Assembly: GCA_045659905.1 (NCBI GenBank)
Contig: JAZRCT010000040.1
Location: 2,003 to 66,002 of the forward strand
From: Eubacteriales bacterium
Lineage (GTDB): Bacteria > Bacillota > Clostridia > Oscillospirales > CAG-272
Reading direction: 5' to 3'
Length of the DNA stretch: 64,000 nucleotides
Shown: piece after piece, positions 1-64,000 of the stretch
How positions within the stretch are numbered: the first letter of the stretch is position 1
Layout of the letters: each line of letters starts with the position of its first letter
Program-made: the position numbers and the translations under genes
Notes under the pieces: model-generated
The model's database searches: none
Told to the model about the DNA's origin: nothing
What the model saw: only the letters and a program-made list of their open reading frames with translations

Positions 1-3000
1 TTTTCCGTAAGCGCAGTCTGGTTAAGCGCTATCGCCCACTTCTGCTTTGAATTGAGCGTACCGTTCTTTATTACGAGGGTGGTATCGTAAATGTCGGTTG
101 CGTTTGCTACTACGTCGAAGATATAAGCGCTGTTACGTGAAAGCGTATTGCCGCCAAGGTCGATGGTGAATACGCCGTTTATACCAAAGGGCTTAAGGGC
201 AACGGGATTATCTATGCTCTTACGGAGATAAGCCACCGAGCCGCCGTAGCCGTCCTCATATCCCGTAAGGTTTGCTCTTGCGTCCTTAAATTCGCCGTTC
301 TTGAAAAATGCGAAGGGATAAAGGTCCTTGTCGCTGTAATAAGCGGGAATAAAGCCGTAATCGTCTGCCTTTTCGGATGCGGTGAATAAGTATTTATCAA
401 AACCGCCGTCGGCAGTCACCGTCTTAAGCAGCGATACTCTGCCGTTTTTATCCTCGGCGTTGTTAAAGTTCGTCTTAATATCTGCGGGCGCAGTTCCCGT
501 AGCGATGCTAAAGGAGGTATAGCTTCCGTTATACTTACCAAAGGCGATAGAGTCGCCCGAGTCAAGCGTTGCGATAGCCGCCGTACTCATATTCTTTATA
601 GCGCCGCCGTTTACCGTAATTGATACGTTTATAGACTTTCTGCCGTCCTTTACGTCGGAGGCGTTGAATACCGCCTTCTCAGTAGCGTTCGTCATATCAA
701 ATTCGCAGCCGTTATAAGTAAGCTCAAGCTTAGTAGAGCCCGAGGGATTAGATGCCTGAGTCCAAATGGTGAGCGCCAAGGGATTAGATGCGGAGTCGCA
801 GCTGAAATTCACCCTTTCAAAGGTCATTTTAAAGGTCTTTTCGCCCGTAAGGCCGCTTCCGTGGTCTAGAGCTATCGCAGGAGAGCCTACGATAGTACCG
901 CCCGACACGTTTATTACGGTCGCAAAGCCGCCGCTTCCCGTGTGCGAGAAAATATCGAATACCGTTCTTGTGCCCTTAGAGAGCGTATTGCCGCCAAGGT
1001 CTATGTCAACCGTGCCGTTTATATGGCAGAGCTGCTGAGCCACCATATCGTTATCGTCGGTAGAGTAGGAGCTTCTGAGATATACACCAGCCCACTTGTC
1101 AGAAGAGCCGTTGACAGCCTCCTTAGCCGCCGTAATTGCCGCAACCCAGGTGGTATAGCCGACGTTAGTGCCGTCCTTCTTGAACACCACGAATTTATAT
1201 TCAGCGCCTTGGTACTCCTCGCTTACGATACCGAAGCGGGTTACAACGCCTGCTTCCTCAAAGCTATATACAGTATTTCCGTCTGCGGTAACGCCGCCGT
1301 TGGCATTAAGCGCATAAAGCTCGCCCTCGGAGTTCGAGAAGCTGTCGTACTTGGGAGCGACGCCCGCAGGAAGCGTGACGGTGGGATATTTTCCTTCCGC
1401 ACCCGTGCCGATTTTTACGGTGTCCTCGGAGGAGCTTGCAATCAAGGTGTAGCCCTCGTTCATTATAAAGTTGCCGCCATTTACGGTAAGGGTTACCTTG
1501 GTCTTGTCAGAAGCTGTGTCGCCTCTGCCCGAAAGGCCTATTGCTATCGGAGCGTTGGCTCTTGAGCTATCGAATACGCAATCGTCAAATACCGCATTGA
1601 CGGTGACGCCCGTGTTTGCCGTACCCCTGCCGTTTTCCCAGCAATCAAAGACGAGGCCTGTCGTTCTGCGCGCGCTGAGGTCGACGAAGGTTACGCCGTC
1701 AAAATTGAAATTGTAGGTCTTGGCTGCCGCATTTGCCGAGCTCGAGCCGTAGTTAAGACCTATAATCGGCGAAGTATTTATATCCGCAAGCGTACCGTTT
1801 TTGATATTTACGGTAGTGGTATAGGTAGAAGAAGAATTGTGGAATATATCAAAGATATACTTACTGCCTCTCGTCATAGTGTTGCCGCCAAGGTCGAGAG
1901 TGACCGTGCCGCCAAGCGCCGAGGGGACTGAGGTTACGTTGGTGTCAAGCTCAAAGGTCTTGTAATCCTGTCTTAAAAGGATTGTATACGCATCGGTGCT
2001 TTCAACTACGGGAAGCGCCGCCAGTACCTGATTCCAGCGTGCATAGCCCGAAACGAAGCTTCCGTTCTTAAAGAGCGCAAAGGGATAAGCCTTCTTAGAT
2101 GCGTACTGCGCCGAAATAGTGCCGTAATCGGTGGATATTCCGTCACCTATGCAGGAGGAGCTTACGTTAAAGGTCACGTTAGCATCGGGCATAGTAAAGG
2201 TGTAGCTGCCGTCACTAAGAGTAACGGAGGTTGCCGCAGCGCCGCCCACCGACATAGTCACGGAATCAATCTTAAAGCCGTCGTCGGGTGTGAAGCTTAC
2301 GGTAACGCTTGCGTCCTTCTTATGAATTCCGCCGTTTTCAAGCGTGAAATCTCCGCCTACTGCGCTTACCGTATGCTCGCTGTTTGCCGAAAGCGAGAAT
2401 TCAACGAATTTTTCGCCGAAATACTGCTGCGTCCAGGCATTGAAGTGCCAGCCGTCTATCTGAGCGTAGTATCCAAGCCCGCCGGCTTCGGTCAAGTCGG
2501 TATAGCCGTCAACCTTGGGAACTACGTCATCAGTCTTGTCGGTATCCCACTCCTCGTCGTCACCGTTGTGAAGATAGTATACGTTGTCAAGCCTTTGGGA
2601 GACTGCTACCTGAGCTAAGTTTATATTGTGAAGATAGGTCGGTTGAGAGTATATGTATGCGTCCTGCTCGTCCTTCTCCTTATTTCGGTATATATTACCT
2701 GCCGAGAAGGGCATTTTCGACTGGTCGCTGCCGAAAATCTCGGTCATTTCCTCTCTTACGTCCTTAATAAGACATTCAAGAAGCTCGTCGTAGCAATCAG
2801 CAAAGACCTTAGTTCCTGCCTCTGCCTCGCCCTGCATCCACCACATACCCCGAAGCACGGGGGTGTAGCCCATTTCACGCAGGTCCTCAACGCCCTTGCG
2901 TACTACCGATATAAACTGGCGGTACATATTTCCGACGATATATTCGCCCTTGTAGCTGTTGTCACCCGTCACGTAGGAATTGCGAACGTCCTCGGTAACG

Positions 3001-3539
3001 TCGGGATAGTCGTCGTTCGGGTCGTTGTTGGCAAGTCCCGTATTAGTAATCGGGTCGTAGTAGCTGGGAGGAGTCCAAGTACCCACCGATTTAGCGATAT
3101 TGCTGTTATTTTTAGGGTAAATCTCGGTAGCGCCTACCGCCACCTTGATTACCGCATTCATTTTGTCGGTATTACCAAGCGCCTTGGCTACGCCAAGCTC
3201 AGCGCCCGAGCGTGTCAAGGTCTGTCCGAAGCCAAAGGTAACGGGGGTAAAGCCCGAGACGTCATACTGAAATTGCTCGTGCTCACCAAAGAAAAGCACG
3301 TTATCAAAGCCCGTGTAATATCTGTCGTCGTTATCCTTGTCGGGAAATTTGTGCGTGGTTTCGTCCTGAGTGCCGTAGCCTACGGCGTTTGACTGTCCGC
3401 CGATAAGCCAGACGTCGATAGTACCCAAGCTTCCCGCCGCTTGCTGCGCATTGCCGATAAGCGCAAAGCTAAAGGCGAATGCAGACAAAAGCAACGAAAC
3501 GAGAAGTAACGCACCCGTAATTTTTCTTTTAACGTTCAT
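1..3539 (-). CDS. large secreted protein: signal peptide + SASA/SGNH-type carbohydrate (sialate O-acetyl-like) esterase domain, then at least 3 copies of a ~300-aa repeat module; 3' end lies outside the window
   Basis: ATG at 3539-3537 preceded by GGAG. Own translation gives MNVKRKITGALLLVSLLLSAFAFSFALIGNAQQAAGSLGTIDVWLIGGQSNAVGYG (signal peptide + GQSN esterase motif). The frame was re-checked by hand at 360-120 (DDYGFIPAYYSDKDLYPFAFFKNGEF...GYGGSVAYLRKSIDNPVALKPFGINGVFTIDLGGNTLSRNSAYI) and is still open and protein-like. It is absent from the ORF track only because no stop lies inside the window. The plus-strand ORFs 766-3392 are antisense shadows. Confidence 0.85.
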   Translation of the reverse strand, partial: MNVKRKITGALLLVSLLLSAFAFSFALIGNAQQAAGSLGTIDVWLIGGQSNAVGYGTQDETTHKFPDKDNDDRYYTGFDNVLFFGEHEQFQYDVSGFTPVTFGFGQTLTRSGAELGVAKALGNTDKMNAVIKVAVGATEIYPKNNSNIAKSVGTWTPPSYYDPITNTGLANNDPNDDYPDVTEDVRNSYVTGDNSYKGEYIVGNMYRQFISVVRKGVEDLREMGYTPVLRGMWWMQGEAEAGTKVFADCYDELLECLIKDVREEMTEIFGSDQSKMPFSAGNIYRNKEKDEQDAYIYSQPTYLHNINLAQVAVSQRLDNVYYLHNGDDEEWDTDKTDDVVPKVDGYTDLTEAGGLGYYAQIDGWHFNAWTQQYFGEKFVEFSLSANSEHTVSAVGGDFTLENGGIHKKDASVTVSFTPDDGFKIDSVTMSVGGAAATSVTLSDGSYTFTMPDANVTFNVSSSCIGDGISTDYGTISAQYASKKAYPFALFKNGSFVSGYARWNQVLAALPVVESTDAYTILLRQDYKTFELDTNVTSVPSALGGTVTLDLGGNTMTRGSKYIFDIFHNSSSTYTTTVNIKNGTLADINTSPIIGLNYGSSSANAAAKTYNFNFDGVTFVDLSARRTTGLVFDCWENGRGTANTGVTVNAVFDDCVFDSSRANAPIAIGLSGRGDTASDKTKVTLTVNGGNFIMNEGYTLIASSSEDTVKIGTGAEGKYPTVTLPAGVAPKYDSFSNSEGELYALNANGGVTADGNTVYSFEEAGVVTRFGIVSEEYQGAEYKFVVFKKDGTNVGYTTWVAAITAAKEAVNGSSDKWAGVYLRSSYSTDDNDMVAQQLCHINGTVDIDLGGNTLSKGTRTVFDIFSHTGSGGFATVINVSGGTIVGSPAIALDHGSGLTGEKTFKMTFERVNFSCDSASNPLALTIWTQASNPSGSTKLELTYNGCEFDMTNATEKAVFNASDVKDGRKSINVSITVNGGAIKNMSTAAIATLDSGDSIAFGKYNGSYTSFSIATGTAPADIKTNFNNAEDKNGRVSLLKTVTADGGFDKYLFTASEKADDYGFIPAYYSDKDLYPFAFFKNGEFKDARANLTGYEDGYGGSVAYLRKSIDNPVALKPFGINGVFTIDLGGNTLSRNSAYIFDVVANATDIYDTTLVIKNGTLNSKQKWAIALNQTALTE

Positions 3540-3562
3540 AAGTATACACTCCTTATTAACTA

Positions 3563-3581
3563 TTCACTCTTATCTCCAGAG
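3563..3581. repeat. 19-nt direct repeat TTCACTCTTATCTCCAGAG, copy 1 (copy 2 at 3725-3743); each copy abuts a short hairpin
   Basis: Exact 19/19 match read in the sequence. Copy 1 sits ~25 nt upstream (minus-strand sense) of the start codon of the 1-3539 gene. Confidence 0.8.
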
Positions 3582-3586
3582 ATATG

Positions 3587-3645
3587 CACGGCAGAGCCGT
3601 GATGCCATTCACTCTTACGAGTGATTATATACGCCTATGGCGTAT
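3587..3645. repeat. three consecutive short hairpins (CACGGC-aga-GCCGTG / TCACTC-ttac-GAGTGA / ATACGCC-tat-GGCGTAT) separated by short linkers
   Basis: Perfect 6-7 bp inverted repeats read directly. Same architecture as the hairpin-linker arrays elsewhere in the window. Confidence 0.7.
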
Positions 3646-3724
3646 GATGAATGGGGGACGAATGGCTAGCGAAAAAGCCGAGTCCATTTTTATTATACAA
3701 CTTTCACCTCTTCACTTTTCACTC

Positions 3725-3743
3725 TTCACTCTTATCTCCAGAG
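3725..3743. repeat. 19-nt direct repeat TTCACTCTTATCTCCAGAG, copy 2
   Basis: Exact match to 3563-3581. It overlaps the left arm of the 12-bp-stem hairpin at 3738-3764. Confidence 0.8.
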
Positions 3744-3764
3744 CATCTGTGTCAGATGCTCTGG
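3738..3764. other. perfect 12-bp-stem hairpin CCAGAGCATCTG-tgt-CAGATGCTCTGG overlapping the stop codon of the 42-aa ORF
   Basis: Inverted repeat read directly. No T-run follows on either strand, so it is not a canonical terminator. Confidence 0.75.
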
Positions 3765-3880
3765 TTCAAGTCCCACACGCCATCGGTATTTTCTACGGCG
3801 GTGGTTTCAGTTCCCGAGGTGGTAAGTACGTCCTGATTGATTTCCAAAGCTTCAAGAATAGGCTGCTCGTATTTTTTCAT
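3752..3880 (-). CDS. candidate small protein (42 aa, acidic): MKKYEQPILEALEINQDVLTTSGTETTAVENTDGVWDLNQSI
   Basis: ATG at 3880 with AGAAAGGAA 9 nt upstream; TGA at 3754-3752. It lies between the two giant genes on the same strand. It is below the ORF-track length cut-off and I recognise no homolog. Confidence 0.35.
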   Translation of the reverse strand: MKKYEQPILEALEINQDVLTTSGTETTAVENTDGVWDLNQSI

Positions 3881-4000
3881 ATCACTAGTTCCTTTCTTTT
3901 TTATATTTTTGCTCTCTGCCATGGGATTGCCGTTATGCTCACGGCAGAGAGTGTTTATCTGATTTGCAATTCTTTTATTTCACCTGATGAGCCGCATCGC

Positions 4001-7000
4001 TTAGCCAATTCGTGCGTTTCTGTACGCTTCGGCGCTCTGTGCGTAGCACATAAATCTCTCTACGAGAGTCTTAAGCTCCGCCTTCTTTTCGCCGCTGTAC
4101 TCGTTTACTACGAAATCGTAGTAAGCCGCAAGATTGTAAGCGCCGCCCGCAGCCGTGCCGTCGACCGTGAACTCTATATCGCCTGCAAGCACGTATGCAA
4201 AGCTCGTGACCTCAAGGTAATCGCCGTCAGTGTCCGTGCCTACGGTAAATTCAAGCGTCCTTGAGCCCTGCTTAAACTCGAATTCAGAGCTATCGGTCAC
4301 CGTGCCGTCAAGGTAGAAGCGCACCGACGGAACAGCCCCCAGCACGAAGGTTGCCTCGCCTATACCGCTTCCCGCCTCGGGCGTTACCGCAGTACCGAGG
4401 GTGGGCGTGTTATCGGCGTCGTAATCCGTGCCGAGAATTTCGTCTATTACCGCAAGGTCGGAATCGGTCTTGCCAAAGTATGCGTAAGCGCTCCTTACGT
4501 AAGAGAGGATATCCAGAAGAAGCTTCTCCTCTGCCGCAGCAGCGTTATTCGCCGTAGCGTTCTCTACGTATTTGACAAGACTCATAGTGTATCTGCCGCC
4601 TAGCGTTCCGCCGTCGGTGTCAACCTCTGCCAAAAGCACCATATCCGCAAGCGCTGCATCCGCAGAAAGCGATACCGTCAGCGTATAGTAAGCTGTGCCT
4701 CCAATGTCTGTTATAGGAAGCGAGGTAAGCGCTGCGCCCTCATAAACGGTGCCGTTAAGCGTAAGCTTTGTCAGCGCCGCTATATTTGAAACGTAGATAT
4801 TGTATCTTAAATCCGAATAGAGCGAGATGCTCGATTTTACGGTAAAGTCGCTGAGAGCCTTTACTCTCAGGCGGTAGGTTGCGGTAAGAGTGTTCTCGGA
4901 TTCCTTTATAAATTCCGCAGCTCCAAGCGCCGTCAAGTAATCGCCCGAGGGTGCTTCTGCGCTCTTGTCAAGAGTAATAGCAAGAAGCTTTCCGTCGGTG
5001 CTCCTGCCAAGCATTACGCCTCCAACAGAGTCAGCCTCAGTCGAGCTGAGAGTGAATTTATCAAGGCTTGCCGCCTTTATCTCACATCCGAGCACACTGG
5101 TATCGGAATGAATCTTGCCGTTGCCGCTGTCAAAGAGCTTCACACTCTTGTCTGCCGAGGTAACGTCAAACCTACAATTCTCGTAGGATACGTGGGTGTT
5201 AGCAGTAGCGTTCGGCGTGTTGGAATCCTGATAATAGTATACGAGCGAGGTCGCCGTACCCTTAACGCTGAAGCCAACGTCGACAAACTTAAGGCTTACC
5301 TCCTTATCCTCCATATAATAATCGTCTCTGTCGGGATAGGTCGTGCCGTCCTTGTTGTTGCCTGTCCAAGCCGCAAAGCTTACTATTCCTCTGTTGGTCA
5401 GAACCATACCGCCGTTCTTCATTACAATCTCGGTGGGGAAGATATTTGCATCGCCCGAGCCGCCCCAAGGCTTAATTGAGAACGGTATCGCCACTCTGTC
5501 ACTTGGTGCGGTAAGGGTAAATCCGCCAAAGTCGACGGTAAGCGTGCCCTGAATCTGAGCTACGTTATTGTATTGCTCGTTCGACGCCATAGCGTAATCT
5601 CTGCGCATAAGGATAAACGCCGCACGGGGATTGTCACCGTAGCTGCCGTCTGCGTAAACGTTGCCCTTCATATACTCCTTAGCTACATTAAGCGCACCGT
5701 CGTTTTCATACTTATCCGTAATATCAAGGAAGGTGTCGTCGCCTGCAATAAAGCCGCCTTGCTCGTTGAATACTGCGAAGGGATATGCGTTAGCATCCGC
5801 ATAGGTGTAAGGAATTTCTCCGTACTCGGTAGCTACCGCCTCGCCAAGACGGTATACGGTATTCGTGCCGCTGACGCTCTCCTTACCGAGAGTAAGCGCC
5901 TTGCCTGCCGCATTGTATACGACGAAGCTCGTGTGAGTGGGAGCTGTCACCGTTGCAGGAAGAATTATTGCGGTGTATTCTCCGCCGCCGCAGCGCTCGT
6001 AGGCAAGCGATTCGTCGCTCCTCATATTAGCAAGCTTGTAATTTGTAAGGTCGGGATACATAACGCTGCCGCCCGTGAACACTACCGTCGAGGTCATATT
6101 ATTTTTGTTGTCGTTGCAGTCAAGAAGTCTTGCGCCGCTCGGAGCGCCGGTAAAGTCTACCGTACAGTTATCGAAATAATAGCCAAGCACAAGCGAGCCG
6201 CCGGTCTTACCGTCAAACTCTGATACCATATACTTCGAGTTGCCTATAAACCTGAAGGTAACGTCGGTAAAGCAGAAATCGAGCGCCTTTGACTTAGTGC
6301 TGTCACCGTTTGAATGCTGAAGTCCAAAGAGAGGAAGCGTTGCCTTGGGCGAGCCGTCGTCGTTAAAGCCGATGCGGTTGTTTACGATAGTACCGTTTTT
6401 GAATTCTATCGTAGACTTGCCGAGATAGGAGGTATTGTTAAAGTTAACTCCGCAGTCTCCGATATACGTGGTGCTTTCCAGCGTATAGCCGTTAAGGTCT
6501 ACTACGATTTTACCTCTTGCCGCATTGAAATTAGAGCCTGCCGTCGAGGTATATTCGTATCTTAAAACTATCGTCGCAACCGTATTTTCCTTGCCCTCGT
6601 CCTTTAAGAGGTCTCTTGCCGCACCTAGAGCTGCGCTCCAGGAGGTATTTGCCGACTTAAAGGCAGTGTCCTCAAACACGAAGAAGGGATAGTCTACTGC
6701 CGAAAGGTTCTTTCCTTCGTTTATATAGGCGGTCTTATCGCCAAAGGTCATAGGAAGAAGCTCGTAGGTAGACTTAGTGCCGTCGTCCTTGACCTCTATA
6801 AAGTATCTCTTTCCCTCGGTAGTGTTAAACGAAGTCGTGCCGTGCAAATAATCCTTCGCATTGCTTACTGCTGTCATATAGGTATATTTGCCGTTATATT
6901 TACCAAAGGTAACGCTGTCGTTTTCCGTATTAAGCGAAGAAAGGATAACGTTTGAAATATTATCGCAAATTATTTCGCCGCCGTTTATCACGAGGTGGTT

Positions 7001-9106
7001 GTTTATAAGGTCGGTATATCCGTAATTCTCTGTGAAATCAAAGAGCACGGGCTTATCGCCGCTTGGGAGGTTAGTCTTAAGGTCAAGCACGCAATCGTTC
7101 AGAGTTATGTTGGTATTTGATTTCATGGTGCAGGTGTTAGGTACTGCAACGTTATTCTCCTTCGTGGGGTTGGTCCAGGCACCGAAAAATGCCTCACCGG
7201 ACCTCACCGCATCGGGAGCAAATCCGAGCGTAACCTTTTCAAGAGTAACGTTCCACTGTTTCACCTTATCGCTCGTAGCCGTGCCTATCTGATTTGCGAA
7301 AATCGGACTCTTCAAGGTACGAAGCGAGCCATTCTTAATCACTATATTGGCGGGGGAGGTGTTCGTATTTCCGTAATAGAAGTCGAAAATAACCTTATCT
7401 CTCGTGAAGGTAAAGCCGCCAAGGTCTACGGTAAGCGTTCCGTTCGCCTTGTTAAATCCGCCGCTGTTTGCCGCATCGCCCGTGTTGGTGTAATCCTTGC
7501 GAAGCAGAATTTGAGCGTCGGCGTCGGGTTTTCCGTGAAGAAGACTTCCAATAGAAGCCGTAACGCTATTCCAGGTTGCGTGAGCGGAAATAAACTCGCC
7601 GCCCGAGAAGAGCAAGAAGGGATATGCGTCGGCGTCTGCCTTTGCGGTAGGAATTACGCCGTAATCGGTGACGTTGTTGTTCACCGTAAGGGTATAGATA
7701 TCGTAGTCACCCTCGGTCGTGCCGTCGGTGGTAAAGTTGGTATATTCACCCTCTGCGGTCTTGAAGTTGTCTGAAATCGAAGCGCCGCCCGCCTTAACCT
7801 TAAGCGACGGAAGCTCTCCGTCAGAGCCTATTCCTGCGGTGAGGGTGTCCTCGGCATCGGTTTTCGCAAAGGTGTACGCTGCGCCGTTGGTCACGAAGTC
7901 TCCTCCGAGAATATTGATATTAGCATCTGCGTAGGCGTTGCCTATCGTAATAAGCGTACCGCCGCTTGCAGGAGCGTTAGCTTCAAGGTCGAAGCTGCAA
8001 TCCTTATAGGTAAGATTGGTGACGGTATTTACTTTATGGTCGTTATGCCAGAAGTTCCAGAAAACACCCGATACCGAGCTTACCGTAAAGCCTGCGTCAA
8101 ATCCAAAGGTAACCTTATCAAAGGTAATATCGAAGGTCTTAATCTCGGTAGTATCGGCAAGGTAATGAGTAACGCCTATCGGGCTGTTTGACTTTGCGTT
8201 AATTCTACCGTTGGTAAATATTACCGAGGTTTCATAATCGTAAACGGTGTTTGAATTTATCACCGCATTTATAATGGTCTTGGTTCTTGCAAGCGTCTTT
8301 CCGCCAAGGTCTATAAGAACCGTGCCGTTTGTCGAGCCAAAGCTTATCTCATCGGTGTTGTCAAAGTCTGCTCGCATAAGTATTTCTACTCTGCTATCGG
8401 CATATTCCGAACCGGCAAGGCGCTTGTTTGCTATAGATACCGCAAGCTTAAGCGTTGCTGCGCCCTCGATAAGAGCGCCATCGCTGAATACGAGGAAGGG
8501 ATAATCCGTAGCGCTCATAAACTCCTCGCTGATTACGCCGTAGCGTGTCGAATTTTCCTCGCACGCAAGCGTGTAGGTCGCCATATAGGAGGCGTCGGTG
8601 CTTGCCTTGTGATAGCCCGCATAGCCGTCAGCCATAAGGTATGAGCCTGCGACGGACTTCGTCACCGCTTCGGGCATTATAAGCTTGGTATAATTCTCGC
8701 TTGAATCCTTAAAGAATTCTACTATGGACGCATTGGAGGAAACGCTTATCCATCTCTGCGAGGAAAGTCTTATCTCGCCGCCCGTCACGCCGTAGCTGAG
8801 CTTAAGCGCCGCCGAGGTGGGTGCGGGGAATATTACCGTCGCATCCTTCGAGTGAAGTCTCTCGTCAAGGTCGAACACGCAATCGGTAAAGTCTATATAG
8901 GCATTTACCGAAGCGCCCGACTTGATTGCCGATGAGCAGATAAGCTCGGTTGTGAAGGAATTTTCACCAAAGCTTATATTTACGCCGTCAAAATTGATAT
9001 CGAAGCTCTTATTTTCCGCCGTAGCGTCACTAAAGGATATAAGAGCCGTTCTTCCGAGCTTGATTTTACCGCCCGAAATATTTATCTCGCTCGCCGCAGT
9101 GCTTGC
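4001..9106 (-). pseudogene. C-terminal ~1701 codons of a giant secreted repeat protein, with 4 full copies of the ~300-aa module plus a unique C-terminal region. It is in frame with, and continuous with, ORF 9107-12319 across one TAG.
   Basis: The ORF track lists 4001-8878 (GTG-initiated). I translated 9106-8879 by hand (ASTAASEINISGGKIKLGRTALISFSDATAENKSFDINFDGVNISFGENSFTTELICSSAIKSGASVNAYIDFTDCVF) and found no stop and no ATG. The repeat module runs straight through the TAG. Confidence 0.8.
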
Positions 9107-12100
9107 CTAATTATCGTAGATAAGAGCGCCCGTCTTGTTTGCAGAGGTGAGAGTGTAGCCGTTAAGGTCAAGATTTACCTTAGCAAAGCCGCCAATGCCG
9201 CTGTATACGCCCGAGTCGTCAAGCGTGTAATCGGATTGAAGCTTTAAGGTGTATCCCGATACGAATGCCGCAAAGGCGTCCTTGAGGGTTGCGTATTCGC
9301 CAACCTTGGCATCGCCGTTATATACCGCTATCGGACTATCCGATACAGGTGCGCTATAAGCGAAGCCGCTCCGGTCGTCGGTCTCGGCAAGTCCTGCCTC
9401 AGATACGGTAATATCGGTAATCTGCTCGGTGACGAGAAGACCTCTTATATAAGCCTTCTTCGCTTCATTTCCGGAGGGGGAGAGCGAAAGCGTCAGCGAC
9501 TGAGTGTTCGTATCCGAGGGGAAGCCGTAATCAGGCTCGTAGACCTCGTAGGTAAATTCAACGTGTACCCATTCGTTTGCCTTGGTGGCTACGTTGAAAT
9601 ATACGTTATCGTAGTCGATAGTGCCGTACGCCTCTCTCTTGGTCATAGAGTTGAGCTTCACAACGAGAGTGCGGCTCACGGTATCGTATAAATCGAAGCC
9701 TACGGTAAAGCGTCTGCCGTAGTTTTCAGCCGTGATAGGCACTCCGCCCATAATCTGCTTATAGGTGAGAATCTGCGTCGGATTGCTGTAATATACCGAA
9801 AGAGGATTCGAGGACGAAGGCTTCTTCGAGGTTGCGGTAACTATGACCGATACCGCCGCCATATTATCTACGGTGTCCTCGGCAAAGGTTGCGTTTTTCT
9901 TCGTGGCGTTCGAATCGGTAAGAATTAGCTTGCCGTCGGCGCTCGAAAGCACCTCCTTTGCATCAACCTTTTCGTTCTTTGCCTTAAGAAGAAGCGTTAC
10001 CTCGCTTCCCTTATTTTCAACGATAAAGTCCGAAATATCTATTTCGTAAGTGCCTGCTCCACGGAGATTTACCGAGCCTAAAAGCTCTCCTTCGGTAGCG
10101 GTTGCGCTTTCTACTGCGTAAAGCTCGGCTATATTAGCCGCATCGTTTGCCACAGCAAAGCGGAATGCGTAGCCGTTGCCTGAGGTGAATTCAGCGGGTG
10201 CGGTAAAGGTATAATAGCCGCCGTTCGCCGTAAGCTCGCTTACCTCATCCGCCTTGGTGATAAAGCTCGTAGAGTATGCGCTGCCCATAGCGACGCCGTT
10301 CTTGCCGCAGAAGTCAGCGGGAATATTGACGGTGTAGGCAGAGCCGCCCGAAAGAAGCTCGGTCGGGGTAAATTCCCATACCACGCCGCCAAACGAGGAC
10401 TCCCAGATACCCTCAAGGGCGCTGCCGCCGAGAGATACCGTAATTTTTTCGACCTCGGCGAGCGTAGCCACGCCCGTAAAGCCTATCTTGATTTTAGCAT
10501 TAAGGTCGGTATTTCCCGCCTTATCCATAGGCGAGATATAGGCGATATCGATAGCTTCGTTCTTAAGGAAATATCCGACGTACTTAAAGAAGGCGTCGTA
10601 GGAATTTACGTTGTAATTCATATCGTTGCCCTCGGTAAGGGTATGACCTATCGGAAGCTCGAACTGTAAAAGAGGAATATCAAGCTCACGGCATATATTG
10701 TAAACGTTTACCGAATAGCTGTACGCAGCGTTGTAATCGTCCTGCATATTGCCCGTAACGAATACGGGACAGTGACCTGCGCTTATATCCTCCTCCTGCG
10801 AGCCGTTTGATGCGTATGTAAGCTGAACGCCGGAGATTATTTCCTTGCCTTGGTTGTCGCCATTTTCGTAGGTTAGCCAGGGCTGACGCTCTGCCGCACG
10901 GATTGTAAAGCCGGTTATGTCGTCCTTTTCGTCGGTAAGATGCCCCTCCTGATAGCGGGTTTCACCGTGGTGTCCGTCAAAATATCTGTCGGGCACGAGT
11001 GACGATAGCGCCTCGTTTATTGCCGCCTCCTTAGCGTCGGCGCTGGCGTAGCTGCCCTTAGCAAGCTCACTCTGAAGCACCTCCTCGCCGAGGTATGAGA
11101 ACCAGCCGCCCTTGGAGTTGCCGTATACGCCAAAGGCGTCGAGGTCGAATTTGATGTCTGCCTCGTTTTCGGAAATATGACGCAGATAACGCATCGCCGC
11201 AGTATTTACGAGCTTATCGTTATACATCATTACCGCATAGTTCATATGGTCGCCCGTGTTGCCCGAGCTTCCGTCGTAATAGCCAAAGCTTGCGTTTCTC
11301 GCCATAGGCATCCAGAGGTAGTCGAATACCACGTTAGCGTAGCCCTCGTAGAGGAAATTGTTAGAATGAGTGCGCAGGTACTGCGAGTCTGTGCCAACGC
11401 TCGTTCTCGGGTTGCCCGACGAGTTGGCAAGCGACATTACGGGTACTTCATTCGCAGGATTGGTGGGATATACGATATTGATATAAAGGTTCATATCAAT
11501 AAAGCTTCCGTCGGGGTCTACGCAGTCGTAAATATCCTCTGCCACGGTGTACTTAAGCTTGGTGTAAAGACCGTTTGCGTCCACGTGCGAATCCTTACAC
11601 TCTATATTGTTATACCAGATAACGTCAGAGGTAGTCGTCTTTCTCGTAGCAACGGTATCGCCCGTAGCCCACTTAACGCCTCGGTTAGGCTTCGAGGTCT
11701 TAAGGTCGGTATTCCAGTTGTCTACTATCTTCTCAAGCGTACCCTCGGTAGAGTGCTTGTCAATCTCCCAGAATACGGCGTTTAAAATGACGTTGCAGCC
11801 TGCGGGGCATACGAAATGCTCCCAGACCGCCTTGCCGCCCGAAAATCCGTCAAAGGTCAATATCTTTCCAAGCGAAAGCTGCTGTCTGAACGTCTGCGTG
11901 GAGCTTGCAAGCATTTCGGTGCTTTTCGTTGTGTGAAGATAGTCCATTACGATAACGACGTAACCGCGCTCAAGCATCGAGGTGATTATATTCACGTTGG
12001 AATCCGTGCCCGTCTTCACCGCCGTCGGATGGTTGACAGTGTAAAGAATTACGGGCGTGCCCTCATAGCCCGGCACGGTCGTTCCCTTCGCCGTATCGTA

Positions 12101-12319
12101 ATACACGGTATACTCAAATTTACCGACGTATTTATCGGTATGCTCTGCGGTGCTCTGCACGAGATAGCTCTCGTCAAACGCCGCCTTGATTTCTGTCATT
12201 TCGTCGGTGACGCTGTTCGCAAAAACGTTCACCGCTACAAGTCCCGTAACGAAGATAGCTAAAAGCAGCACGGTCGCCAAAATTCTTCTTACGAGCGAAA
12301 AATTCCTTCTTCCTTCCAT
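9107..12319 (-). CDS. N-terminal part of the giant secreted protein: signal/anchor peptide, alpha/beta-hydrolase (GxSxG: YGNSKGGW) esterase-like domain, Ig-like/beta-rich region, and the first repeat module truncated by TAG at 9107-9109
   Basis: AGGAGGA lies 6 nt before the ATG at 12319 (MEGRRNFSLVRRILATVLLLAIFVTGLVAVNVFA); the ORF-track start at 12352 has no spacing from the RBS. The nucleophile-elbow motif GNSKG is present. The ORF ends ...DLNGYTLTSANKTGALIYDN-TAG. Confidence 0.85.
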   Translation of the reverse strand: MEGRRNFSLVRRILATVLLLAIFVTGLVAVNVFANSVTDEMTEIKAAFDESYLVQSTAEHTDKYVGKFEYTVYYDTAKGTTVPGYEGTPVILYTVNHPTAVKTGTDSNVNIITSMLERGYVVIVMDYLHTTKSTEMLASSTQTFRQQLSLGKILTFDGFSGGKAVWEHFVCPAGCNVILNAVFWEIDKHSTEGTLEKIVDNWNTDLKTSKPNRGVKWATGDTVATRKTTTSDVIWYNNIECKDSHVDANGLYTKLKYTVAEDIYDCVDPDGSFIDMNLYINIVYPTNPANEVPVMSLANSSGNPRTSVGTDSQYLRTHSNNFLYEGYANVVFDYLWMPMARNASFGYYDGSSGNTGDHMNYAVMMYNDKLVNTAAMRYLRHISENEADIKFDLDAFGVYGNSKGGWFSYLGEEVLQSELAKGSYASADAKEAAINEALSSLVPDRYFDGHHGETRYQEGHLTDEKDDITGFTIRAAERQPWLTYENGDNQGKEIISGVQLTYASNGSQEEDISAGHCPVFVTGNMQDDYNAAYSYSVNVYNICRELDIPLLQFELPIGHTLTEGNDMNYNVNSYDAFFKYVGYFLKNEAIDIAYISPMDKAGNTDLNAKIKIGFTGVATLAEVEKITVSLGGSALEGIWESSFGGVVWEFTPTELLSGGSAYTVNIPADFCGKNGVAMGSAYSTSFITKADEVSELTANGGYYTFTAPAEFTSGNGYAFRFAVANDAANIAELYAVESATATEGELLGSVNLRGAGTYEIDISDFIVENKGSEVTLLLKAKNEKVDAKEVLSSADGKLILTDSNATKKNATFAEDTVDNMAAVSVIVTATSKKPSSSNPLSVYYSNPTQILTYKQIMGGVPITAENYGRRFTVGFDLYDTVSRTLVVKLNSMTKREAYGTIDYDNVYFNVATKANEWVHVEFTYEVYEPDYGFPSDTNTQSLTLSLSPSGNEAKKAYIRGLLVTEQITDITVSEAGLAETDDRSGFAYSAPVSDSPIAVYNGDAKVGEYATLKDAFAAFVSGYTLKLQSDYTLDDSGVYSGIGGFAKVNLDLNGYTLTSANKTGALIYDN

Positions 12320-12527
12320 ATACATTCCTCCTACGTATAAAATATTTACCATAAAAGTTATATCATATAAAATTCAAGAGAGGAATAGCTAAACGGCATT
12401 TTTTCAAATATTTTTTGTTTCAAATACACAATTTTCACAAAATTAGATAAGCTTTATTGTTGATATTGCCTATATATCAATATAACCCTTTGAAAAAGCG
12501 GAAACTTCACCAATAAAAAAGGGGGCT

Positions 12528-12611
12528 GTCTCATTAAGAATTCAATAAAATCAATGCAAAATCGGAGAAAATGCGGCAAGAAATAAAGATTTAGCGAATT
12601 CTTAATGAGAC
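12528..12611. repeat. 16-bp perfect inverted repeat GTCTCATTAAGAATTC / GAATTCTTAATGAGAC enclosing 52 nt
   Basis: Read directly (12528-12543 and 12596-12611). It lies in the intergenic region upstream of the giant gene. Confidence 0.75.
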
Positions 12612-12781
12612 TCTGAACCTTGGGGTGAACGAATTTAGGTAGGAAAGCGGCGTTTGCGACCGAAGGCGTACGAGGGTACGGCGAGAGTTCAGCAAACGAC
12701 GGTAGAATAAAAAACAAATAAAAAAGAGGAAAAACAAGAGTTTTTCAACCTTAATTTCCTCAAAATTACGCTTATTATCGG

Positions 12782-12824
12782 GAGGGGTACTGTGTTTCTT
12801 TTACAATACCCCTCGTTTTTTATT
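12782..12824 (+). terminator. orphan intrinsic-terminator-like hairpin (GAGGGGTA-17nt-TACCCCTC + GTTTTTTATT) with no upstream plus-strand gene
   Basis: 8-bp perfect stem followed by a T-run on the plus strand. The nearest genes are both on the minus strand. Confidence 0.5.
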
Positions 12825-12885
12825 CGGTTATGCCTAAATGCGAAAGCCTCTTGGGGCCCGAAAGCATTTTTGGGTGTATTTTTTA

Positions 12886-13000
12886 TTGCCACGTGGCAAT
12901 ATCACTCTTTGCGTGAGCAAAGAATATCACTGTCACCTAAGCGACAATATCACCCTCGCCGTGGTGAGGATATCACTGCCACCAAAGGTGGCTATATCCC
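12886..13000. repeat. hairpin-linker array A: 5 units of [5-7 bp-stem hairpin] + AATATCACT-like linker
   Basis: Units: TTGCCAcgTGGCAA-tATCACT; CTTTGCgtgaGCAAAG-AATATCACT; GTCACctaaGCGAC-AATATCACC; CCTCGCCgtGGTGAGG-ATATCACT; GCCACCaaaGGTGGC-TATATCCC. The array starts at the TAG stop of the 12992-13699 gene. Confidence 0.8.
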
Positions 13001-13699
13001 AATAAGGTGAGAATAGTGCGAAAACTCGCCGCCGACAAGCTCTTTCCCGTCGAAATACACGGTAGTAACCGAAGCGTTGTAAGGGAAGTCCACCTCCTGC
13101 GTCACACGCTCGGGGGCAACGCCGATAAGCCTTGCGTAAAAGGCTCTGATAACTGCTGCGTGAGCGGTAATCAGCACGCACTCGCCGATATGTTTTTTTG
13201 CTATCGAAAGCAGCGCATTGTGAAATCTCTCGGCTGCGGCGCTTACAGGCTCTCCATCGGGGGGTGTGAAAATGCCGAAATTCTGCTTCCAGCCTACGGT
13301 AAATTCCTCGCCGTATATCCTCTCTATATCCTCGATTTTGGAATTTTCCCACTTTCCGATATAGATTTCCCGAAGCTCACGCATCGGCACGATTTCTATA
13401 CCACGGTACTCCGCATTCGGACGGGCGGTATCATAGGCTCTTATCAAATCGCTTGAATATATAGCCGAAATCGGCTCGCCCTTGAGGAAATCCGCCGTCG
13501 CCTGCGCCTGGACGTGTCCTCTTTCGGAAAGTCCTAAGTCGGTATGACCGAGAAAGGCGTGCTCTGCATTGGCAATGCTTTCTCCGTGACGCACCACGAG
13601 CAGTCGAGTGCTATATCTTTCGTCTACGAAAAGCGGTGTCATATCACGCTGAATACCGCTCTCGCTATCCTTTATTTCTTCGGTAATTATCTCTTTCAT
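12992..13699 (-). CDS. histidine phosphatase family protein (phosphoglycerate-mutase-like)
   Basis: 235-aa ORF with the LLVVRHGESIANAEHAFLGHTDLGLSERG (RHG catalytic) motif; GGAG before the ATG. Confidence 0.85.
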   Translation of the reverse strand: MKEIITEEIKDSESGIQRDMTPLFVDERYSTRLLVVRHGESIANAEHAFLGHTDLGLSERGHVQAQATADFLKGEPISAIYSSDLIRAYDTARPNAEYRGIEIVPMRELREIYIGKWENSKIEDIERIYGEEFTVGWKQNFGIFTPPDGEPVSAAAERFHNALLSIAKKHIGECVLITAHAAVIRAFYARLIGVAPERVTQEVDFPYNASVTTVYFDGKELVGGEFSHYSHLIGI

Positions 13700-14119
13700 A
13701 AAGCTCCATTCTGATTGCCGATATAATAGGCATCTTATAAGCAGTCGTTGTATTTTTCGGGAATTGAGCCGCCCCGCCTCGGCATAAATGCGGCTAAAAA
13801 GGATAAGTCAATCCTCAAAGCGGTGCTGCCGACACGCACTTTCAAAAAAGCTTCTCAAAGTCGAACGGCGGCAAAAATTCGTAACTTTTCGTAATTTCAC
13901 GAGTGCATATCCTTGTGAATTTTTATTCACCGCCAATAAGGACACTTTTTCGAAAAATCTCCCGTCAAATAAAAGCGTGTTTTGCAAGTTCAAAGCACAA
14001 GAGCGGTAGCCGTGCCCCTTGCCGAATCAAAAGCAAAATCCCAAAGCTCCACCTCGCTTTCGGTAAGGGTCTCCACAAGCGCCGACTTGTACCAACGAAT
14101 GACGAGCAAGCGCCCCAAA

Positions 14120-14376
14120 GAATCCGCCCGATAGTTCGAGATAGCAAATCCGTAACCAAAAAAGGATAAATCCACCCGATTCAACTCCAAATCCGTCGGC
14201 TTTGTCTCAAAATCCGTCCACTTTAATAATAAATCCGTCCCGTTCAGACGAAAATCCACCCAATTTAATGGCAAATACACCCGCTTTAGTGAAAGTACGC
14301 CAGCCTTAGCTAAAAGTACGCACGCTTTAGCAATAAATACGCAGTCTGATAAGAAAAATCCCGCAATAAAGCACGG
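14120..14376. repeat. 21-bp tandem array I (~12 degenerate units, consensus AAATCC(R)(Y)CC-N11)
   Basis: Unit starts at 14146, 14168, 14189, 14210, 14231, 14252, 14273, 14292, 14313, 14335 and 14356 (spacings 22,21,21,21,21,21,19,21,22,21). Confidence 0.8.
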
Positions 14377-15010
14377 ACAACCCCACAATAAACTACAAAT
14401 ATTTAAATCAAAAGCAACAACACGGATATTATACCACCAAACCGAAGCAATGTCAATAAACGCAAAGCAGCGCCGGCGTCAGCGTCTGTGTCAGAAGTTC
14501 CGCACCAAAAATAAGGCGCAATTCAAAGCGGTCATCGCCGCATCTCGCAAGAGGAAAGGTCGGGGCGAGACGAAGCAAAATCAATTCGGAATCCAAAGCA
14601 TAAATCAACAGCCAAATCAAATAAAAAGGCTAAGTAATCCACCACGCAAAATAGAGCATTTTTTCTTTCCGTTTTTCTAAAATCAGCGCCATAAAATTCT
14701 GAATTTTCCGCATATCACAACCTCAATTATACAAAACTTTTTACCGCATATTTTCGTAATATTTTGGAATTTTTCGCAAAAATCAGAAAAATTCTTCAAA
14801 AAACGCTCAAAAAAACAAGGAGCAGCTAAAACCGTGACAATTTTTACCATATTTAACCATATTTTCCCATTTTCGTAGCAAAATGTATATCAGAGCCAAA
14901 AAATCCGCCCACCCCGAAGCTTGGCGCATGCACGGTCAAAATCTAAGCTGCCACAGCGCCTGCGACATTTTTTTGCACTGCTCCGTAGGTCTTTTCAGCG
15001 CTCTGTTGAA

Positions 15011-15181
15011 TTTTTTAAGAGTTTTATTGGCTTTTCGAGTGATAAATCAGCTTTTTAGCATTTTTTCGTTTCCTGAGGCGTTTTTTCGGCTTTTTGTTCG
15101 TTTTTTCATTAAAATAAAGCTTTTTTGCTGTATTTTCTCGCCGTAGTGTGGCGTTTTCGCCCATATTTTTTCTATTTTGTT
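15011..15181. repeat. helically phased T-tracts (T4-T6 every ~10-11 bp); predicted intrinsically curved DNA
   Basis: T-tract starts at 15011, 15022, 15032, 15052, 15061, 15069, 15081, 15091, 15101, 15121, 15133, 15154, 15166 and 15175. Confidence 0.7.
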
Positions 15182-15364
15182 TGAAAAATGCGTTCTCACG
15201 ATACAAATATCGTCTCAAGGCTATCTCCAAGGCAATTTACGGTCGCAAAAAGCCGCTTCAAAGCCGCAAAGAGCCCCTTAATTGTCAAAAACGCCGCTAC
15301 CCGAACTTTTATATCAATCAAGAATCTCCTGCCGATGCCAAGCGGTTTTTTAGCGTATCCTTAT

Positions 15365-15482
15365 AAAAAATTGCAAAATCACCTCAAAAAGCGCCTGTTT
15401 TTTCCTTGTAAAGCAAAAAATCTTTAAAAAATCCCCTAAAATTCGCAAAAAAATCACCCAAAATCCGCAAAATTGCGCCAAA
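15365..15482. repeat. helically phased A-tracts (A3-A7 every ~10-11 bp) ~90 bp upstream of parS-1
   Basis: A-tract starts at 15365, 15375, 15386, 15415, 15426, 15438, 15447, 15460, 15469 and 15480. Confidence 0.7.
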
Positions 15483-15570
15483 TCGGGTGCTAAATCAGCC
15501 GAGCCTTAGGCGCTTAAGCCTTAATTGCATATTCAAGGGAAATTCAAAGGGCAGACTGTTTATCAGGCAA

Positions 15571-15586
15571 TGTTTCACGTGAAACA
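15571..15586. promoter_or_regulatory. parS: parS site 1 (TGTTTCACGTGAAACA), ParB/Spo0J binding site
   Basis: Perfect 16-bp palindrome matching the Firmicute parS consensus tGTTNCACGTGAAACa. It extends to the 20-bp palindrome AATGTTTCACGTGAAACATT. Confidence 0.9.
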
Positions 15587-15793
15587 TTAAAATCCAGGCA
15601 AAAACAGCGAAAAAATATATTTCCCCGCCAAATCCAGGTTGTTTCAAGTGAATTGTCCCCTTATTTACCTTAAAACCGAATTGAGCGAGATTTTGCCGCA
15701 AAAATATGGGGGATTCGTGAGCTTACGGCTAAAAAGGGAACTCAAAAGCTTTTACGGCAAGAATGTAGCAGAATTCAATTGATAAAATCCAAT

Positions 15794-15809
15794 TGTTTCA
15801 CGTGAAACA
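15794..15809. promoter_or_regulatory. parS: parS site 2 (TGTTTCACGTGAAACA)
   Basis: Identical 16-mer 223 bp from site 1, flanked by imperfectly symmetric AAATC(C)AAT arms. A degenerate relative (TGTTTCAAGTGAATTG, 4 mismatches) lies at 15640-15655. Confidence 0.9.
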
Positions 15810-15973
15810 TTGATTTCCCCATCACGATTCGCCCGGAAACAAGAAAAGCCACAAAGCATAAATAAAAAATCGCCAAAAACGCAAAATTTCACAAGCTTCA
15901 CCCAAAATCACCTCAAAGATTACTCCAAAACCGCTTCGAAACACCTATAAAATGCTATAAACCCCAAGCTTAT

Positions 15974-16105
15974 ACTCGGATTGTAACACAGATTGCAACT
16001 CAGATTAAAACTCATATCAAAGCTCGTATTAAAACTCATATTAAAGTCAGTATTAGAACTCCGATTAAAGCTTCAACAAAGACTGCTTCAATTCCGTCCA
16101 ATTCA
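15974..16105. repeat. 12-bp tandem array (~10 degenerate units, consensus ACTCRKATTAAA)
   Basis: actcggattgta/acacagattgca/actcagattaaa/actcatatcaaa/gctcgtattaaa/actcatattaaa/gtcagtattaga/actccgattaaa/... read directly. Confidence 0.8.
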
Positions 16106-16420
16106 GCAAAAACGCCGAAATTTGTACAAAAACCAGTTAAAATACGCCTTGCAGTAAAAATTATCGCATTAAATTGCAAAAAATCGTAGCGTTTAACCGC
16201 AATTTCCGCAAAACGTCTCAGCTCACCGCTCGCAATTTCTCGGAAGTCAAGCCCAAGCCCGCTAAAACTCAGACCAAGGGTTTGCAGCACAGCAAAAGAA
16301 CACAGCCCTGCCGCATACGAACTCAATCACAAACGCCAACTCGAGAAAAATCGCACTCAAAGCTCAAAATCCAACCCATCATAACAATTTCGATATAACC
16401 AAAGTCAGAGTCGTTTTGCT

Positions 16421-16660
16421 AAAAAGCTCAATTCAGAAACGTTTTAGCAAAAAATCTTGATTCAAAGGCGTTTCGGCAAAAAGCTCAATTCAGAGGCACT
16501 TCAACGTGGCAAAAGATTAACGAAAGGGCATTTTGGTTTAAAAATTTCGCTTCAACGGCAATTTCGCTTCGAAAACCTATTCAGAAGAAGGATACTGCTT
16601 AAAAACTTGTCAAAAAATCATTTTTCCAGCAAAAGCCCTCAGTATAACCGGAATTTCACC
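16421..16660. repeat. ~30-bp tandem array (8 degenerate units, each opening with A4-A6)
   Basis: Unit starts at 16421, 16449, 16478, 16511, 16540, 16572, 16601 and 16631, e.g. AAAAAGCTCAATTCAGAAACGTTTTAGC / AAAAAGCTCAATTCAGAGGCACTTCAACGTGGC. Confidence 0.75.
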
Positions 16661-16693
16661 GTCGGCTCGCATTTCTTCGTGCCGTTCTTTGTG

Positions 16694-16860
16694 CTTAGGG
16701 TAGTTTTCTTGCTGCTTAAGCTAGGATTATGCGCTTAAGGTGGGGTCCTCGACGCTTAAGCCGGCTTTCTTGGCGCTTAAGACGGGTTTCTCGGCGCTTA
16801 AGGCAGGGTTATCGGTGATTAAGCAGCTTTCCGAAGGGCGCTTCGCCTTTTAATTGTTTG
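16694..16860. repeat. 21-bp tandem array II (8 units built on GCGCTTAAG)
   Basis: CTTAAG-like cores at 16694, 16715, 16734, 16755, 16776, 16797, 16818 and 16841 (spacings 21,19,21,21,21,21,23). Confidence 0.8.
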
Positions 16861-17065
16861 GCAGCCGTTTCCGCCTCATTCCGTCATAAAATCCCCGACA
16901 GACAACTTATTTTGACGCATTTCGACATAAATTTGGTATTAGTCTGCGCTCTCTTTTAGTTTTCCATTTTTTACCATAAGTTATCAAAAATATAAAAATT
17001 CCAAGCTATGACACGCAAAAGTAGGTCTATTTCTGGATTTTTTGAAAAAAACGTCGATTTACCGA

Positions 17066-17094
17066 TTGACTTTTTCCTTTTATTACTATATAAT
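17066..17094 (+). promoter_or_regulatory. sigma-A-type promoter of parA-parB (TTGACT-17-TATAAT)
   Basis: -35 TTGACT at 17066-17071, a 17-nt spacer, and -10 TATAAT at 17089-17094, ~110 nt upstream of the parA ATG. Confidence 0.7.
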
Positions 17095-17201
17095 CATTAT
17101 ATAACATATATATTAATCATTTAATAATGCATAAGTGTGGTTTTTGCACGATATTTCATTTGCATAGCTATCACTTACAAAAGGAGTATATAACAAAGCT
17201 T

Positions 17202-17975
17202 ATGGGCAAAATCGTTTCTTTCTCCAACCAAAAGGGCGGAGTCGGCAAGACGACCTCTTGCGTGAACATATCGGCACAGATTGCCAACAAGGGCAAAAAG
17301 GTTCTTATGATTGATATGGATCCTCAGGGCAACGCCACGAGCGGACTTGGACTTCCGAAGTCTAAAATCAAGAAGACCATTTACGACGTCGTTATCGGCA
17401 AATGCTCTATGGAGGATGCTATAATAAAGACGAGGTTTAAGAATCTTTCGGTAGTACCCGCTACGATAAACCTTGCAGGCGCAGAGCTTGAGCTTCACGA
17501 CCTCGAGGAGGCTGCGGACGAGAATCTCAATTTCTTTAATAAGGAAATAAGCTCGGTTAAGGACGATTACGACTACATATTTATAGATTGCCCTCCCTCG
17601 CTCGGTATGCTTACCGTAAAGGCGCTTTCGGCGTCTGACGGCGTAGTAATTCCTATGCAATGCGAGTTCTATTCGCTTGAGGGTATGTCGCAGCTTTTCA
17701 ACACGATAAAGCGCATCCATCAGCTTTTCAATCCCTCGCTTCGTGTAGTGGGAATTCTTCTTACTATGTATAACGGCAGACTTACGCTTACAAATCAGGT
17801 AGTAGCAGAGCTTAGAAAATATTATCAGGACAAGCTCTTTAAGGTGCCGATTTCAAGGACGGTCAGAATCTCGGAAGCCCCCGGCTACGGTGAGCCTATT
17901 TGCTATCACGACCCTTACGGCAAGGGCTCGCTTGAATACGCAGCGGTAGCAAAGGAGCTTATGACGAGAATTTAA
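17202..17975 (+). CDS. parA: chromosome partitioning ATPase ParA/Soj
   Basis: MGKIVSFSNQKGGVGKTT (deviant Walker A). AAGGAG lies upstream of the ATG at 17202; the ORF-track start at 17127 adds an implausible N-terminus. Confidence 0.93.
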   Translation: MGKIVSFSNQKGGVGKTTSCVNISAQIANKGKKVLMIDMDPQGNATSGLGLPKSKIKKTIYDVVIGKCSMEDAIIKTRFKNLSVVPATINLAGAELELHDLEEAADENLNFFNKEISSVKDDYDYIFIDCPPSLGMLTVKALSASDGVVIPMQCEFYSLEGMSQLFNTIKRIHQLFNPSLRVVGILLTMYNGRLTLTNQVVAELRKYYQDKLFKVPISRTVRISEAPGYGEPICYHDPYGKGSLEYAAVAKELMTRI

Positions 17976-18045
17976 GCCGTAGGCAAAAGCCCCCGAACAT
18001 CTTACAAATACTCGCCCTTGCGGCGGCAGAAACGGAGAACTAAAA

Positions 18046-18935
18046 TGCCAAGAAAGAACAGAGGCCTCGGCAGAGGCATTGACGCTATATATCTTGAAAA
18101 TGCGCTCGACAATATGGGCGGCACAGGCGAAAACACTATCACTATGCTGAATCTCGGAATGGTTGACCCCAAGAGCGACCAGCCGAGAAAATATTTCGAT
18201 AAGGAAGCGCTTGAGGCACTCTCCGAGTCCATTAAGCTTAACGGACTTCTTCAGCCTATTATCGTACGTGAATACGCCGACGACAGATATCAGATAATCG
18301 CAGGCGAGAGAAGATTCAGAGCCTCAAAGCTTGCGGGACTCGAAGAAATCCCCGCAGTTATTCTCGACAGAGACGACAGAGAAGCCGCAGAGCTTTCACT
18401 TATCGAGAATATCCAAAGAGAGGACTTGAATCCCGTAGAGGAGGCGCTTGCATACAGAGCGCTTATCGAAAACCACTCGCTCACTCAGGAGGAGCTTTCG
18501 GCAAGAATAGGCAAGAGCAGAAGCGCAATTGCCAACTCTATGCGTCTTATCGACCTTCCCGACGAGGTGCTTGAAATGGTTGCTAACCGAGATATCTCGG
18601 CAGGTCACGCAAGAGGACTTCTCGGTCTTAAGGACAGAGCCAATATGCTCCCCCTCGCCAATAAAATAGTAGAGTACGACCTTTCGGTAAGACAGCTTGA
18701 GGAGGAGGTAAAGCGAATCAACCGCCAAAAGCCTCCCGTAGAAAACGAAGTAGAGCTTCCTCTCGTTGATTACTTTAGAGAGATGGAGCTTAAAATTCAA
18801 TCGCATCTTGGCAGAGTAGTAAAGATTCAGGGCAAGGGCAAGAAGAAGTCCGTAACCCTCTTTTACGAGGACAACGAGGACCTCGACGAGCTTCTTAAGA
18901 CGATATGCGGCAAGGATTTCCTTGACGAGGTATAA
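18046..18935 (+). CDS. parB: chromosome partitioning protein ParB/Spo0J
   Basis: MPRKNRGLGRGIDAIY..., the IAGERRFRASKLAGL box and an HTH region. It lies directly downstream of parA; GGAG precedes the ATG at 18046. Confidence 0.93.
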
Positions 18936-18940
18936 TTTAT

Positions 18941-19007
18941 AAAGCTTGCGTGTTATGTCAACTATGGTTTGCATATATGCCGTTTTATTCGGTTGCACGC
19001 AAGCTTT
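18941..19007 (+). other. 12-bp-stem hairpin AAAGCTTGCGTG-43nt-CACGCAAGCTTT after parB
   Basis: Perfect inverted repeat followed by CCTTTT. It may be a weak terminator or attenuator before the 19052 gene. Confidence 0.4.
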
Positions 19008-19051
19008 CCTTTTACATTAAATTTAGTGATTTTTAGTAAAGGAGTCGCTTT

Positions 19052-19870
19052 ATGCTCAAAGAATTTTACCACAAATATATCGAACTTAATCTTAAGGATT
19101 ACCCAAATATAGGACTTGACCTTGAGATAAACAAGCTTCTTTTCTTCGTCTTTCTCGCCCTTATTGCGGCATCGGTTTTCGCAAGCTATATTCAGGCAAG
19201 CATTGCCCTTATGGTAAAGAAGCTGCTGAGAACCTCCTCCTTCAATGAGGAAAGCTCAAAGACGCTTGCCGACCTCGGACTTGATAAGCACAAGACGCTG
19301 AAATTTGCTCTTACGAGAGCGACAGGCTCGGCAGCTCTTATTATAAGAGAGGTCGGCAAGCGTACACCGACCTACGAGGAGTATATGGATATCGAGCGCC
19401 GTGAAAAAGAACAGAAGAAAGAGAAGAAAAAGCAAAAGCGTGCTAACCGCCCCTCCTTCTTGTCCTCGCTGAAAAAGCTCGACAGCATAAATAGTCAGCC
19501 AGCGTCAAAAGAGAGTAATTCAATAAGCGTCGCACCCGAAGCTATCACGAAAGAAAGCACCAACGTCGCAACCGCACCCGAGAAAATCGCTGAGGCTTCA
19601 ATCACTCCTGAGGGAAGCGCCGACACCGCTTGCGCAAAGGAAGCCGTATCCGCAAAAGAGCTTCTTCGCAGAGCCGCACCCGATTTTGATACGGCAAAAT
19701 TTTACATTCCAAGCGATATGGAGGAGCGTGCGCTCAGATATTACAACACCAAGCAAGGCTCGGTTGTAAAGACCGTGCTTTCCTGTCTCGGGCTTCTCGC
19801 CTTTTATATCGCCCTCGTCTTTTTGATGCCGACGGCGCTTTCGGCGCTAAGCTCGCTTCTCGGGGGTTAA
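19052..19870 (+). CDS. hypothetical membrane protein with a Lys/Glu-rich low-complexity linker
   Basis: 272-aa ORF with AAGGAG before the ATG, hydrophobic segments near both termini, and a KEQKKEKKKQKR stretch. No family recognised. Confidence 0.6.
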   Translation: MLKEFYHKYIELNLKDYPNIGLDLEINKLLFFVFLALIAASVFASYIQASIALMVKKLLRTSSFNEESSKTLADLGLDKHKTLKFALTRATGSAALIIREVGKRTPTYEEYMDIERREKEQKKEKKKQKRANRPSFLSSLKKLDSINSQPASKESNSISVAPEAITKESTNVATAPEKIAEASITPEGSADTACAKEAVSAKELLRRAAPDFDTAKFYIPSDMEERALRYYNTKQGSVVKTVLSCLGLLAFYIALVFLMPTALSALSSLLGG

Positions 19871-19872
19871 TT

Positions 19873-20613
19873 ATGGCTTCAAGCAAAAAAGTATTTATAT
19901 ATATGCTGACCGCCGAGGAAGGCTCAATTACCGACGCCGAGCTTGATATGCTCTCCGCAGCTCTGCCAGAGGCGCTTTCTGCAAGGTGCGAGGCGGCAAA
20001 CGCCAAGGAGCTAAGGCACGACCGAATTCTCGCCTACACCGCTCTTATGTACGCGCTCTACGAGGCAGGTCACGACCCTGACAATATCGGATTTTCATTC
20101 TCGGAGCTTGGAAAGCCAAGTATACCCAATTCGGACTACAACGTATCAATGTCGCACGCAGGCGGAATCGGCATTGCGGCAATTTCAGGTGACCTTGACC
20201 TCGGAATTGATATCGAGCTTCTTGACGAAAAAACCGCTACCACTCTCCAGCGTGTCTGCAAGCGCTTCGTACCCGATTTTTATCCCGAGCCAAGCTCTCT
20301 TGCCGACTGCATTTTTGACGACGAGCCGAGCTTCACCCCAGACCTTGAAGTGAAGCTTTGCGAGCTTATACCGAAAAGGCAGGAAGGAAGGCTCTATCTT
20401 GAAAAATCAACCGCACGCTGCTGTACGGGGCTTGAATCCTCAAAGGCTGAAAAATGGACCTGCGCCGAGGCGCTCCTCAAGCTTGACGGCAGAGGCTTCA
20501 CCGCCCTCCCACAGCTTGCTGCGATAAGAGAAAGCGCCCACCTTTACTCAACGGCAGTAAAGCCTCACGGCAAAAGCTCCCTCCTCGCCGTTTCTCTCGC
20601 AACGAAACAATAA
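19873..20613 (+). CDS. 4'-phosphopantetheinyl transferase superfamily protein (Sfp-like)
   Basis: SMSHAGG...LGIDIE and WTCAEALLKLDG (W/F-x-x-K/A-E-A-x-x-K) motifs. The start is coupled to the upstream stop (TAATTATG). Confidence 0.7.
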   Translation: MASSKKVFIYMLTAEEGSITDAELDMLSAALPEALSARCEAANAKELRHDRILAYTALMYALYEAGHDPDNIGFSFSELGKPSIPNSDYNVSMSHAGGIGIAAISGDLDLGIDIELLDEKTATTLQRVCKRFVPDFYPEPSSLADCIFDDEPSFTPDLEVKLCELIPKRQEGRLYLEKSTARCCTGLESSKAEKWTCAEALLKLDGRGFTALPQLAAIRESAHLYSTAVKPHGKSSLLAVSLATKQ

Positions 20614-20680
20614 AAATTTTAAAAAAAGGGGCTGTCACATAAGTATTTAATAAAGGGACTTTGCAGCCAAAGTCCTCCTT

Positions 20681-20714
20681 ACACCCCGAAAGCATTTTGG
20701 GGTGTGTTTTTTTA
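20681..20714 (+). terminator. intrinsic terminator ACACCCC-11nt-GGGGTGT + GTTTTTTTA
   Basis: 7-bp GC-rich stem with a T7 run, 68 nt after the stop of the 19873-20613 gene. Confidence 0.8.
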
Positions 20715-20881
20715 TCCAATGCGTCAAGCTTTGGACTTCATCCAAGCGTAAGTCTTGGACTTAATCCATCGAAGATGGACTTCACCCGAGCGTAAGCGAG
20801 GATATCACTGCCACATTAGTGGCAATATCACTCTTTGCGGGAGCAAAGAATATCACTCCTCGCCGTGGCGAGGAATTTCCC
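20715..20881. repeat. hairpin-linker array B: 3 units [TCCAxx hairpin]+CTTMA followed by 4 units [hairpin]+AATATCACT
   Basis: TCCAA-11-TTGGA-CTTCA; TCCAAGcgtaagtCTTGGA-CTTAA; TCCATCgaaGATGGA-CTTCA; (degenerate)-ATATCACT; GCCACattaGTGGC-AATATCACT; CTTTGCgggaGCAAAG-AATATCACT; CCTCGCCgtGGCGAGG-AATTTCCC. Confidence 0.8.
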
Positions 20882-20957
20882 ATTTCGCCCTGAAAGTATT
20901 TTAAGCAGTTATTCGCTTTTATTTACATATGAGTAAATAATTGTTTACTCCTCAAGA

Positions 20958-21000
20958 CAAAAAAGCAAGAGATTTGACAAAGTCTGTCTCTTGCTTTTTG
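20958..21000. terminator. bidirectional intrinsic terminator (AAGCAAGAGA-14nt-TCTCTTGCTT flanked by A-run and T-run)
   Basis: 10-bp perfect stem. On the minus strand it is followed by TTTTTTG, directly downstream of the rnj stop at 21018. Confidence 0.8.
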
Positions 21001-21017
21001 TCTATTTTTTACTTTCT

Positions 21018-23003
21018 TCAGGAATCAAGAATAATCGATATAATCATAGGCTTACGCTTGGTTTCACGATAGATATACTTAGCTAAAGAATCACGGATTT
21101 GATTCTTAATTTCGTTAAAATCACGCACACGCCTATCGAGCGCCGTATTTATTGCAAGCTCGCACACGCGCTTGGCGGCTGCCATAAGGTCGCCGGATTC
21201 CTTTACGTACACGAAGCCTCGGGATACGATATCGGGTCCCGATACAAGATATCCGCCGCGCATATCTATGCCTGCGCAGACTATGACAAGTCCGTCCTCC
21301 GAAAGCAGCTTTCTGTCACGAAGCACAACGCTTCCTATATCACCGATTCCCGAGCCGTCTATCATAACCTTTCCAGCCGACACACTCTCTCCGAACGATG
21401 CTCTCTGCCTTTCAAGCACAAGCACACGGCCAAGCTCGGATATGAAAATATTAGACGAGGGGATTCCCATAAATTCGGCTATTTGCCGATTGGCGTAAAG
21501 GTGCCTTGCCTCGCCGTGTATCGGCATATAATATTTCGGCTTAAGCAGAGCTATCAGAAGCTTGATTTCCTCGCTGCAGGCGTGTCCCGACACGTGGACG
21601 TCCTCCACCGAATCGTTTACCACCTTTACCCCGTTTTTAACGAGAGCGTTTATAATCTTACCGACGAGCTTTTCGTTGCCCGGGATTGCCGACGAGGAAA
21701 GGACTACGGTATCGTTAGTGGAAAGCTTCACCTTTTCGTGCTCCGAAAAGGCTATTCTGTAAAGCGCCGACATAGGCTCGCCCTGGCTTCCCGTGGTAAT
21801 AAGCGTGATTTCCTCGGGGCGGAAGCGCTTTATTTCGGAAATATCTATAAGCGTATCGTCGGGAATTTCCATATACCCAAGCTCGGCGGCAGCGCCTATA
21901 ATATTTACCATACTCCTGCCAAGCACGGCTACACGCCTATGATATTTTGCGCTTGCGTTAATTATCTGCTGTACTCTATGCACGTTTGACGAGAAGGTGG
22001 CTATTATGAGTCTGTTGTTCTCGTTTTGCATAAAAATTCTATCAAGAGAATTTCCGACCGTGCGCTCAGACGGGGTGTATCCCGCTCTTTCCGCATTGGT
22101 TGATTCGCAAAGCAAGAGGTCAACTCCGCTCTTTCCTATCTCGCCTATTCTGGCAAGGTCCATAATTTTACCGTCTATCGGCGATACGTCGAGCTTAAAA
22201 TCGCCCGAATGAAATACCGTTCCTGCGGGTGTCTTTATATAAAGTGCGCAGGCGTCTGCAATAGAATGGTTTACGTGTATAAACTCAACCTTAAATACGC
22301 CGACGCTTATCACGTCGCCTGCCTCAACCGTATAGAGCCTCGGTGTATTCGGCGGCTTATGCTCATCAAGCTTGCCCTCGATTATTCCAAGTGACAGACG
22401 TGTGCCGTAAATCGGGGTATCAATAGAGGAAAGCAGATAGGGAATTCCACCTATATGGTCCTCGTGACCGTGAGTTATGAAAACACCTCTTAGCTTGTGG
22501 GCGTTGTTTATTACGTAGGAAAAATCGGGGATAACCAAGTCAACACCCGGCATATCCTCGTCAGGAAAGGCAAGTCCGGTATCGACGATAATCATATCCT
22601 CGCCGTATTCAAGCACCGTCATATTCTTGCCGATTTCGCCAAGTCCGCCAAGCGGAATTATTTTAAGCTTACCCGCTCTCTTGTGCGGCTGCTTTTCGGA
22701 GCTTTTCGGGTTCTTTTCTTTAATTTTCATAAAATCCCCGTTCGTTTTTACGTTTTTTTCCGCTTTGCCACCCGCCCTATTATGAGCGCTTATTCCGCTT
22801 TTTCTTTGCTGACTCTTTTTTGCGACGGTCTTGTGCTTTTTTTCTTCTGGTGTGCTCCTTTTCGATTCAAGCCTTGGCTTTGACGCCCCACGCACCAAAT
22901 CCTTGCGGGCGCCACGCTCTAAAGCTGTACCCTTCGTCTTTTTTTCTTGGGGTATTGTGTTTTTTTCTTTGATTTTTGTGTTTTTGTTTTTTTCTTTAAT
23001 CAT
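21018..23003 (-). CDS. rnj: ribonuclease J (metallo-beta-lactamase/beta-CASP) with a ~100-aa Lys-rich N-terminal extension if the first ATG is used
   Basis: KLKIIPLGGLGEIGKNMTVLEY and HGHEDHIGG motifs. An alternative start at MKIKEKNPK (about 22730) has GGGGA upstream. Confidence 0.9.
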   Translation of the reverse strand: MIKEKNKNTKIKEKNTIPQEKKTKGTALERGARKDLVRGASKPRLESKRSTPEEKKHKTVAKKSQQRKSGISAHNRAGGKAEKNVKTNGDFMKIKEKNPKSSEKQPHKRAGKLKIIPLGGLGEIGKNMTVLEYGEDMIIVDTGLAFPDEDMPGVDLVIPDFSYVINNAHKLRGVFITHGHEDHIGGIPYLLSSIDTPIYGTRLSLGIIEGKLDEHKPPNTPRLYTVEAGDVISVGVFKVEFIHVNHSIADACALYIKTPAGTVFHSGDFKLDVSPIDGKIMDLARIGEIGKSGVDLLLCESTNAERAGYTPSERTVGNSLDRIFMQNENNRLIIATFSSNVHRVQQIINASAKYHRRVAVLGRSMVNIIGAAAELGYMEIPDDTLIDISEIKRFRPEEITLITTGSQGEPMSALYRIAFSEHEKVKLSTNDTVVLSSSAIPGNEKLVGKIINALVKNGVKVVNDSVEDVHVSGHACSEEIKLLIALLKPKYYMPIHGEARHLYANRQIAEFMGIPSSNIFISELGRVLVLERQRASFGESVSAGKVMIDGSGIGDIGSVVLRDRKLLSEDGLVIVCAGIDMRGGYLVSGPDIVSRGFVYVKESGDLMAAAKRVCELAINTALDRRVRDFNEIKNQIRDSLAKYIYRETKRKPMIISIILDS

Positions 23004-23024
23004 AATTATAATTTTTGACCTTGA

Positions 23025-23288
23025 TTAAATCAGAAGTAAAGCCGTAATAAAAATAAGCATACAGAAAAAGAATCCTGCGCCAAAAAACAAGGCTCTCTCC
23101 GAAAGCCTCGGCGTACGACTCTTTTTTATTCTTTGTTTTTTGTTTTTATTGATAATCCTGCACGCCTCACTGACTATTTCGTCAGAAACCGGCTCGCCTA
23201 TATCCCCTTTGATAATGAAATAGGCTTCCTCAAAGATATCACTCTCGGGATTTTTCAAAAAAACAACTCTTTTCTGATATCCGCGCAT
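23025..23288 (-). CDS. hypothetical small tail-anchored membrane protein
   Basis: 87-aa ORF with a C-terminal hydrophobic helix (ALFFGAGFFFCMLIFITALLLI). No family recognised with certainty. Confidence 0.5.
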   Translation of the reverse strand: MRGYQKRVVFLKNPESDIFEEAYFIIKGDIGEPVSDEIVSEACRIINKNKKQRIKKSRTPRLSERALFFGAGFFFCMLIFITALLLI

Positions 23289-23414
23289 AATTCACCCTTG
23301 TATCACGGTGCTTGGTTTATGCGCCGTGCGCACAGCCTCCGTCAAATACTTATGATATTATAGACAAAGCTATGCGCACTCTATTCGCCATCCTCTCGAT
23401 TTAATCAAAAAGGA

Positions 23415-23810
23415 TTAAACGGGAGCTTCAACCTCGTTGCCGTTCTCGTCTACGTAAACCTCAATTTCCTCGTAGACCTCGTCGTCTGCAAGCTCTACCT
23501 CGTTACCGTCCTCGTCTACGTAAACCTCAACCTCAACGTAGTCAGCGTCCTCTACCTTTGCCTTGGGCTTAGGACCTCTCTTCTTTCTCTTCTTCTCGGG
23601 GAGGGGAATATCAAAGGTGTCGTCAAGAAGGTCGTCTATCGAGATGTTGAAAAGCAGCTTGATTTCAAGAAGCTTTGCTACCTCAGGATAAGACTGAGCG
23701 CTTTCCCACTTATAAACCGCCTGACGAGAAACGCCAACTGCACATGCAAGTTCGTCCTGGGTAATCTTTTTGATTTTTCTGAGTCTTACGATTTTCTCTG
23801 CGAAGGTCAT
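23415..23810 (-). CDS. XRE-family helix-turn-helix protein with an acidic tandem-repeat tail
   Basis: N-terminus FAEKIVRLRKIKKITQDELACAVGVSRQAVYKWESAQSYP (Cro/C1 HTH). C-terminus VEVYVDEDGNEVELADDEVYEEIEVYVDENGNEVEAPV. Confidence 0.8.
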   Translation of the reverse strand: MTFAEKIVRLRKIKKITQDELACAVGVSRQAVYKWESAQSYPEVAKLLEIKLLFNISIDDLLDDTFDIPLPEKKRKKRGPKPKAKVEDADYVEVEVYVDEDGNEVELADDEVYEEIEVYVDENGNEVEAPV

Positions 23811-23858
23811 TGTTATGTCCTCTCTTTACGTTTTATTTTTATTTTATATTTTAAAAAA

Positions 23859-24533
23859 TTATTCGGTTGACCCTACGTCGTATCTTTTGTAGGTTGGATT
23901 GTTTATGCGGAAGCCGTTTTGCTCCTCGATAAGCTCAACCTCTGCGTAGGTGCTTCGGCTCTTACCGTCGGGATTTGTAACCTTAACCGCTATTTTGACG
24001 AATATGCTCTCGCCCTTTACTCTTTCTACCGAAAGCGTGCTGTAATCATACTCGCACTTATCCTTTAAGAACACCTCAGCGTTCTTATATACCATAATAC
24101 ATTCGGGCTTCTCGTCAAGCGCACTGTATTTCTGGTAATATCTTGCGTATATCTTAATACCGTCCTCATCGCTTACCGAGGAGAGCTTCGTTCCGATTAC
24201 TATATTTGCATAGTCCTCGGTAAAGGTATCCTTGGTAAGAGCTACTATATCGTCAACAGTCTCAACACCTAGAAGCATCAGGGATTCCTCGTCTGCGGCG
24301 TAATATGCGCCGTTTGCCAGCGACAAATCAGGGGAATACATTATTCCCTCGCCCCAATAAATTATATTGAGCCTTTCGGATTTCTTTATAAGATTTTCGG
24401 CAGCTAAAAGCACCTCGGCTTCGTCGTAATCTCTGTTCTTTTCTCCGCACGAAGAAAGAGAAAATATCGAAGATATGACAACAAATATTGACAATATCAA
24501 GGAAATAAGAGCTTTTATTCCCGGCTTTTCCAT
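23859..24533 (-). CDS. putative lipoprotein, function unknown
   Basis: Signal peptide ending in the lipobox LSSC ([31 protein letters not shown]). The start overlaps the gyrA stop. Confidence 0.65.
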   Translation of the reverse strand: MEKPGIKALISLILSIFVVISSIFSLSSCGEKNRDYDEAEVLLAAENLIKKSERLNIIYWGEGIMYSPDLSLANGAYYAADEESLMLLGVETVDDIVALTKDTFTEDYANIVIGTKLSSVSDEDGIKIYARYYQKYSALDEKPECIMVYKNAEVFLKDKCEYDYSTLSVERVKGESIFVKIAVKVTNPDGKSRSTYAEVELIEEQNGFRINNPTYKRYDVGSTE

Positions 24534-27088
24534 CAGAAGCTTTCCTCTTCATCAAAGCTTGCTCTCTCAACCTCGGGTGCCGCCTTTGCCTCCTCGGTGG
24601 GCAGCATCTCATCAAGAGCCTTTGCCTCTGCCTCTATATCCTCGCTCTTTTCAAGACGGGAAAGGTTGATAACCTTCATACCTTCACCAAGCCTCATTAC
24701 TATGACACCAGACGCCACTCTTGAATAAACGTTGATATCCGATACCGACATTCTGATAATAGTGCCGGTGTTCGTAATAAGCATTATATCGTCATCCTCG
24801 GATACAGTTGAAATAGCTGCAAGCTTGCCCGATTTCTCGGTAAGCTTATGGCAGGTAACACCCTTACCGCCTCTGTGCTTCATTTCACGGAAGTCCGAGA
24901 AGCTCGTTCTCTTACCAAGACCGCCCTCGGTAACGGTAAGAAGCGTCTTTTCGTCGTCAACGAGCGCAACGCCTATTACGACGTCGTCACCTGAAAGAGT
25001 GATACCTCTTACACCTCTTGCGGTTCTGCCCATAGAACGGACGTTGTTTTCGTCAAAGCGTACGCACATACCGTCTCTTGTAGCAAGAATCAGGCTTTCG
25101 TTACCTTTGGTGTGGCGCACAAAGATAAGCTCGTCGCCCTCGTCGAGGTTGATTGCTATCTTTCCGCCCTTTCTCTGATACTCAAAATCGGTAAGAGCGC
25201 ATCTCTTGATTACGCCGTATCTCGTCACCATCGTAAGATATTCGCCCTCGGTGAACTCCTGAATGCTTATCATAGAAGTAACCTTTTCGCCCTCGGCAAG
25301 TCCCTCTATAATATTTACGAGGTTAGAGCCCTTGGCGGTTCTTCCCGCCTCGGGAATTCTGTACGCCTTCTTTGCATATACCTTACCGTTGTTGGTAAAG
25401 AAGAGAATGTAGGAATGGCTCGACGCTACAATTACCTTTTCTACGTAGTCGTCCTCCTTGGTGGTCATACCGATTATACCCTTACCGCCTCTGTTCTGAG
25501 CGTTGTATACGTCAGCCTTCTGGCGCTTGATATAGCCCGTATGGCTCATAGTGATAACGCAGGTGTGTCTTTCTATCAAATCCTCAAGGTCTATTTCCTC
25601 GGTAGCCTCGGTGATTTCGGTAAGTCTTCCGTCACCGTACTTATTCTTTATTTCGTTAAGCTCGTCCTTAAGTATATCCTTAACCTTTTCCTCGTCCTCG
25701 AGGATTCCCTGAAGCTCGGCTACTATTACGGTAAGCTTGGCAATTCTGTCCTCAACCTTCTGTCTTTCAAGACCTGAAAGCTTACCGAGCGTCATTTCGA
25801 CGATTGCCTGAGCCTGAGCGTCCGAAAGCTCGAATCTTGCAATAAGAGCCTCCTTTGCTGCGGGTATGGATTCACTCCTCTTGATAATAGCTATAACCTC
25901 GTCTATATTATCTATTGCTATTTTGTAGCCCTCGAGAATATGCATCTCACGAAGCGCCTTATCAAGATCAAACTTAGTTCTGTTTACAATTACGGATTTC
26001 TGGAATTCAATATATCTGTCAAGCACAGCTCCGAGCGATAAAATCTTAGGCTCGCCGCCGTCGATAACCAGCATATTGATAGAGCAGGTGTCCTGAAGCT
26101 GAGTATACTTATAAAGCTGATTGAGTATAACCTCGCCGTTGGCGTCTCTCTTATACTCTACTACTATTCTCATTCCACCGCGGCCCGATTCGTCACGAAG
26201 TCCCGAAATACCCTCTATTTTCTTGTCCTTTACAAGGTTGGCTATGCTCTCTATAAGCATAGACTTATTTACCATATAGGGAATTTCGGTGAATATGATT
26301 CTCTTGTGGTCGTCCTCTACCGTCGCTCTCGCTCTGATATATACTCTGCCTCTGCCCGTCTCATAAGCCTCCCTTATACCTCTCGTACCGTATATTACGG
26401 CAGCGGTGGGGAAGTCTGGGCCTTTTATATATTCCATAAGCTCGTCAACCGAGCACTCGGGATTATCTATTCTGTATACCGTACCGTCTATTACCTCGGT
26501 GAGATTGTGCGGGGGAATATTGGTCGCCATACCTACTGCTATACCGACGGAGCCGTTTACCAGAAGATTCGGAAATCTTGAGGGAAGCACAGTGGGCTCG
26601 TCTCTCGTATTATCAAAGTTCCTCGTCATAGGAACGACGCACTTTTCGATATCGCTCATCATATGATTTGCGATTTTCGCCATTCTTGCCTCGGTGTAAC
26701 GGTATGCGGCAGGGGGGTCACCGTCAACACTACCGAAGTTACCGTGTCCTTCAACGAGAGGATATCTCAACGAGAAATCCTGAGCCATTCTTACCATCGT
26801 GCCGTAAACCGCAGAGTCACCGTGCGGATGGTATCTACCAAGCACGTTACCTACCGTCGTAGCCGATTTTCTGAAGGGCTTTTCGTGGGTAAGATTGTCC
26901 TCGTACATAGCGTAAAGAATTCTTCTCTGACCGGGCTTCATACCGTCTCTTACATCAGGAAGAGCTCTTGAGGTGATAACGCTCATAGAATACTCTATAA
27001 ACGAGGTCTCAACCTCACGCCTCATATCACGAAGCTCTATTCTCTGCTCGGGAAATTCTATATCCGAGCTTTTGTAATTATGTTCCAT
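24533..27088 (-). CDS. gyrA: DNA gyrase subunit A
   Basis: 851 aa; [12 protein letters not shown] (QRDR) and [10 protein letters not shown] active-site region. Confidence 0.97.
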
Positions 27089-27117
27089 TTCAAATTCCTT
27101 TCGTTTTTATGCGAATC

Positions 27118-29331
<2,214 letters not shown>

Positions 29332-29332
<1 letters not shown>

Positions 29333-30429
29333 TATATATAATTACCCCCGCATACCTTTATTTCTCTGTCGGGAATTATTATACCCTCGTTGTCTTCACA
29401 GCTGCTTATTATTATCTGCTTATCGGCATTACCCGAAAGCACGTATTTTTTGCGTCTTTCATCAAGCTCCGATAAAACGTCATCAAATAAATACACGGGA
29501 TATTCTCCGCATATTTCACGGCTTACCTCACCCTCTGCAAGCTTTAAGGATAAAACTATCGACCTTTGCTGTCCCTGACTTGCAAAGCTTCTTGCTTCCT
29601 TGCCGTTTATCATAATTTCAAGGTCGTCCCTCTGAGGACCGTAAAGGCTTACTCCTGCGTGAATTTCCTTTTCGGTGTTTTCCCTGAAAATCTCTATGTA
29701 TCTTCTTTTTATTTCCTCTCTTGTAAGGTCTGTTTCCGAATTTATATTGCTTTTATAATTAAATTCTATAATTTCCTTACCGTCGGATATATCAAAAACA
29801 CACCTTTTAGAGTATACCTCAAGCTTTTTTATATAATCTCTCCTGTATAAATAAATATATGAAGAATACTCCGCTAAGACCTCTGACCAGGATAAAAGCT
29901 CTTTTTCGTCTATATAAAGACCTTTATTTGCGCTTTTTATAAGAGCGTTTCTATTTTCAAGAGCTTTTTTCATTCCCGAAAAATAGTCAATATAAGAAGG
30001 ATAGCACTGACTTATTCCTATATTGAGAAAATCCCGCCTTAAATCAGGACCGCCCTTTACCAGCATCAGGTCGTCGGGATAAAAAAGCACGGCTCTGAAA
30101 TTTGATAAAAGCTCCCTTGCGCTCTTTAATTTGTATCCGTTCTTCTTTCTTTGTCTTACCTTTCCGAAAAGAGAATATTCAAGCTTATTTTCTCCACCCT
30201 TGTCGGTGTATTCTATTTCGCAAAAAAAGCCCTCTTTGCCGAATTTTATAAGCTCCTTATCGTCAGAAGTGCGAAATGACCTGCCCCTTGCGAAAAGATA
30301 TATAGCCTCGATTGCGTTAGTCTTACCCTGAGCGTTTTCACCCTTAAGAAGATTAACCCTCGGGGAAAAGCTTATATTACATTCCTCTATATTTCGGAAA
30401 TTTCTTACCCTTAAGCCTTTGATTATCAT
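29332..30429 (-). CDS. recF: DNA replication/repair protein RecF
   Basis: 365 aa; Walker A GENAQGKTNAIEAIY; the SMC-like signature SQGQQRS and LFDDVLSELD. Confidence 0.95.
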
Positions 30430-31574
30430 TCAGCTTCGTTCATTCTTAAAGGAAGAACCATATAGAAATACTTGAATTTCTCGTCAGGCTCTTTCGGCTC
30501 TATCGTAATAGCGTTAAGCGAGCCCTTCATTGTGATATATATCTTATCACCCTCAGATGCCTTTACCGAGTTTATAAGGTAACGGCAGTTAAAGCCAATC
30601 TCTATATCTCCGCCGACCTTTTCACACTCGATTTCGTCTACCACGAAGCCGTTTACAGACTTTGAGGTAAGCACGAGGCTTGAACCCTCGGTCTTAAGCT
30701 TAACGTAGCTCTTACCGCTTCCCTGAATTTTTTCCTCTGCTATTATATTAGCTCTTTCAAGTCCAGATAAAATTCTTTCTCTGTCTATGGTAATGAAAAT
30801 ATCGTTTTCCTTAGGAATCATTCTGTTGTAATCTATGTATTCGGAGTCAATAGTCCTAGTAAAGAATACGGTATCCTCTTTTCTTACTATTGCGTGCTTT
30901 CTCGTAAGATAGAATTCAATTCTCTCGTCGGTATCGCCTATAATCTTTACCATTTCAGCAAGAGCGTGACCGGGAATTATAAAAGAGGAAGCTCCGCCTA
31001 CTCCAAGATAATTTATATCACAATCCATAGAGCAAAGAGAAAGAGTATATCCGTCACAGGAAACTACCTCTATATTGCCCTCTTTAATTTTAAAGAAAGC
31101 TCCTCTTAACATAGGACGGTTGTCTAAATCCGCAATAGAGTGAGATACCTTAGCTACCATCTTGCGAAGGACCTCGCAATCTATATCAAAGCCTCTGTCG
31201 GTGGTAAGCTCGGGAAGAGCGGGAAATTCCTCGCCTCTCATTGCGAACATAGAAAAGCTTGCCTTGCCTGCGGATATAGTGCAGTTAAGTCTGTCGTTTA
31301 CGTCAATCGTAATTTCGTCCTCGGGAAGCACTCTTATTGTATGATAAAATCTCTGAGCATTTATTATAAACTTACCCTCTCTCTCAATCTCAGTGGGGGT
31401 AAATAAGCTTCTCACACCCTTATTCATATCGTAGGTGGAAAGCCTTACTCTGCCGTCGGGCATAGTCTCAAGAAGCACGCCCTCAATAGAGGTAATGGTA
31501 TTTTTATTGGAAACCGTTCCCATAGCAGGGGAAAGCTTCTCCATTAAGGTAGATTTAAGCACTGTAAATTTCAT
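30426..31574 (-). CDS. dnaN: DNA polymerase III beta subunit (sliding clamp)
   Basis: 382 aa, in the dnaA-dnaN-recF synteny, with a typical three-domain length. Confidence 0.93.
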   Translation of the reverse strand: MKFTVLKSTLMEKLSPAMGTVSNKNTITSIEGVLLETMPDGRVRLSTYDMNKGVRSLFTPTEIEREGKFIINAQRFYHTIRVLPEDEITIDVNDRLNCTISAGKASFSMFAMRGEEFPALPELTTDRGFDIDCEVLRKMVAKVSHSIADLDNRPMLRGAFFKIKEGNIEVVSCDGYTLSLCSMDCDINYLGVGGASSFIIPGHALAEMVKIIGDTDERIEFYLTRKHAIVRKEDTVFFTRTIDSEYIDYNRMIPKENDIFITIDRERILSGLERANIIAEEKIQGSGKSYVKLKTEGSSLVLTSKSVNGFVVDEIECEKVGGDIEIGFNCRYLINSVKASEGDKIYITMKGSLNAITIEPKEPDEKFKYFYMVLPLRMNEAE

Positions 31575-31881
31575 ATGTAAATCCTCTTTTTATTAAATTT
31601 AAAGTAAGTGACGAAAAGCCTTTTTATCGTGTCGTTTGCGAAGCGCAAATTACGTAAATAAATAATATAACGGTAGGAGTATTAATAGTAGGGGGTGTTA
31701 GTTTGTGGGAAAACCCTGAAATATGGCTGGGACAAGCCTTTTTTTCTCCACGGTAACCTAACATTCCTGAGGATAGAAAAGGTGTGCTCCTTTTAAATCA
31801 AATTTCCCACGGAAAATAAACCCTTTATTATACCCTTTTCAATAACTTTTCAACCGGTTCTCAACGGGTATAGGTGGAAAA
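31575..31881. other. dnaA-dnaN intergenic region with degenerate DnaA-box-like 9-mers (candidate oriC element)
   Basis: TGTGGGAAA (31704-31712), TTCTCCACG (31744-31752), TTTCCCACG (about 31803) and GGTGGAAAA (31872-31880), each 2-3 mismatches from TTATCCACA/TGTGGATAA. An AT-rich stretch lies at 31575-31680. No perfect box is seen. Confidence 0.4.
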
Positions 31882-33288
31882 CTAAAGCTCCTTTACCTTC
31901 TTTATAATTTTCTTAATCTGGCTCTCGGTATTTTTCATAGTCCTAATATCAATTTCAACCTTATTGCAGGATGCCATAATGGTAGTCCTGTCACGGTTGA
32001 AGATATCGCCGATATCCTGATAGGATTTATCTGTAAGCTTCTTGATTATGTATACCGCAATATGGCGTGCGTTAGCTACGTTATTAGTCTTTCTTTTAGA
32101 CTTGAGAGCCTCCTCGGGAAGATTGTAATGCTTGCTTACCTCTTTTAAAATTCGTTCTACAAGAATATCGGTAGGCACGTTGCCGGGGTCTATTGCCGTA
32201 ATGCACTTATCTACCGTGTCCTTATTGATTTCAGCGCCGTGAATGGTGTGAAGCATATGCATCTTCTTTATAACGCCCTCTATCTGCCTTATATTCTCGT
32301 GCAGACGGTCGGCAAGATATTCAACGAGGTCGTTTGGAATTACCATATCGAGCATCTCGCTCTTTTTCTTTATAATAGAGGTACGAAGCTCGGGGGACGG
32401 GGGCTGTATGTCGGCTATAAGTCCTCCCTCAAATCTCGTCCTTATACGATCCTCAAGAGGCTTAATTTCGTGAGGCGGACGGTCTGAAGTGAGTATTATC
32501 TGCTTATTCGATTCGTAAAGATAAGAGAAGGTGTGGAAAAATTCCTCCTGAGTTGCAACCTTACCCGATAAAAACTGTATATCGTCGATAAGAAGAACGT
32601 CGGCTCCTCTGTATTTCTCTTTAAACTTATCCATAGAAAATGAGCCGATAGCCTGCACAAGCTCATTCAGAAATTCCTCGCATTTGATATAAACTATCTT
32701 AAGGCTCGGGAACTTTATTTTCATATGGTTGATAACCGCACACAGCAGGTGTGTCTTGCCAAGACCTGAATTTCCGTATATGAAAAGAGGGTTATAATCG
32801 TTGGCGGGGAAGGAATTTGCGACCGCCTCGCACGCCTTCTTTGCAAATTTATTGGAAGCGCCCTCTATGAAGTTATCGAAGGTGTATTCGTCAAGCTTTG
32901 AGCTGCCCTCCTCTATCTTCTCCGAAAGAAGCTGTCTTATCTTTTCCTCTCTTTCCCTGTTTTCCTTTTCCTCCTCAGGGGTAAGCTCTCGTTCTTCCTC
33001 TATTTCTTCATCGTCGTCGTTCTTTAAATTACTGTTCTTTACGACAATAATATCAACCTCAACCTCAAAGCCTATAACGGCGCAAAGAGACTCGGATATG
33101 ATATTTTTAAACCTATTTTGAAGGATAGATTGTCTTAAAGAATTGATTGTGCTGAAAACGGCGCTTTTGTCGTCAAGCGAAACCAGCCTGAATTCACCGA
33201 ACCAAAGGTCGAAGGTAGAAGGAGCGATATTAAGCTTTTGCTTGATTTCGGGAAGCATTATATCTACTATGCTTTGAAGATCGTCCAT
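31882..33288 (-). CDS. dnaA: chromosomal replication initiator DnaA
   Basis: 468 aa; Walker A GNSGLGKTHLL and a C-terminal DNA-binding region (ARHIAVYIIKKLT). It ends with TAG. Confidence 0.97.
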   Translation of the reverse strand: MDDLQSIVDIMLPEIKQKLNIAPSTFDLWFGEFRLVSLDDKSAVFSTINSLRQSILQNRFKNIISESLCAVIGFEVEVDIIVVKNSNLKNDDDEEIEEERELTPEEEKENREREEKIRQLLSEKIEEGSSKLDEYTFDNFIEGASNKFAKKACEAVANSFPANDYNPLFIYGNSGLGKTHLLCAVINHMKIKFPSLKIVYIKCEEFLNELVQAIGSFSMDKFKEKYRGADVLLIDDIQFLSGKVATQEEFFHTFSYLYESNKQIILTSDRPPHEIKPLEDRIRTRFEGGLIADIQPPSPELRTSIIKKKSEMLDMVIPNDLVEYLADRLHENIRQIEGVIKKMHMLHTIHGAEINKDTVDKCITAIDPGNVPTDILVERILKEVSKHYNLPEEALKSKRKTNNVANARHIAVYIIKKLTDKSYQDIGDIFNRDRTTIMASCNKVEIDIRTMKNTESQIKKIIKKVKEL

Positions 33289-33341
33289 CTTTGATTCCTC
33301 TCTTTTAGCGTCTTATTATAATATAAACAATACTTAACATT

Positions 33342-33370
33342 ATTATAACATATAAATATTTAAAAAGCAA
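33342..33370 (-). promoter_or_regulatory. candidate dnaA promoter (TTGCTT-17-TATAAT with TGT extension) inside a ~150-bp highly AT-rich stretch
   Basis: The minus strand reads TTGCTTtttaaatatttatatgtTATAAT. A second TATAAT-like element lies at ~33316. Confidence 0.4.
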
Positions 33371-33435
33371 CAAAAAATAAAAGAAAAATATAAAATTCCG
33401 AAAAACTGAAAAAGAAGAAAATTTAAAAATAAAAA

Positions 33436-33804
33436 TTACAAAAATCTCGATTTTTTAGGCTTGCCTTTAAAGAAAAGAGCAAACAAAAATCCGAAAAACA
33501 AAGCTGAGGTACAGCCAACCGAGCCTGCAGTAAAGGGTCCCTTTAATACTCCTAAAAGACCGAATTGGTCTACCGCCTCCCTTACTCCTTTTGCAATATT
33601 AGCTCCGTATCCAAGCAGAGGCAGGGATGCGCCGCACCCCGAAATATCAAAAAGAGGAGAGTAAATTCCAACTGCGGACAAAAGCACGCCGAACACCGCA
33701 AGGCCTGCAAGTATTCTTGCGGGGGTAAGAGCAGTCAGGTCTATTAAAATCTGGCAGATAGCGCATATTCCGCCGCCGACTAAAAATGCGTAAAGAAAAT
33801 TCAT
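33436..33804 (-). CDS. spoVAE: stage V sporulation protein AE (SpoVAEB-like)
   Basis: 122-aa polytopic membrane protein, MNFLYAFLVGGGICAICQILID..., following spoVAD. Confidence 0.88.
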   Translation of the reverse strand: MNFLYAFLVGGGICAICQILIDLTALTPARILAGLAVFGVLLSAVGIYSPLFDISGCGASLPLLGYGANIAKGVREAVDQFGLLGVLKGPFTAGSVGCTSALFFGFLFALFFKGKPKKSRFL

Positions 33805-33842
33805 AAATTATTCCTTTCGGGGAAGTGTAATAAAATTTCAAG

Positions 33843-34853
33843 CTACACTGATTTTATTTTAACGAGAGGGGCAATTCCGTATATATTTTCGCCTTGATTT
33901 ATGCTTAAGGGGCTCATAAGCGCACCGGTCGAAACAAGAAGCATCTGCTTTATCTCTTTTCTTTTCAGCTTCGGGAAAATAAAAGCCGAAAATACCGACG
34001 CCGAGCAGCCGCACCCTGACGCTCCCGAATGAACGTCCTGATTTTCAAAATCGTAAAGCAAAAGTCCTGCGTCGTTATGGACTGATGCGATTTTTTCGCC
34101 GAGTTTTCCGAGCTTATCAGAGAGAAGCTCTCTTAGCACCGAGCTTCCCACCCGCCCCAAATCTCCCGTAAGAATAAGGTCGTATTCCTCGGGGCTTTCA
34201 GTGCTGTTCTCAAAGAAGGCGCTTAGCGTATCGAATGCCGAAAGCGCCATAGCCGCTCCCATATTTGTTTTATCCTTTGTGTAGCCGTCTATTATTTTTC
34301 CGACCATAAAAGCATCTATATACACCGACGATGGAAGCGAGGACAGGATAATAGCTCCGCCTGCCGTAGCCGTCCACTGTGAGGAGGGCGTTCTCTGACC
34401 GCCGTATTCAAGAGGAGAGCGATACTGACGCTCCTCTGCCGAATTGTGAGAGGAGGCTACCGAGGCGCAAAAGCGTGCCTCCCCGTCGGCTTGAAAATAG
34501 GAGCTTACGGTTATAATGCTCTCCGTAAAGGTAGAGCAAGCGCCGTAAAGACCGATATAGGGCGCTCCGAAGGAAATAAGCCCCGACGAGGATGCAACGC
34601 ATTGATTTTGAAGGTCACCCGATGCAATAAGTGAAAGCTCGGAGGGCGAAATCCCAGCCTTTTTTAAAGCTATATTGAGAGCGATTCTGCTCATTTCACC
34701 CTCGGCACGCTCAAAGGATTTCATACCGAAAAGGTCGCTGTCGTCGGTAAGGTCGAAATGTGAGCCTATAGCTCCCCGCCCCTCCTCCCTGCCGCCTACC
34801 GCAGCAGAGGAATGAATATATACTTTTCTCTTAAGATAAACAGGACACCGCAT
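33843..34853 (-). CDS. spoVAD: stage V sporulation protein AD (thiolase-fold)
   Basis: 336 aa; GACSTFTES, SSHNSAEERQYRSPLEYGGQ and ILTGDLGRVGS match my recollection of B. subtilis SpoVAD. GGAGGA RBS. Ends with TAG. Confidence 0.9.
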   Translation of the reverse strand: MRCPVYLKRKVYIHSSAAVGGREEGRGAIGSHFDLTDDSDLFGMKSFERAEGEMSRIALNIALKKAGISPSELSLIASGDLQNQCVASSSGLISFGAPYIGLYGACSTFTESIITVSSYFQADGEARFCASVASSHNSAEERQYRSPLEYGGQRTPSSQWTATAGGAIILSSLPSSVYIDAFMVGKIIDGYTKDKTNMGAAMALSAFDTLSAFFENSTESPEEYDLILTGDLGRVGSSVLRELLSDKLGKLGEKIASVHNDAGLLLYDFENQDVHSGASGCGCSASVFSAFIFPKLKRKEIKQMLLVSTGALMSPLSINQGENIYGIAPLVKIKSV

Positions 34854-34877
34854 AAATATCCTCCGTTCTAACTCTTT

Positions 34878-35318
34878 TTAAAAAAGACCTACTATAAAAT
34901 AAATAAGTCCGTAAACAACCCCAGCCACCGTGGCGTATAAAATGACGGGTCCCGCTACCGTAAAAATTCCCGAGCCGAGACCGATTACCATTCCCTCGTT
35001 CTTTGAATCTAGAGCAGAGGATACCACAGAGTTTGCAAAGCCCGATACGGGTACTAAAGTGCCTGCTCCCGCATATTTTGCAATGCAGTCGAATACTCCG
35101 AGAGCAGTAAGAAGTGCCGAAAGAAAAATAACGCTGACCGTAACCCATAAATAAGCGTCGTTCCTCTCAATGCCGAAGGAGGAAAAGAGGGTAGCCAAGG
35201 CTTCGCCCGCAGTGCAAAGTATACCGCCGAAAATGAAAGCGAGAGAGGTGTTTTTAGCTAAGGGGGATTTCCCGGTATGTTTTTTTATAAGGCTTTTGTA
35301 TTCGCTGGATTTATACAT
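34878..35318 (-). CDS. spoVAC: stage V sporulation protein AC
   Basis: 146-aa membrane protein, KKHTGKSPLAKNTSLAFIFGGILCTAGE, first gene of the spoVAC-AD-AE triad. Confidence 0.9.
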   Translation of the reverse strand: MYKSSEYKSLIKKHTGKSPLAKNTSLAFIFGGILCTAGEALATLFSSFGIERNDAYLWVTVSVIFLSALLTALGVFDCIAKYAGAGTLVPVSGFANSVVSSALDSKNEGMVIGLGSGIFTVAGPVILYATVAGVVYGLIYFIVGLF

Positions 35319-35579
35319 TTTTAAACCTCTTTATAAAGATTTGTTGTGATAATTTTTGCCGAATTTTAAGGGTAATATGTAAATAATAATTTCCAAAATA
35401 AGGCTTTTAGTGCGTTTTTAAATGAAAGACTTAACGAGCAAAACAAGCTTAATACCGAAAAGCAAATGGAAAAGCAAAAAATATAAAGACGCTTTATATA
35501 CGATATACGACTCATATAAGCTGAAGCATAAGGGATATTGCAGTAAGTGTCTAAAAAAGTCAGTATAAGCAATTTTTTC

Positions 35580-35608
35580 TTGACAACACTAAAAATATGA
35601 ATTATAAT
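35580..35608 (+). promoter_or_regulatory. consensus sigma-A promoter (TTGACA-17-TATAAT)
   Basis: TTGACA at 35580-35585 and TATAAT at 35603-35608, 22 nt before the ATG at 35630. Confidence 0.75.
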
Positions 35609-35629
35609 ATATAAAGAAAATCGGACGAA

Positions 35630-36076
35630 ATGGGGGTGTTAGACGTGGAATACGGCTCGGATTATTTCGATAAGAGCGGCAAGCTTTTGTCGCAGAGCGA
35701 CGAGGCATCTGCTTCTGTAAATTCAGACGGAGAAAGTCTCGATTATGCTGATAAGACCGCAGATAATAGCCCCTCGGGTGAAGACAGATACGACGAGATT
35801 TTCGACACCACGAAGCGCAATACCAGAGTATTTTCGGTGATTTCTTTGGTACTTAGCGTAATATCTCTTTTATGCTCCTTCGTAGGACCTCTCGGATTTA
35901 TCCTCGGTATTATTTCGGTGGTGTCAGCTCTTGTTTCACGCAAGGTTCTCGGCTATTTTGACGGTATCGGCGTTGCAGGGCTCGTCCTTGGAATATTCGC
36001 CGCAGCCTTTGGCGCAGCTATTTTTATTCTCGGACTTTTCACAGACGTCCTTGATGCGATTAAAAATCTTTTTTAA
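35630..36076 (+). CDS. small membrane protein (DUF4190-like C-terminal double TM)
   Basis: 148 aa with an acidic N-terminal half, then VFSVISLVLSVISLLCSFVGPLGFILGIISVVSALVSRK. Confidence 0.65.
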   Translation: MGVLDVEYGSDYFDKSGKLLSQSDEASASVNSDGESLDYADKTADNSPSGEDRYDEIFDTTKRNTRVFSVISLVLSVISLLCSFVGPLGFILGIISVVSALVSRKVLGYFDGIGVAGLVLGIFAAAFGAAIFILGLFTDVLDAIKNLF

Positions 36077-36126
36077 GCTAATTCCCATACACTTGGGACA
36101 AAATAAATAAAAAAAGGACACAAAAA

Positions 36127-37905
36127 ATGACAATAGTACTTGATGTAATTTTGCCCTTGCTTTGCGGACTGTCGTTATTCCTTTTCGGAATGGACGTAAT
36201 GGGCGATGCGCTGAAAAAGAGCGCAGGCAACGGACTTAAGACAATCCTTGGCAAAATGACCTCGAATCCCGTGAAGGGATTTCTTTTAGGACTTGGCGTT
36301 ACCGCCATTATTCAGTCCTCGTCGGCTACCACCGTTATGGTCGTCGGCTTCGTTAACTCCGGCACTATGACGCTTGTGCAGTCGGTTGGAGTTATTATGG
36401 GCGCTAACGTAGGTACGGCGGTCACCGCCTGGCTTACCGCTCTTTCGGGCATAGAGGGCGGCGGACAGAGCGCTTTCAATTACCTCGACCTGCTTAAGAC
36501 CGACTCCTGGATGCCTATACTTGCGGTAATAGGTATTTGCCTCATTCTTTTTGTAAAGAGAGGAAAGAAGCGTGATGTAGGCTTCATTCTCGTGGGCTTT
36601 GCCGTGCTTATGGTAGGTATGTCGCTTATGTCGGATTCGGTAAAGGGAATCGACCAGGACGCCCTTGGCTCTATTCTTACCACCTTTAAGAATCCCATAC
36701 TCGGCGTGCTTGCAGGTATGATACTTACAGCGATAGTTCAGTCCTCGAGCGCATCTATCGGTATTCTTCAGGCGCTCTCGGTTACGGGCGCTATCGACTT
36801 CGGTATGGCAATTCCGATTGTTCTCGGACAGAATATAGGTACCTGTATTACCGCAATGCTTTCCGCAATAGGCGCAAGCCGCAACGGTAAGCGTGCCGCA
36901 ATAGTGCATCTTTATTTCAATATTATCGGCGTTATATTCTGGCTTTCTACCTTCTATATAGTAAATGCGTTTGCACACTTCCCATTCCTTGAGATGCCTA
37001 TCAATATGTGGGGTATAGCAGCCGTTCACACGATATTCAAGATACTCTCCGTAGCTCTTATTTCTCCCTTCTACCGTCAGCTTGAGCGTCTTGCAAGGCT
37101 TACTATCAGAGAGAAGAAGGACGAGGGTGAGACCGTCAATATGCTTGACGAGCGTCTTTTCGCTACTCCCGCCGTAGCGGCAAGCAGCGCAACCACCGCT
37201 ACCTACAAGATGGCAGAGCTTGCCTGCGATTCTATAAAGCGCGCTATGACGCTGCTTGACGAATTTGACCCGAAGCTTGCCGACGAGATAAGGGATATCG
37301 AGGGCAAGGTTGATACCTACGAGGATACTCTCGGAAGCTATCTTGTAAAGCTTTCGAGTGTTGATATGACTGAGCGTGACTCTTTGCAGATTACGAAGCT
37401 TCTTCACATTATCGGCGACCTTGAGAGAATTTCCGACCACGCTGTAAATATCGTAGAGAGCGCAGAGGAAATGAAGGACAAGAAGCTTTCCTTCTCCGAC
37501 GAGGCAAAGCGTGAGCTTAAGGTTATGAGAGCCGCTATTTCGGATATCGTTACTATGACATATCAGGGCTTTATTTCAAACGACGTAAAATGTGTCCTCG
37601 AGGTAGACCCGCTTGAGGAGGTCGTTGACAGAATCCGTGATACAATCAAGAAAAATCACGTCAACAGACTCAAAAAGAGCGAATGCACCATAGAGCACGG
37701 CTTCGTTTTATCCGACCTGCTTACCAACTTTGAGCGAGTTTCTGACCACTGCTCGAATATTGCGGGCTGTGTATTTGAAATATCGAGCTTCGATGCGCTC
37801 GACCTTCACAAATACTCGCAGCAGCACAAGAGCGGCGACGAGGCGTTTGACGCTAAGGTAAATGAATTTACCGAAAAGTATAAGCTTGCGTTTGAGGAAG
37901 CGTAA
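36127..37905 (+). CDS. Na/Pi cotransporter family protein with C-terminal PhoU-like domains
   Basis: 592 aa; duplicated QSSSA(T/S) motifs (IIQSSSATTVMVVGF / IVQSSSASIGILQAL) and a PhoU-like helical C-terminus (ISDHAVNI, VSDHCSNI). Confidence 0.88.
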   Translation: MTIVLDVILPLLCGLSLFLFGMDVMGDALKKSAGNGLKTILGKMTSNPVKGFLLGLGVTAIIQSSSATTVMVVGFVNSGTMTLVQSVGVIMGANVGTAVTAWLTALSGIEGGGQSAFNYLDLLKTDSWMPILAVIGICLILFVKRGKKRDVGFILVGFAVLMVGMSLMSDSVKGIDQDALGSILTTFKNPILGVLAGMILTAIVQSSSASIGILQALSVTGAIDFGMAIPIVLGQNIGTCITAMLSAIGASRNGKRAAIVHLYFNIIGVIFWLSTFYIVNAFAHFPFLEMPINMWGIAAVHTIFKILSVALISPFYRQLERLARLTIREKKDEGETVNMLDERLFATPAVAASSATTATYKMAELACDSIKRAMTLLDEFDPKLADEIRDIEGKVDTYEDTLGSYLVKLSSVDMTERDSLQITKLLHIIGDLERISDHAVNIVESAEEMKDKKLSFSDEAKRELKVMRAAISDIVTMTYQGFISNDVKCVLEVDPLEEVVDRIRDTIKKNHVNRLKKSECTIEHGFVLSDLLTNFERVSDHCSNIAGCVFEISSFDALDLHKYSQQHKSGDEAFDAKVNEFTEKYKLAFEEA

Positions 37906-37906
37906 A

Positions 37907-38107
37907 GCGTGATACGCTTAGCAGAGTATCACGCTAACTCTATTCGCCTCCGGCGAGTTATATTGCTACGCAGTGATATTCGGATTATGACGAGTGATAT
38001 TTGCTCCGCAAGCTTAGGGCGAATAGAATATAACTGAAGCCACAAGGCTTCAATATCACTGTCGCTGAGCGACAATATAACTCTTTGCGTTAGCAAAGAA
38101 TATCACT
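37907..38107. repeat. hairpin-linker array C: linker motif present in both orientations (GTGATA x3 then TATCAC/TATAAC x5)
   Basis: GCGTGATAC-10-GTATCACGC hairpin (37907-37934); AGTGATATT at 37972 and 37993; 9-bp inverted repeat CTATTCGCC/GGCGAATAG (37940/38018); then AATATAACT-GAAGCCacaaGGCTTC-AATATCACT-GTCGCtgaGCGAC-AATATAACT-CTTTGCgttaGCAAAG-AATATCACT. Confidence 0.8.
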
Positions 38108-38117
38108 TTATACTAAC

Positions 38118-38191
38118 AAAAAAAGAGAGATCATTTCGGTGCACAAGTCCATTTTTAAGGACTCGTGAATACCGATTTGCTCTCTCTTTTT
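38118..38191. terminator. long imperfect bidirectional terminator hairpin (A-run ... AGAGAGA / TCTCTCT ... T-run)
   Basis: AAAAAAAGAGAGAtcaTTTCGGTgCACaaGTCC-atttttaa-GGACtcGTGaatACCGAtttgcTCTCTCTTTTT, between the convergent 36127-37905 (+) gene and ilvA (-). Confidence 0.75.
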
Positions 38192-38314
38192 GCTTATAAT
38201 AAGCGTTTAGGCTTAGCCCGAGTGCATTGACTTGTCGAAAGACTTTAACGCACTGCGCTTAATGTTCAAATTCTCTGATTTTGGCGTAATGGCAAAGGCG
38301 CACGGATTTTTTAA

Positions 38315-39511
38315 TTAAACAACTATTTTAAAGCCTGCGCTGACCAGTGCGTTCTTTATTTGCTCTATGTGCTCGAAGTTTCTCGTCTCCATAATAATTC
38401 TTAAGTAACAGCCGTTTACGTCCGAGCCCTCGTTTGCCCTTTCGTGATGCACCGAGGTGACGTTGCCGCCGAGTTCGGATATAATTCTCGATACGTCGGT
38501 AAGCTGTCCCGGCTTATCTACAAGCTCTACTGTGAGCTGATAGTTTCTTCCCGACATAAGAAGACCGCGCTTTATTACCCTTGAGAGAATAGTAACGTCG
38601 ATATTTCCGCCTGAGAGCAGACATACCGTCTTTTTGCCCTCAAGGTCGAGCTTGCCGAACATAGCTGCCGCTACCGCTACCGCTCCCGCACCCTCGGTGA
38701 CGAGCTTGTGCTTTTCCATAAGGGCGAGAATTGCCGCTGAAATCTCGTCGTCGGTGACGGTGACTATCTCGTCTACGTACTTTTCGCAAATTTCATAAGT
38801 AAGGTCGCCGGGGCGTTTTACCGCAATGCCGTCTGCAATGGTTCTTACCGAAGGAAGCTCCTCAATTTTGTGGTCCTCTACCGAATTTTTCATAGAGGGC
38901 GCACCGCTTGCCTGAACGCCGTATACCTTTACTCTCGGGTTTATGCTCTTTATAGTATAAGCAACGCCCGAAATAAGTCCGCCGCCGCCGATAGGCACTA
39001 TAATGGCGTCGAGGTCGGGAAGCTGGTCGGCGATTTCAAGCGCTATCGTGCCCTGACCTGCAATTACGTCGGGGTCGTTAAAGGGGTGTATAAAGGTGTA
39101 GCCGCATTCGTCACGAAGCGAGATAGCCTTATTGTAGGCGTCATCGTAAACGCCCTTGACAAGACAAACCTCAGCGCCGTAGCTCTTGGTAGCCTCTATT
39201 TTGGAAATGGGCGCACCGTCGGGCAGACAGATTACCGCTTTTATGCCGTTCTTCTGTGCGGCAAGCGCTACGCCCTGTGCGTGATTTCCCGCAGAGCAGG
39301 CGATTACTCCGCGCTTTTTCTCCTCGGGGCTAAGCTTCGACATTTTGTAGTAAGAGCCTCTTACCTTAAACGAGCCCGTGGTCTGAAGATTCTCGGTCTT
39401 AAGATAAAGCTCAAGTCCCTCTTTAAGCTTGGGAGCGTAAATTATATCGGTCTTGCGGACTACGTCCTTCAGCACGTAGCTCGCTCTGTATACGTTATCA
39501 AGTGTAAGCAT
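38315..39511 (-). CDS. ilvA: threonine ammonia-lyase (threonine dehydratase) with a C-terminal ACT-like domain
   Basis: 398 aa; PLP-lysine motif TGSFKVRGSYYKM and the GGGGLISG loop. Confidence 0.92.
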   Translation of the reverse strand: MLTLDNVYRASYVLKDVVRKTDIIYAPKLKEGLELYLKTENLQTTGSFKVRGSYYKMSKLSPEEKKRGVIACSAGNHAQGVALAAQKNGIKAVICLPDGAPISKIEATKSYGAEVCLVKGVYDDAYNKAISLRDECGYTFIHPFNDPDVIAGQGTIALEIADQLPDLDAIIVPIGGGGLISGVAYTIKSINPRVKVYGVQASGAPSMKNSVEDHKIEELPSVRTIADGIAVKRPGDLTYEICEKYVDEIVTVTDDEISAAILALMEKHKLVTEGAGAVAVAAAMFGKLDLEGKKTVCLLSGGNIDVTILSRVIKRGLLMSGRNYQLTVELVDKPGQLTDVSRIISELGGNVTSVHHERANEGSDVNGCYLRIIMETRNFEHIEQIKNALVSAGFKIVV

Positions 39512-39554
39512 AATTCCTCTTTTCGGTCTGTTTTACAAACAAAGGTTGACAAAT

Positions 39555-40736
39555 TTAGGGTTTAGATAAGAGAAGCGTGTCGACGAACTGCTCGGCGCAT
39601 CTTGCGGAACGGCTGCCCCGCCTCAGGGCGAACGCCTCTGCCTTGATTTCAAGCTCCGAGCCTTCAATTTCAACGCCGGCTCTTCTCGCAAGCTCTCTTA
39701 CTATATCGAGGTAGAGCTTTTTCGAGGGCTTTTCAAAATACACGACGAGCCCGAAGCGCTCGGATAGCGAAAGGGTTTCCTCAAGCGTATCGTTCCTATG
39801 CACGTCGTCGCCTGCACGGTCGCTGAAGCTCTCCTTGATTATGTGACGTCGGTTGGAGGTTGCGTATATTACCGCATTGTCAGCCTTTGCGCTGGCAGAG
39901 CCCTCAAGTGCCGCCTTAAGCATACTGAAATTATCGTCGCTTGCGGTAAACGAAAGGTCGTCGATAAAGATAATGAATTTAAGCGGATTTTGGCTTATGC
40001 GCCCCATAACGAAGGGAAGCCTTGAGAGCTGGTCCTTTCTCAGCTCGATAAGCCTCAGACCCTTACCGAAAAATTTATTCGCAATAGCCTTTACCGTCGA
40101 GGACTTGCCCGTGCCTGCATTGCCGCAGAGCAGAGTGTTAAGCGACGGACCTCCCCTCAGGTGCGCAAGTGTATTCTCAATAACCCTCTCTCGCTCAGTC
40201 TCGTAGCCGACGAAATCCGAAAGCGAGGTCTTGTCGGCGCTGATTACAGGCTCGATTTCTCCCTCGTCCGACAGCCTGAACATAACGTGCGACGAGAATA
40301 TTCCGTAGCCTCTTTTGCGGACGTTCCTTGCGTGCGATTCGTAAAGTGCGGGAAGATTTATCTCCTTAACCCCAAAGGGCGACACGTAGGCAATTCCAAG
40401 CTCCGAGCGGAAATGCTCGGGGGTAAGCGCCGCAAGCTCCGAGAATACCGAAAGCTCGTGACGCAGCGCCGCCTTCACCTCGTCTTTGATTTTGGATTTT
40501 TCGGCACGTGCTCTGATATATACGTTCTCGTCCTCAAACAGCAGTCTTGCTACGAGAAGCGAGAGTGGAAGCTGCGCCTCGTAAATCTCACTGACGAATG
40601 CGGCGTAAGCGGAAATCTTCTCCTCGTCGGTGATATCCTCCTTGCAGAATTTTCCGAAATTCTTTAAAAGCGGCGTGTCAAGCACACCCTTAAATATGCT
40701 TGACATACATAGCCTTATGTAAAGTTCTCTTAGCAT
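39555..40736 (-). CDS. DUF815-type AAA/P-loop ATP-binding protein
   Basis: 393 aa; Walker A LLCGNAGTGKSSTVKA and Walker B IIFIDDLSF. An alternative start MSSIFKG (40706) has AAGG upstream. Confidence 0.75.
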   Translation of the reverse strand: MLRELYIRLCMSSIFKGVLDTPLLKNFGKFCKEDITDEEKISAYAAFVSEIYEAQLPLSLLVARLLFEDENVYIRARAEKSKIKDEVKAALRHELSVFSELAALTPEHFRSELGIAYVSPFGVKEINLPALYESHARNVRKRGYGIFSSHVMFRLSDEGEIEPVISADKTSLSDFVGYETERERVIENTLAHLRGGPSLNTLLCGNAGTGKSSTVKAIANKFFGKGLRLIELRKDQLSRLPFVMGRISQNPLKFIIFIDDLSFTASDDNFSMLKAALEGSASAKADNAVIYATSNRRHIIKESFSDRAGDDVHRNDTLEETLSLSERFGLVVYFEKPSKKLYLDIVRELARRAGVEIEGSELEIKAEAFALRRGSRSARCAEQFVDTLLLSKP

Positions 40737-40739
40737 ATA

Positions 40740-41807
40740 TTACAATCTTTCGATTATTTTGTCGGTAATCTCTGTGGTGGTAAGATAGTCCTTTCCGTGC
40801 GCAAGGTCCGCCGTGCGGTAGCCCTCGTTAAGAACCTTATCGACAGCCGATACTATGCACTCGCTCTCCTCTTTTAAGTCAAAGGAATAAAGCAGCATCA
40901 TAGCACAGGAAAGAATAGTAGCTATCGGGTTCGCAATATTTTTGCCCGCTATATCGGGAGCTGAGCCGTGTATCGGCTCGTAAAGACCTCGCTTCGTGTA
41001 GCCGAGCGACGCCGAGGGAAGCATACCGATAGAGCCGGTTATCTGCGACGCCTCGTCCGAAAGAATATCTCCGAACATATTGGAGGTGACTATAACGTCA
41101 AACTGCGCAGGATTTCTTACGAGCTGCATTGCGGCGTTGTCTACCAGCATATCCGATACTTCAACCTCGGGATATTCCGCCGAAAGCTCACGAACCGTTT
41201 TTCTCCATAGTCTTGAGGTATCAAGCACGTTAGCCTTGTCGATGCTGATAAGCCTCTTGTCACGCTTCATAGCCGCATCAAACGCAGCTCTTGCTATTCT
41301 CTCTATTTCCATACGGCTGTACGCCTCGGTGTCGTAAGCCTCCTCGCCGTATTTACCTATGCGAGTGCCACGCTCGCCGAAATAAATACCGCCTGTAAGC
41401 TCTCTTACAATCATAATATCAAAGCCCGAGGCTACGATATCCTCTCTGAGAGGGCAATCGCCGGAAAGCGCAGGATAAAGCTTTGCGGGGCGAAGATTGG
41501 TAAAAAGCTCCATAGCGGAGCGTATGCCGAGAAGCGCACGCTCAGGACGCATATTGCCGGGCAGCGTATCCCACTTAGGACCGCCGACCGCACCGAGCAG
41601 GACGCTGTCGGACTTAAGACAGCCCTCGACCGTTGCCAGGGGAAGCGGCTCGCCGTGTCTGTCGATAGCGCAGCCGCCGATATCGTAGGGAGTAAATTCA
41701 AAGCTGTGACCGAATTTTTCGCCTACTGCATTCATTACTCTGACGGCGCTGTCGGTAATTTCAGGACCGATTCCGTCGCCTGCCAGAAGCGCAATACTGT
41801 ATTTCAT
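40740..41807 (-). CDS. leuB: 3-isopropylmalate dehydrogenase
   Basis: [11 protein letters not shown] and [12 protein letters not shown] motifs. GGAG lies 7 nt before the ATG at 41807; the ORF track starts 4 codons earlier. Confidence 0.95.
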
Positions 41808-41859
41808 AATTTTCTCCATTCTGCCGTCGGGAAAGCTCCCTACGGAAAGATTTTTGCGA

Positions 41860-41988
41860 TAAGCCCTAGCCTTGCCGGCTTGGCGCTTTACTTAAGCTTT
41901 CGTTTGGCGATTTACACGCTTCACTTAACTTTAGCTTGGCGCTTCGCTTAGCTTTAGCTCCGTGCTTTTCTTAGCTTAGCGCTTCACC
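41860..41988. repeat. degenerate GGCGCTT/CTTAGC-rich low-complexity repeats filling a 170-bp spacer inside the leu operon
   Basis: tggcgctttacttaagc.../tggcgatttacacgcttcac.../ttggcgcttcgcttagctttagc... read directly. It resembles the GCGCTTAAG array at 16694-16860. Confidence 0.6.
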
Positions 41989-42492
41989 TTACTTTATAGC
42001 GCCTCGCTTTATGGACTCGATAAGTCCGCCGTTTTCAATTATTTTCTGTATAAACTCGGGGAAGGGCTTAGTCTTGAAGCTATTTCCCGTGGTCTTGTTG
42101 TAAATCATACCGAGGTCAAGGTCGCATACCACCTCGTCACCCTCGCTTATCTCCTCTGCCGCCTCGGGACATTCGAGAATGGCAAGTCCTATGTTTATCG
42201 AATTGCGGTAAAAAATTCTTGCGAAGCTCTTGGCTATGACGAGCGAAATTCCGCTTGCCTTAATAGCGATTGGGGCGTGCTCTCTTGACGAGCCGCAGCC
42301 GAAATTCGAGCCTGCTATCATAATATCTCCCGCATTTACCTTGTTCTTAAAATCAAGGTCGATATCCTCCATACAGTGAGAGGCAAGCTCCTTGTGGTCT
42401 ATGGTGTTGAGATATCTTGCGGGGATAATTACGTCGGTGTCGACGTTATCGCCGTACTTTATTGCTTTTCCTTGGAAATTCATACCTGACAA
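41989..42492 (-). CDS. leuD: 3-isopropylmalate dehydratase small subunit
   Basis: 167 aa; [14 protein letters not shown] motif. Confidence 0.95.
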
Positions 42493-42499
42493 ACCCTCC

Positions 42500-43765
42500 T
42501 TATTTCATTACTTCGTCGGGGCTTGCTATTCTGCCAAGCACGGCAGACGCCGCCGCTACGGCAGGGCTTGCGAGATATACCTCGCTCGTAACGTCGCCCA
42601 TTCTGCCGACGAAATTGCGGTTGGTCGTAGCTACCGCACGCTCGCCTGCCGCAAGAATTCCCATATATCCGCCGAGGCAGGGACCGCAGGTGGGGGTGGA
42701 TACCACGCAGCCAGCCTCAATAAAGATTTTAAGAAGTCCTGCTTCCATAGCCTGAAGATATATATTCTGCGTTGCGGGAATGATAATCGCGCGCACGCCT
42801 CTGGCAACCCGTCTGCCCTTAAGGATTTCCGCCGCCTCGGCAAGGTCCTTATAGTGACCGTTGGTGCAAGAGCCGATAACCACCTGGTCAATCTTCACCT
42901 CGCCCGCCTCGTCTACCGTGCGGGTATTCTCGGGAAGATGCGGGAAGGCTACCGTCGATTTTATCTTTGAAAGGTCTATTTCGTAAACCTCGTCGTATTT
43001 TGCATCTGCGTCCGCCTCGAAAATTCTGATTTCTCTGTCGGTGCGTCCCTTTACGTATTCGAGAGTTGCCTCGTCTACGGGGAAAATGCCGTTTTTAGCG
43101 CCTGCCTCGATAGCCATATTGGATATGGTAAGACGGTCGTATACCGACAGTGCCGAAACGCCCTCTCCCGTGAACTCCATAGACTTATAAAGCGCTCCGT
43201 CGACGCCAATCATTCCTATAATGTGAAGAATTACGTCCTTTCCCGAAACCCATTTCCGAAGCTTTCCCTTAAGGACGAATTTGATAGCCGAGGGTACTTT
43301 AAACCAAGCCTTGCCCGTCGCCATTCCGCACGCCATATCGGTAGAGCCGACGCCGGTAGAAAACGCACCGAGCGCACCGTAGGTGCAGGTGTGAGAGTCA
43401 GCGCCGATAACCACGTCACCGGGAACAACGAGTCCCGCCTCGGGAAGAAGTGCGTGCTCTATACCCATTCTTCCTACGTCAAAGAAATTCACAATCTCCT
43501 CTTTTTCGCAGAAATCACGGCACATTTTGCACTGTACTGCCGCCTTTATATCCTTATTGGGGGCAAAGTGGTCCATTACCATAGTGACCTTTTCCTTGTC
43601 GAAAACGCCGCTTTGTCCTATCTTTTCATATTCACGTATAGCAACGGGTGAGGTAATATCGTTGCCAAGCACTCGGTCTATATTGACGAGCACGAGCTCG
43701 CCTGATTCGACCTTGTCGAGCCCCGCATGGGCTGCGAGGATTTTTTCGGTCATAGTCATTCCCAT
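42500..43765 (-). CDS. leuC: 3-isopropylmalate dehydratase large subunit
   Basis: 421 aa; the aconitase-family motif [15 protein letters not shown] and the Fe-S ligand cysteines (GSCTNG, CGPCLG). Confidence 0.95.
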
Positions 43766-43777
43766 GGCATAAATTCC

Positions 43778-45451
43778 TTATTTGTTGATTATTGCTCCCT
43801 TGTCGGCGGAGCTTACCGTCATAGAATATCTCTTAAGGTAGCCGGTGATGCCTTCCTTGCGCTTGATAGGCATTTCCGCCTTGCGCTTCGCCAACTCCCC
43901 ATCACTTACCTTAAGCTCTATTTTGTATTCGGGAATATTTATAGATATGATATCGCCGTCCTTTACGAAGGCGATAGGTCCGCCGCTTACAGCCTCGGGG
44001 GATACGTGTCCTATCGAAGCTCCTCGGGTAGCGCCCGAAAATCTTCCGTCGGTGATAAGAGCGACGTCACGGTCAAGCCCCATACCCGCAATAGCGGAGG
44101 TCGGCGAGAGCATCTCTCTCATACCGGGGCCGCCCGCAGGTCCTTCGTAGCGGATAACCACCACGTCGCCTGCTACGATTTTGCCTGCGTAAATAGCCGC
44201 AATAGCCTCCTCCTCGCTCTCGAATACCTTGGCAGGTCCTTCGTGAACGAGCATTTCGGGAGCAACTGCGCTTCTCTTTACCACGCAGCCGTCGGGCGCA
44301 AGATTTCCTCTCAGCACGGCAATACCGCCGGTCTTGCTGTAAGGATTGTCCACCGTCCTTATTACGCCCTCGTCAAGGTTCTTCGCTCCCTCGATATTTT
44401 CCTTAAGCGTCCTGCCCGTGCATGTCATAACAGAGGTGTCAAGAAGCCCGAGCTTGTCGATTTCACGAAGCACAGCATATACGCCGCCCGCTTCGTTTAA
44501 GTCCTCCATATAGGTAGGGCCTGCGGGAGCGAGGTGGCAGAGATTGGGCGTTCTCTCGCTTATTTCGTTTACAAGGTCAAGATTGAATTCTACGCCGCAT
44601 TCGTTGGCGATTGCGGGCAGGTGAAGCATACTGTTGGTCGAGCAGCCAAGCGCCATATCGGCGGTGATAGCGTTTCTTATAGCGCCCTCGGTCATAATAT
44701 CACGGGGACGGATATTCTTTCTTACAAGCTCCATTACCTGCATACCTGCGTGCTTTGCAAGCTGAATTCTTGCCGAGTGAGGCGCAGGAATAGTGCCGTT
44801 GCCCGCAAGTCCCATACCGAGAACCTCGGTAAGGCAGTTCATAGAATTTGCCGTATACATACCCGAGCAAGAGCCGCAGCTGGGGCACGCCTTATTCTCA
44901 AATTCAAGCAGTCTGTCGTCGTCTATTTTGCCTGCCTTGTAAGAGCCAACCGCCTCAAACATTGAAGAAAGGCTGGTCTTCTTGCCGCAAACCCTGCCCG
45001 CAAGCATAGGTCCGCCGCTGACGAACACCGTCGGAATGTTAAGCCTAGCCGCCGCCATAAGAAGCCCGGGGACGTTCTTGTCGCAGTTGGGAATCATAAC
45101 GAGGCCGTCAAAGCCGTGAGCCATAACCATAGCCTCGGTGGAATCGGCAATAAGGTCACGGGTGACGAGCGAATACTTCATACCCACGTGTCCCATAGCG
45201 ATGCCGTCGCATACTGCAATGGCGGGGAACATAATCGGCGTACCGCCCGCCATTGCCACGCCAAGCTTTACGGCATCGCAGATTTTATCAAGATTCATAT
45301 GCCCGGGGACTATTTCGTTATAGGAGCAGACGATACCGATAAGCGGCCTTTCAAGCTCCTCCTTGGTAAGTCCCAGAGCGTTATATAACGAACGGTGAGG
45401 CGCATTGTGCGCACCGTCGATAATTCTGTCTTTAACCATAATAATTTCCAT
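43778..45451 (-). CDS. ilvD: dihydroxy-acid dehydratase
   Basis: 557 aa; [20 protein letters not shown] and [17 protein letters not shown] motifs. Confidence 0.96.
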
Positions 45452-45479
45452 TCCGTCGCAGAGTGTGCGACCGTAAGCC

Positions 45480-47065
<1,586 letters not shown>

Positions 47066-47082
<17 letters not shown>

Positions 47083-48769
47083 TACCTACCTTTACGCTGG
47101 TGATTATATCGTCGATAGAGCCGCCGGGAGGAAGCATCGGAAGGACGAACTCGTCCTTGTCGATAAGAGTATCGATTACGACGGTAGTGCCAAGTTTCAG
47201 CGCCTCACGGAACGCCTTATCAAATTCCTCTCTCGTCGCAGCTCTCATACCGACAGCTCCGAACGCCTCGGCAAGCTTGACGAAATCGGTCTTTCTGTCG
47301 GTAAGGACGGTGTTTGAATATCTCTTTCCGAAGAAAAGCGTCTGCCACTGGCGCACCATACCGAGCACGCCGTTGTTCATAACCACTATAATTACGGGAA
47401 TGGAAGCCGAAACGCAGGTCGCAAGCTCGTTGAGATTCATACCGAAGCTGCCGTCACCGGTCACGAGAACCGTCGTATCGCCGCTCGCCACTCTTGCGCC
47501 AATCGCAGCGCCAAGACCGAAGCCCATAGTGCCAAGACCGCCCGAGGAAACTATTCTTCTCGGTCTGTCGAATTTTGCATACTGGGCGCACCACATCTGA
47601 TGCTGACCGACGTCGGTAGCAAGCACCGTGCCCGCAGGCTTCGCCGCATTTATAGCTTCAAGCACCGATTTCGGCGTCATTCGCTCACGGCTTTCCTCGT
47701 CGTGGCGTGCTTCAAAGGCCTTTTCCTCGGCGATAAGCGCCTCGACCTCGTCGCTCCAATCCTTGTTGCTCTTGGGACTTGCGCCCTTTGATATTTCAAG
47801 GAATGAGTGCATTACGTCGCCGACGATGCCGCAATCTACCTTTACGTTCTTATTTATCTCCGAAAAATCGGGGTCAAGCTGAATAATTTTACTGTTTTTT
47901 GCAAATTTTGCAAGATTTCCCGTTGCTCTGTCATTGAAGCGCACGCCGACGCCGATTATAAGGTCGCTCTTATTCTGCGCCATAGAGGAGGCGTAGTGAC
48001 CGTGCATTCCCTGCATACCGAGGAATCTGTCGCAGTCGCTCTCAATCGCCGAAAGTCCCATAAACGAGCAGCCGATATAAGCGTTAATCTTGTTGGCAAA
48101 GGCAACTATATCCTTGCCAAGTCCGAGACCTGCCGCACCGCCGCCTATGTATATGTAAGGACGCTTCGATTCGTTGATAAGCTCTATTGCCTCGGCTATT
48201 TTTTCGTCGCTTGCGAGCGGAAGCGGAATCTTCTCGGCAATCTCGCCTGCCTCCCATTCGCACTCTGCTATCTGCACGTCCTTAGGGACGTCGATAAGCA
48301 CAGGACCCGGTCTTCCGCTCTTGGCTATGGAAAACGCCTCTCTTATGCTGTCGGCAAGCTCCTCGACCTTGTTTACGAAATAGTTGTGCTTGGTAATAGG
48401 GAGAGTAATTCCCGTAATGTCGATTTCCTGAAAGCTGTCCTTGCCTATAAGAGAGCAGGGAACGTTTCCCGTGATAGCCACCATAGGAATAGAGTCAAGC
48501 ATAGCCGTAGCTATACCCGTGACGAGGTTGGTAGCGCCGGGACCTGAGGTAGCGATGCATACGCCGACCTTTCCCGTTGCCCTCGAATAGCCGTCTGCTG
48601 CGTGAGATGCGCCCTGCTCGTGAGCGCAAAGCACGTGATTTATTTCGTCCTTATGCTTATAGAGCGCATCGTATACGTTGAGTATCTGTCCTCCCGGGTA
48701 GCCGAATACGTCGGTAACGCCCTGCTCTATCAGCGTTCTTACTATAATTTCCGAGCCTGATAATTTCAT
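47066..48769 (-). CDS. ilvB: acetolactate synthase large (catalytic) subunit
   Basis: 567 aa; the ThDP enzyme motifs GYPGGQILNVYDAL and GLGTMGFGLGAAIGA...GDGSFGMN. Confidence 0.96.
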
Positions 48770-48851
48770 TTAACTTAAAACTCCTTAGAAAATGCGTAAA
48801 GCCTGCCCGAAATCCGCAGTAAAGCGCCTGCGGCACGGGTAAAGGCTACAA

Positions 48852-50510
48852 TTAGCCGTTTAACATTCTGTTGATAGCGCACACGAGCGCCTTTACGGAG
48901 GAATTTCCGATATCGCTGTCGACACCGCAGCCAAAATAGGTCTTGCCTCCGGAAATTATGCTTACGTAGGACGCCGCCCTTGCGCTGGTAGTGCCGTCTA
49001 TTGCGTGCTGGGTGTAAAGGTCGAGCGTGTAGTCAAGACCGAGCGCCGCTTTAATAGCGTTGCTGACGCAGTCAAGACGGCCGTTGCCCGAGGAGCGAAT
49101 CTCCTTTTCGCCGTCGTTAAGCAAGACGGTGACTACCGCCTCGATGCCGCCGTCAAGCTCAAGATACTGAGCGCGCTTGACCGAGAGGGTGTCCTGACGG
49201 TTGACGAAGTCACGCATAAAAATGTCGTAAACCTCCCTCGGCTGAAGCTCTCTGTGACCGTGGTCGGAGATGCTCTTTATATGATATCCGAATACCTCCC
49301 TCAGCTTCGGGGGAAGATTCATATTGAACTGCGTTTCCATAATATAGCCGATGCCGCCCTTGCCTGACTGCGAGTTGATTCTGATAACGTCAGCCTCGTA
49401 TACCCTGCCGACGTCGGTGGGGTCAAGCGGAAGATAGGGAACTGTCCAAGGAATATCCTTGGCCTCTCTGAATTTCATACCCTTGGCAATTGCGTCCTGA
49501 TGCGAGCCTGAGAATGCCGCAAACACGAGCTGTCCCGAGTAAGGCATACGCTCATACACACGCATACGGGTGACCTTTTCGTACACCTCGGTAATGGCGG
49601 GAAGATTGGAAAAATCAAGCCCCGGGTCTACGCCCTGCGAATACATATTGAGCGCAAGCGTGATAATGTCCACGTTGCCCGTGCGCTCGCCGTTGCCGAA
49701 AAGCGTACCCTCTATTCTGTCGCCGCCTGCAAGAAGTCCCATTTCGCTATCTGCCACGGCGCAGCCTCTGTCGTTGTGCGGGTGAAGCGAGATTATGACG
49801 TTTTCTCTGTCAATAAGATTTTTGTCCATATAAGCCACCTGGGCGGCGTAAATATGGGGCATTGAGTGCGACACCGTGACGGGAAGATTTATAATAACCT
49901 TATCCTCTGCCGTGGGCTGCCAGATTTTTAAAACCTCATTGCAGATTTCAGCGGCGTACTCGGGCTCCGTGCCGGTAAAGCTTTCGGGCGAATACTCAAA
50001 GGTGATTTTGCCCTTCGCCTTCGCCTTGTAATCACGGCAAAGCCTTGCGCCGAAAACGGCGATATCTATAATTTCCTGCTTGCTTTTCCTGAAAACCTGC
50101 TCTCTTTGCGCTACCGAGGTGGAATTGTAAAGATGCACCACGGCGTGCGGAGCGCCGTCTATCGCCTCAAAGGTCTTCTTGATTATGTGCTCTCTTGACT
50201 GGGTGAGGACCTGAATCGTCACGTCGTCGGGAATGAGCTTTTGCTCTATGAGAGTGCGGCAGAATTCATACTCGGTCTCGGAGGCGGCGGGGAAGCCTAT
50301 CTCGATTTCCTTGAAGCCGACCTCTACCAGCAGCTTGAAAAACTCAAGCTTTTCTTCAAGGCTCATAGGAATTATGAGCGCCTGATTGCCGTCACGCAAA
50401 TCGACGCTGCACCATCTTGGGGGCTTGTCTATGTATTCCTTATTCGCCCAGCTGAAATCAAGCCTTTCGGGCGAGAAAAACTGCCTTTTGTACTTTGCGT
50501 AGCCTTTCAC
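48852..50510 (-). CDS. leuA: 2-isopropylmalate synthase (long LeuA form), GTG start
   Basis: 552 aa; RWCSVDLRDGNQAL and HPHNDRG motifs; C-terminal regulatory domain. Confidence 0.94.
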   Translation of the reverse strand: MKGYAKYKRQFFSPERLDFSWANKEYIDKPPRWCSVDLRDGNQALIIPMSLEEKLEFFKLLVEVGFKEIEIGFPAASETEYEFCRTLIEQKLIPDDVTIQVLTQSREHIIKKTFEAIDGAPHAVVHLYNSTSVAQREQVFRKSKQEIIDIAVFGARLCRDYKAKAKGKITFEYSPESFTGTEPEYAAEICNEVLKIWQPTAEDKVIINLPVTVSHSMPHIYAAQVAYMDKNLIDRENVIISLHPHNDRGCAVADSEMGLLAGGDRIEGTLFGNGERTGNVDIITLALNMYSQGVDPGLDFSNLPAITEVYEKVTRMRVYERMPYSGQLVFAAFSGSHQDAIAKGMKFREAKDIPWTVPYLPLDPTDVGRVYEADVIRINSQSGKGGIGYIMETQFNMNLPPKLREVFGYHIKSISDHGHRELQPREVYDIFMRDFVNRQDTLSVKRAQYLELDGGIEAVVTVLLNDGEKEIRSSGNGRLDCVSNAIKAALGLDYTLDLYTQHAIDGTTSARAASYVSIISGGKTYFGCGVDSDIGNSSVKALVCAINRMLNG

Positions 50511-50583
50511 TTAGGGTATCCTTTCGTATCGCTGAGGACAGGCTTTACCGTGCCTGCCTGCGCATAAAATAATAATTAGTAAC

Positions 50584-50612
50584 ATTTTAGCACAAACTCG
50601 TTAGTTTGTCAA
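50584..50612 (-). promoter_or_regulatory. sigma-A promoter of the leuA-ilv-leu operon (TTGACA-17-TGcTAAAAT)
   Basis: The minus strand reads TTGACAaactaacgagtttgTGcTAAAAT. The leader to the GTG start is ~65 nt, and no T-box core is visible in it. Confidence 0.65.
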
Positions 50613-50638
50613 TTAGATTTTAGCATAAAGCGGAAGAA

Positions 50639-50653
50639 AATTTTGTGAAAAAA
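50639..50653. promoter_or_regulatory. weak CodY-box-like 15-mer AATTTTGTGAAAAAA upstream of the -35
   Basis: 12/15 match to AATTTTCWGAAAATT. The position (about -40 to -55) would fit a branched-chain amino-acid operon. Confidence 0.25.
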
Positions 50654-50702
50654 GCAAGGGTAAACCGACGGAAAAAAGAGCAGACTCGGCGTGATGTCCT
50701 TA

Positions 50703-50842
50703 ACGGACAAAGCACGCGGTTAAATCCGTCTTCGACGGGTGAAATCCACCTATGGTGGATGAAATCGCTTTCGCAATGAAATCCTGCTTCGCAGGGTTAA
50801 GATAGACAAGCTTGATTTCATCGTTGCCTGCAACGATTTCAT
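50703..50842. repeat. hairpin-linker array D with ATGAAAT linker (4 forward units, then 2 ATTTCAT inverted)
   Basis: CCGTCttcGACGG-GTGAAAT; CCACCtatGGTGG-ATGAAAT; CGCTTTCGCA-ATGAAAT; CCTGCttcGCAGG-GTTAAGAT; ...ATTTCAT-CGTTGCctGCAACG-ATTTCAT. It lies between the ilvE terminator and the leuA promoter. Confidence 0.75.
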
Positions 50843-50851
50843 TGAACTAAC

Positions 50852-50884
50852 AAAAAAGAGCAGACGTACAAGATTTCGTCTTGC
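50852..50884 (-). terminator. intrinsic terminator after ilvE
   Basis: The minus strand reads GC(a)AGACG-aaatcttgta-CGTCTGC followed by TCTTTTTT. Confidence 0.6.
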
Positions 50885-50981
50885 GTATCTGCCCGTTTTT
50901 ATAATGATGTGCTTGTCACTGTAAAAGCGATTGCGCATAGCATACGCCTGTTCACGGCGGCGCTTGGCTTCGTAGGAAAAA

Positions 50982-52043
50982 TCAAATCTTGTATACCCAG
51001 CCGTAGCTGTCGGTAATCTTGCCCCATTGGATTCCCGTAAGGGTGTCGTAAAGCCACTGGGTGACCTCTCCGATTTTCTCGCCGCCTATTACGAACTCCT
51101 CGTCCTTATACATAAGCCTGCCTATCGGAGAAACGACGGCGGCTGTGCCGCAGCCGAACGCCTCCTCGAGCCTGCCCTCCTTAAGAGCGAGAATAAGCTC
51201 GTCAACCGAGAGTAAGCGCTCCTCGACAGTATAGCCCTTGCTCTTTAATACCTCTATGCAGGATTTTCTCGTAATACCGGGGAGAATAGAACCCGTGAGC
51301 TTCGGGGTGACTATGACGCCGTCTATCTTGAACATTACGTTCATGGCGCCGACCTCTTCGATATACTTGCGGTGAACGCCGTCGAGCCACAGCACCTGAG
51401 AATAACCCTTCTTGTTGGCACGCTCGCCCGCTCTCGTGGAGGCTGCGTAGTTGCCGCCGCATTTTGCATAGCCGGTGCCGCCTCTTACGGTGCGGACGTC
51501 CTCCTCCTCTATCATAATCTTTACAGGGTTGATGCCCTCCTTGTAGTAGCTGCCGCTCGGCGAGGCTATTACCATAAATTTAGCGCGCTTTACTGCGTGA
51601 ACTCCGAGAGCCTCGTCGTTGCCAAAGAGGAAGGGACGAAGATAAAGCGACGTGCCGAACGAATAGGGTACGTATTCCTGCTCACACTTCACAAAGGCGG
51701 TAATCAAACCGAGCATCTCGTCCTCGTCCATTTCGGGCAGCGACATACGCTCGGCAGAGCGGTTCATTCGTCTTACGTTCTCCATAGGTCTGAAGAGCTG
51801 AACGCTTCCGTCCTTGGTGCGATACGCCTTAAGTCCCTCGAAAATTTCAGCGCCGTAATGAAGCACTGTTGAGGCAGGATGCAAAGAAATGTTGGCAAAA
51901 GGCTTGATTTCTGCGTTGTGCCATCCGTTTTCCTCGTCGTAGTCTACGGTGAGCATATGGGGCGTGAAATAAGTGCCGAAGCCAAGCTCGCTTTCCTTTG
52001 GGAGATTAGGCTTGTTTGGATTTTTCGTGATTTTGATTTCCAT
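50982..52043 (-). CDS. ilvE: branched-chain amino acid aminotransferase
   Basis: 353 aa; LHYGAEIFEGLKAYR and GGTGYAKCGGNYAAS motifs (fold-type IV PLP). Confidence 0.94.
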   Translation of the reverse strand: MEIKITKNPNKPNLPKESELGFGTYFTPHMLTVDYDEENGWHNAEIKPFANISLHPASTVLHYGAEIFEGLKAYRTKDGSVQLFRPMENVRRMNRSAERMSLPEMDEDEMLGLITAFVKCEQEYVPYSFGTSLYLRPFLFGNDEALGVHAVKRAKFMVIASPSGSYYKEGINPVKIMIEEEDVRTVRGGTGYAKCGGNYAASTRAGERANKKGYSQVLWLDGVHRKYIEEVGAMNVMFKIDGVIVTPKLTGSILPGITRKSCIEVLKSKGYTVEERLLSVDELILALKEGRLEEAFGCGTAAVVSPIGRLMYKDEEFVIGGEKIGEVTQWLYDTLTGIQWGKITDSYGWVYKI

Positions 52044-52110
52044 TTCGTTTTCCTCTTAGAATTGTTATTTCTTATATAATTTGCGAGAAGCTCTCCGCCT
52101 TTTTTCGCTT

Positions 52111-52890
52111 TTATATAAGCTGCGAGAAGCTTTCGAATTTGTAGGCCACGTTTTCCTTTTGGTGAGCGTCGCTCGATAAAATGAAGCCTGCTCCGAGAGA
52201 GCGCAGGTAGGAGTAAAGCTCACCCTTTGGATACGGCTCGTCAGTGTAGCCTCGGCTGATAGCGCCCGTGTTTATCTCGAATAAAAGACCGTCGTCCGTA
52301 AGCCGCCTTGCCGCTGCTTTTGCTGCCGAGAGGTATCTTTCGTCAGCGGGATTGAAAAGCGAATTATCCTTATTGAATTTTGTTATAAGGTCGAAATGAC
52401 CTACTATATCGGCGTTGCATTTGTCCTTGATTTCGGATACCAAGCGGTAATACTTGTCGGCAAGAGCGAAGAAGTCGCCGTCAAATTTCTCATTGACCGT
52501 ACGAACTAGGGTATCCCTTGAAAGGTCAATCGGCAGATATTCCTTGCCGATTTTGAGGTAGTGCGCCGAGCCGATTATATAATCGTAGCCGTCCTCACAA
52601 AAGGTGGTGTAGCAGTCGGTCTCTATTCCGCACAGCACGAGGATTTTATCCTTATACTTTTCACGAAGCCGCCGAATCTCCGCCTTGAAGCGAGGCACGT
52701 CCTCCTTGGATATCGAGCATTCTCTATCAAAGCTTACGGTGGAGTGATGCAGGATTCCTACGCAGGAAAGACCCTTTAGTATTGCGCTTACGACCATATC
52801 CTCGGGGGTGTCCCTGCCGTCGCAAAAGCAGGTGTGCGTATGCAAATCGCAGCTTTTTTTGTCAAGACGCTCTAAAATTTCATTTCTCAT
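52111..52890 (-). CDS. hisJ: histidinol-phosphatase, PHP family
   Basis: 259 aa; [12 protein letters not shown] (PHP His cluster) and SSDAH near the C-terminus. Last gene of the his operon. Confidence 0.85.
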
Positions 52891-53537
52891 TTCGTCATTT
52901 TTTCCTGCTTTACCTTCTTGTCTATGACGTGACGGGAGGCAAGCTCACGGTGTATATCCTCGAGCGAAATTCCCATCTGTATCATAAGGACGAGCAGGTG
53001 GTACGCAAGGTCGGCTATTTCGTAAATCGTTTCCTTTTTGTCGTCTGCCTTGGCTGCAATAATGACCTCGGTGCTTTCCTCGCCCACCTTCTTTAATATC
53101 TTATCGAGTCCTTTTTCAAAAAGGTAGGTGGTGTAAGAGCCCTCGGTCTTTTCGGTCTTTCTGCCCTCGATAAGCTTTACGAGCGCCGAAAGGGAAAATT
53201 CCTTCAGTTCCTCGCTCCTGAATACGGGATTGAAAAAGCAGCTTTCTTCGCCCGTATGGCAGGCGGGTCCTTCGGGCTCTACCGCGACGACCAGAGCGTC
53301 AAGGTCGCAGTCTGCGGTGATGGAAACTATATTCTGATAGTTGCCGCTAGTCTCGCCCTTGTGCCAAAGCTCGCCTCTTGAACGGCTGAAAAAGACGGTC
53401 TGCCCCTTTTCCATAGAGAGCTTAAGGCTCTCCTTATTCATATAAGCAAGCGTCAGCACACGCTTGGTGACAGCGTCTACTACTATTGCGGGGATTAAGC
53501 CCTTGCTATCAAATTTGAGATTGTCTATATTAAGCAT
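52887..53537 (-). CDS. hisIE: bifunctional phosphoribosyl-AMP cyclohydrolase / phosphoribosyl-ATP pyrophosphatase
   Basis: 216 aa; the HisI part ([18 protein letters not shown]...[10 protein letters not shown]) fused to the HisE part ([11 protein letters not shown]...[13 protein letters not shown]). Confidence 0.93.
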
Positions 53538-53561
53538 AATTTATTCTCCTTTATGCATATG

Positions 53562-54326
53562 TTAATTTACAATTCGCATAGGAATTCCGTTTGATTTGAG
53601 CATTTCCTTTAGCTCGGAAATCTTGACCTCACCAAAGTGGAATATTGATGCGGCAAGTCCTGCGTCCACCTTTGGAAGCGCTTGAAATAGCTTAAGGAAA
53701 TCCTCGGCGCAGCCGGCGCCCCCTGAGGCTATAACGGGGACTGATACGATATCGCACACCGCACGAAGCATCTCAAGGTCAAAGCCACGCTTCACGCCGT
53801 CGGTGTCGATAGAATTGAGCACAATCTCACCGGCTCCGCTGTCAACGCCTCGTTTTATCCATTCAAGGGCGTCAAGCCCCGTGTCCTCTCTGCCACCCTT
53901 GGCGAACACTCTGAACTGTCCGCCGACACGCTTTACGTCGCAGGACAGCACTACGCATTGGTCACCGTATCGCTTTGCCGCCTCGTAGATAAGCGAGGGA
54001 TTTTTGATAGCTCCCGAATTTACGCTTACCTTATCTGCGCCGCATTTAAGCACTCGGTCGAAATCCCGAAGCGAGTTTATACCGCCGCCCACGGTGAGCG
54101 GAATGAAGATGGTGCTTGCCACCTCCTTCAGTATGTCGGTAAAGAGCGCACGTCCCTCGCTTGAAGCGGTGATGTCGTAAAACACCAGCTCGTCAGCGCC
54201 GCAGCTGCTGTAATATCTGCCAAGCTCGACGGGGGAGGAAACGTCGGAGAGCCCCTTGAAGTTGACTCCCTTTACGACTCGGCCGTCTTTCACGTCAAGG
54301 CAGGGAATTATTCTTTTAGTAATCAT
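53562..54326 (-). CDS. hisF: imidazole glycerol phosphate synthase cyclase subunit
   Basis: 254 aa; RIIPCLDVKDGRVVKGVNF and ASGGAG motifs. Confidence 0.95.
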   Translation of the reverse strand: MITKRIIPCLDVKDGRVVKGVNFKGLSDVSSPVELGRYYSSCGADELVFYDITASSEGRALFTDILKEVASTIFIPLTVGGGINSLRDFDRVLKCGADKVSVNSGAIKNPSLIYEAAKRYGDQCVVLSCDVKRVGGQFRVFAKGGREDTGLDALEWIKRGVDSGAGEIVLNSIDTDGVKRGFDLEMLRAVCDIVSVPVIASGGAGCAEDFLKLFQALPKVDAGLAASIFHFGEVKISELKEMLKSNGIPMRIVN

Positions 54327-55036
54327 TTTGCCACCTCTAAGGCCTCGGCGAGCTTTATATCGCCCGTGTAGTATGCCTTACCTATTATAGCGCCGTAAAT
54401 TCCAAGCGAGCGAAGCCGCCTTACGTCCTCTATCGAGGATACGCCGCCCGACGCTATTATCTGAATTTTGAGCTTTTCCGAAAGCTCTCTGTAAAGCTCG
54501 TGGTTAGCTCCCATCATAGCTCCGTCCTTTGATATATCGGTGCAAATTACCGTGCGCACTCCCATATCCTCGAGATTTTTCATAAAGTCGAAGCCCGGAA
54601 GCTCGCTTTTTTCGGTCCAGCCCTTGATAGCCACGAAGCCGTCCTTAAGGTCGACGCCTACGGCTACCTTGTCACCGTATTTTTTTAAAGCCTCGCGCAA
54701 AAGCTCGGGGTTGGTCACTGCCGCCGTGCCGAGTATAACTCTGCCGACACCCGCCTCTATATATTTGTCTATAACCTCAATAGAGCGTATGCCGCCGCCA
54801 ACCTCGACGAAAAGCTTGGTTCTTTCAAGGATTCCTTTTATAACCTCAAGATTCGGCGTGCCGCCGCTCTTTGCTCCGTCGAGGTCGACAAGATGCATAT
54901 ATTCTGCCCCCGCGCGCTCAAATGCGAGAGCTACCTCGGACGGGTCGTTGCTGTATACCGTAACCTTATCGTAATCGCCCTTGTAAAGGCGCACCGCCTT
55001 GCCTGAAAGCAGGTCTATTGCGGGAAATATCTTCAT
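54323..55036 (-). CDS. hisA: ProFAR isomerase
   Basis: 237 aa; MKIFPAIDLLSGKAVRLYKGDY and LVDLDGA motifs. Confidence 0.95.
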   Translation of the reverse strand: MKIFPAIDLLSGKAVRLYKGDYDKVTVYSNDPSEVALAFERAGAEYMHLVDLDGAKSGGTPNLEVIKGILERTKLFVEVGGGIRSIEVIDKYIEAGVGRVILGTAAVTNPELLREALKKYGDKVAVGVDLKDGFVAIKGWTEKSELPGFDFMKNLEDMGVRTVICTDISKDGAMMGANHELYRELSEKLKIQIIASGGVSSIEDVRRLRSLGIYGAIIGKAYYTGDIKLAEALEVAK

Positions 55037-55148
55037 AGCTTTCTTCCTTTAAATAATTATATAGCAAACGGCTTTGCCGATGCAAGCTATTTCCGCTTGC
55101 GCAATGCGGTCGGCAAAATGCGCCGCCTGTCCTTTTTTTGGTATTCCC

Positions 55149-55760
55149 TTAAAGCTCACAAAAGGCTCTCAGAATATTAAGCCCAACCTCGCCGCTCTTT
55201 TCGGGGTGGAATTGACAGCCGTATACGTTGTCCTTTGCAACTGCCGCCGTAAGCCTTGCGCTGTATTCGGCAACCGCCGCCGTGTCGGCGTCGCACTCCC
55301 TAGCCGAGTAAGAATGAACGAAATAGACGCAGTCGCCGCTCTTTATATGCTTGAAAATGCCGCAATCCTTATTGGTAATTTCAAGAGCGTTCCAGCCTAT
55401 ATGCGGGATTTTCAGCGTCCTGTCGATAACCTCTGCTATCGGACGCACCTCGCCCGAAATAAGCCCCAGTCCCTCGTGGATACCGTATTCGTAGCTGCGC
55501 TCGAAAAGCAGCTGCATTCCAAGGCATATTCCGAGCAGAGGCTTTCCTTTCTTGGCTTCCTCAATCAAAAGCATGTCAAGCCCCGACGCACGAAGCTTGG
55601 CTATTGCGTCCTCGAATGCGCCGACGCCGGGAAGAATTATCTTGTCGGCACGCCTGATAACCTCCTCGTCGCTCGTTGCTACCGCCTCAGCACCTATCAT
55701 AGAAAAGGAGCTGACAAGCGAGAAAAGATTTCCGACGCCGTAATCAACGATGGCTATCAT
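55149..55760 (-). CDS. hisH: imidazole glycerol phosphate synthase glutaminase subunit
   Basis: 203 aa; IAIVDYGVGNL, GICLGMQLL (catalytic Cys) and HSY motifs. Confidence 0.95.
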   Translation of the reverse strand: MIAIVDYGVGNLFSLVSSFSMIGAEAVATSDEEVIRRADKIILPGVGAFEDAIAKLRASGLDMLLIEEAKKGKPLLGICLGMQLLFERSYEYGIHEGLGLISGEVRPIAEVIDRTLKIPHIGWNALEITNKDCGIFKHIKSGDCVYFVHSYSARECDADTAAVAEYSARLTAAVAKDNVYGCQFHPEKSGEVGLNILRAFCEL

Positions 55761-56347
55761 TAAAGCACTCCTTTTGTGGAGGGAAGCTTATCCTTAAATC
55801 TTTCGTCAATGCTTACCGCCTTGCGAAGGCTTCTTGCGCAGGACTTGAAAACTCCCTCGATTATGTGGTGAGCGTTAGCTCCCGCAAGCTGTCTTATGTG
55901 AAGCGTGACGCCTGCATTCATACAGAACGCCTGCCAGAATTCGTAAGTAAGCTCGGTGTCGAAATCTCCTACCTTTGCGCTCTTTATATCAAGCTCGCAG
56001 GCAAGAAAGCTTCTTCCCGATACGTCGATAGCCGAGAGAATGAGCGTCTCGTCCATAGGCAGAGTAGTGTCGGCGTAGCGGACTATTCCGCACTTGTCGC
56101 CAAGTGCCTCACGCACCGCCTGACCTAAGCAGATGCCGATATCCTCGGTGGTGTGATGGCAGTCAACCTCGGTGTCGCCTGCGCACCTGACGTCAAGGTC
56201 AAAGCCGCCGTGCCTTGCAAAGAGGGTGAGCATATGGTCAAGGAAGGCGCTGCCGCTCCTTATATTGGATACGCCCTCGCCGTCAAGATTGAGAGTAAGC
56301 TCGATATCGGTCTCGGCGGTCTTTCTTTTAATAGTAGAGGTTCTCAT
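55760..56347 (-). CDS. hisB: imidazoleglycerol-phosphate dehydratase
   Basis: [16 protein letters not shown] and [11 protein letters not shown] motifs. The ATG at 56347 overlaps the hisC TGA (ATGA coupling); the ORF track starts 5 codons earlier. Confidence 0.94.
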
Positions 56348-57408
56348 AGTATATCGCTCCATATTTCCTGGATTTTGTCAATAAGTGTTTGCATTTCTTC
56401 GGGATTTCCTACCGTTATACGGTTGTAATCCTTTATTCTTTCCTGAGTGAAATGGCGTACAAGGATTCCGTTTTCCTTAAGTCTTAGGTAAAGCTCCTCG
56501 CCGCTTATTTTTTCGTGCTTTGCAAAGATAAAGTTGGCGCTTGAATCGGTGGTGGAGAAGCCGAGCGCACGAAGCGCTGTCGCTGTTTTCTTCCTTGTGT
56601 CGATTATGCTCTTGCAGTTGTTCTTAAAATACTCCTCGTCACAGAGCGAGCCGACACCCATAGCCAAGGTCGTTCTGTTGACGTTATAAGGGTTGGTCGA
56701 ATATCTTAAGCGGTGGAGGTCTGAAATCAGTGCGCTGTCGCCTATTGCAAAGCCGAGCCTTGCGCCTGCCATTGAGCGTGATTTTGAGAAAGTGCCCGTC
56801 ACGAGCAGATTTTTATAGTCCTTCGTGAGCGCTACTGCGCTCTGTGCGCCGAAATCGACGTACGCCTCGTCCACTATTACGATTCTGTTCTCGTCCTCCG
56901 AGACAAGCTCCCTGATTTTCTCAAGCGGAAGCGCAATACCCGTCGGGGCGTTTGGATTGGCTATTATCACCGTGCCTCGCCTGCCCTTGTAATCCTCCGT
57001 CGCAATAGAGAAATCCTCCCTCAGGGGAATTATCTCGTAGGGTATTGAATTAAGCTCGGCGAATACTCGGTAAAAGCCGTAGGTTATATCGGCGAAAAGT
57101 GCGGGACGCTCCTCATCGCAAAACGCCATAAAAGCAAAATTCAGCACCTCGTCAGAGCCGTTGGTCATAATAAGCGAGTCCTCGCTCACCGAATAGTACT
57201 CCGCCATTTTTGCCCTGAGGTCACGCATCTCGGGGTCGGAATAGAGCATATTTCTCTCGACCTCACGCATAGCGTACTCTATTGCCCTCGGCGACGGCGG
57301 ATAGGGCGACTCGTTGGTGTTAAGCTTTATATAGCTTCGCTCCTTCGGCTGCTCGCCCGGGGTATAGGGCAGAAGCGTCCTGTATTTCTTAGTAAGATAT
57401 TTACTCAT
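56344..57408 (-). CDS. hisC: histidinol-phosphate aminotransferase
   Basis: 354 aa; class-II aminotransferase with [13 protein letters not shown] (PLP lysine). Confidence 0.93.
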
Positions 57409-58685
57409 ACCTCGTCCTCAAATCTTATTACCGCACTCTTTGCGTGAGCGGTAAGTCCCTCCTTGGTGGCGAAATATTCAACCTTTTTCGCTACCGCCTC
57501 GAGGGCAGGTCTTTCATAATATATATACTGAGTCTTTTTTACGAAATCGTCTACCGACAAAGGACTTGAAAATCTTGCAGTGCCGCTTGTTGGAAGCGTG
57601 TGGTTCGTGCCTGCGAAATAATCTCCCAGCGCCTCAGGGCAATTCTTGCCGAGGAATACCGAGCCTGCGTGCTTGATTTTGGGAAGATAATCAAAGGGAT
57701 TGTCCACGCACACCTCAAGATGCTCGGGCGCTATGGCGTTTGCCACCTCGACAGCCGAGGCTATCGAGTCGGTGACGATTATTTTTCCGTAGTCGTCAAT
57801 AGAGGCTCTTGCTATTTCCTCTCTTATGAGCAGAGGAAGCTGTCTTTCTATTTCGTCTCTTACCGCAAGTGCAAAGTCCTCGTCGTCGGTGACCAGCACT
57901 GCGCTCGCCATTCTGTCGTGCTCCGCCTGCGAAAGCAGGTCTGCCGCAACGTCCATAGGACGGTTGGTGGCGTCGGCTATTACGAGAATTTCGCTGGGGC
58001 CCGCTATCATATCTATCGATACCTCGCCGAACACCTGACGCTTCGCCTCTGCAACGAAGGCGTTACCGGGGCCGACAATCTTGTCTACCTTAGGCACGCT
58101 CTGTGTGCCGTATGCGAGCGCCGCAACTGCGCCTGCGCCGCCTATCTTGTAAATTTCGTCAACTCCCGCAACCTTAGCCGCCGCAAGAATAACGGGATTT
58201 ACCCTGCCGTCAGGCGAGGGGGGCGTCACCATAACTACTCTTTCGCAGCCTGCAATCTTGGCGGGGATAGCATCCATAAGCACGGTAGAGGGGTAAGCCG
58301 CCGTGCCGCCCGGGACGTAAAGTCCCGCACGCTCAACGGGGATAACCTTTTGACCGACGATAACGCCGCCCTCCTTTTTGATTTCAAAGCCGCCCGACTT
58401 TTGCTTCTCGTGAAATTTACGGATATTCGCTGCAGCTTCCTCGAGTATTTCGAGGAATTCCTTATCGACCAGCGAAAGCGCCTCCTCTATCTCCTCCTCG
58501 CTGACACGCAGGGAGGAAAGCTCCGCCTTATCAAAAAGCCTTGCGTAATATTTGAGCGCCTCGTCGCCCTCTTTTCTTACTCTGTCTATAATTTCGGATA
58601 CCTTGCCCGATACGTCTGGGCGCTCCTCCTTTGCCGAGAATATTTCCTCTCTCGTATTTAAGGAGTCCTTTATAATTCTTATCAT
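57405..58685 (-). CDS. hisD: histidinol dehydrogenase
   Basis: 426 aa; GPGNAFVAEAKRQVFG and SQAEHD motifs. Confidence 0.95.
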   Translation of the reverse strand: MIRIIKDSLNTREEIFSAKEERPDVSGKVSEIIDRVRKEGDEALKYYARLFDKAELSSLRVSEEEIEEALSLVDKEFLEILEEAAANIRKFHEKQKSGGFEIKKEGGVIVGQKVIPVERAGLYVPGGTAAYPSTVLMDAIPAKIAGCERVVMVTPPSPDGRVNPVILAAAKVAGVDEIYKIGGAGAVAALAYGTQSVPKVDKIVGPGNAFVAEAKRQVFGEVSIDMIAGPSEILVIADATNRPMDVAADLLSQAEHDRMASAVLVTDDEDFALAVRDEIERQLPLLIREEIARASIDDYGKIIVTDSIASAVEVANAIAPEHLEVCVDNPFDYLPKIKHAGSVFLGKNCPEALGDYFAGTNHTLPTSGTARFSSPLSVDDFVKKTQYIYYERPALEAVAKKVEYFATKEGLTAHAKSAVIRFEDEV

Positions 58686-58699
58686 AATAATGCCTCTGT

Positions 58700-59329
58700 T
58701 TATTCTATAATAGCCGAAAGGCTGTCCCTTATTTCGTCTATTCTTTTAAGATTGAATTTAAAGCTTGCTTTGTTGGCAATCAGCCTTGCGCTGATGGGCT
58801 GGAATTTCTCTACTACGGCGAGATTGTTTTCTCTTAGCGTAGCGCCGGTCTCCACGATGTCTACTATTACGTCGGAAAGTCCGAGTATAGGCGCAAGCTC
58901 GATAGAGCCGTTTAGGTGAATAATATCAATATCCCTGCCGATTGAGGAATAATAGCTCTTTGCTATTTTTGAAAACTTAGTAGCCACTCTTAAGGTCTTG
59001 CTTCTGTCGTCCTCGAAGTCCGCCTTTGCGGCAACCGCCATATCGCACCTGCCCATCTTAAGGTCTAAAAGCTCGTAAACCTCGGGCGAATATTCAAGCA
59101 GAATATCCTTGCCGCAAACGCCGATATCAGCAGCTCCCCGCTCGACGTAAATAGCTACGTCCGAGGGCTTCACCCAGAAATATCTGACGAGGCGTTCGCT
59201 ATTCTCGAATATAAGCTTGCGACCGGGCTCTTTGATTGACGGACACTCGTATCCCGCCCTCTCAAAAAGCTCGTAAACCTTTTCTCCAAGCCTGCCTTTT
59301 GGCAGAGCAATGTTAATATATCTTTGCAT
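58700..59329 (-). CDS. hisG: ATP phosphoribosyltransferase, short form
   Basis: MQRYINIALPKGRL. AAGGTGG RBS before the ATG at 59329; the ORF-track start at 59386 would overlap hisZ. Its short length fits the presence of hisZ. Confidence 0.93.
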   Translation of the reverse strand: MQRYINIALPKGRLGEKVYELFERAGYECPSIKEPGRKLIFENSERLVRYFWVKPSDVAIYVERGAADIGVCGKDILLEYSPEVYELLDLKMGRCDMAVAAKADFEDDRSKTLRVATKFSKIAKSYYSSIGRDIDIIHLNGSIELAPILGLSDVIVDIVETGATLRENNLAVVEKFQPISARLIANKASFKFNLKRIDEIRDSLSAIIE

Positions 59330-59339
59330 ATTGCCACCT

Positions 59340-60281
59340 TTATTCCTGCGATGGGAGCCTTTCAAGCTCGTTGAGATATACGGCAAAGCCCATACCTTTT
59401 GAGTCGATTTTCATTCTTGACATCAAATTATCGTACTGACCGCCCGAAAGCACGCTCGTGGGGATTTTGTCAATATATCCCTTAATAGCTACGCCGTTGT
59501 AATACTTGGTGTTGCCGACTACCGAGAAGTCGACGAAAAGCTTATCCTTAACACCGAGAGAGTAAAGCTTGTCTATAAGCTCGGAAAATCCGTCGATTAC
59601 ACGGGATATGCGGTCGTTTATCCTGAAAGCGGAAAGCTTTTTCAGCACCGAGCGAGGCTCGCCGTAAATATCTGCAAGCGAGGCAATCAGCAAAGCCTCG
59701 TCCTCGGAAGCTCCGCCGGCTATTGCGGCAGATAGGATTCCGTCCTTGTTCTTCACGCCAAGCTCGGCGATAATTTTGCGCCTTGCATCACCCGATACGC
59801 CGAATTCCGAGAAAAGCTCAGATAGGACGTCGAGATTTGAAATCTCAATTACGTAGGAATCCGAAAACTCGGCAAGGCTTCTGTCGGCAAGATAGATTAC
59901 CTCGGCAATTTCAGCCTCGCCCACCTCGCCGATGCATTCAAGACCGACCTGCATTATTTCCTTAAAGCCGTGTGCGCCCCGTGAGGAGCGGTATACGTTT
60001 TCGTTGTAGCAGAGCTTAGCGCAGCCGCCCCTGACGGGAGCGCAGTTCTTGATAATCGAAAGGGTGACGTCGGGCTTCAACGCCATAAGCTTGCCGTCCT
60101 CGTCGGTAAAGGTAATTATACCGTCCGAAATAAGAAAATCCTTATTCCGCATATAAAGCTCGTATTCCTCAAACTTGCTCATTTTGTACTGCTGATAGCC
60201 GTATTCCGAGAAAAGCGCTCTCAGCTTATATACGGCAAGCTCCTGCGGGGTGAGGGTGGAAATTATTCTGTCACAGTTCAT
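59340..60281 (-). CDS. hisZ: ATP phosphoribosyltransferase regulatory subunit (HisRS paralog)
   Basis: 313 aa; class-II aaRS-like core lacking an anticodon domain; directly upstream of the short hisG. Confidence 0.88.
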   Translation of the reverse strand: MNCDRIISTLTPQELAVYKLRALFSEYGYQQYKMSKFEEYELYMRNKDFLISDGIITFTDEDGKLMALKPDVTLSIIKNCAPVRGGCAKLCYNENVYRSSRGAHGFKEIMQVGLECIGEVGEAEIAEVIYLADRSLAEFSDSYVIEISNLDVLSELFSEFGVSGDARRKIIAELGVKNKDGILSAAIAGGASEDEALLIASLADIYGEPRSVLKKLSAFRINDRISRVIDGFSELIDKLYSLGVKDKLFVDFSVVGNTKYYNGVAIKGYIDKIPTSVLSGGQYDNLMSRMKIDSKGMGFAVYLNELERLPSQE

Positions 60282-60574
60282 TTCTTCTCCTCCTTAGCTC
60301 GATTAAGTACGGTACGGTATCCGCCGCCACCGTACATAAGGCACTTATTTACTCTGCTTATAGTGGCGCTGCTTGCGCCCGTCTTTGCTGAGATGGCGCT
60401 GTAATTTTCGCCCTCGGTGAGCATTTTTGCGACCTCGAGCCTTTGATTCATAGATTCAAGCTCGCCTATCGTGAGGACGTCCTCGAAGAAGCTGCGGCAT
60501 TCCTCGATGCACTCAAGCGACATCACTGCCTTGAAAAACGAATCGTACGCCTCTATTGAAAAGTTTTTATTCAT
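60278..60574 (-). CDS. yerC: YerC/YecD family TrpR-like protein (candidate his-operon regulator)
   Basis: MNKNFSIEAYDSFFKAV...RLEVAKMLTEGENYSAISAKTGASSATISRVNKCLMYGGGGY matches my recollection of B. subtilis YerC. GGAG lies 8 nt before the ATG at 60574; the ORF-track start at 60646 is unlikely. Confidence 0.85.
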   Translation of the reverse strand: MNKNFSIEAYDSFFKAVMSLECIEECRSFFEDVLTIGELESMNQRLEVAKMLTEGENYSAISAKTGASSATISRVNKCLMYGGGGYRTVLNRAKEEKK

Positions 60575-60683
60575 AAAAATCTCCATTCCGTGCAGGGAGG
60601 GGCAGGACTGCCCACAGCACAAGGGTATGAAAATAAAGTCTGCCATTGTCGCCTTACGGCTTGGCTGAAAATGTACGCTATAT

Positions 60684-60712
60684 ATTTTAGCACGCTAAAG
60701 TGATAAAGTCAA
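60684..60712 (-). promoter_or_regulatory. sigma-A promoter of yerC-his operon (TTGACT-17-TGcTAAAAT)
   Basis: The minus strand reads TTGACTttatcactttagcgTGcTAAAAT. The spacer contains TATCACT and a direct repeat TAGCGT-N11-TAGCGT spans the -10. Confidence 0.65.
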
Positions 60713-60761
60713 CCCTAATCTAAAAAATTATATATATTTTTGCAAAACGGGAGGTGAAAGC

Positions 60762-60806
60762 AGAAAAAAGAGCAAAAACCCGCCTGATTTTGCGGTTTTT
60801 TGCTCT
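60762..60806 (-). terminator. intrinsic terminator after spoIIE
   Basis: The minus strand reads AGAGCAAAAAACCGC-aaaatcag-GCGGGTTTTTGCTCT followed by TTTTTTC. Confidence 0.75.
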
Positions 60807-60810
60807 GAAA

Positions 60811-60960
60811 GACAAGCTTGGGTTACAGGGGCAAGCTTCGGCTAGGGTGGGTTTCGGCTGCGGTGACAAGCGCTATATAGGTGTGCTTCGCTTGAGGGAC
60901 AAGCGCCGTATACGGCAGGCTTTGCCAAGATAACGCAGCAGCCGCTCTCTTTCTTTAACG
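60811..60960. repeat. degenerate ~33-bp repeats (GACAAGCG...) with embedded palindromes in the spoIIE 3' region
   Basis: gacaagcttgggttacagggg / caagcttcggctagggtgggtttcggctgcggt / gacaagcgctatataggtgtgcttcgcttgagg / gacaagcgccgtatacggcaggctttgccaaga. It contains the GCCGTATACGGC palindrome. Confidence 0.6.
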
Positions 60961-60993
60961 GGCGCTTATATTATATTTTATGCAGCCCCTATT

Positions 60994-63102
60994 TCAGACG
61001 CTGAGAATCTTAATCACTATTACCGACATATCGTCCCTTTTTTGGTTGTGGCGCTTGGCAAGCTCTACTATCCTCTCGGCAACCGTGGAGGGTGTATCGT
61101 TTGCTCCGCAAAGATATTCTATCAGCCAGGGGGCGTCGGCGTCCTCACCGACTATTCCGTCGGAGAGCATAATCACGGTATCGTCGGGCCTCACCTCCGC
61201 CTTGATGCTTTCGGCGTCTATGCTGGGCAGGACGCCTATCGGCATAGTATCGCTTTTGATTCTGAATACCGAGGAATCCCTCTTTATATAAGATGCCGCC
61301 GCTCCCGCCTTGAAGAATCTGCACTCACCGGTGATTTTATCAAAGGAAAAGAGGTCGAGAGTTGCGGCGCATTCCTCGCCCTTGCGGCGAATCAGGCTGT
61401 TAAGAAGATACATTGCCGATTTTCCCTGCGAGGGAAGCTCCTTCAACGCAATCAGCACCTCGCTGGCGAAGGCAGAGGTAGCGCCTGCGCACGCACCGCT
61501 TCCCATTCCGTCTGAAATAAGAGCGTATGAAATACCGCGCTCGGCAGAGAACACCGCCACCGTATCTCCCGAAACCTCCTCACCGTCTGCCGTAAACGAC
61601 GCCTTACCGACCGACAGCCTGTATCTTTCGCAGGCGTGACATTCCATAAGCGCCATTTCACCCCGCCTGAAGAAGTGCGGCGGAGAAAGCTTTATCCCAA
61701 GCGCCCCCTCAAGTCTTGAGTGAAGCTCGCCCGAGCTGATTTTACTGCCGTCCTTATCTCTGGTGGCGAGTATCAGATATTTTTCACGCTCGCCAAATAC
61801 CTTTACCGTTCCCTCGGTAAAGCCGAAGCCGAAGAATTCCTCCTCCGCCTTCAGGGTAAGCTCCTCGTCAAGCTCACGCTCGTCGAGTGAGTATTCGTTT
61901 TCCTCGGAAATGAGGCGGGAAATCATAGTTATATCCTCGGAGACACTGTATTCGCTTCTGCCGACGAAGCGCTCTGAGAGCCTTGAAATTTCAAGGAGCG
62001 CCTTTTCTATATTCTCGGTGACGGGTGCTTTTCTCAATCGGTAGGAGAGCGCCATAGTTCCGACCATATCCTGAGAGGCACGAAGACAGTTGCCGCTCTC
62101 GCCGTCCCCCCTTTCACATTCAAGATGCTTGAATAGGGGGTAGCACAAAAGCGTTCCTATCAGGCACTCGGGCAAAAGCGACAAAAGCCCCGTCAGCCCC
62201 TCGGCGTATACAGCGAAAGCACTGAGCGCCACCACTCCCGACGAAAGCGCAAAGAGCGCACCAAAGGGGAAAAGTGCGCCTGCGGCAAGCCCCAGCAGGG
62301 CAAAGGACACCGAAAAGAGAGCCGAAATTCCTACCGACGAGAAAAATCCGAGCGTCAGGGCGTATACCGCTCCGAAGCGCTTTGCTGCAAAGAGCGTCGC
62401 CGCCACGGCGAAGATATACGAAAGGTCAATCCCGAAGAAGGAATATTTGGCGAGGGAAACCGAAATAAAAAACGCAAAGACCAACGCCGAAATGCAAAGC
62501 AGCACGAGGTCGAATTTTTCCTTACCCTGCCTCTTTGCCGTGAATATCTCCGTACCTCCGAGCAAAAGCTCCTCGGCTGAAAGCTCGGTATCGAAAAGTG
62601 CGGCGAGGGCAGGCGTTATAAGCACGGGAAGCAGAAGCGAGCTTGCGCCGAAAAGAAGCGAGGTGAGGCTTATGCCCGAAAGGAGAATTTCATATACGCC
62701 GATAATAAATCCGCACACGGCGGCAGACGCCACACGCAAAATGATGCTCTCCTTGAACATAGCAGACGGTGCGCTCGAACGAGTGCGGCCGCCGCCTATA
62801 ACCACCCGAAGAAATACCGCAAGCGTTGCTGCAAGCGCAAATACGACACCACCTCCCCTGAGCGTAAGCGAGCCTGCTATAACTCCCGCAAGAGCGAAGA
62901 ACACTCCCGAGGGAAGCGCCGAGACCAGAGCAAGCCCCAAGGGATACGCACCGAATACGGTATGACAGCCGCCGAAAAGAAAGCCTACCGCCACCGCTCC
63001 TATATTCAGCGCAAGCTTGATAAGCGACGAGCGTCTTTGTACGGGCGCTTTTATATCCTTCTCGGATTTCGCTAATTTTCTTCTGCTTTTGCTTTCGTTC
63101 AT
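60994..63102 (-). CDS. spoIIE: stage II sporulation protein E (membrane PP2C phosphatase)
   Basis: 702 aa; ~10 N-terminal TM segments and a C-terminal PP2C domain with LISDGMGSG and MLSDGI motifs. Confidence 0.92.
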   Translation of the reverse strand: MNESKSRRKLAKSEKDIKAPVQRRSSLIKLALNIGAVAVGFLFGGCHTVFGAYPLGLALVSALPSGVFFALAGVIAGSLTLRGGGVVFALAATLAVFLRVVIGGGRTRSSAPSAMFKESIILRVASAAVCGFIIGVYEILLSGISLTSLLFGASSLLLPVLITPALAALFDTELSAEELLLGGTEIFTAKRQGKEKFDLVLLCISALVFAFFISVSLAKYSFFGIDLSYIFAVAATLFAAKRFGAVYALTLGFFSSVGISALFSVSFALLGLAAGALFPFGALFALSSGVVALSAFAVYAEGLTGLLSLLPECLIGTLLCYPLFKHLECERGDGESGNCLRASQDMVGTMALSYRLRKAPVTENIEKALLEISRLSERFVGRSEYSVSEDITMISRLISEENEYSLDERELDEELTLKAEEEFFGFGFTEGTVKVFGEREKYLILATRDKDGSKISSGELHSRLEGALGIKLSPPHFFRRGEMALMECHACERYRLSVGKASFTADGEEVSGDTVAVFSAERGISYALISDGMGSGACAGATSAFASEVLIALKELPSQGKSAMYLLNSLIRRKGEECAATLDLFSFDKITGECRFFKAGAAASYIKRDSSVFRIKSDTMPIGVLPSIDAESIKAEVRPDDTVIMLSDGIVGEDADAPWLIEYLCGANDTPSTVAERIVELAKRHNQKRDDMSVIVIKILSV

Positions 63103-63221
63103 TTTTTAACTTCCTCTCTATAAAAACCGCTATATGACAAAAAATATTTGCATAAAATCCTGATTTTAGTCAAAAATTAAAGCTTATTACCTACATTATA
63201 TACATAGGTAAAAGCGAAAGC

Positions 63222-63242
63222 TGTCGTAAGCCGGCTGTCGAA
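63222..63242. promoter_or_regulatory. two Spo0A-box-like heptamers (TGTCGTA, TGTCGAA) upstream of spoIIE
   Basis: At 63222-63228 and 63236-63242. On the minus strand TTCGACA-gccggc-TTACGACA lies ~20 nt upstream of a TATAAT (about 63199-63204). Confidence 0.45.
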
Positions 63243-63335
63243 AAAAAGCCGTTAAAAATAAAAAAGGACGCCCACCGCCGAGAGTAGGCGATAAGCGTCG
63301 CTTTATTTTAGAATTTGCGAAAAGTATATTGAATA

Positions 63336-64000
63336 TTAGTTCCTCAAGGAATGAATGGGAGCAGGGATTCTGCCGCCTCGGTTGATAAAGTCGGCGCAGC
63401 CCTCCTTGTGGGTTGGCATAATCGGCGCATAGCCGAGAAGTCCGCCAAACTCGGCGCTCTCGCCGACACCCTTGCCGTATACGGGTATTACTCTTACGGC
63501 TGTCGTCTTGTTGTTTATCACGCCTATCGATATCTCGTCGGCAATGATGCCCGAAATCGTAGTAGCGGGCGTGTCACCGGGGACTGCGAACATATCAAGT
63601 CCTACCGAGCATACCGCCGTCATAGCCTCAAGCTTGTCAATGCAAAGCACGCCTCTTTCGGCTGCGGCAATCATACCTCTGTCCTCGGATACGGGAATGA
63701 AGGCTCCCGAAAGACCTCCGACGTGGTTGGTCGCCATAACGCCGCCCTTCTTCACAGCATCGTTGAGCAGTGCAAGCGCCGCCGTCGTGCCGTGAGTGCC
63801 TGCCATATCAAGTCCCATATTTTCAAGAATCTCCGCAACCGAGTCGCCTGCTGCGGGGGTGGGAGCTAAGGAAAGGTCTACTATTCCGTAGGGTGCGCCG
63901 AGCCTCGACGCCGCCTCTGCGGCTATAAGCTGACCTACTCTCGTGATTTTGAAGGCAATCTTTTTTACGGTCTCAGCAAGCACCGAGAAATTGCAGTCAC
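63336..64000 (-). CDS. UPF0210/DUF711 (PFL-like) family protein, C-terminal ~221 codons; 5' end outside the window
   Basis: The frame stays open upstream of the ORF-track GTG at 63983 (..[13 protein letters not shown]). [22 protein letters not shown] and [13 protein letters not shown] match my recollection of this family. Confidence 0.8.

Follow-up and report, generated by a model that had tools for sequence, protein, structure and literature searches.

The hairpin array behind a Na/Pi transporter gene: a complete copy of a dispersed, modular repeat from gut Clostridia of the Oscillospirales type, one half of which is catalogued as Gut-1

Introduction

What is the run of small hairpins that opens 1 nt past the stop codon (TAA, 37903-37905) of a Na/Pi transporter gene in an Oscillospirales genome, and what might it do there? 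The locus lies in a 64-kb stretch of DNA, all of which was analyzed (hereafter the window). A preliminary description of the locus had seen a linker motif occurring in both orientations within a nested inverted-repeat structure, and had likened it to the BIME-type clusters of REP sequences. REP/BIME elements of Enterobacteria carry a conserved imperfect palindrome of ~35 nt with a terminal GTAG/CGTC tag, alternate in orientation, go together with RAYT (a Y1 transposase), and have been proposed to protect mRNA 3' ends, to act in termination and to bind gyrase.

Another catalogued motif built of small hairpins is the Gut-1 RNA motif (Rfam RF01706), which consists of three hairpins separated by GUGAAAU or GUGAUAU in gut Clostridia-type sequences, was reported from the human gut only, and was graded 'RNA: Y' and not cis-regulatory (Weinberg et al., 2010; PMC2864571). 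Its Rfam type is 'Gene; sRNA', and it has stood there since 2010 as an orphan 'sRNA' from human-gut metagenomes only. We found no follow-up paper on Gut-1 after 2010 in the literature searched, and a search with the linker sequences returned unrelated primer matches only. Here we report that the array behind the Na/Pi gene (array C) is one complete copy of an intergenic repeat, modular in build and dispersed, that belongs to gut Clostridia of the Oscillospirales type.

Results

Array C is an intergenic element of ~290 bp made of small hairpins joined by a constant 9-base linker (Table 1). Its order is a 9-bp hairpin (H0), three copies of AGTKATATT, a 10-bp long-range inverted repeat, four copies of AATATMACT and, closing the series, a bidirectional terminator-like hairpin (T1); the outer linkers are thus mutually inverted. 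The arms of the long-range helix (P1) are 100% complementary and pair in the predicted MFE fold, and the right (R) half, read on the minus strand, is a Gut-1-type array just as the left (L) half is on the plus strand. The two-orientation, nested structure first described is therefore real and is found again at many other loci, and the three perfect hairpins said to separate the AATAT[AC]ACT copies are all present. Some details needed correction: the long-range repeat exists but measures 10 bp and not 9, the two linker copies noted after H0 are accompanied by a third (AGTTATATT) that had been overlooked, and four AATAT(C/A)ACT copies are counted where five were given. The arms of H0 had also been read as the linker motif. 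Their GTGATAC does match the linker at 6/7 positions, but a relative with the linker ATGAATT has H0 unaltered, and H0 is therefore a separate part.

T1 has arms of 21 nt with 86% complementarity; its left side carries AAAAAAA and its right side TTTTT. Judged by sequence, this is the layout of an intrinsic terminator (a G+C-containing hairpin with a T-run after it and an A-run before it), and T1 looks like a bidirectional one serving the convergent Na/Pi (plus strand) and PALP/ACT threonine-dehydratase-like (minus strand) genes. Our terminator scan, whose loop limit of 8 nt left T1 itself unlisted, found no plus-strand terminator-like site between the Na/Pi stop codon and 38118. Because no such terminator precedes T1, array C is expected to lie within the 3' UTR of the Na/Pi mRNA, in agreement with the position upstream of the terminator proposed earlier.

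Table 1. Coordinates of the hairpin arrays of the window and of the parts of array C
Feature	Position	Strand	Details
Array A, single-orientation Gut-1-type, 5 hairpins	12884-12996	-	Gut-1 49.3 bits on the minus strand
Array B, single-orientation	20712-20883	-	Gut-1 40.3 bits; TRF period 24
Array C, H0 (9-bp hairpin, 10-nt loop)	37907-37934	+	GCGTGATAC (37907-37915) pairs with GTATCACGC (37926-37934)
Array C, L half, Gut-1-type array	37935-38005	+	cmscan match and linker copies: degenerate first AACTCTATT; AGTTATATT at 37956; AGTGATATT at 37972 and 37993; small hairpins CGCC/GGCG, GCTACGC and a degenerate third (CGGAUUAUGACG)
Array C, long-range helix P1	37939-38027	+	TCTATTCGCC (37939-37948) with GGCGAATAGA (38018-38027); encloses the L half
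Array C, R half	38027-38107	+	AATAT[AC]ACT at 38027, 38052, 38074, 38099; hairpins at 38036-38051, 38061-38073, 38083-38098, with stems GAAGCC/GGCTTC, GTCGC/GCGAC, CTTTGC/GCAAAG and loops ACAA, TGA, GTTA
Array C, spacer TTATACTAAC and T1 (long imperfect hairpin)	38108-38191		T1 arms 38120-38140 / 38171-38191
Array D, composite with canonical Gut-1 linker	50672-50900	+	Gut-1 50.5 bits; H0-like hairpin 50689-50717; T1 50852-50900

That short inverted repeats came together by chance in an AT-rich spacer is an explanation with one point in its favor, the shortness of the motif, and its probability is close to nil. We counted 11 copies of AATATMACT in the window where 1.16 would be expected, a number that none of 100 shuffles reached, and all 11 fall inside three arrays; the folding z-score of array C is -7.0 on the plus strand and -6.5 on the minus strand; and a ~173-nt architecture is repeated in dozens of genomes (see below). 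Chance is thus already refuted. As search tools, a generic run-of-hairpins detector proved too noisy (16 runs versus 4-11 in shuffles), and an exact-6-mer array detector too strict, since arrays C and D escaped it.

Other known arrays disagree with this anatomy. CRISPR arrays have 23-47-bp repeats, unique non-palindromic spacers and adjacent cas genes; here, the 'repeat' measures just 9 nt, palindromes of 13-16 nt take the place of 'spacers', and the neighbors are the Na/Pi transporter and PALP genes. CRISPR, integron attC sites, type III antitoxin repeats, promoter arrays and small ORFs were all rejected, on the grounds that there are no spacers, cas genes or palindromic core sites, that the units are non-identical, and that matches to -10/-35 boxes are poor.

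The window holds four arrays in 64 kb. Array A begins at the stop codon of a histidine-phosphatase gene (12992-13699, minus strand). Array B, which sits between the terminators of convergent genes, has three to four modules with the GTGATAT linker followed by three to four with a 5-nt TGAAG/TTAAG linker. Array D has four to five RTGAAAT modules followed by two inverted ATTTCAT modules, carries the 14-bp direct repeat AAAAAAGAGCAGAC at 50672 and again at 50852, and shares ACTAACAAAAAAGAG with the terminator region of array C. Several linker families are thus present together in one genome, while stems are alike between copies of the same genome, both in the window (arrays A, B and C) and at locus L012.

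We found that the L half of array C aligns with Gut-1 model positions 1-77 and displays the three hairpins and constant linker of the motif, hairpin 3 being degenerate; its score, 36.2 bits (E=1.7e-5, cmscan on a 501-nt region), lies below the Rfam gathering cut-off of 50 bits, as do those of arrays A and B, whereas array D passes. Scores of 54-59 bits are reached by homologous L halves of other MAGs, some of which have the same H0, and one R half matches Gut-1 on the opposite strand. Moreover, the 172-nt composite of array C can be aligned over its full length with 28 others (mean column identity 69%), and is therefore homologous throughout to accepted members of the family, whose L halves exceed the cut-off. 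The seed alignment of Weinberg et al. itself includes GUGAUAU variants, and the inverted half is visible in its flanks. By homology, then, array C belongs to the catalogued Gut-1 family, and one half of the repeat was catalogued in 2010.

Dozens of MAGs from Acutalibacteraceae, Ruminococcus and Oscillospiraceae carry the ~173-nt composite, in which two opposed Gut-1-type arrays are closed by a covarying helix. Its module is a hairpin with a loop of 3-4 nt on a stem of 4-8 bp that is free in sequence but closed by C-G, followed by a constant linker of 7-9 nt, and what Rfam calls Gut-1 is a series of three to four such modules in the same orientation. The full element runs from H0 through the L array, closed by the long-range helix, to a center, an inverted R array and often T1, so that orientation is block-wise (LLLL RRRR, three to four L modules and then three to four R modules). 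The preliminary description would have been contradicted if this pattern were absent from all other loci; it is reproduced at many. Among 29 composites of 170-180 nt from about 28 MAGs, compensatory changes affect 21 of 40 predicted pairs, including all three stems of the R half, and the variable position of P1 covaries in three states (AU 13, UA 10, CG 5, UG 1). H0 is kept in orthologous loci and recurs at non-orthologous ones in other MAGs (the same H0 is seen in L127/L128, L252, L095, L112 and L120), and hairpins homologous to T1 stand beside the arrays of L255, L095, L046, L071, L120 and L006.

A MAG may have several array-bearing contigs. Genuine arrays make up 73 of the first 120 genome matches listed, compared with 1-2 of 120 viral matches, on which basis a phage origin was rejected. 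Neighbor-gene clustering over 8-kb flanks revealed no recurrent protein family, the best ones being found in just 7-8 loci that are probably orthologous contexts, and no RAYT, transposase or recombinase was seen to recur beside the arrays in these flanks. What does recur is polarity: about 42 of 45 composites, read in the canonical orientation, point the same way as the gene upstream of them (29 protein genes and 13 tRNA or tmRNA genes), and the stop codon of a protein gene usually lies 45-60 nt before the first linker. The bias is weaker for single-orientation arrays (13:5). Where the upstream gene encodes a tRNA, a strong terminator precedes the element, whose transcription would then be rare; this speaks against the transcript-end reading discussed below.

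Comparison of relatives shows rapid turnover. The linker at the Na/Pi site differs between genomes whose H0 and right flank remain orthologous: it is GTGATAT in the window, ATGAATT in a 96% relative, and CTTSA, GTTATGA and TCGATAT in relatives at 87%, 74% and 73%, respectively. Array B is missing in 93% and 82% relatives. Array D is missing in a relative whose flanking protein is 97% identical, according to a comparison read by eye, since MAFFT pairwise alignment misplaced the indel; H0 is retained there, so that this is not a clean empty site. These comparisons indicate that the element is gained, lost or swapped over short evolutionary time. No orthologues of the window genes were found among loci L001-L120, a metagenome scan for Na/Pi relatives gave just contigs that were short or distant and offered no usable sequence downstream, and exact-sequence look-up of the Na/Pi protein and of an ilvE-like branched-chain amino-acid aminotransferase returned no record.

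The two halves also differ in their loops. On the canonical strand, L-half loops are of the T..C type in 60/96 cases and never G..A (0/96), whereas R-half loops are G..A in 68/125 and T..C in 1/125. Since loop polarity follows the orientation of the linker and not that of the transcript, the halves are true inverted copies, and a DNA-level unit accommodates this better than one RNA would. Read on the AATATCAC strand, triloops are C-GNA-G in 53 of 92 cases and tetraloops C-GNNA-G in 53 of 70 (106/162 together), and the second L module, when reverse-complemented, reads GCGAAGC or GCGTAGC. Such loops are the signature of the extra-stable DNA mini-hairpins d(GCGNAGC)/d(GCGNNAGC) (PMC13037366; PMC3201870), a physico-chemical motif and not a genetic element; they do not prove a DNA-level role, because GNRA-type C-G-closed loops are also favored in RNA. 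Both the mirrored polarity and the mini-hairpin signature run counter to the transcript-end reading discussed below. Counts of G.U versus A.C pairs (9:4 in R, 2:4 in L) are too few to name the functional strand.

Direct repeats flank nearly all loci, the longest being 6-11 bp at scattered distances, which is the level expected by chance; exceptions are L100, a tandem duplication, and array D with its 14-bp repeat. This search gave no general target-site duplication, and none at array C. In L046, the element lies inside a terminator stem that is split in two, and CCCATGG stands on either side of it.

Discussion

We consider array C to be a REP/BIME-like dispersed hairpin-array repeat of transcript 3' ends, a reading to which we give a probability of about 0.5. 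Copies build up directly 3' of genes with a fixed polarity, and the element most likely works in cis at the end of the transcription unit, where a transcribed cluster of stable hairpins would protect the 3' end from exonucleases, much as has been proposed for enterobacterial REP/BIME, and could also serve as a fail-safe barrier or insulator between adjacent units. The constant linker may be the address of a family-specific trans factor, either protein or nucleic acid; such a factor would account for the identical linkers within one array, and one per genome would be insufficient because several linker families coexist in a genome. We found neither a linker-binding factor nor a transposase beside the arrays.

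Alternatively, the element may be selfish, a non-autonomous mobile DNA of the REPIN/MITE kind, whose inverted arrays are its two ends, recognized on single-stranded or extruded DNA by a hairpin-specific enzyme encoded elsewhere; the element would target hairpins or terminators 3' of genes and have no function for the host. We regard this as possible, though on balance doubtful. The mirrored loop and linker polarity of the halves, the prevalence of the extra-stable DNA mini-hairpin motif, presence/absence and swaps among close relatives, the direct repeat on either side of array D, the position of the element in the split L046 stem, the likeness of stems within a genome and the nested hairpin-in-hairpin layouts would all be natural for a mobile element; yet no transposase, recombinase or RAYT recurs near the arrays, no consistent target-site duplication emerges and flanking repeats are at chance level in nearly all loci, copies in the same genome are not near-identical as recent MITE copies are, the relative lacking array D retains H0, and the strong orientation bias would require an insertion process able to sense polarity. 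A bolder version, which we hold to be unlikely, is that Gut-1 'RNAs' are not sRNA genes but halves of an unrecognized class of self-propagating Firmicute hairpin-array elements, with the linker (GTGATAT, GTGAAAT, ATGAATT, GTTATGA, TCGATAT or TGAAG) as element-specific address. A putative enzyme or guide would read the linker on extruded or single-stranded DNA, where C-GNA-G mini-hairpins form, and would place new arrays, or swap existing ones, at the hairpins and terminators that follow genes; an entire array might then change as one at a given site, with H0 and the flanks remaining orthologous.

An array of double-stranded binding sites for a nucleoid, partition or topology protein, comparable to gyrase or IHF at BIMEs, with the hairpins as cruciform-prone spacers, seems improbable. 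It would agree with a constant linker that occurs in both orientations at a regular spacing (22-25 bp), and with the enrichment behind highly transcribed tRNA/tmRNA genes (13/~45), but would leave unexplained the perfect stems with compensatory changes, the C-G closing pair and the strand-polar loops, as well as the variation of linker families within one genome and among close relatives. GTGAAAT also recalls a parS half-site, and the window adjoins parAB, dnaA and gyrBA; this likeness to parS or Noc sites is confined to one linker family, and we take it as coincidence. Even less credible is the stand-alone trans-acting sRNA gene of the Rfam class, possibly a sponge displaying single-stranded GUGAUAU between hairpins. 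Stem covariation and the published 'RNA: Y' grade speak for it, and the repeated single-stranded motifs between hairpins recall protein-sponge RNAs such as CsrB/RsmZ. However, there are four copies in 64 kb and many per MAG, the arrays abut stop codons or terminators and leave no room for a promoter, they are lost or swapped among 93-97% relatives, half of every composite is antisense to the motif, and the linker sequence is not conserved across families.

What is new here is that the Gut-1 motif makes up one half of an element that is larger, polar and multi-copy, which is widespread at gene 3' ends in Oscillospirales genomes from many hosts, and which is replaced or lost between near-identical genomes while its design is retained. 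The question thus moves from the function of an sRNA to what maintains or spreads arrays with concerted linkers, and whether these arrays shape 3'-end formation in abundant gut Clostridia. Loci in filled, swapped and empty states are now at hand for experiments and for the annotation of MAGs.

Among known systems, MITEs such as BOX, RUP and Correia (Firmicutes, Neisseria) are likewise short, non-coding, inverted-repeat, intergenic sequences of strain-variable presence, but our element has no consistent target-site duplication, its copies are not near-identical, and its internal periodic hairpin-linker design and gene-relative polarity are foreign to them. The early comparison with REP/BIME holds for behavior, since both are dispersed, extragenic, hairpin-forming, multi-copy, clustered in both orientations, located in 3' UTRs or between convergent genes, and quick to vary between related strains. 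It does not extend to membership: REP conserves the palindrome and the GTAG tag, whereas here stems are free, the linker is conserved and the tag is missing; orientation is block-wise here and alternating there; modules are 13-16 nt versus about 35 nt; no RAYT gene was seen in the 8-kb flanks; and the host is a Firmicute. In REPIN-RAYT systems, no cognate of whose Y1/HUH gene was found near the arrays, the spreading unit likewise consists of two inverted repeat units, although each 'end' here is a four-module array and not one hairpin; several families per genome are possible in both, and strand-specific hairpin recognition of that kind would explain the mirrored loop polarity. Finally, as to Gut-1 itself, the RF01706 model spans just one half of the element, and the published description contains neither the inverted R half, P1, H0 and T1, nor multi-copy dispersal, gene-3' polarity, alternative linker families and rapid turnover (PMC2864571). 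Given this unreported architecture, the label 'sRNA gene' becomes doubtful; the element, described there as 'human gut only', is also present in MAGs labeled goat, sheep, roe deer, water buffalo and dairy cattle.

Anatomy of array C

Array C, the hairpin-linker array behind the Na/Pi transporter gene, has almost to the base the layout that the preliminary description had given it, with a 9-bp hairpin past the stop codon, linkers, an inverted repeat and three hairpins (see table). Two counts have to be amended: the opposite-orientation linker is present in the two copies reported, but a third had been overlooked, and AATAT(C/A)ACT indeed alternates with three perfect hairpins, but in four copies rather than five. 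The window has 11 copies of the motif (AATATMACT, reverse AGTKATATT) where 1.16 would be expected; 0/100 shuffles reach this number, and all copies lie inside arrays A (~12.9 kb), B (~20.8 kb) and C. The folding z-score of the array C region is about -7 on either strand.

T1, the hairpin beyond the array, looks from its sequence like one terminator used by two convergent genes, Na/Pi (+) and PALP/ACT (-). From the stop codon to T1 we found no promoter-like or terminator-like site on the + strand, in agreement with the earlier proposal that the array precedes the terminator and is expected to lie within the 3' UTR of the Na/Pi mRNA.

Features of array C and Gut-1 matches in the window
Feature	Position	Strand	Details
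Na/Pi cotransporter gene	36127-37905	+	Na_Pi_cotrans + PhoU; stop TAA 37903-37905
H0 hairpin	37907-37915 / 37926-37934		GCGTGATAC / GTATCACGC; one base past Na/Pi stop
Long-range inverted repeat	37939-37948 / 38018-38027		TCTATTCGCC / GGCGAATAGA; perfect complementarity
Linkers between long-range arms	37956; 37972 and 37993		AGTTATATT; AGTGATATT (both)
AATAT[AC]ACT linkers beyond second arm	38027, 38052, 38074, 38099		n=4
Perfect hairpins between these four linkers			GAAGCC-ACAA-GGCTTC, GTCGC-TGA-GCGAC, CTTTGC-GTTA-GCAAAG
Spacer			TTATACTAAC; between last array C linker and T1
T1 long hairpin	38120-38140 / 38171-38191		arms 86% complementary; A-run before, T-run after
PALP/ACT gene	38315-39511	-	convergent with Na/Pi (+)
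Array A, Gut-1 match	12894-12978	-	49.3 bits
Array B, Gut-1 match	20797-20883	-	40.3 bits
Array C left half, Gut-1 match	37935-38005	+	36.2 bits, E=1.7e-5 on 501-nt region; below cut-off
Array D (new), Gut-1 match	50717-50787	+	50.5 bits, above cut-off
Array D, ilvE-like site	50672-50900		canonical RTGAAAT x4-5, then inverted ATTTCAT x2

The window also holds repeats of other kinds. Directly upstream of parA (17127-17975) and parB (18018-18935), and ~15 kb from dnaA, a 3.4-kb stretch (13700-17126; GC ~0.40, A/C-rich on the + strand) contains at least six different short direct-repeat families, one of them with 4.4 copies of a 21-bp unit (CGCTTAAG + 13 nt; 16731-16823) and others with 24-bp and 28-bp units. 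Its sole ORF of at least 100 aa is an unsupported 132-aa TTG ORF (13990-14388) with no Pfam hit, and by sequence the stretch looks iteron- or centromere-like. Between an isopropylmalate dehydrogenase-like gene and an Aconitase_C (small-subunit-like) gene lies a non-palindromic 23-bp tandem repeat, CGCTTCACTTAGCTTTAGCTCCG, in 2.7 copies (41860-42000).

Relationship to Gut-1 and composite architecture

A permissive Rfam scan of the whole window gave four matches to Gut-1 (RF01706; curated cut-off 50 bits), namely arrays A, B, C and D. Gut-1 was described as three hairpins with GUGAAAU between them, rated 'RNA: Y', not cis-regulatory and 'human gut only', and the text places it in no sequenced organism and says nothing further (Weinberg et al., 2010; PMC2864571). 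GUGAUAU variants are present in the Stockholm file of the authors. In its flanks, which carry no annotation, GGCGAAUAUAAUAUCAC precedes a series of hairpins; this is the inverted right half, left undiscussed in the paper (PMC2864571).

Opposed linker orientations had been noticed at array C, and the same architecture recurs in 29 distinct composites from ~28 MAGs. These begin with H0, AGTT-N-TATTCGCC, a CGCC/GGCG hairpin and AGTKATATT then GCTWCGC, continue with AGTGATATT plus hairpin, twice, and AGTTTNNNG GGCGAATA-N', and end with three units of AATATCACT plus hairpin and a closing AATATCACT, the first-to-last linker span being 170-180 nt. In the consensus of the 29 (alignment and RNAalifold), an 11-bp long-range helix closes the left domain and six local hairpins are present; the sole variable pair of the helix is AU in 13, UA in 10, CG in 5 and UG in 1, and compensatory double changes affect 21 of the 40 predicted pairs. 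The L halves score 54-59 bits and the R half at locus L015 scores 52 bits on the opposite strand. Since these pass the Gut-1 cut-off, a composite amounts to a pair of Gut-1 instances in opposed orientation, together with a closing helix. Membership of array C, itself below the cut-off, is supported by its architecture and by locus-wide homology with passing members. At one locus (L100 1021-1594), two near-identical composites lie ~410 bp apart and are accompanied by a 68-bp direct repeat from their flanks; this is a local tandem duplication that takes in the element.

A scan for pairs of linkers separated by 12-18 nt, with each species represented by one genome, returned at least 120 stretches; among the genome matches listed, 73/120 were genuine arrays with palindromic spacers, and among the first 120 viral-contig matches listed, 1-2 were. 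Hosts among the matches listed bear the labels Acutalibacteraceae, Ruminococcus, Oscillospiraceae, Eubacteriales or Clostridia, and their MAGs derive from samples of humans, goats, sheep, roe deer, buffalo and cattle. The window organism is itself a sporulating Firmicute (RNase J, SpoVA) with a dnaA-dnaN-recF-gyrBA region.

The loops of the two halves mirror each other. On the canonical strand, L-half loops are T..C in 60/96 and G..A in 0/96, and R-half loops G..A in 68/125 and T..C in 1/125. On the strand with linker AATATCAC, C-GNA-G accounts for 53/92 triloops and C-GNNA-G for 53/70 tetraloops, the closing pair being nearly always C-G. In RNA, GNRA loops closed by C-G are favoured. G.U and A.C pairs number 9:4 in R and 2:4 in L, too few to decide the strand. 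Arrays A, B and C have the stems CTTTGC/GCAAAG, GTCRC/GCGAC, CCTCGCC/GGYGAGG and GCCAC/GTGGC in common, and both copies at L012 have all L stems in common. At the DNA level, too, the array loops match a favoured motif, that of the extra-stable mini-hairpins GCGNAGC and GCGNNAGC (PMC13037366, PMC3201870).

Placement relative to genes

Of 45 composites, ~42 have their H0/L side turned towards the 3' end of an upstream gene with the same orientation. This is a protein gene in 29 of them, the first linker typically lying 45-60 nt past the stop codon, and a tRNA or tmRNA gene in 13 (Lys, Arg, Tyr, Thr, Gln, Cys, tmRNA; many specificities), where H0 is the terminator. The strand of the gene on the other side shows no preference. 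Of 18 single-orientation arrays, 13 lie in Gut-1 orientation behind a co-oriented gene, a rule that arrays A and B obey. Arrays abut stop codons or terminators and leave no promoter room. Clustering of 728 neighbouring ORFs revealed no family in more than 8 loci. A ~126-aa gene (start MCYEVLIMADSILRDKSKEF...) lies directly beyond the R half at L011 (6152-6532) and six other genome loci; by eye its product resembles a four-helix-bundle protein of the '23S rRNA intervening sequence' type, and its recurrence may reflect mere orthologous contexts.

Turnover between relatives

Orthologous Na/Pi loci, recovered through flanking proteins, carry different arrays. Where the window has a GTGATAT composite, L127/L128 (96% protein identity, same synteny) keep H0 and the right flank GTTTAGGCTTAGCC around a composite of ATGAATT x4 / AATTCAT x3 with other stems and another T1; L129/L130 (87%) have an array in one orientation that resembles the left part of array B and has 5-nt CTTSA linkers; L252 (74%) has H0, a GTTATGA / TCATAAC composite, T1 and the same right flank; and L131 (73%) a TCGATAT array. 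Linkers are thus identical across both halves within one array and differ between arrays, even at one orthologous site. This 5-nt-linker module (L129 11780-11860) is a second type, with CTTCA/CTTAA on the + strand in array B (20712-20795), where it is joined to GTGATAT modules; it reads UGAAG in Gut-1 orientation.

Array D is bounded by two exact copies of the 14-bp AAAAAAGAGCAGAC (50672 and 50852). L254 (flanking protein 97% identical) has there only the 5' arm, H0 and the 3' arm, and is not a clean empty site because H0 is retained; deletion or recombinational exchange at H0 and T1 is as likely as insertion. At the ilvE-like site of an 85% relative (L255) we found a GTTATGAG array and a T1 homologous to that of array C. 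Hairpins of the H0 and T1 types each form a module of their own that recurs. The RNase J site, which holds array B in the window, lacks an array in 93% and 82% relatives and has another downstream gene there.

T1-like hairpins adjoining arrays form repeat families, of types AAAAAGAGAG...CTCTCTTTTT and AAAAAGAGCAG...CTGCTCTTTTT (38118-38191, 50852-50900, L255 ~4205-4255, L252 ~5990-6055, L095, L046, L071, L120, L006). They recur in other species as well as at non-orthologous loci, and in every case lie on the R side of an array. Beside arrays A and B (12790-12885, 20690-20716), a + strand terminator-like hairpin (CCCCGAAAGCATTTTGGGG + T-run) lies on the flank that does not face the upstream gene, and array A has no + strand gene that it could terminate. 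Synteny of 20614-21017 with L256 (3455-3555) and L257 (4996-5096) ends directly past the RNase J terminator, a convergent AraC-family gene following ~100 nt away in these and array B with unrelated genes (19052-20613, no Pfam hits) in the window.

Interpretation

A REP/BIME-like dispersed repeat fits these data best. Strong gene-relative polarity, internal asymmetry (an L side with H0 and the long-range helix P1, an R side with T1) and placement right past stop codons and behind highly expressed tRNA/tmRNA genes suggest that the element acts in cis at transcript 3' ends, where it might form a hairpin barrier to exonucleases, a fail-safe read-through block, or both. The concerted linker points to a putative family-specific reader.

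The chief argument for a DNA-level module, and not one RNA, as the unit that is selected or propagated comes from the mirrored, strand-polar loops. They also speak for a selfish mobile DNA element; we regard that as possible but rather unlikely, and it is compatible with a REP/BIME-like cis role, by analogy with REP elements. No general target-site duplication, a MITE criterion, was found. Arrays of double-stranded DNA binding sites seem improbable, since they leave the compensated stems unexplained. Least compatible with the data is the stand-alone sRNA gene of the Rfam label, which fits copy number, context and turnover poorly and which we consider very improbable. Assignment to CRISPR arrays was tried and rejected.

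Compared with the Gut-1 paper and the other literature searched, the composite architecture, polarity relative to genes, alternative linker families, broad host range and rapid turnover are new, and make the element more interesting and more testable than its Rfam entry suggests. The likeness to BIME-type REP clusters proposed in the preliminary description holds for behaviour and not for membership. Like REP/BIME, the element lies outside genes, at transcription-unit 3' ends, is built of hairpins, occurs in multiple copies that are homogenised within a lineage, and is quickly gained, lost or exchanged, but it lacks their defining conserved palindrome, GTAG tag and alternating orientation.

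Follow-up and report, generated by a model that had tools for sequence, protein, structure and literature searches.

Gut-1 (Rfam RF01706) is the closest described relative of the element that we analyze here. The Gut-1 motif was seen solely in human-gut metagenome sequence, and it was proposed to be probably a non-coding RNA, whose function is not known (Weinberg et al. 2010, Genome Biol 11:R31, PMC2864571). In this description, which is the only one in the literature, Gut-1 is a non-coding RNA with three hairpins, and these small and variable hairpins are set on GUGAAAU linkers (PMC2864571).

Other known systems share parts of this design. The REP/BIME elements of Enterobacteria are short palindromic units that occur in both orientations between genes, often near terminators and in many copies, as do the arrays described here. 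However, in REP elements the hairpins are conserved and the spacers vary, while in Gut-1 arrays it is the reverse, and no intact Y1 transposase is present in the genome analyzed here. Pneumococcal BOX elements (boxA-boxB(n)-boxC) and the Correia elements of Neisseria are also modular, with variable numbers of internal units and stable secondary structure, and their non-coding copies outnumber any coding partner, as is the case for Gut-1 arrays. In contrast to BOX and Correia elements, no terminal inverted repeats with a consistent target duplication are evident in Gut-1 arrays, their units measure just about 20 nt and share a constant linker of 7-8 nt, and some copies are joined to a protein gene. 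Sponge sRNAs of the CsrB/RsmZ type likewise have many short hairpins in a string, with a repeated short motif as the putative binding site. But the GGA motif of CsrB is in the loops, while the motif of Gut-1 arrays is between the hairpins, and the copy number per genome is far higher for Gut-1 arrays, which are known here from DNA sequence. Finally, Avd of diversity-generating retroelements and the PF05635 family (PDB 2RLD and 2GSC) resemble the protein that is encoded by complete copies of our element, which matches PF05635, although array D itself has no such gene.

Array D is a hairpin-linker array in the 471-bp spacer between ilvE and leuA. It is part of a window of 64,000 nucleotides (the whole stretch of DNA that was analyzed) from a Eubacteriales bacterium, whose genome (the host genome) is a 1.77 Mb assembly with 58 contigs and is 94% complete. 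The Gut-1 covariance model matches 50717-50787 on the + strand with 50.5 bits (E = 5e-7 for the whole window), which is only just above the gathering threshold of 50 bits. The match spans model positions 1-77, or the full length of RF01706, and in the cmscan alignment three consecutive variable hairpins sit on conserved (G)UGAAAU linkers; each of these hairpins folds alone. We think it likely that a dispersed, modular hairpin-linker repeat with two arms, which belongs to uncultured gut Clostridia, is present at 50689-50851 as a truncated copy without a gene (Table 1). The forward arm of this repeat is what Rfam catalogs as Gut-1.

Table 1. Features of the ilvE-leuA spacer and of related loci. 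Positions are those of the window unless a contig (C) or locus (L) is named.
Feature	Position or locus	Strand	Remarks
leuA	48852-50510	-	
leuA promoter	50584..50612	-	TTGACA-17-TGcTAAAAT; outside the element, downstream of it in the direction of leuA transcription
Direct repeat, left copy	50672..50685	+	AAAAAAGAGCAGAC, 14 nt, exact; ends 3 nt before the element; from a repeat search, spacing 180
Leader hairpin	50689..50717	+	GCGTGATGTCCTTAACGGACAAAGCACGC, 29 nt; left-end module of gene-less copies
Forward arm	50722..50795	+	Four units (CCGTCttcGACGG, CCACCtatGGTGG, CGCtttcGCA, CCTGCttcGCAGG) on GTGAAAT/ATGAAAT linkers
Forward unit 1	50722-50738	+	AAAT-CCGTCttcGACGG
Forward unit 2	50739-50758	+	GTGAAAT, then CCACCtatGGTGG
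Forward unit 3	50759-50775	+	ATGAAAT, then CGCtttcGCA
Forward unit 4	50776-50795	+	ATGAAAT, then CCTGCttcGCAGG
Decayed 3' half of long-range closing stem	50796..50814	+	GTTAAGATAGACAAGCTTG, 19 nt without structure
Inverted arm	50815..50842	+	One unit, ATTTCAT-CGTTGcctgCAACG-ATTTCAT
Right end of array D	50843..50851	+	TGAACTAAC; TTGAA here is the -35 of the four-helix-bundle gene promoter in complete copies
Direct repeat, right copy	50852-50865		AAAAAAGAGCAGAC, 14 nt; A-run plus 5' stem of the ilvE terminator
Bidirectional ilvE terminator	50852..50900	both	A-run, imperfect stem of ~14 bp, T-run; RNA fold -21.4 kcal/mol, z -5
IlvE-type aminotransferase gene	50982-52043	-	
leuA leaders of congeners	L032, L033, L039		
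Cargo genes downstream of PF05635 genes	L127-L146; host C24:32873-33796	- (C24)	Two GNAT acetyltransferases, MazG-like, glyoxalase-fold, DUF2691, HTH-T5orf172, HNH-like, lipoproteins
Conserved tail, host genome	C8:~13895, C28:~17659, C35:~211, C55:~21134		
Conserved tail, other genomes	L266, L269, L270, L273		

An earlier note on this DNA had described array D as four forward hairpin units followed by an inverted unit with ATTTCAT on either side, and had related it to the other hairpin-linker arrays of the window. We found all of these units, and the relationship holds. The note considered the linker of array D to be a different one, but it is the canonical linker: the consensus of the Gut-1 model is hairpin-GUGAAAU-hairpin-GUGAAAU-hairpin-UGAAAU, so the ATGAAAT/GTGAAAT type is the standard, and arrays of the AATATCACT type, which occur elsewhere in the window, deviate from it. 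The third forward unit, which the note called degenerate, is present and forms a true mini-hairpin with a 3-bp stem and a GAAA loop (GCGAAAGC on the - strand), and it is kept in 19 homologous copies. Similarly, GTTAAGAT is not a fourth linker but part of a mutated remnant of a closing stem (GTTAAGATAGACAAGCTTG); intact copies read ..AGACGGATTTG here, which pairs with the first 10 nt of the element.

The forward arm of array D aligns with 19 other copies, to which it is homologous unit by unit. On the - strand, its loops are, in the order of the units, GAA, ATA, GAAA, and GAA. The clear hairpins of array D have folding energies of -5 to -8 kcal/mol each (z of -2.3 to -5), and the whole 171-nt element reaches -59 kcal/mol, as compared to -41 for shuffled sequences (z = -4.6). 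Array D is real and far from chance.

Copies of this repeat are dispersed across the host genome and its relatives. There are 49 matches to RF01706 in the host genome at E <= 1, nine of them above threshold. The earlier note had proposed a genome-wide search for such hairpins and linkers, and in a simple scan for arrays of at least 3 uniform linkers we found about 45 arrays, as compared to 8-13 in shuffled sequence. They fall into several linker families (GTGATATT, which is the commonest, GTGAAGTT, GTGAAAT, GCGATAT, and ATGATAT). Many of the arrays and matches are at the ends of contigs, as is expected for repeats that break assemblies of gut Clostridia, which should be of practical interest to builders of metagenome-assembled genomes. 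Across the host and 40 relatives, RF01706 matches were found in 28 of the 41 genomes searched, with up to 39 per genome. Copies that are 82-88% identical to array D lie on unrelated contigs of five other genomes (G003, G004, G021, G023, and G036), while the flanking genes are only 68-82% identical among these species. The leader hairpin by itself has 10 copies in the host genome, each 2-8 nt before an array of a different linker family. At least 119 species genomes contain its pattern, and in 72 of them an array follows; nearly all of these hosts are uncultured animal-gut Clostridia (Christensenellaceae, Oscillospiraceae, Acutalibacteraceae, Eubacteriales, and Candidatus Scatosoma). We found no match to the element of array D in the phages and plasmids that we searched, no match in two exact-pattern scans of metagenome contigs (for the leuA promoter and for the 3' end of ilvE), and no other record of the exact IlvE protein; the closest genomes are about 80% identical in the flanking genes.

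We reconstructed the full architecture from homologues of array D in the host genome (C34, C3, C52, and C12) and in twelve other genomes. Array D aligns unit by unit with C34, C3, and C52 and with copies in G003, G004, G011, G021, G023, and G036. Intact members, whose linker is GATGAAATC, begin with a hairpin; in some this is the conserved leader hairpin, and in others a tRNA gene supplies it as its terminator. Their right ends are of two kinds: some have a sigma-70 promoter followed by a PF05635 gene and a cargo gene, and others have a bidirectional terminator followed by about 100 nt of conserved tail. In full gene-less copies, the order is the leader hairpin, AGTC, four forward units, ..TTAGACGGATTTG, inverted units on ATTTCAT, T(A/C)AACCAACAGAAAAAGAG, a hairpin, CTCTTTCTGT, and the conserved tail, which contains TTGACCGGTCAA. 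(The ilvE terminator is arranged like the AACAGAAAAAGAG-hairpin-CTCTTTCT module with which these copies end.) The inverted arm has 3-6 units in intact members, and 4-6 in full copies, with the reverse complement of the linker. In intact copies, the first 10 nt of the element (AAATCCGTCT) pair with AGACGGATTT behind the fourth unit, and this closing stem encloses three mini-hairpins as a closed junction. Indeed, RNAalifold predicts a 10-bp closing stem around three hairpins from a 20-sequence alignment. The closing stem covaries (for instance, from U-A to C-G in five sequences), and 8 of the 28 consensus pairs in this alignment keep pairing through changes on both sides.

The copy in the window is decayed: its closing stem, two inverted units, and the module on the right are gone. 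The closing stem is intact in C34, G021, G004, and others, but in the window copy 4 of its 10 pairs are broken or weakened (three broken pairs, AC, CA, and CA, and a UG wobble; alignment A1), so that GACGGATTT of intact copies has become GACAAGCTT. The second and third inverted units, CCAAGG..CCTTGG and CTGAACGAAGTGAAG, which are found in C34 and in other genomes, are absent, and so is the whole right-hand module. It retains the leader hairpin, all four forward units, and a single inverted unit. A MITE (a non-autonomous transposon) would have terminal inverted repeats and a target-site duplication of constant length. An exact 14-nt direct repeat brackets the window copy, but we found nothing comparable around C34 or C55, or around the copies in other genomes. 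The two ends of the element are different modules, and no transposase or integrase is associated with it.

Two side observations concern these sequences. First, the tail of about 100 nt that follows the terminator of full gene-less copies (GTTATAAGGGTTTGGGCTTAGCCCATATTTGCGTTTGACCGGTCAAATGCGATGCTCGCAC..) is conserved in several genomes and across different linker families, and it has no match in Rfam. Second, the commonest 7-mers of the host genome all contain AAGCT (AAGCTCG, 871 copies; CGAGCTT, 865; AAAGCTT, 766), and the mutated remnant of the closing stem in array D (50806-50811) itself now reads AAGCTT.

The other kind of right end links the arrays to a protein. In array D's linker family, the complete copies are L103, L106, L117, and G019. 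Complete GATGAAATC copies consist of a tRNA gene, a terminator, the forward arm, the closing segment, the inverted arm, ATTTCATTGAAA-16/17-TGATATAAT, and a gene; in L103 and L106, the gene is preceded by ATTTCATTGAAAATC..TGATATAAT. The window copy stops at ATTTCATTGAAC, which is exactly the position of the -35 hexamer in complete copies. The protein of the complete copies matches PF05635 (23S rRNA intervening-sequence protein, an Avd-like four-helix bundle) at E = 3e-24 and PDB 2RLD at E = 4e-23. PF05635 genes are present in 71 of the 151 genomes that we sampled from the order, and at about 50 of 82 PF05635 loci there is an array of at least 3 linkers, usually in both orientations, that ends 15-90 nt before the ATG. 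These arrays belong to more than 12 linker families. Furthermore, 34% of the array-linked loci have a strong sigma-70-like promoter between the last linker and the gene, versus 1.8% of shuffles. Among 16 genomes from different families, PF05635 was found in 6 of the 8 with Gut-1 matches and in none of the 8 without them. Gene-less copies are nevertheless far commoner: the PF05635 gene lies behind the leader hairpin in only 3 of 119 cases (119 species).

The last codons of the PF05635 gene (..ACCGCAAAGGAGAAT..) form a ribosome binding site for the next gene, which starts within about 10 nt. This next gene differs at every locus, so that it is a translationally coupled and variable cargo. (The mix of cargo resembles that of gene cassettes.) The host genome has two PF05635 genes, each directly behind a two-armed array, and no other protein recurs next to its arrays. 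These two arrays have GTGAAGT and TATGKMAT linkers, and in the 94% complete assembly there is no four-helix-bundle gene behind a GTGAAAT or GTGATATT array; hence a cognate protein for array D is missing here. Because the linker and the protein are inherited together, their association does not on its own show that one recognizes the other.

We also found that the loops of the hairpins have a polarity. Among 80 clean units of the host genome, 43 loops read T..C on the strand with the TGA linker and none read G..A. In other words, GNA and GNRA loops (GAA, GCA, GAAA, GTAA, GTGA, and GCAA) are on the strand that has ATTTCAC, AATATCAC, or AACTTCAC as its linker, and this is the opposite of the strand that is modeled in Rfam. 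On the sense strand of downstream genes, the gene-proximal arm has 27 G..A loops and 5 T..C loops, while the distal arm has 1 and 34. As the GNRA/GNA loops are always on the ATTTCAC-type strand, the favored strand flips between the arms. The polarity holds in other genomes and tracks the unit, not the element, which implies that a single transcript would show the favored loops in one arm only. Three readings would fit this: opposite strands fold in the two arms as single-stranded nucleic acid, transcription is divergent, or the units are produced or copied as modules with a fixed orientation. We considered divergent promoters at the center of the element, as these would account for the flip, but neither inspection nor a promoter scan gave convincing hexamers. 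Counts of wobble pairs favor neither strand, with 17 G.T and 17 A.C in a noisy set of hairpins, and about 7 and 4 for internal pairs in the family alignment. This strand rule is newly shown here, and any model for Gut-1 must explain it.

For the family as a whole, we infer that the arrays are probably recognized by a protein. Each unit, that is, the constant linker plus a GNRA/GNA mini-hairpin on the ATTTCAC-type strand, would be a recognition module on single-stranded nucleic acid. The modules would be read by a family-specific protein, for which the four-helix-bundle protein of the complete copies is the best candidate, and the gene-less copies would be non-autonomous derivatives. The two arms, the closing stem, the polarity of the loops, and the linkage to an Avd-like gene with its variable cargo make this model testable, and protein binding could be tested with a few oligonucleotides and one small protein.

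We also put forward, tentatively and with some doubt, that gut Clostridia might have a cassette system that has not been described, in which the arrays serve for recognition. In such a system, the two arms of an array would expose modules of a linker plus a GNRA hairpin, each arm on a different strand, and the Avd-like four-helix-bundle protein that is encoded just behind the array would read it. The ribosome binding site at the end of the protein's gene would drive an adjacent small accessory gene (GNAT, glyoxalase, MazG-like, HNH-like nuclease, or lipoproteins). The unit would settle behind tRNA genes and terminators, and array D would be a dead, gene-less relic.

In any case, Gut-1, which has been an orphan for 15 years, gains host genomes, a full architecture, and a candidate partner from PF05635, which is itself an orphan family. 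To the published description, our analysis adds dozens of copies per genome, several linker families, the inverted arm, and the long-range closing stem, as well as the leader and terminator modules, the linkage to PF05635, and a loop polarity that is opposite to the modeled strand.

Could array D instead be an independent sRNA gene, transcribed from the + strand, antisense to its neighbors, and ended by the bidirectional ilvE terminator? The match to the + strand exceeds the Rfam threshold, compensatory changes preserve the stems, and a bidirectional terminator follows at 50852-50900, just as full gene-less copies end in a terminator. Furthermore, the forward arm has the same direction as the upstream gene in 26 of 35 cases in the host genome. 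However, array D is an exception to this, as it points against both of its neighbors, and it is truncated. Upstream on the + strand there are no promoter-like sites except for a weak match (9/12) at 50544-50573. Also, copies do not resemble one another in the sequence that precedes the leader hairpin, which means that no promoter travels with the element. In the copies that begin at tRNA genes, the array lies between a terminator and a promoter, and the GNRA/GNA loops of the forward arm are on the other strand. We consider an sRNA gene to be unlikely.

Another alternative, which is the role that the earlier note had given to array D, is that it regulates or insulates the ilv-leu genes in cis, either by blocking read-through from ilvE or by binding a factor that controls the leuA promoter. 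The note was correct that array D lies between the ilvE terminator (-21.4 kcal/mol) and the leuA promoter (TTGACA-17-TAAAAT, 50612..50584 on the - strand), and this position would suit such a role. On the - strand, which is the strand of the ilvE and leuA transcripts, array D comes after the ilvE terminator and ends in the leader hairpin, and together with GTCTGCTCTTTTTT this hairpin could add a second, weak stop. But it makes a poor terminator: the T-run is 11 nt away from the stem, and the hairpin plus T-run folds at just -14 kcal/mol (z = -1.95). Also in favor of this role, the host genome lacks the T-box of its relatives: in three congeners (G014, G015, and G016), there is a T-box leader at leuA (93-117 bits), downstream of the promoter, and we found no T-box match at 50400-51100 of the window. 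A leader RNA would lie between the promoter and leuA, and array D is upstream of the promoter. Yet the ilvE-leuA spacers of these three congeners and of G008 contain no array, and in G008 the spacer has only a promoter and a terminator. Elsewhere, the same element is behind unrelated genes and behind tRNA genes. With about 45 dispersed arrays in the genome, array-free spacers in congeners, and a copy that is truncated and has lost its closing stem, a regulatory role in cis is quite improbable. 

Because the copy is truncated and the congener spacers lack it (and three of them have a T-box), array D is probably a lineage-specific and inert copy of the repeat, rather than a regulator of ilv-leu. 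Judging from its sequence and placement, its contribution to the region from the ilvE terminator to the leuA promoter is most likely no more than some passive secondary structure, which may have a small effect as a passive barrier. Array D should not be read as a control element of ilv-leu.

Two details of the region upstream of leuA can be added. The leuA leader of the host (50511-50583 of the window) is about 67 nt long and has no T-box, and the ilvE-leuA locus of G008 has no T-box match either. The -10 region of the leuA promoter (ATTTTAGCAcAAA, 50584-50596) is duplicated 33 nt upstream (50617-50629, with 92% identity), which creates a second and weaker promoter-like site, TTCACA-16-TATGCT.

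It is very improbable that array D is a REP/BIME-like element that was copied by a REP-associated tyrosine transposase (of the IS200/IS605 type) that recognizes a hairpin and its flank on single-stranded DNA: the copies are intergenic, numerous, and close to terminators, with units in both orientations and a loop bias that picks out one strand per unit, and GCGAAGC and GCGAAAGC are very stable DNA mini-hairpins, but REP elements conserve the sequence of the hairpin, while our arrays conserve the linker and have hairpins that differ; moreover, none of the 82 loci that we examined showed an array-linked transposase, and the sole Y1 transposase match in the host, on contig 37, is broken and is not near any array. 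We rejected mobilization by an IS200 or RAYT transposase, as this broken copy is the only Y1_Tnp match in the genome. The match (C37:4050-4405, + strand) is split and interrupted by a pair of in-frame TGA codons, and it probably represents a dead insertion sequence.

It is just as hard to believe that array D and the 21-bp AAATCCRYC array at 14.1 kb of the window share an origin or bind the same protein. The earlier note had linked the two by their 9-mers, and the shared 9-mers are there: AAATCCGTC and AAATCCACC occur at 50722/50742 and five times at 14168-14260. In all, array D and 14120-14376 have three 9-mers in common. The note had asked for comparison with shuffled sequences, and 23 of 2000 dinucleotide shuffles reach this number (about 1%, in a test that is post hoc). 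Given the AAATCC heads, the chance of GTC or ACC following two of the three is about 0.006 from genome-wide frequencies. The two arrays also have similar periods, at 20-21 bp. But the genome has many copies of AAATCCGTC and AAATCCACC (58 and 38), most of which lie within genes, and there is no similarity beyond 9-10 nt. Neither hairpins (0 to -3.5 kcal/mol) nor RTGAAAT linkers are found in the 21-bp units, which weakens the proposed link, and these units are iteron-like direct repeats without dyad symmetry, while the units of array D are palindromic and 17-21 nt long. As the 10-mers AAATCCGTCC and AAATCCACCC head not just the 21-bp units but also the first units of complete copies (L103, L106, and L117), a distant relation may exist. 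Still, array D should not be taken as a tie to the partition-site repeat region.

The host genome also contains tandem arrays without hairpins, at C38:1798-1936 on the - strand (about 7 copies of AATGAAACG-type units of 21 nt) and at C57:602-667 on the + strand (4 copies of TTTGAAAC-headed units of 20 nt). These have TGAAA in common with the Gut-1 linker and are built differently.
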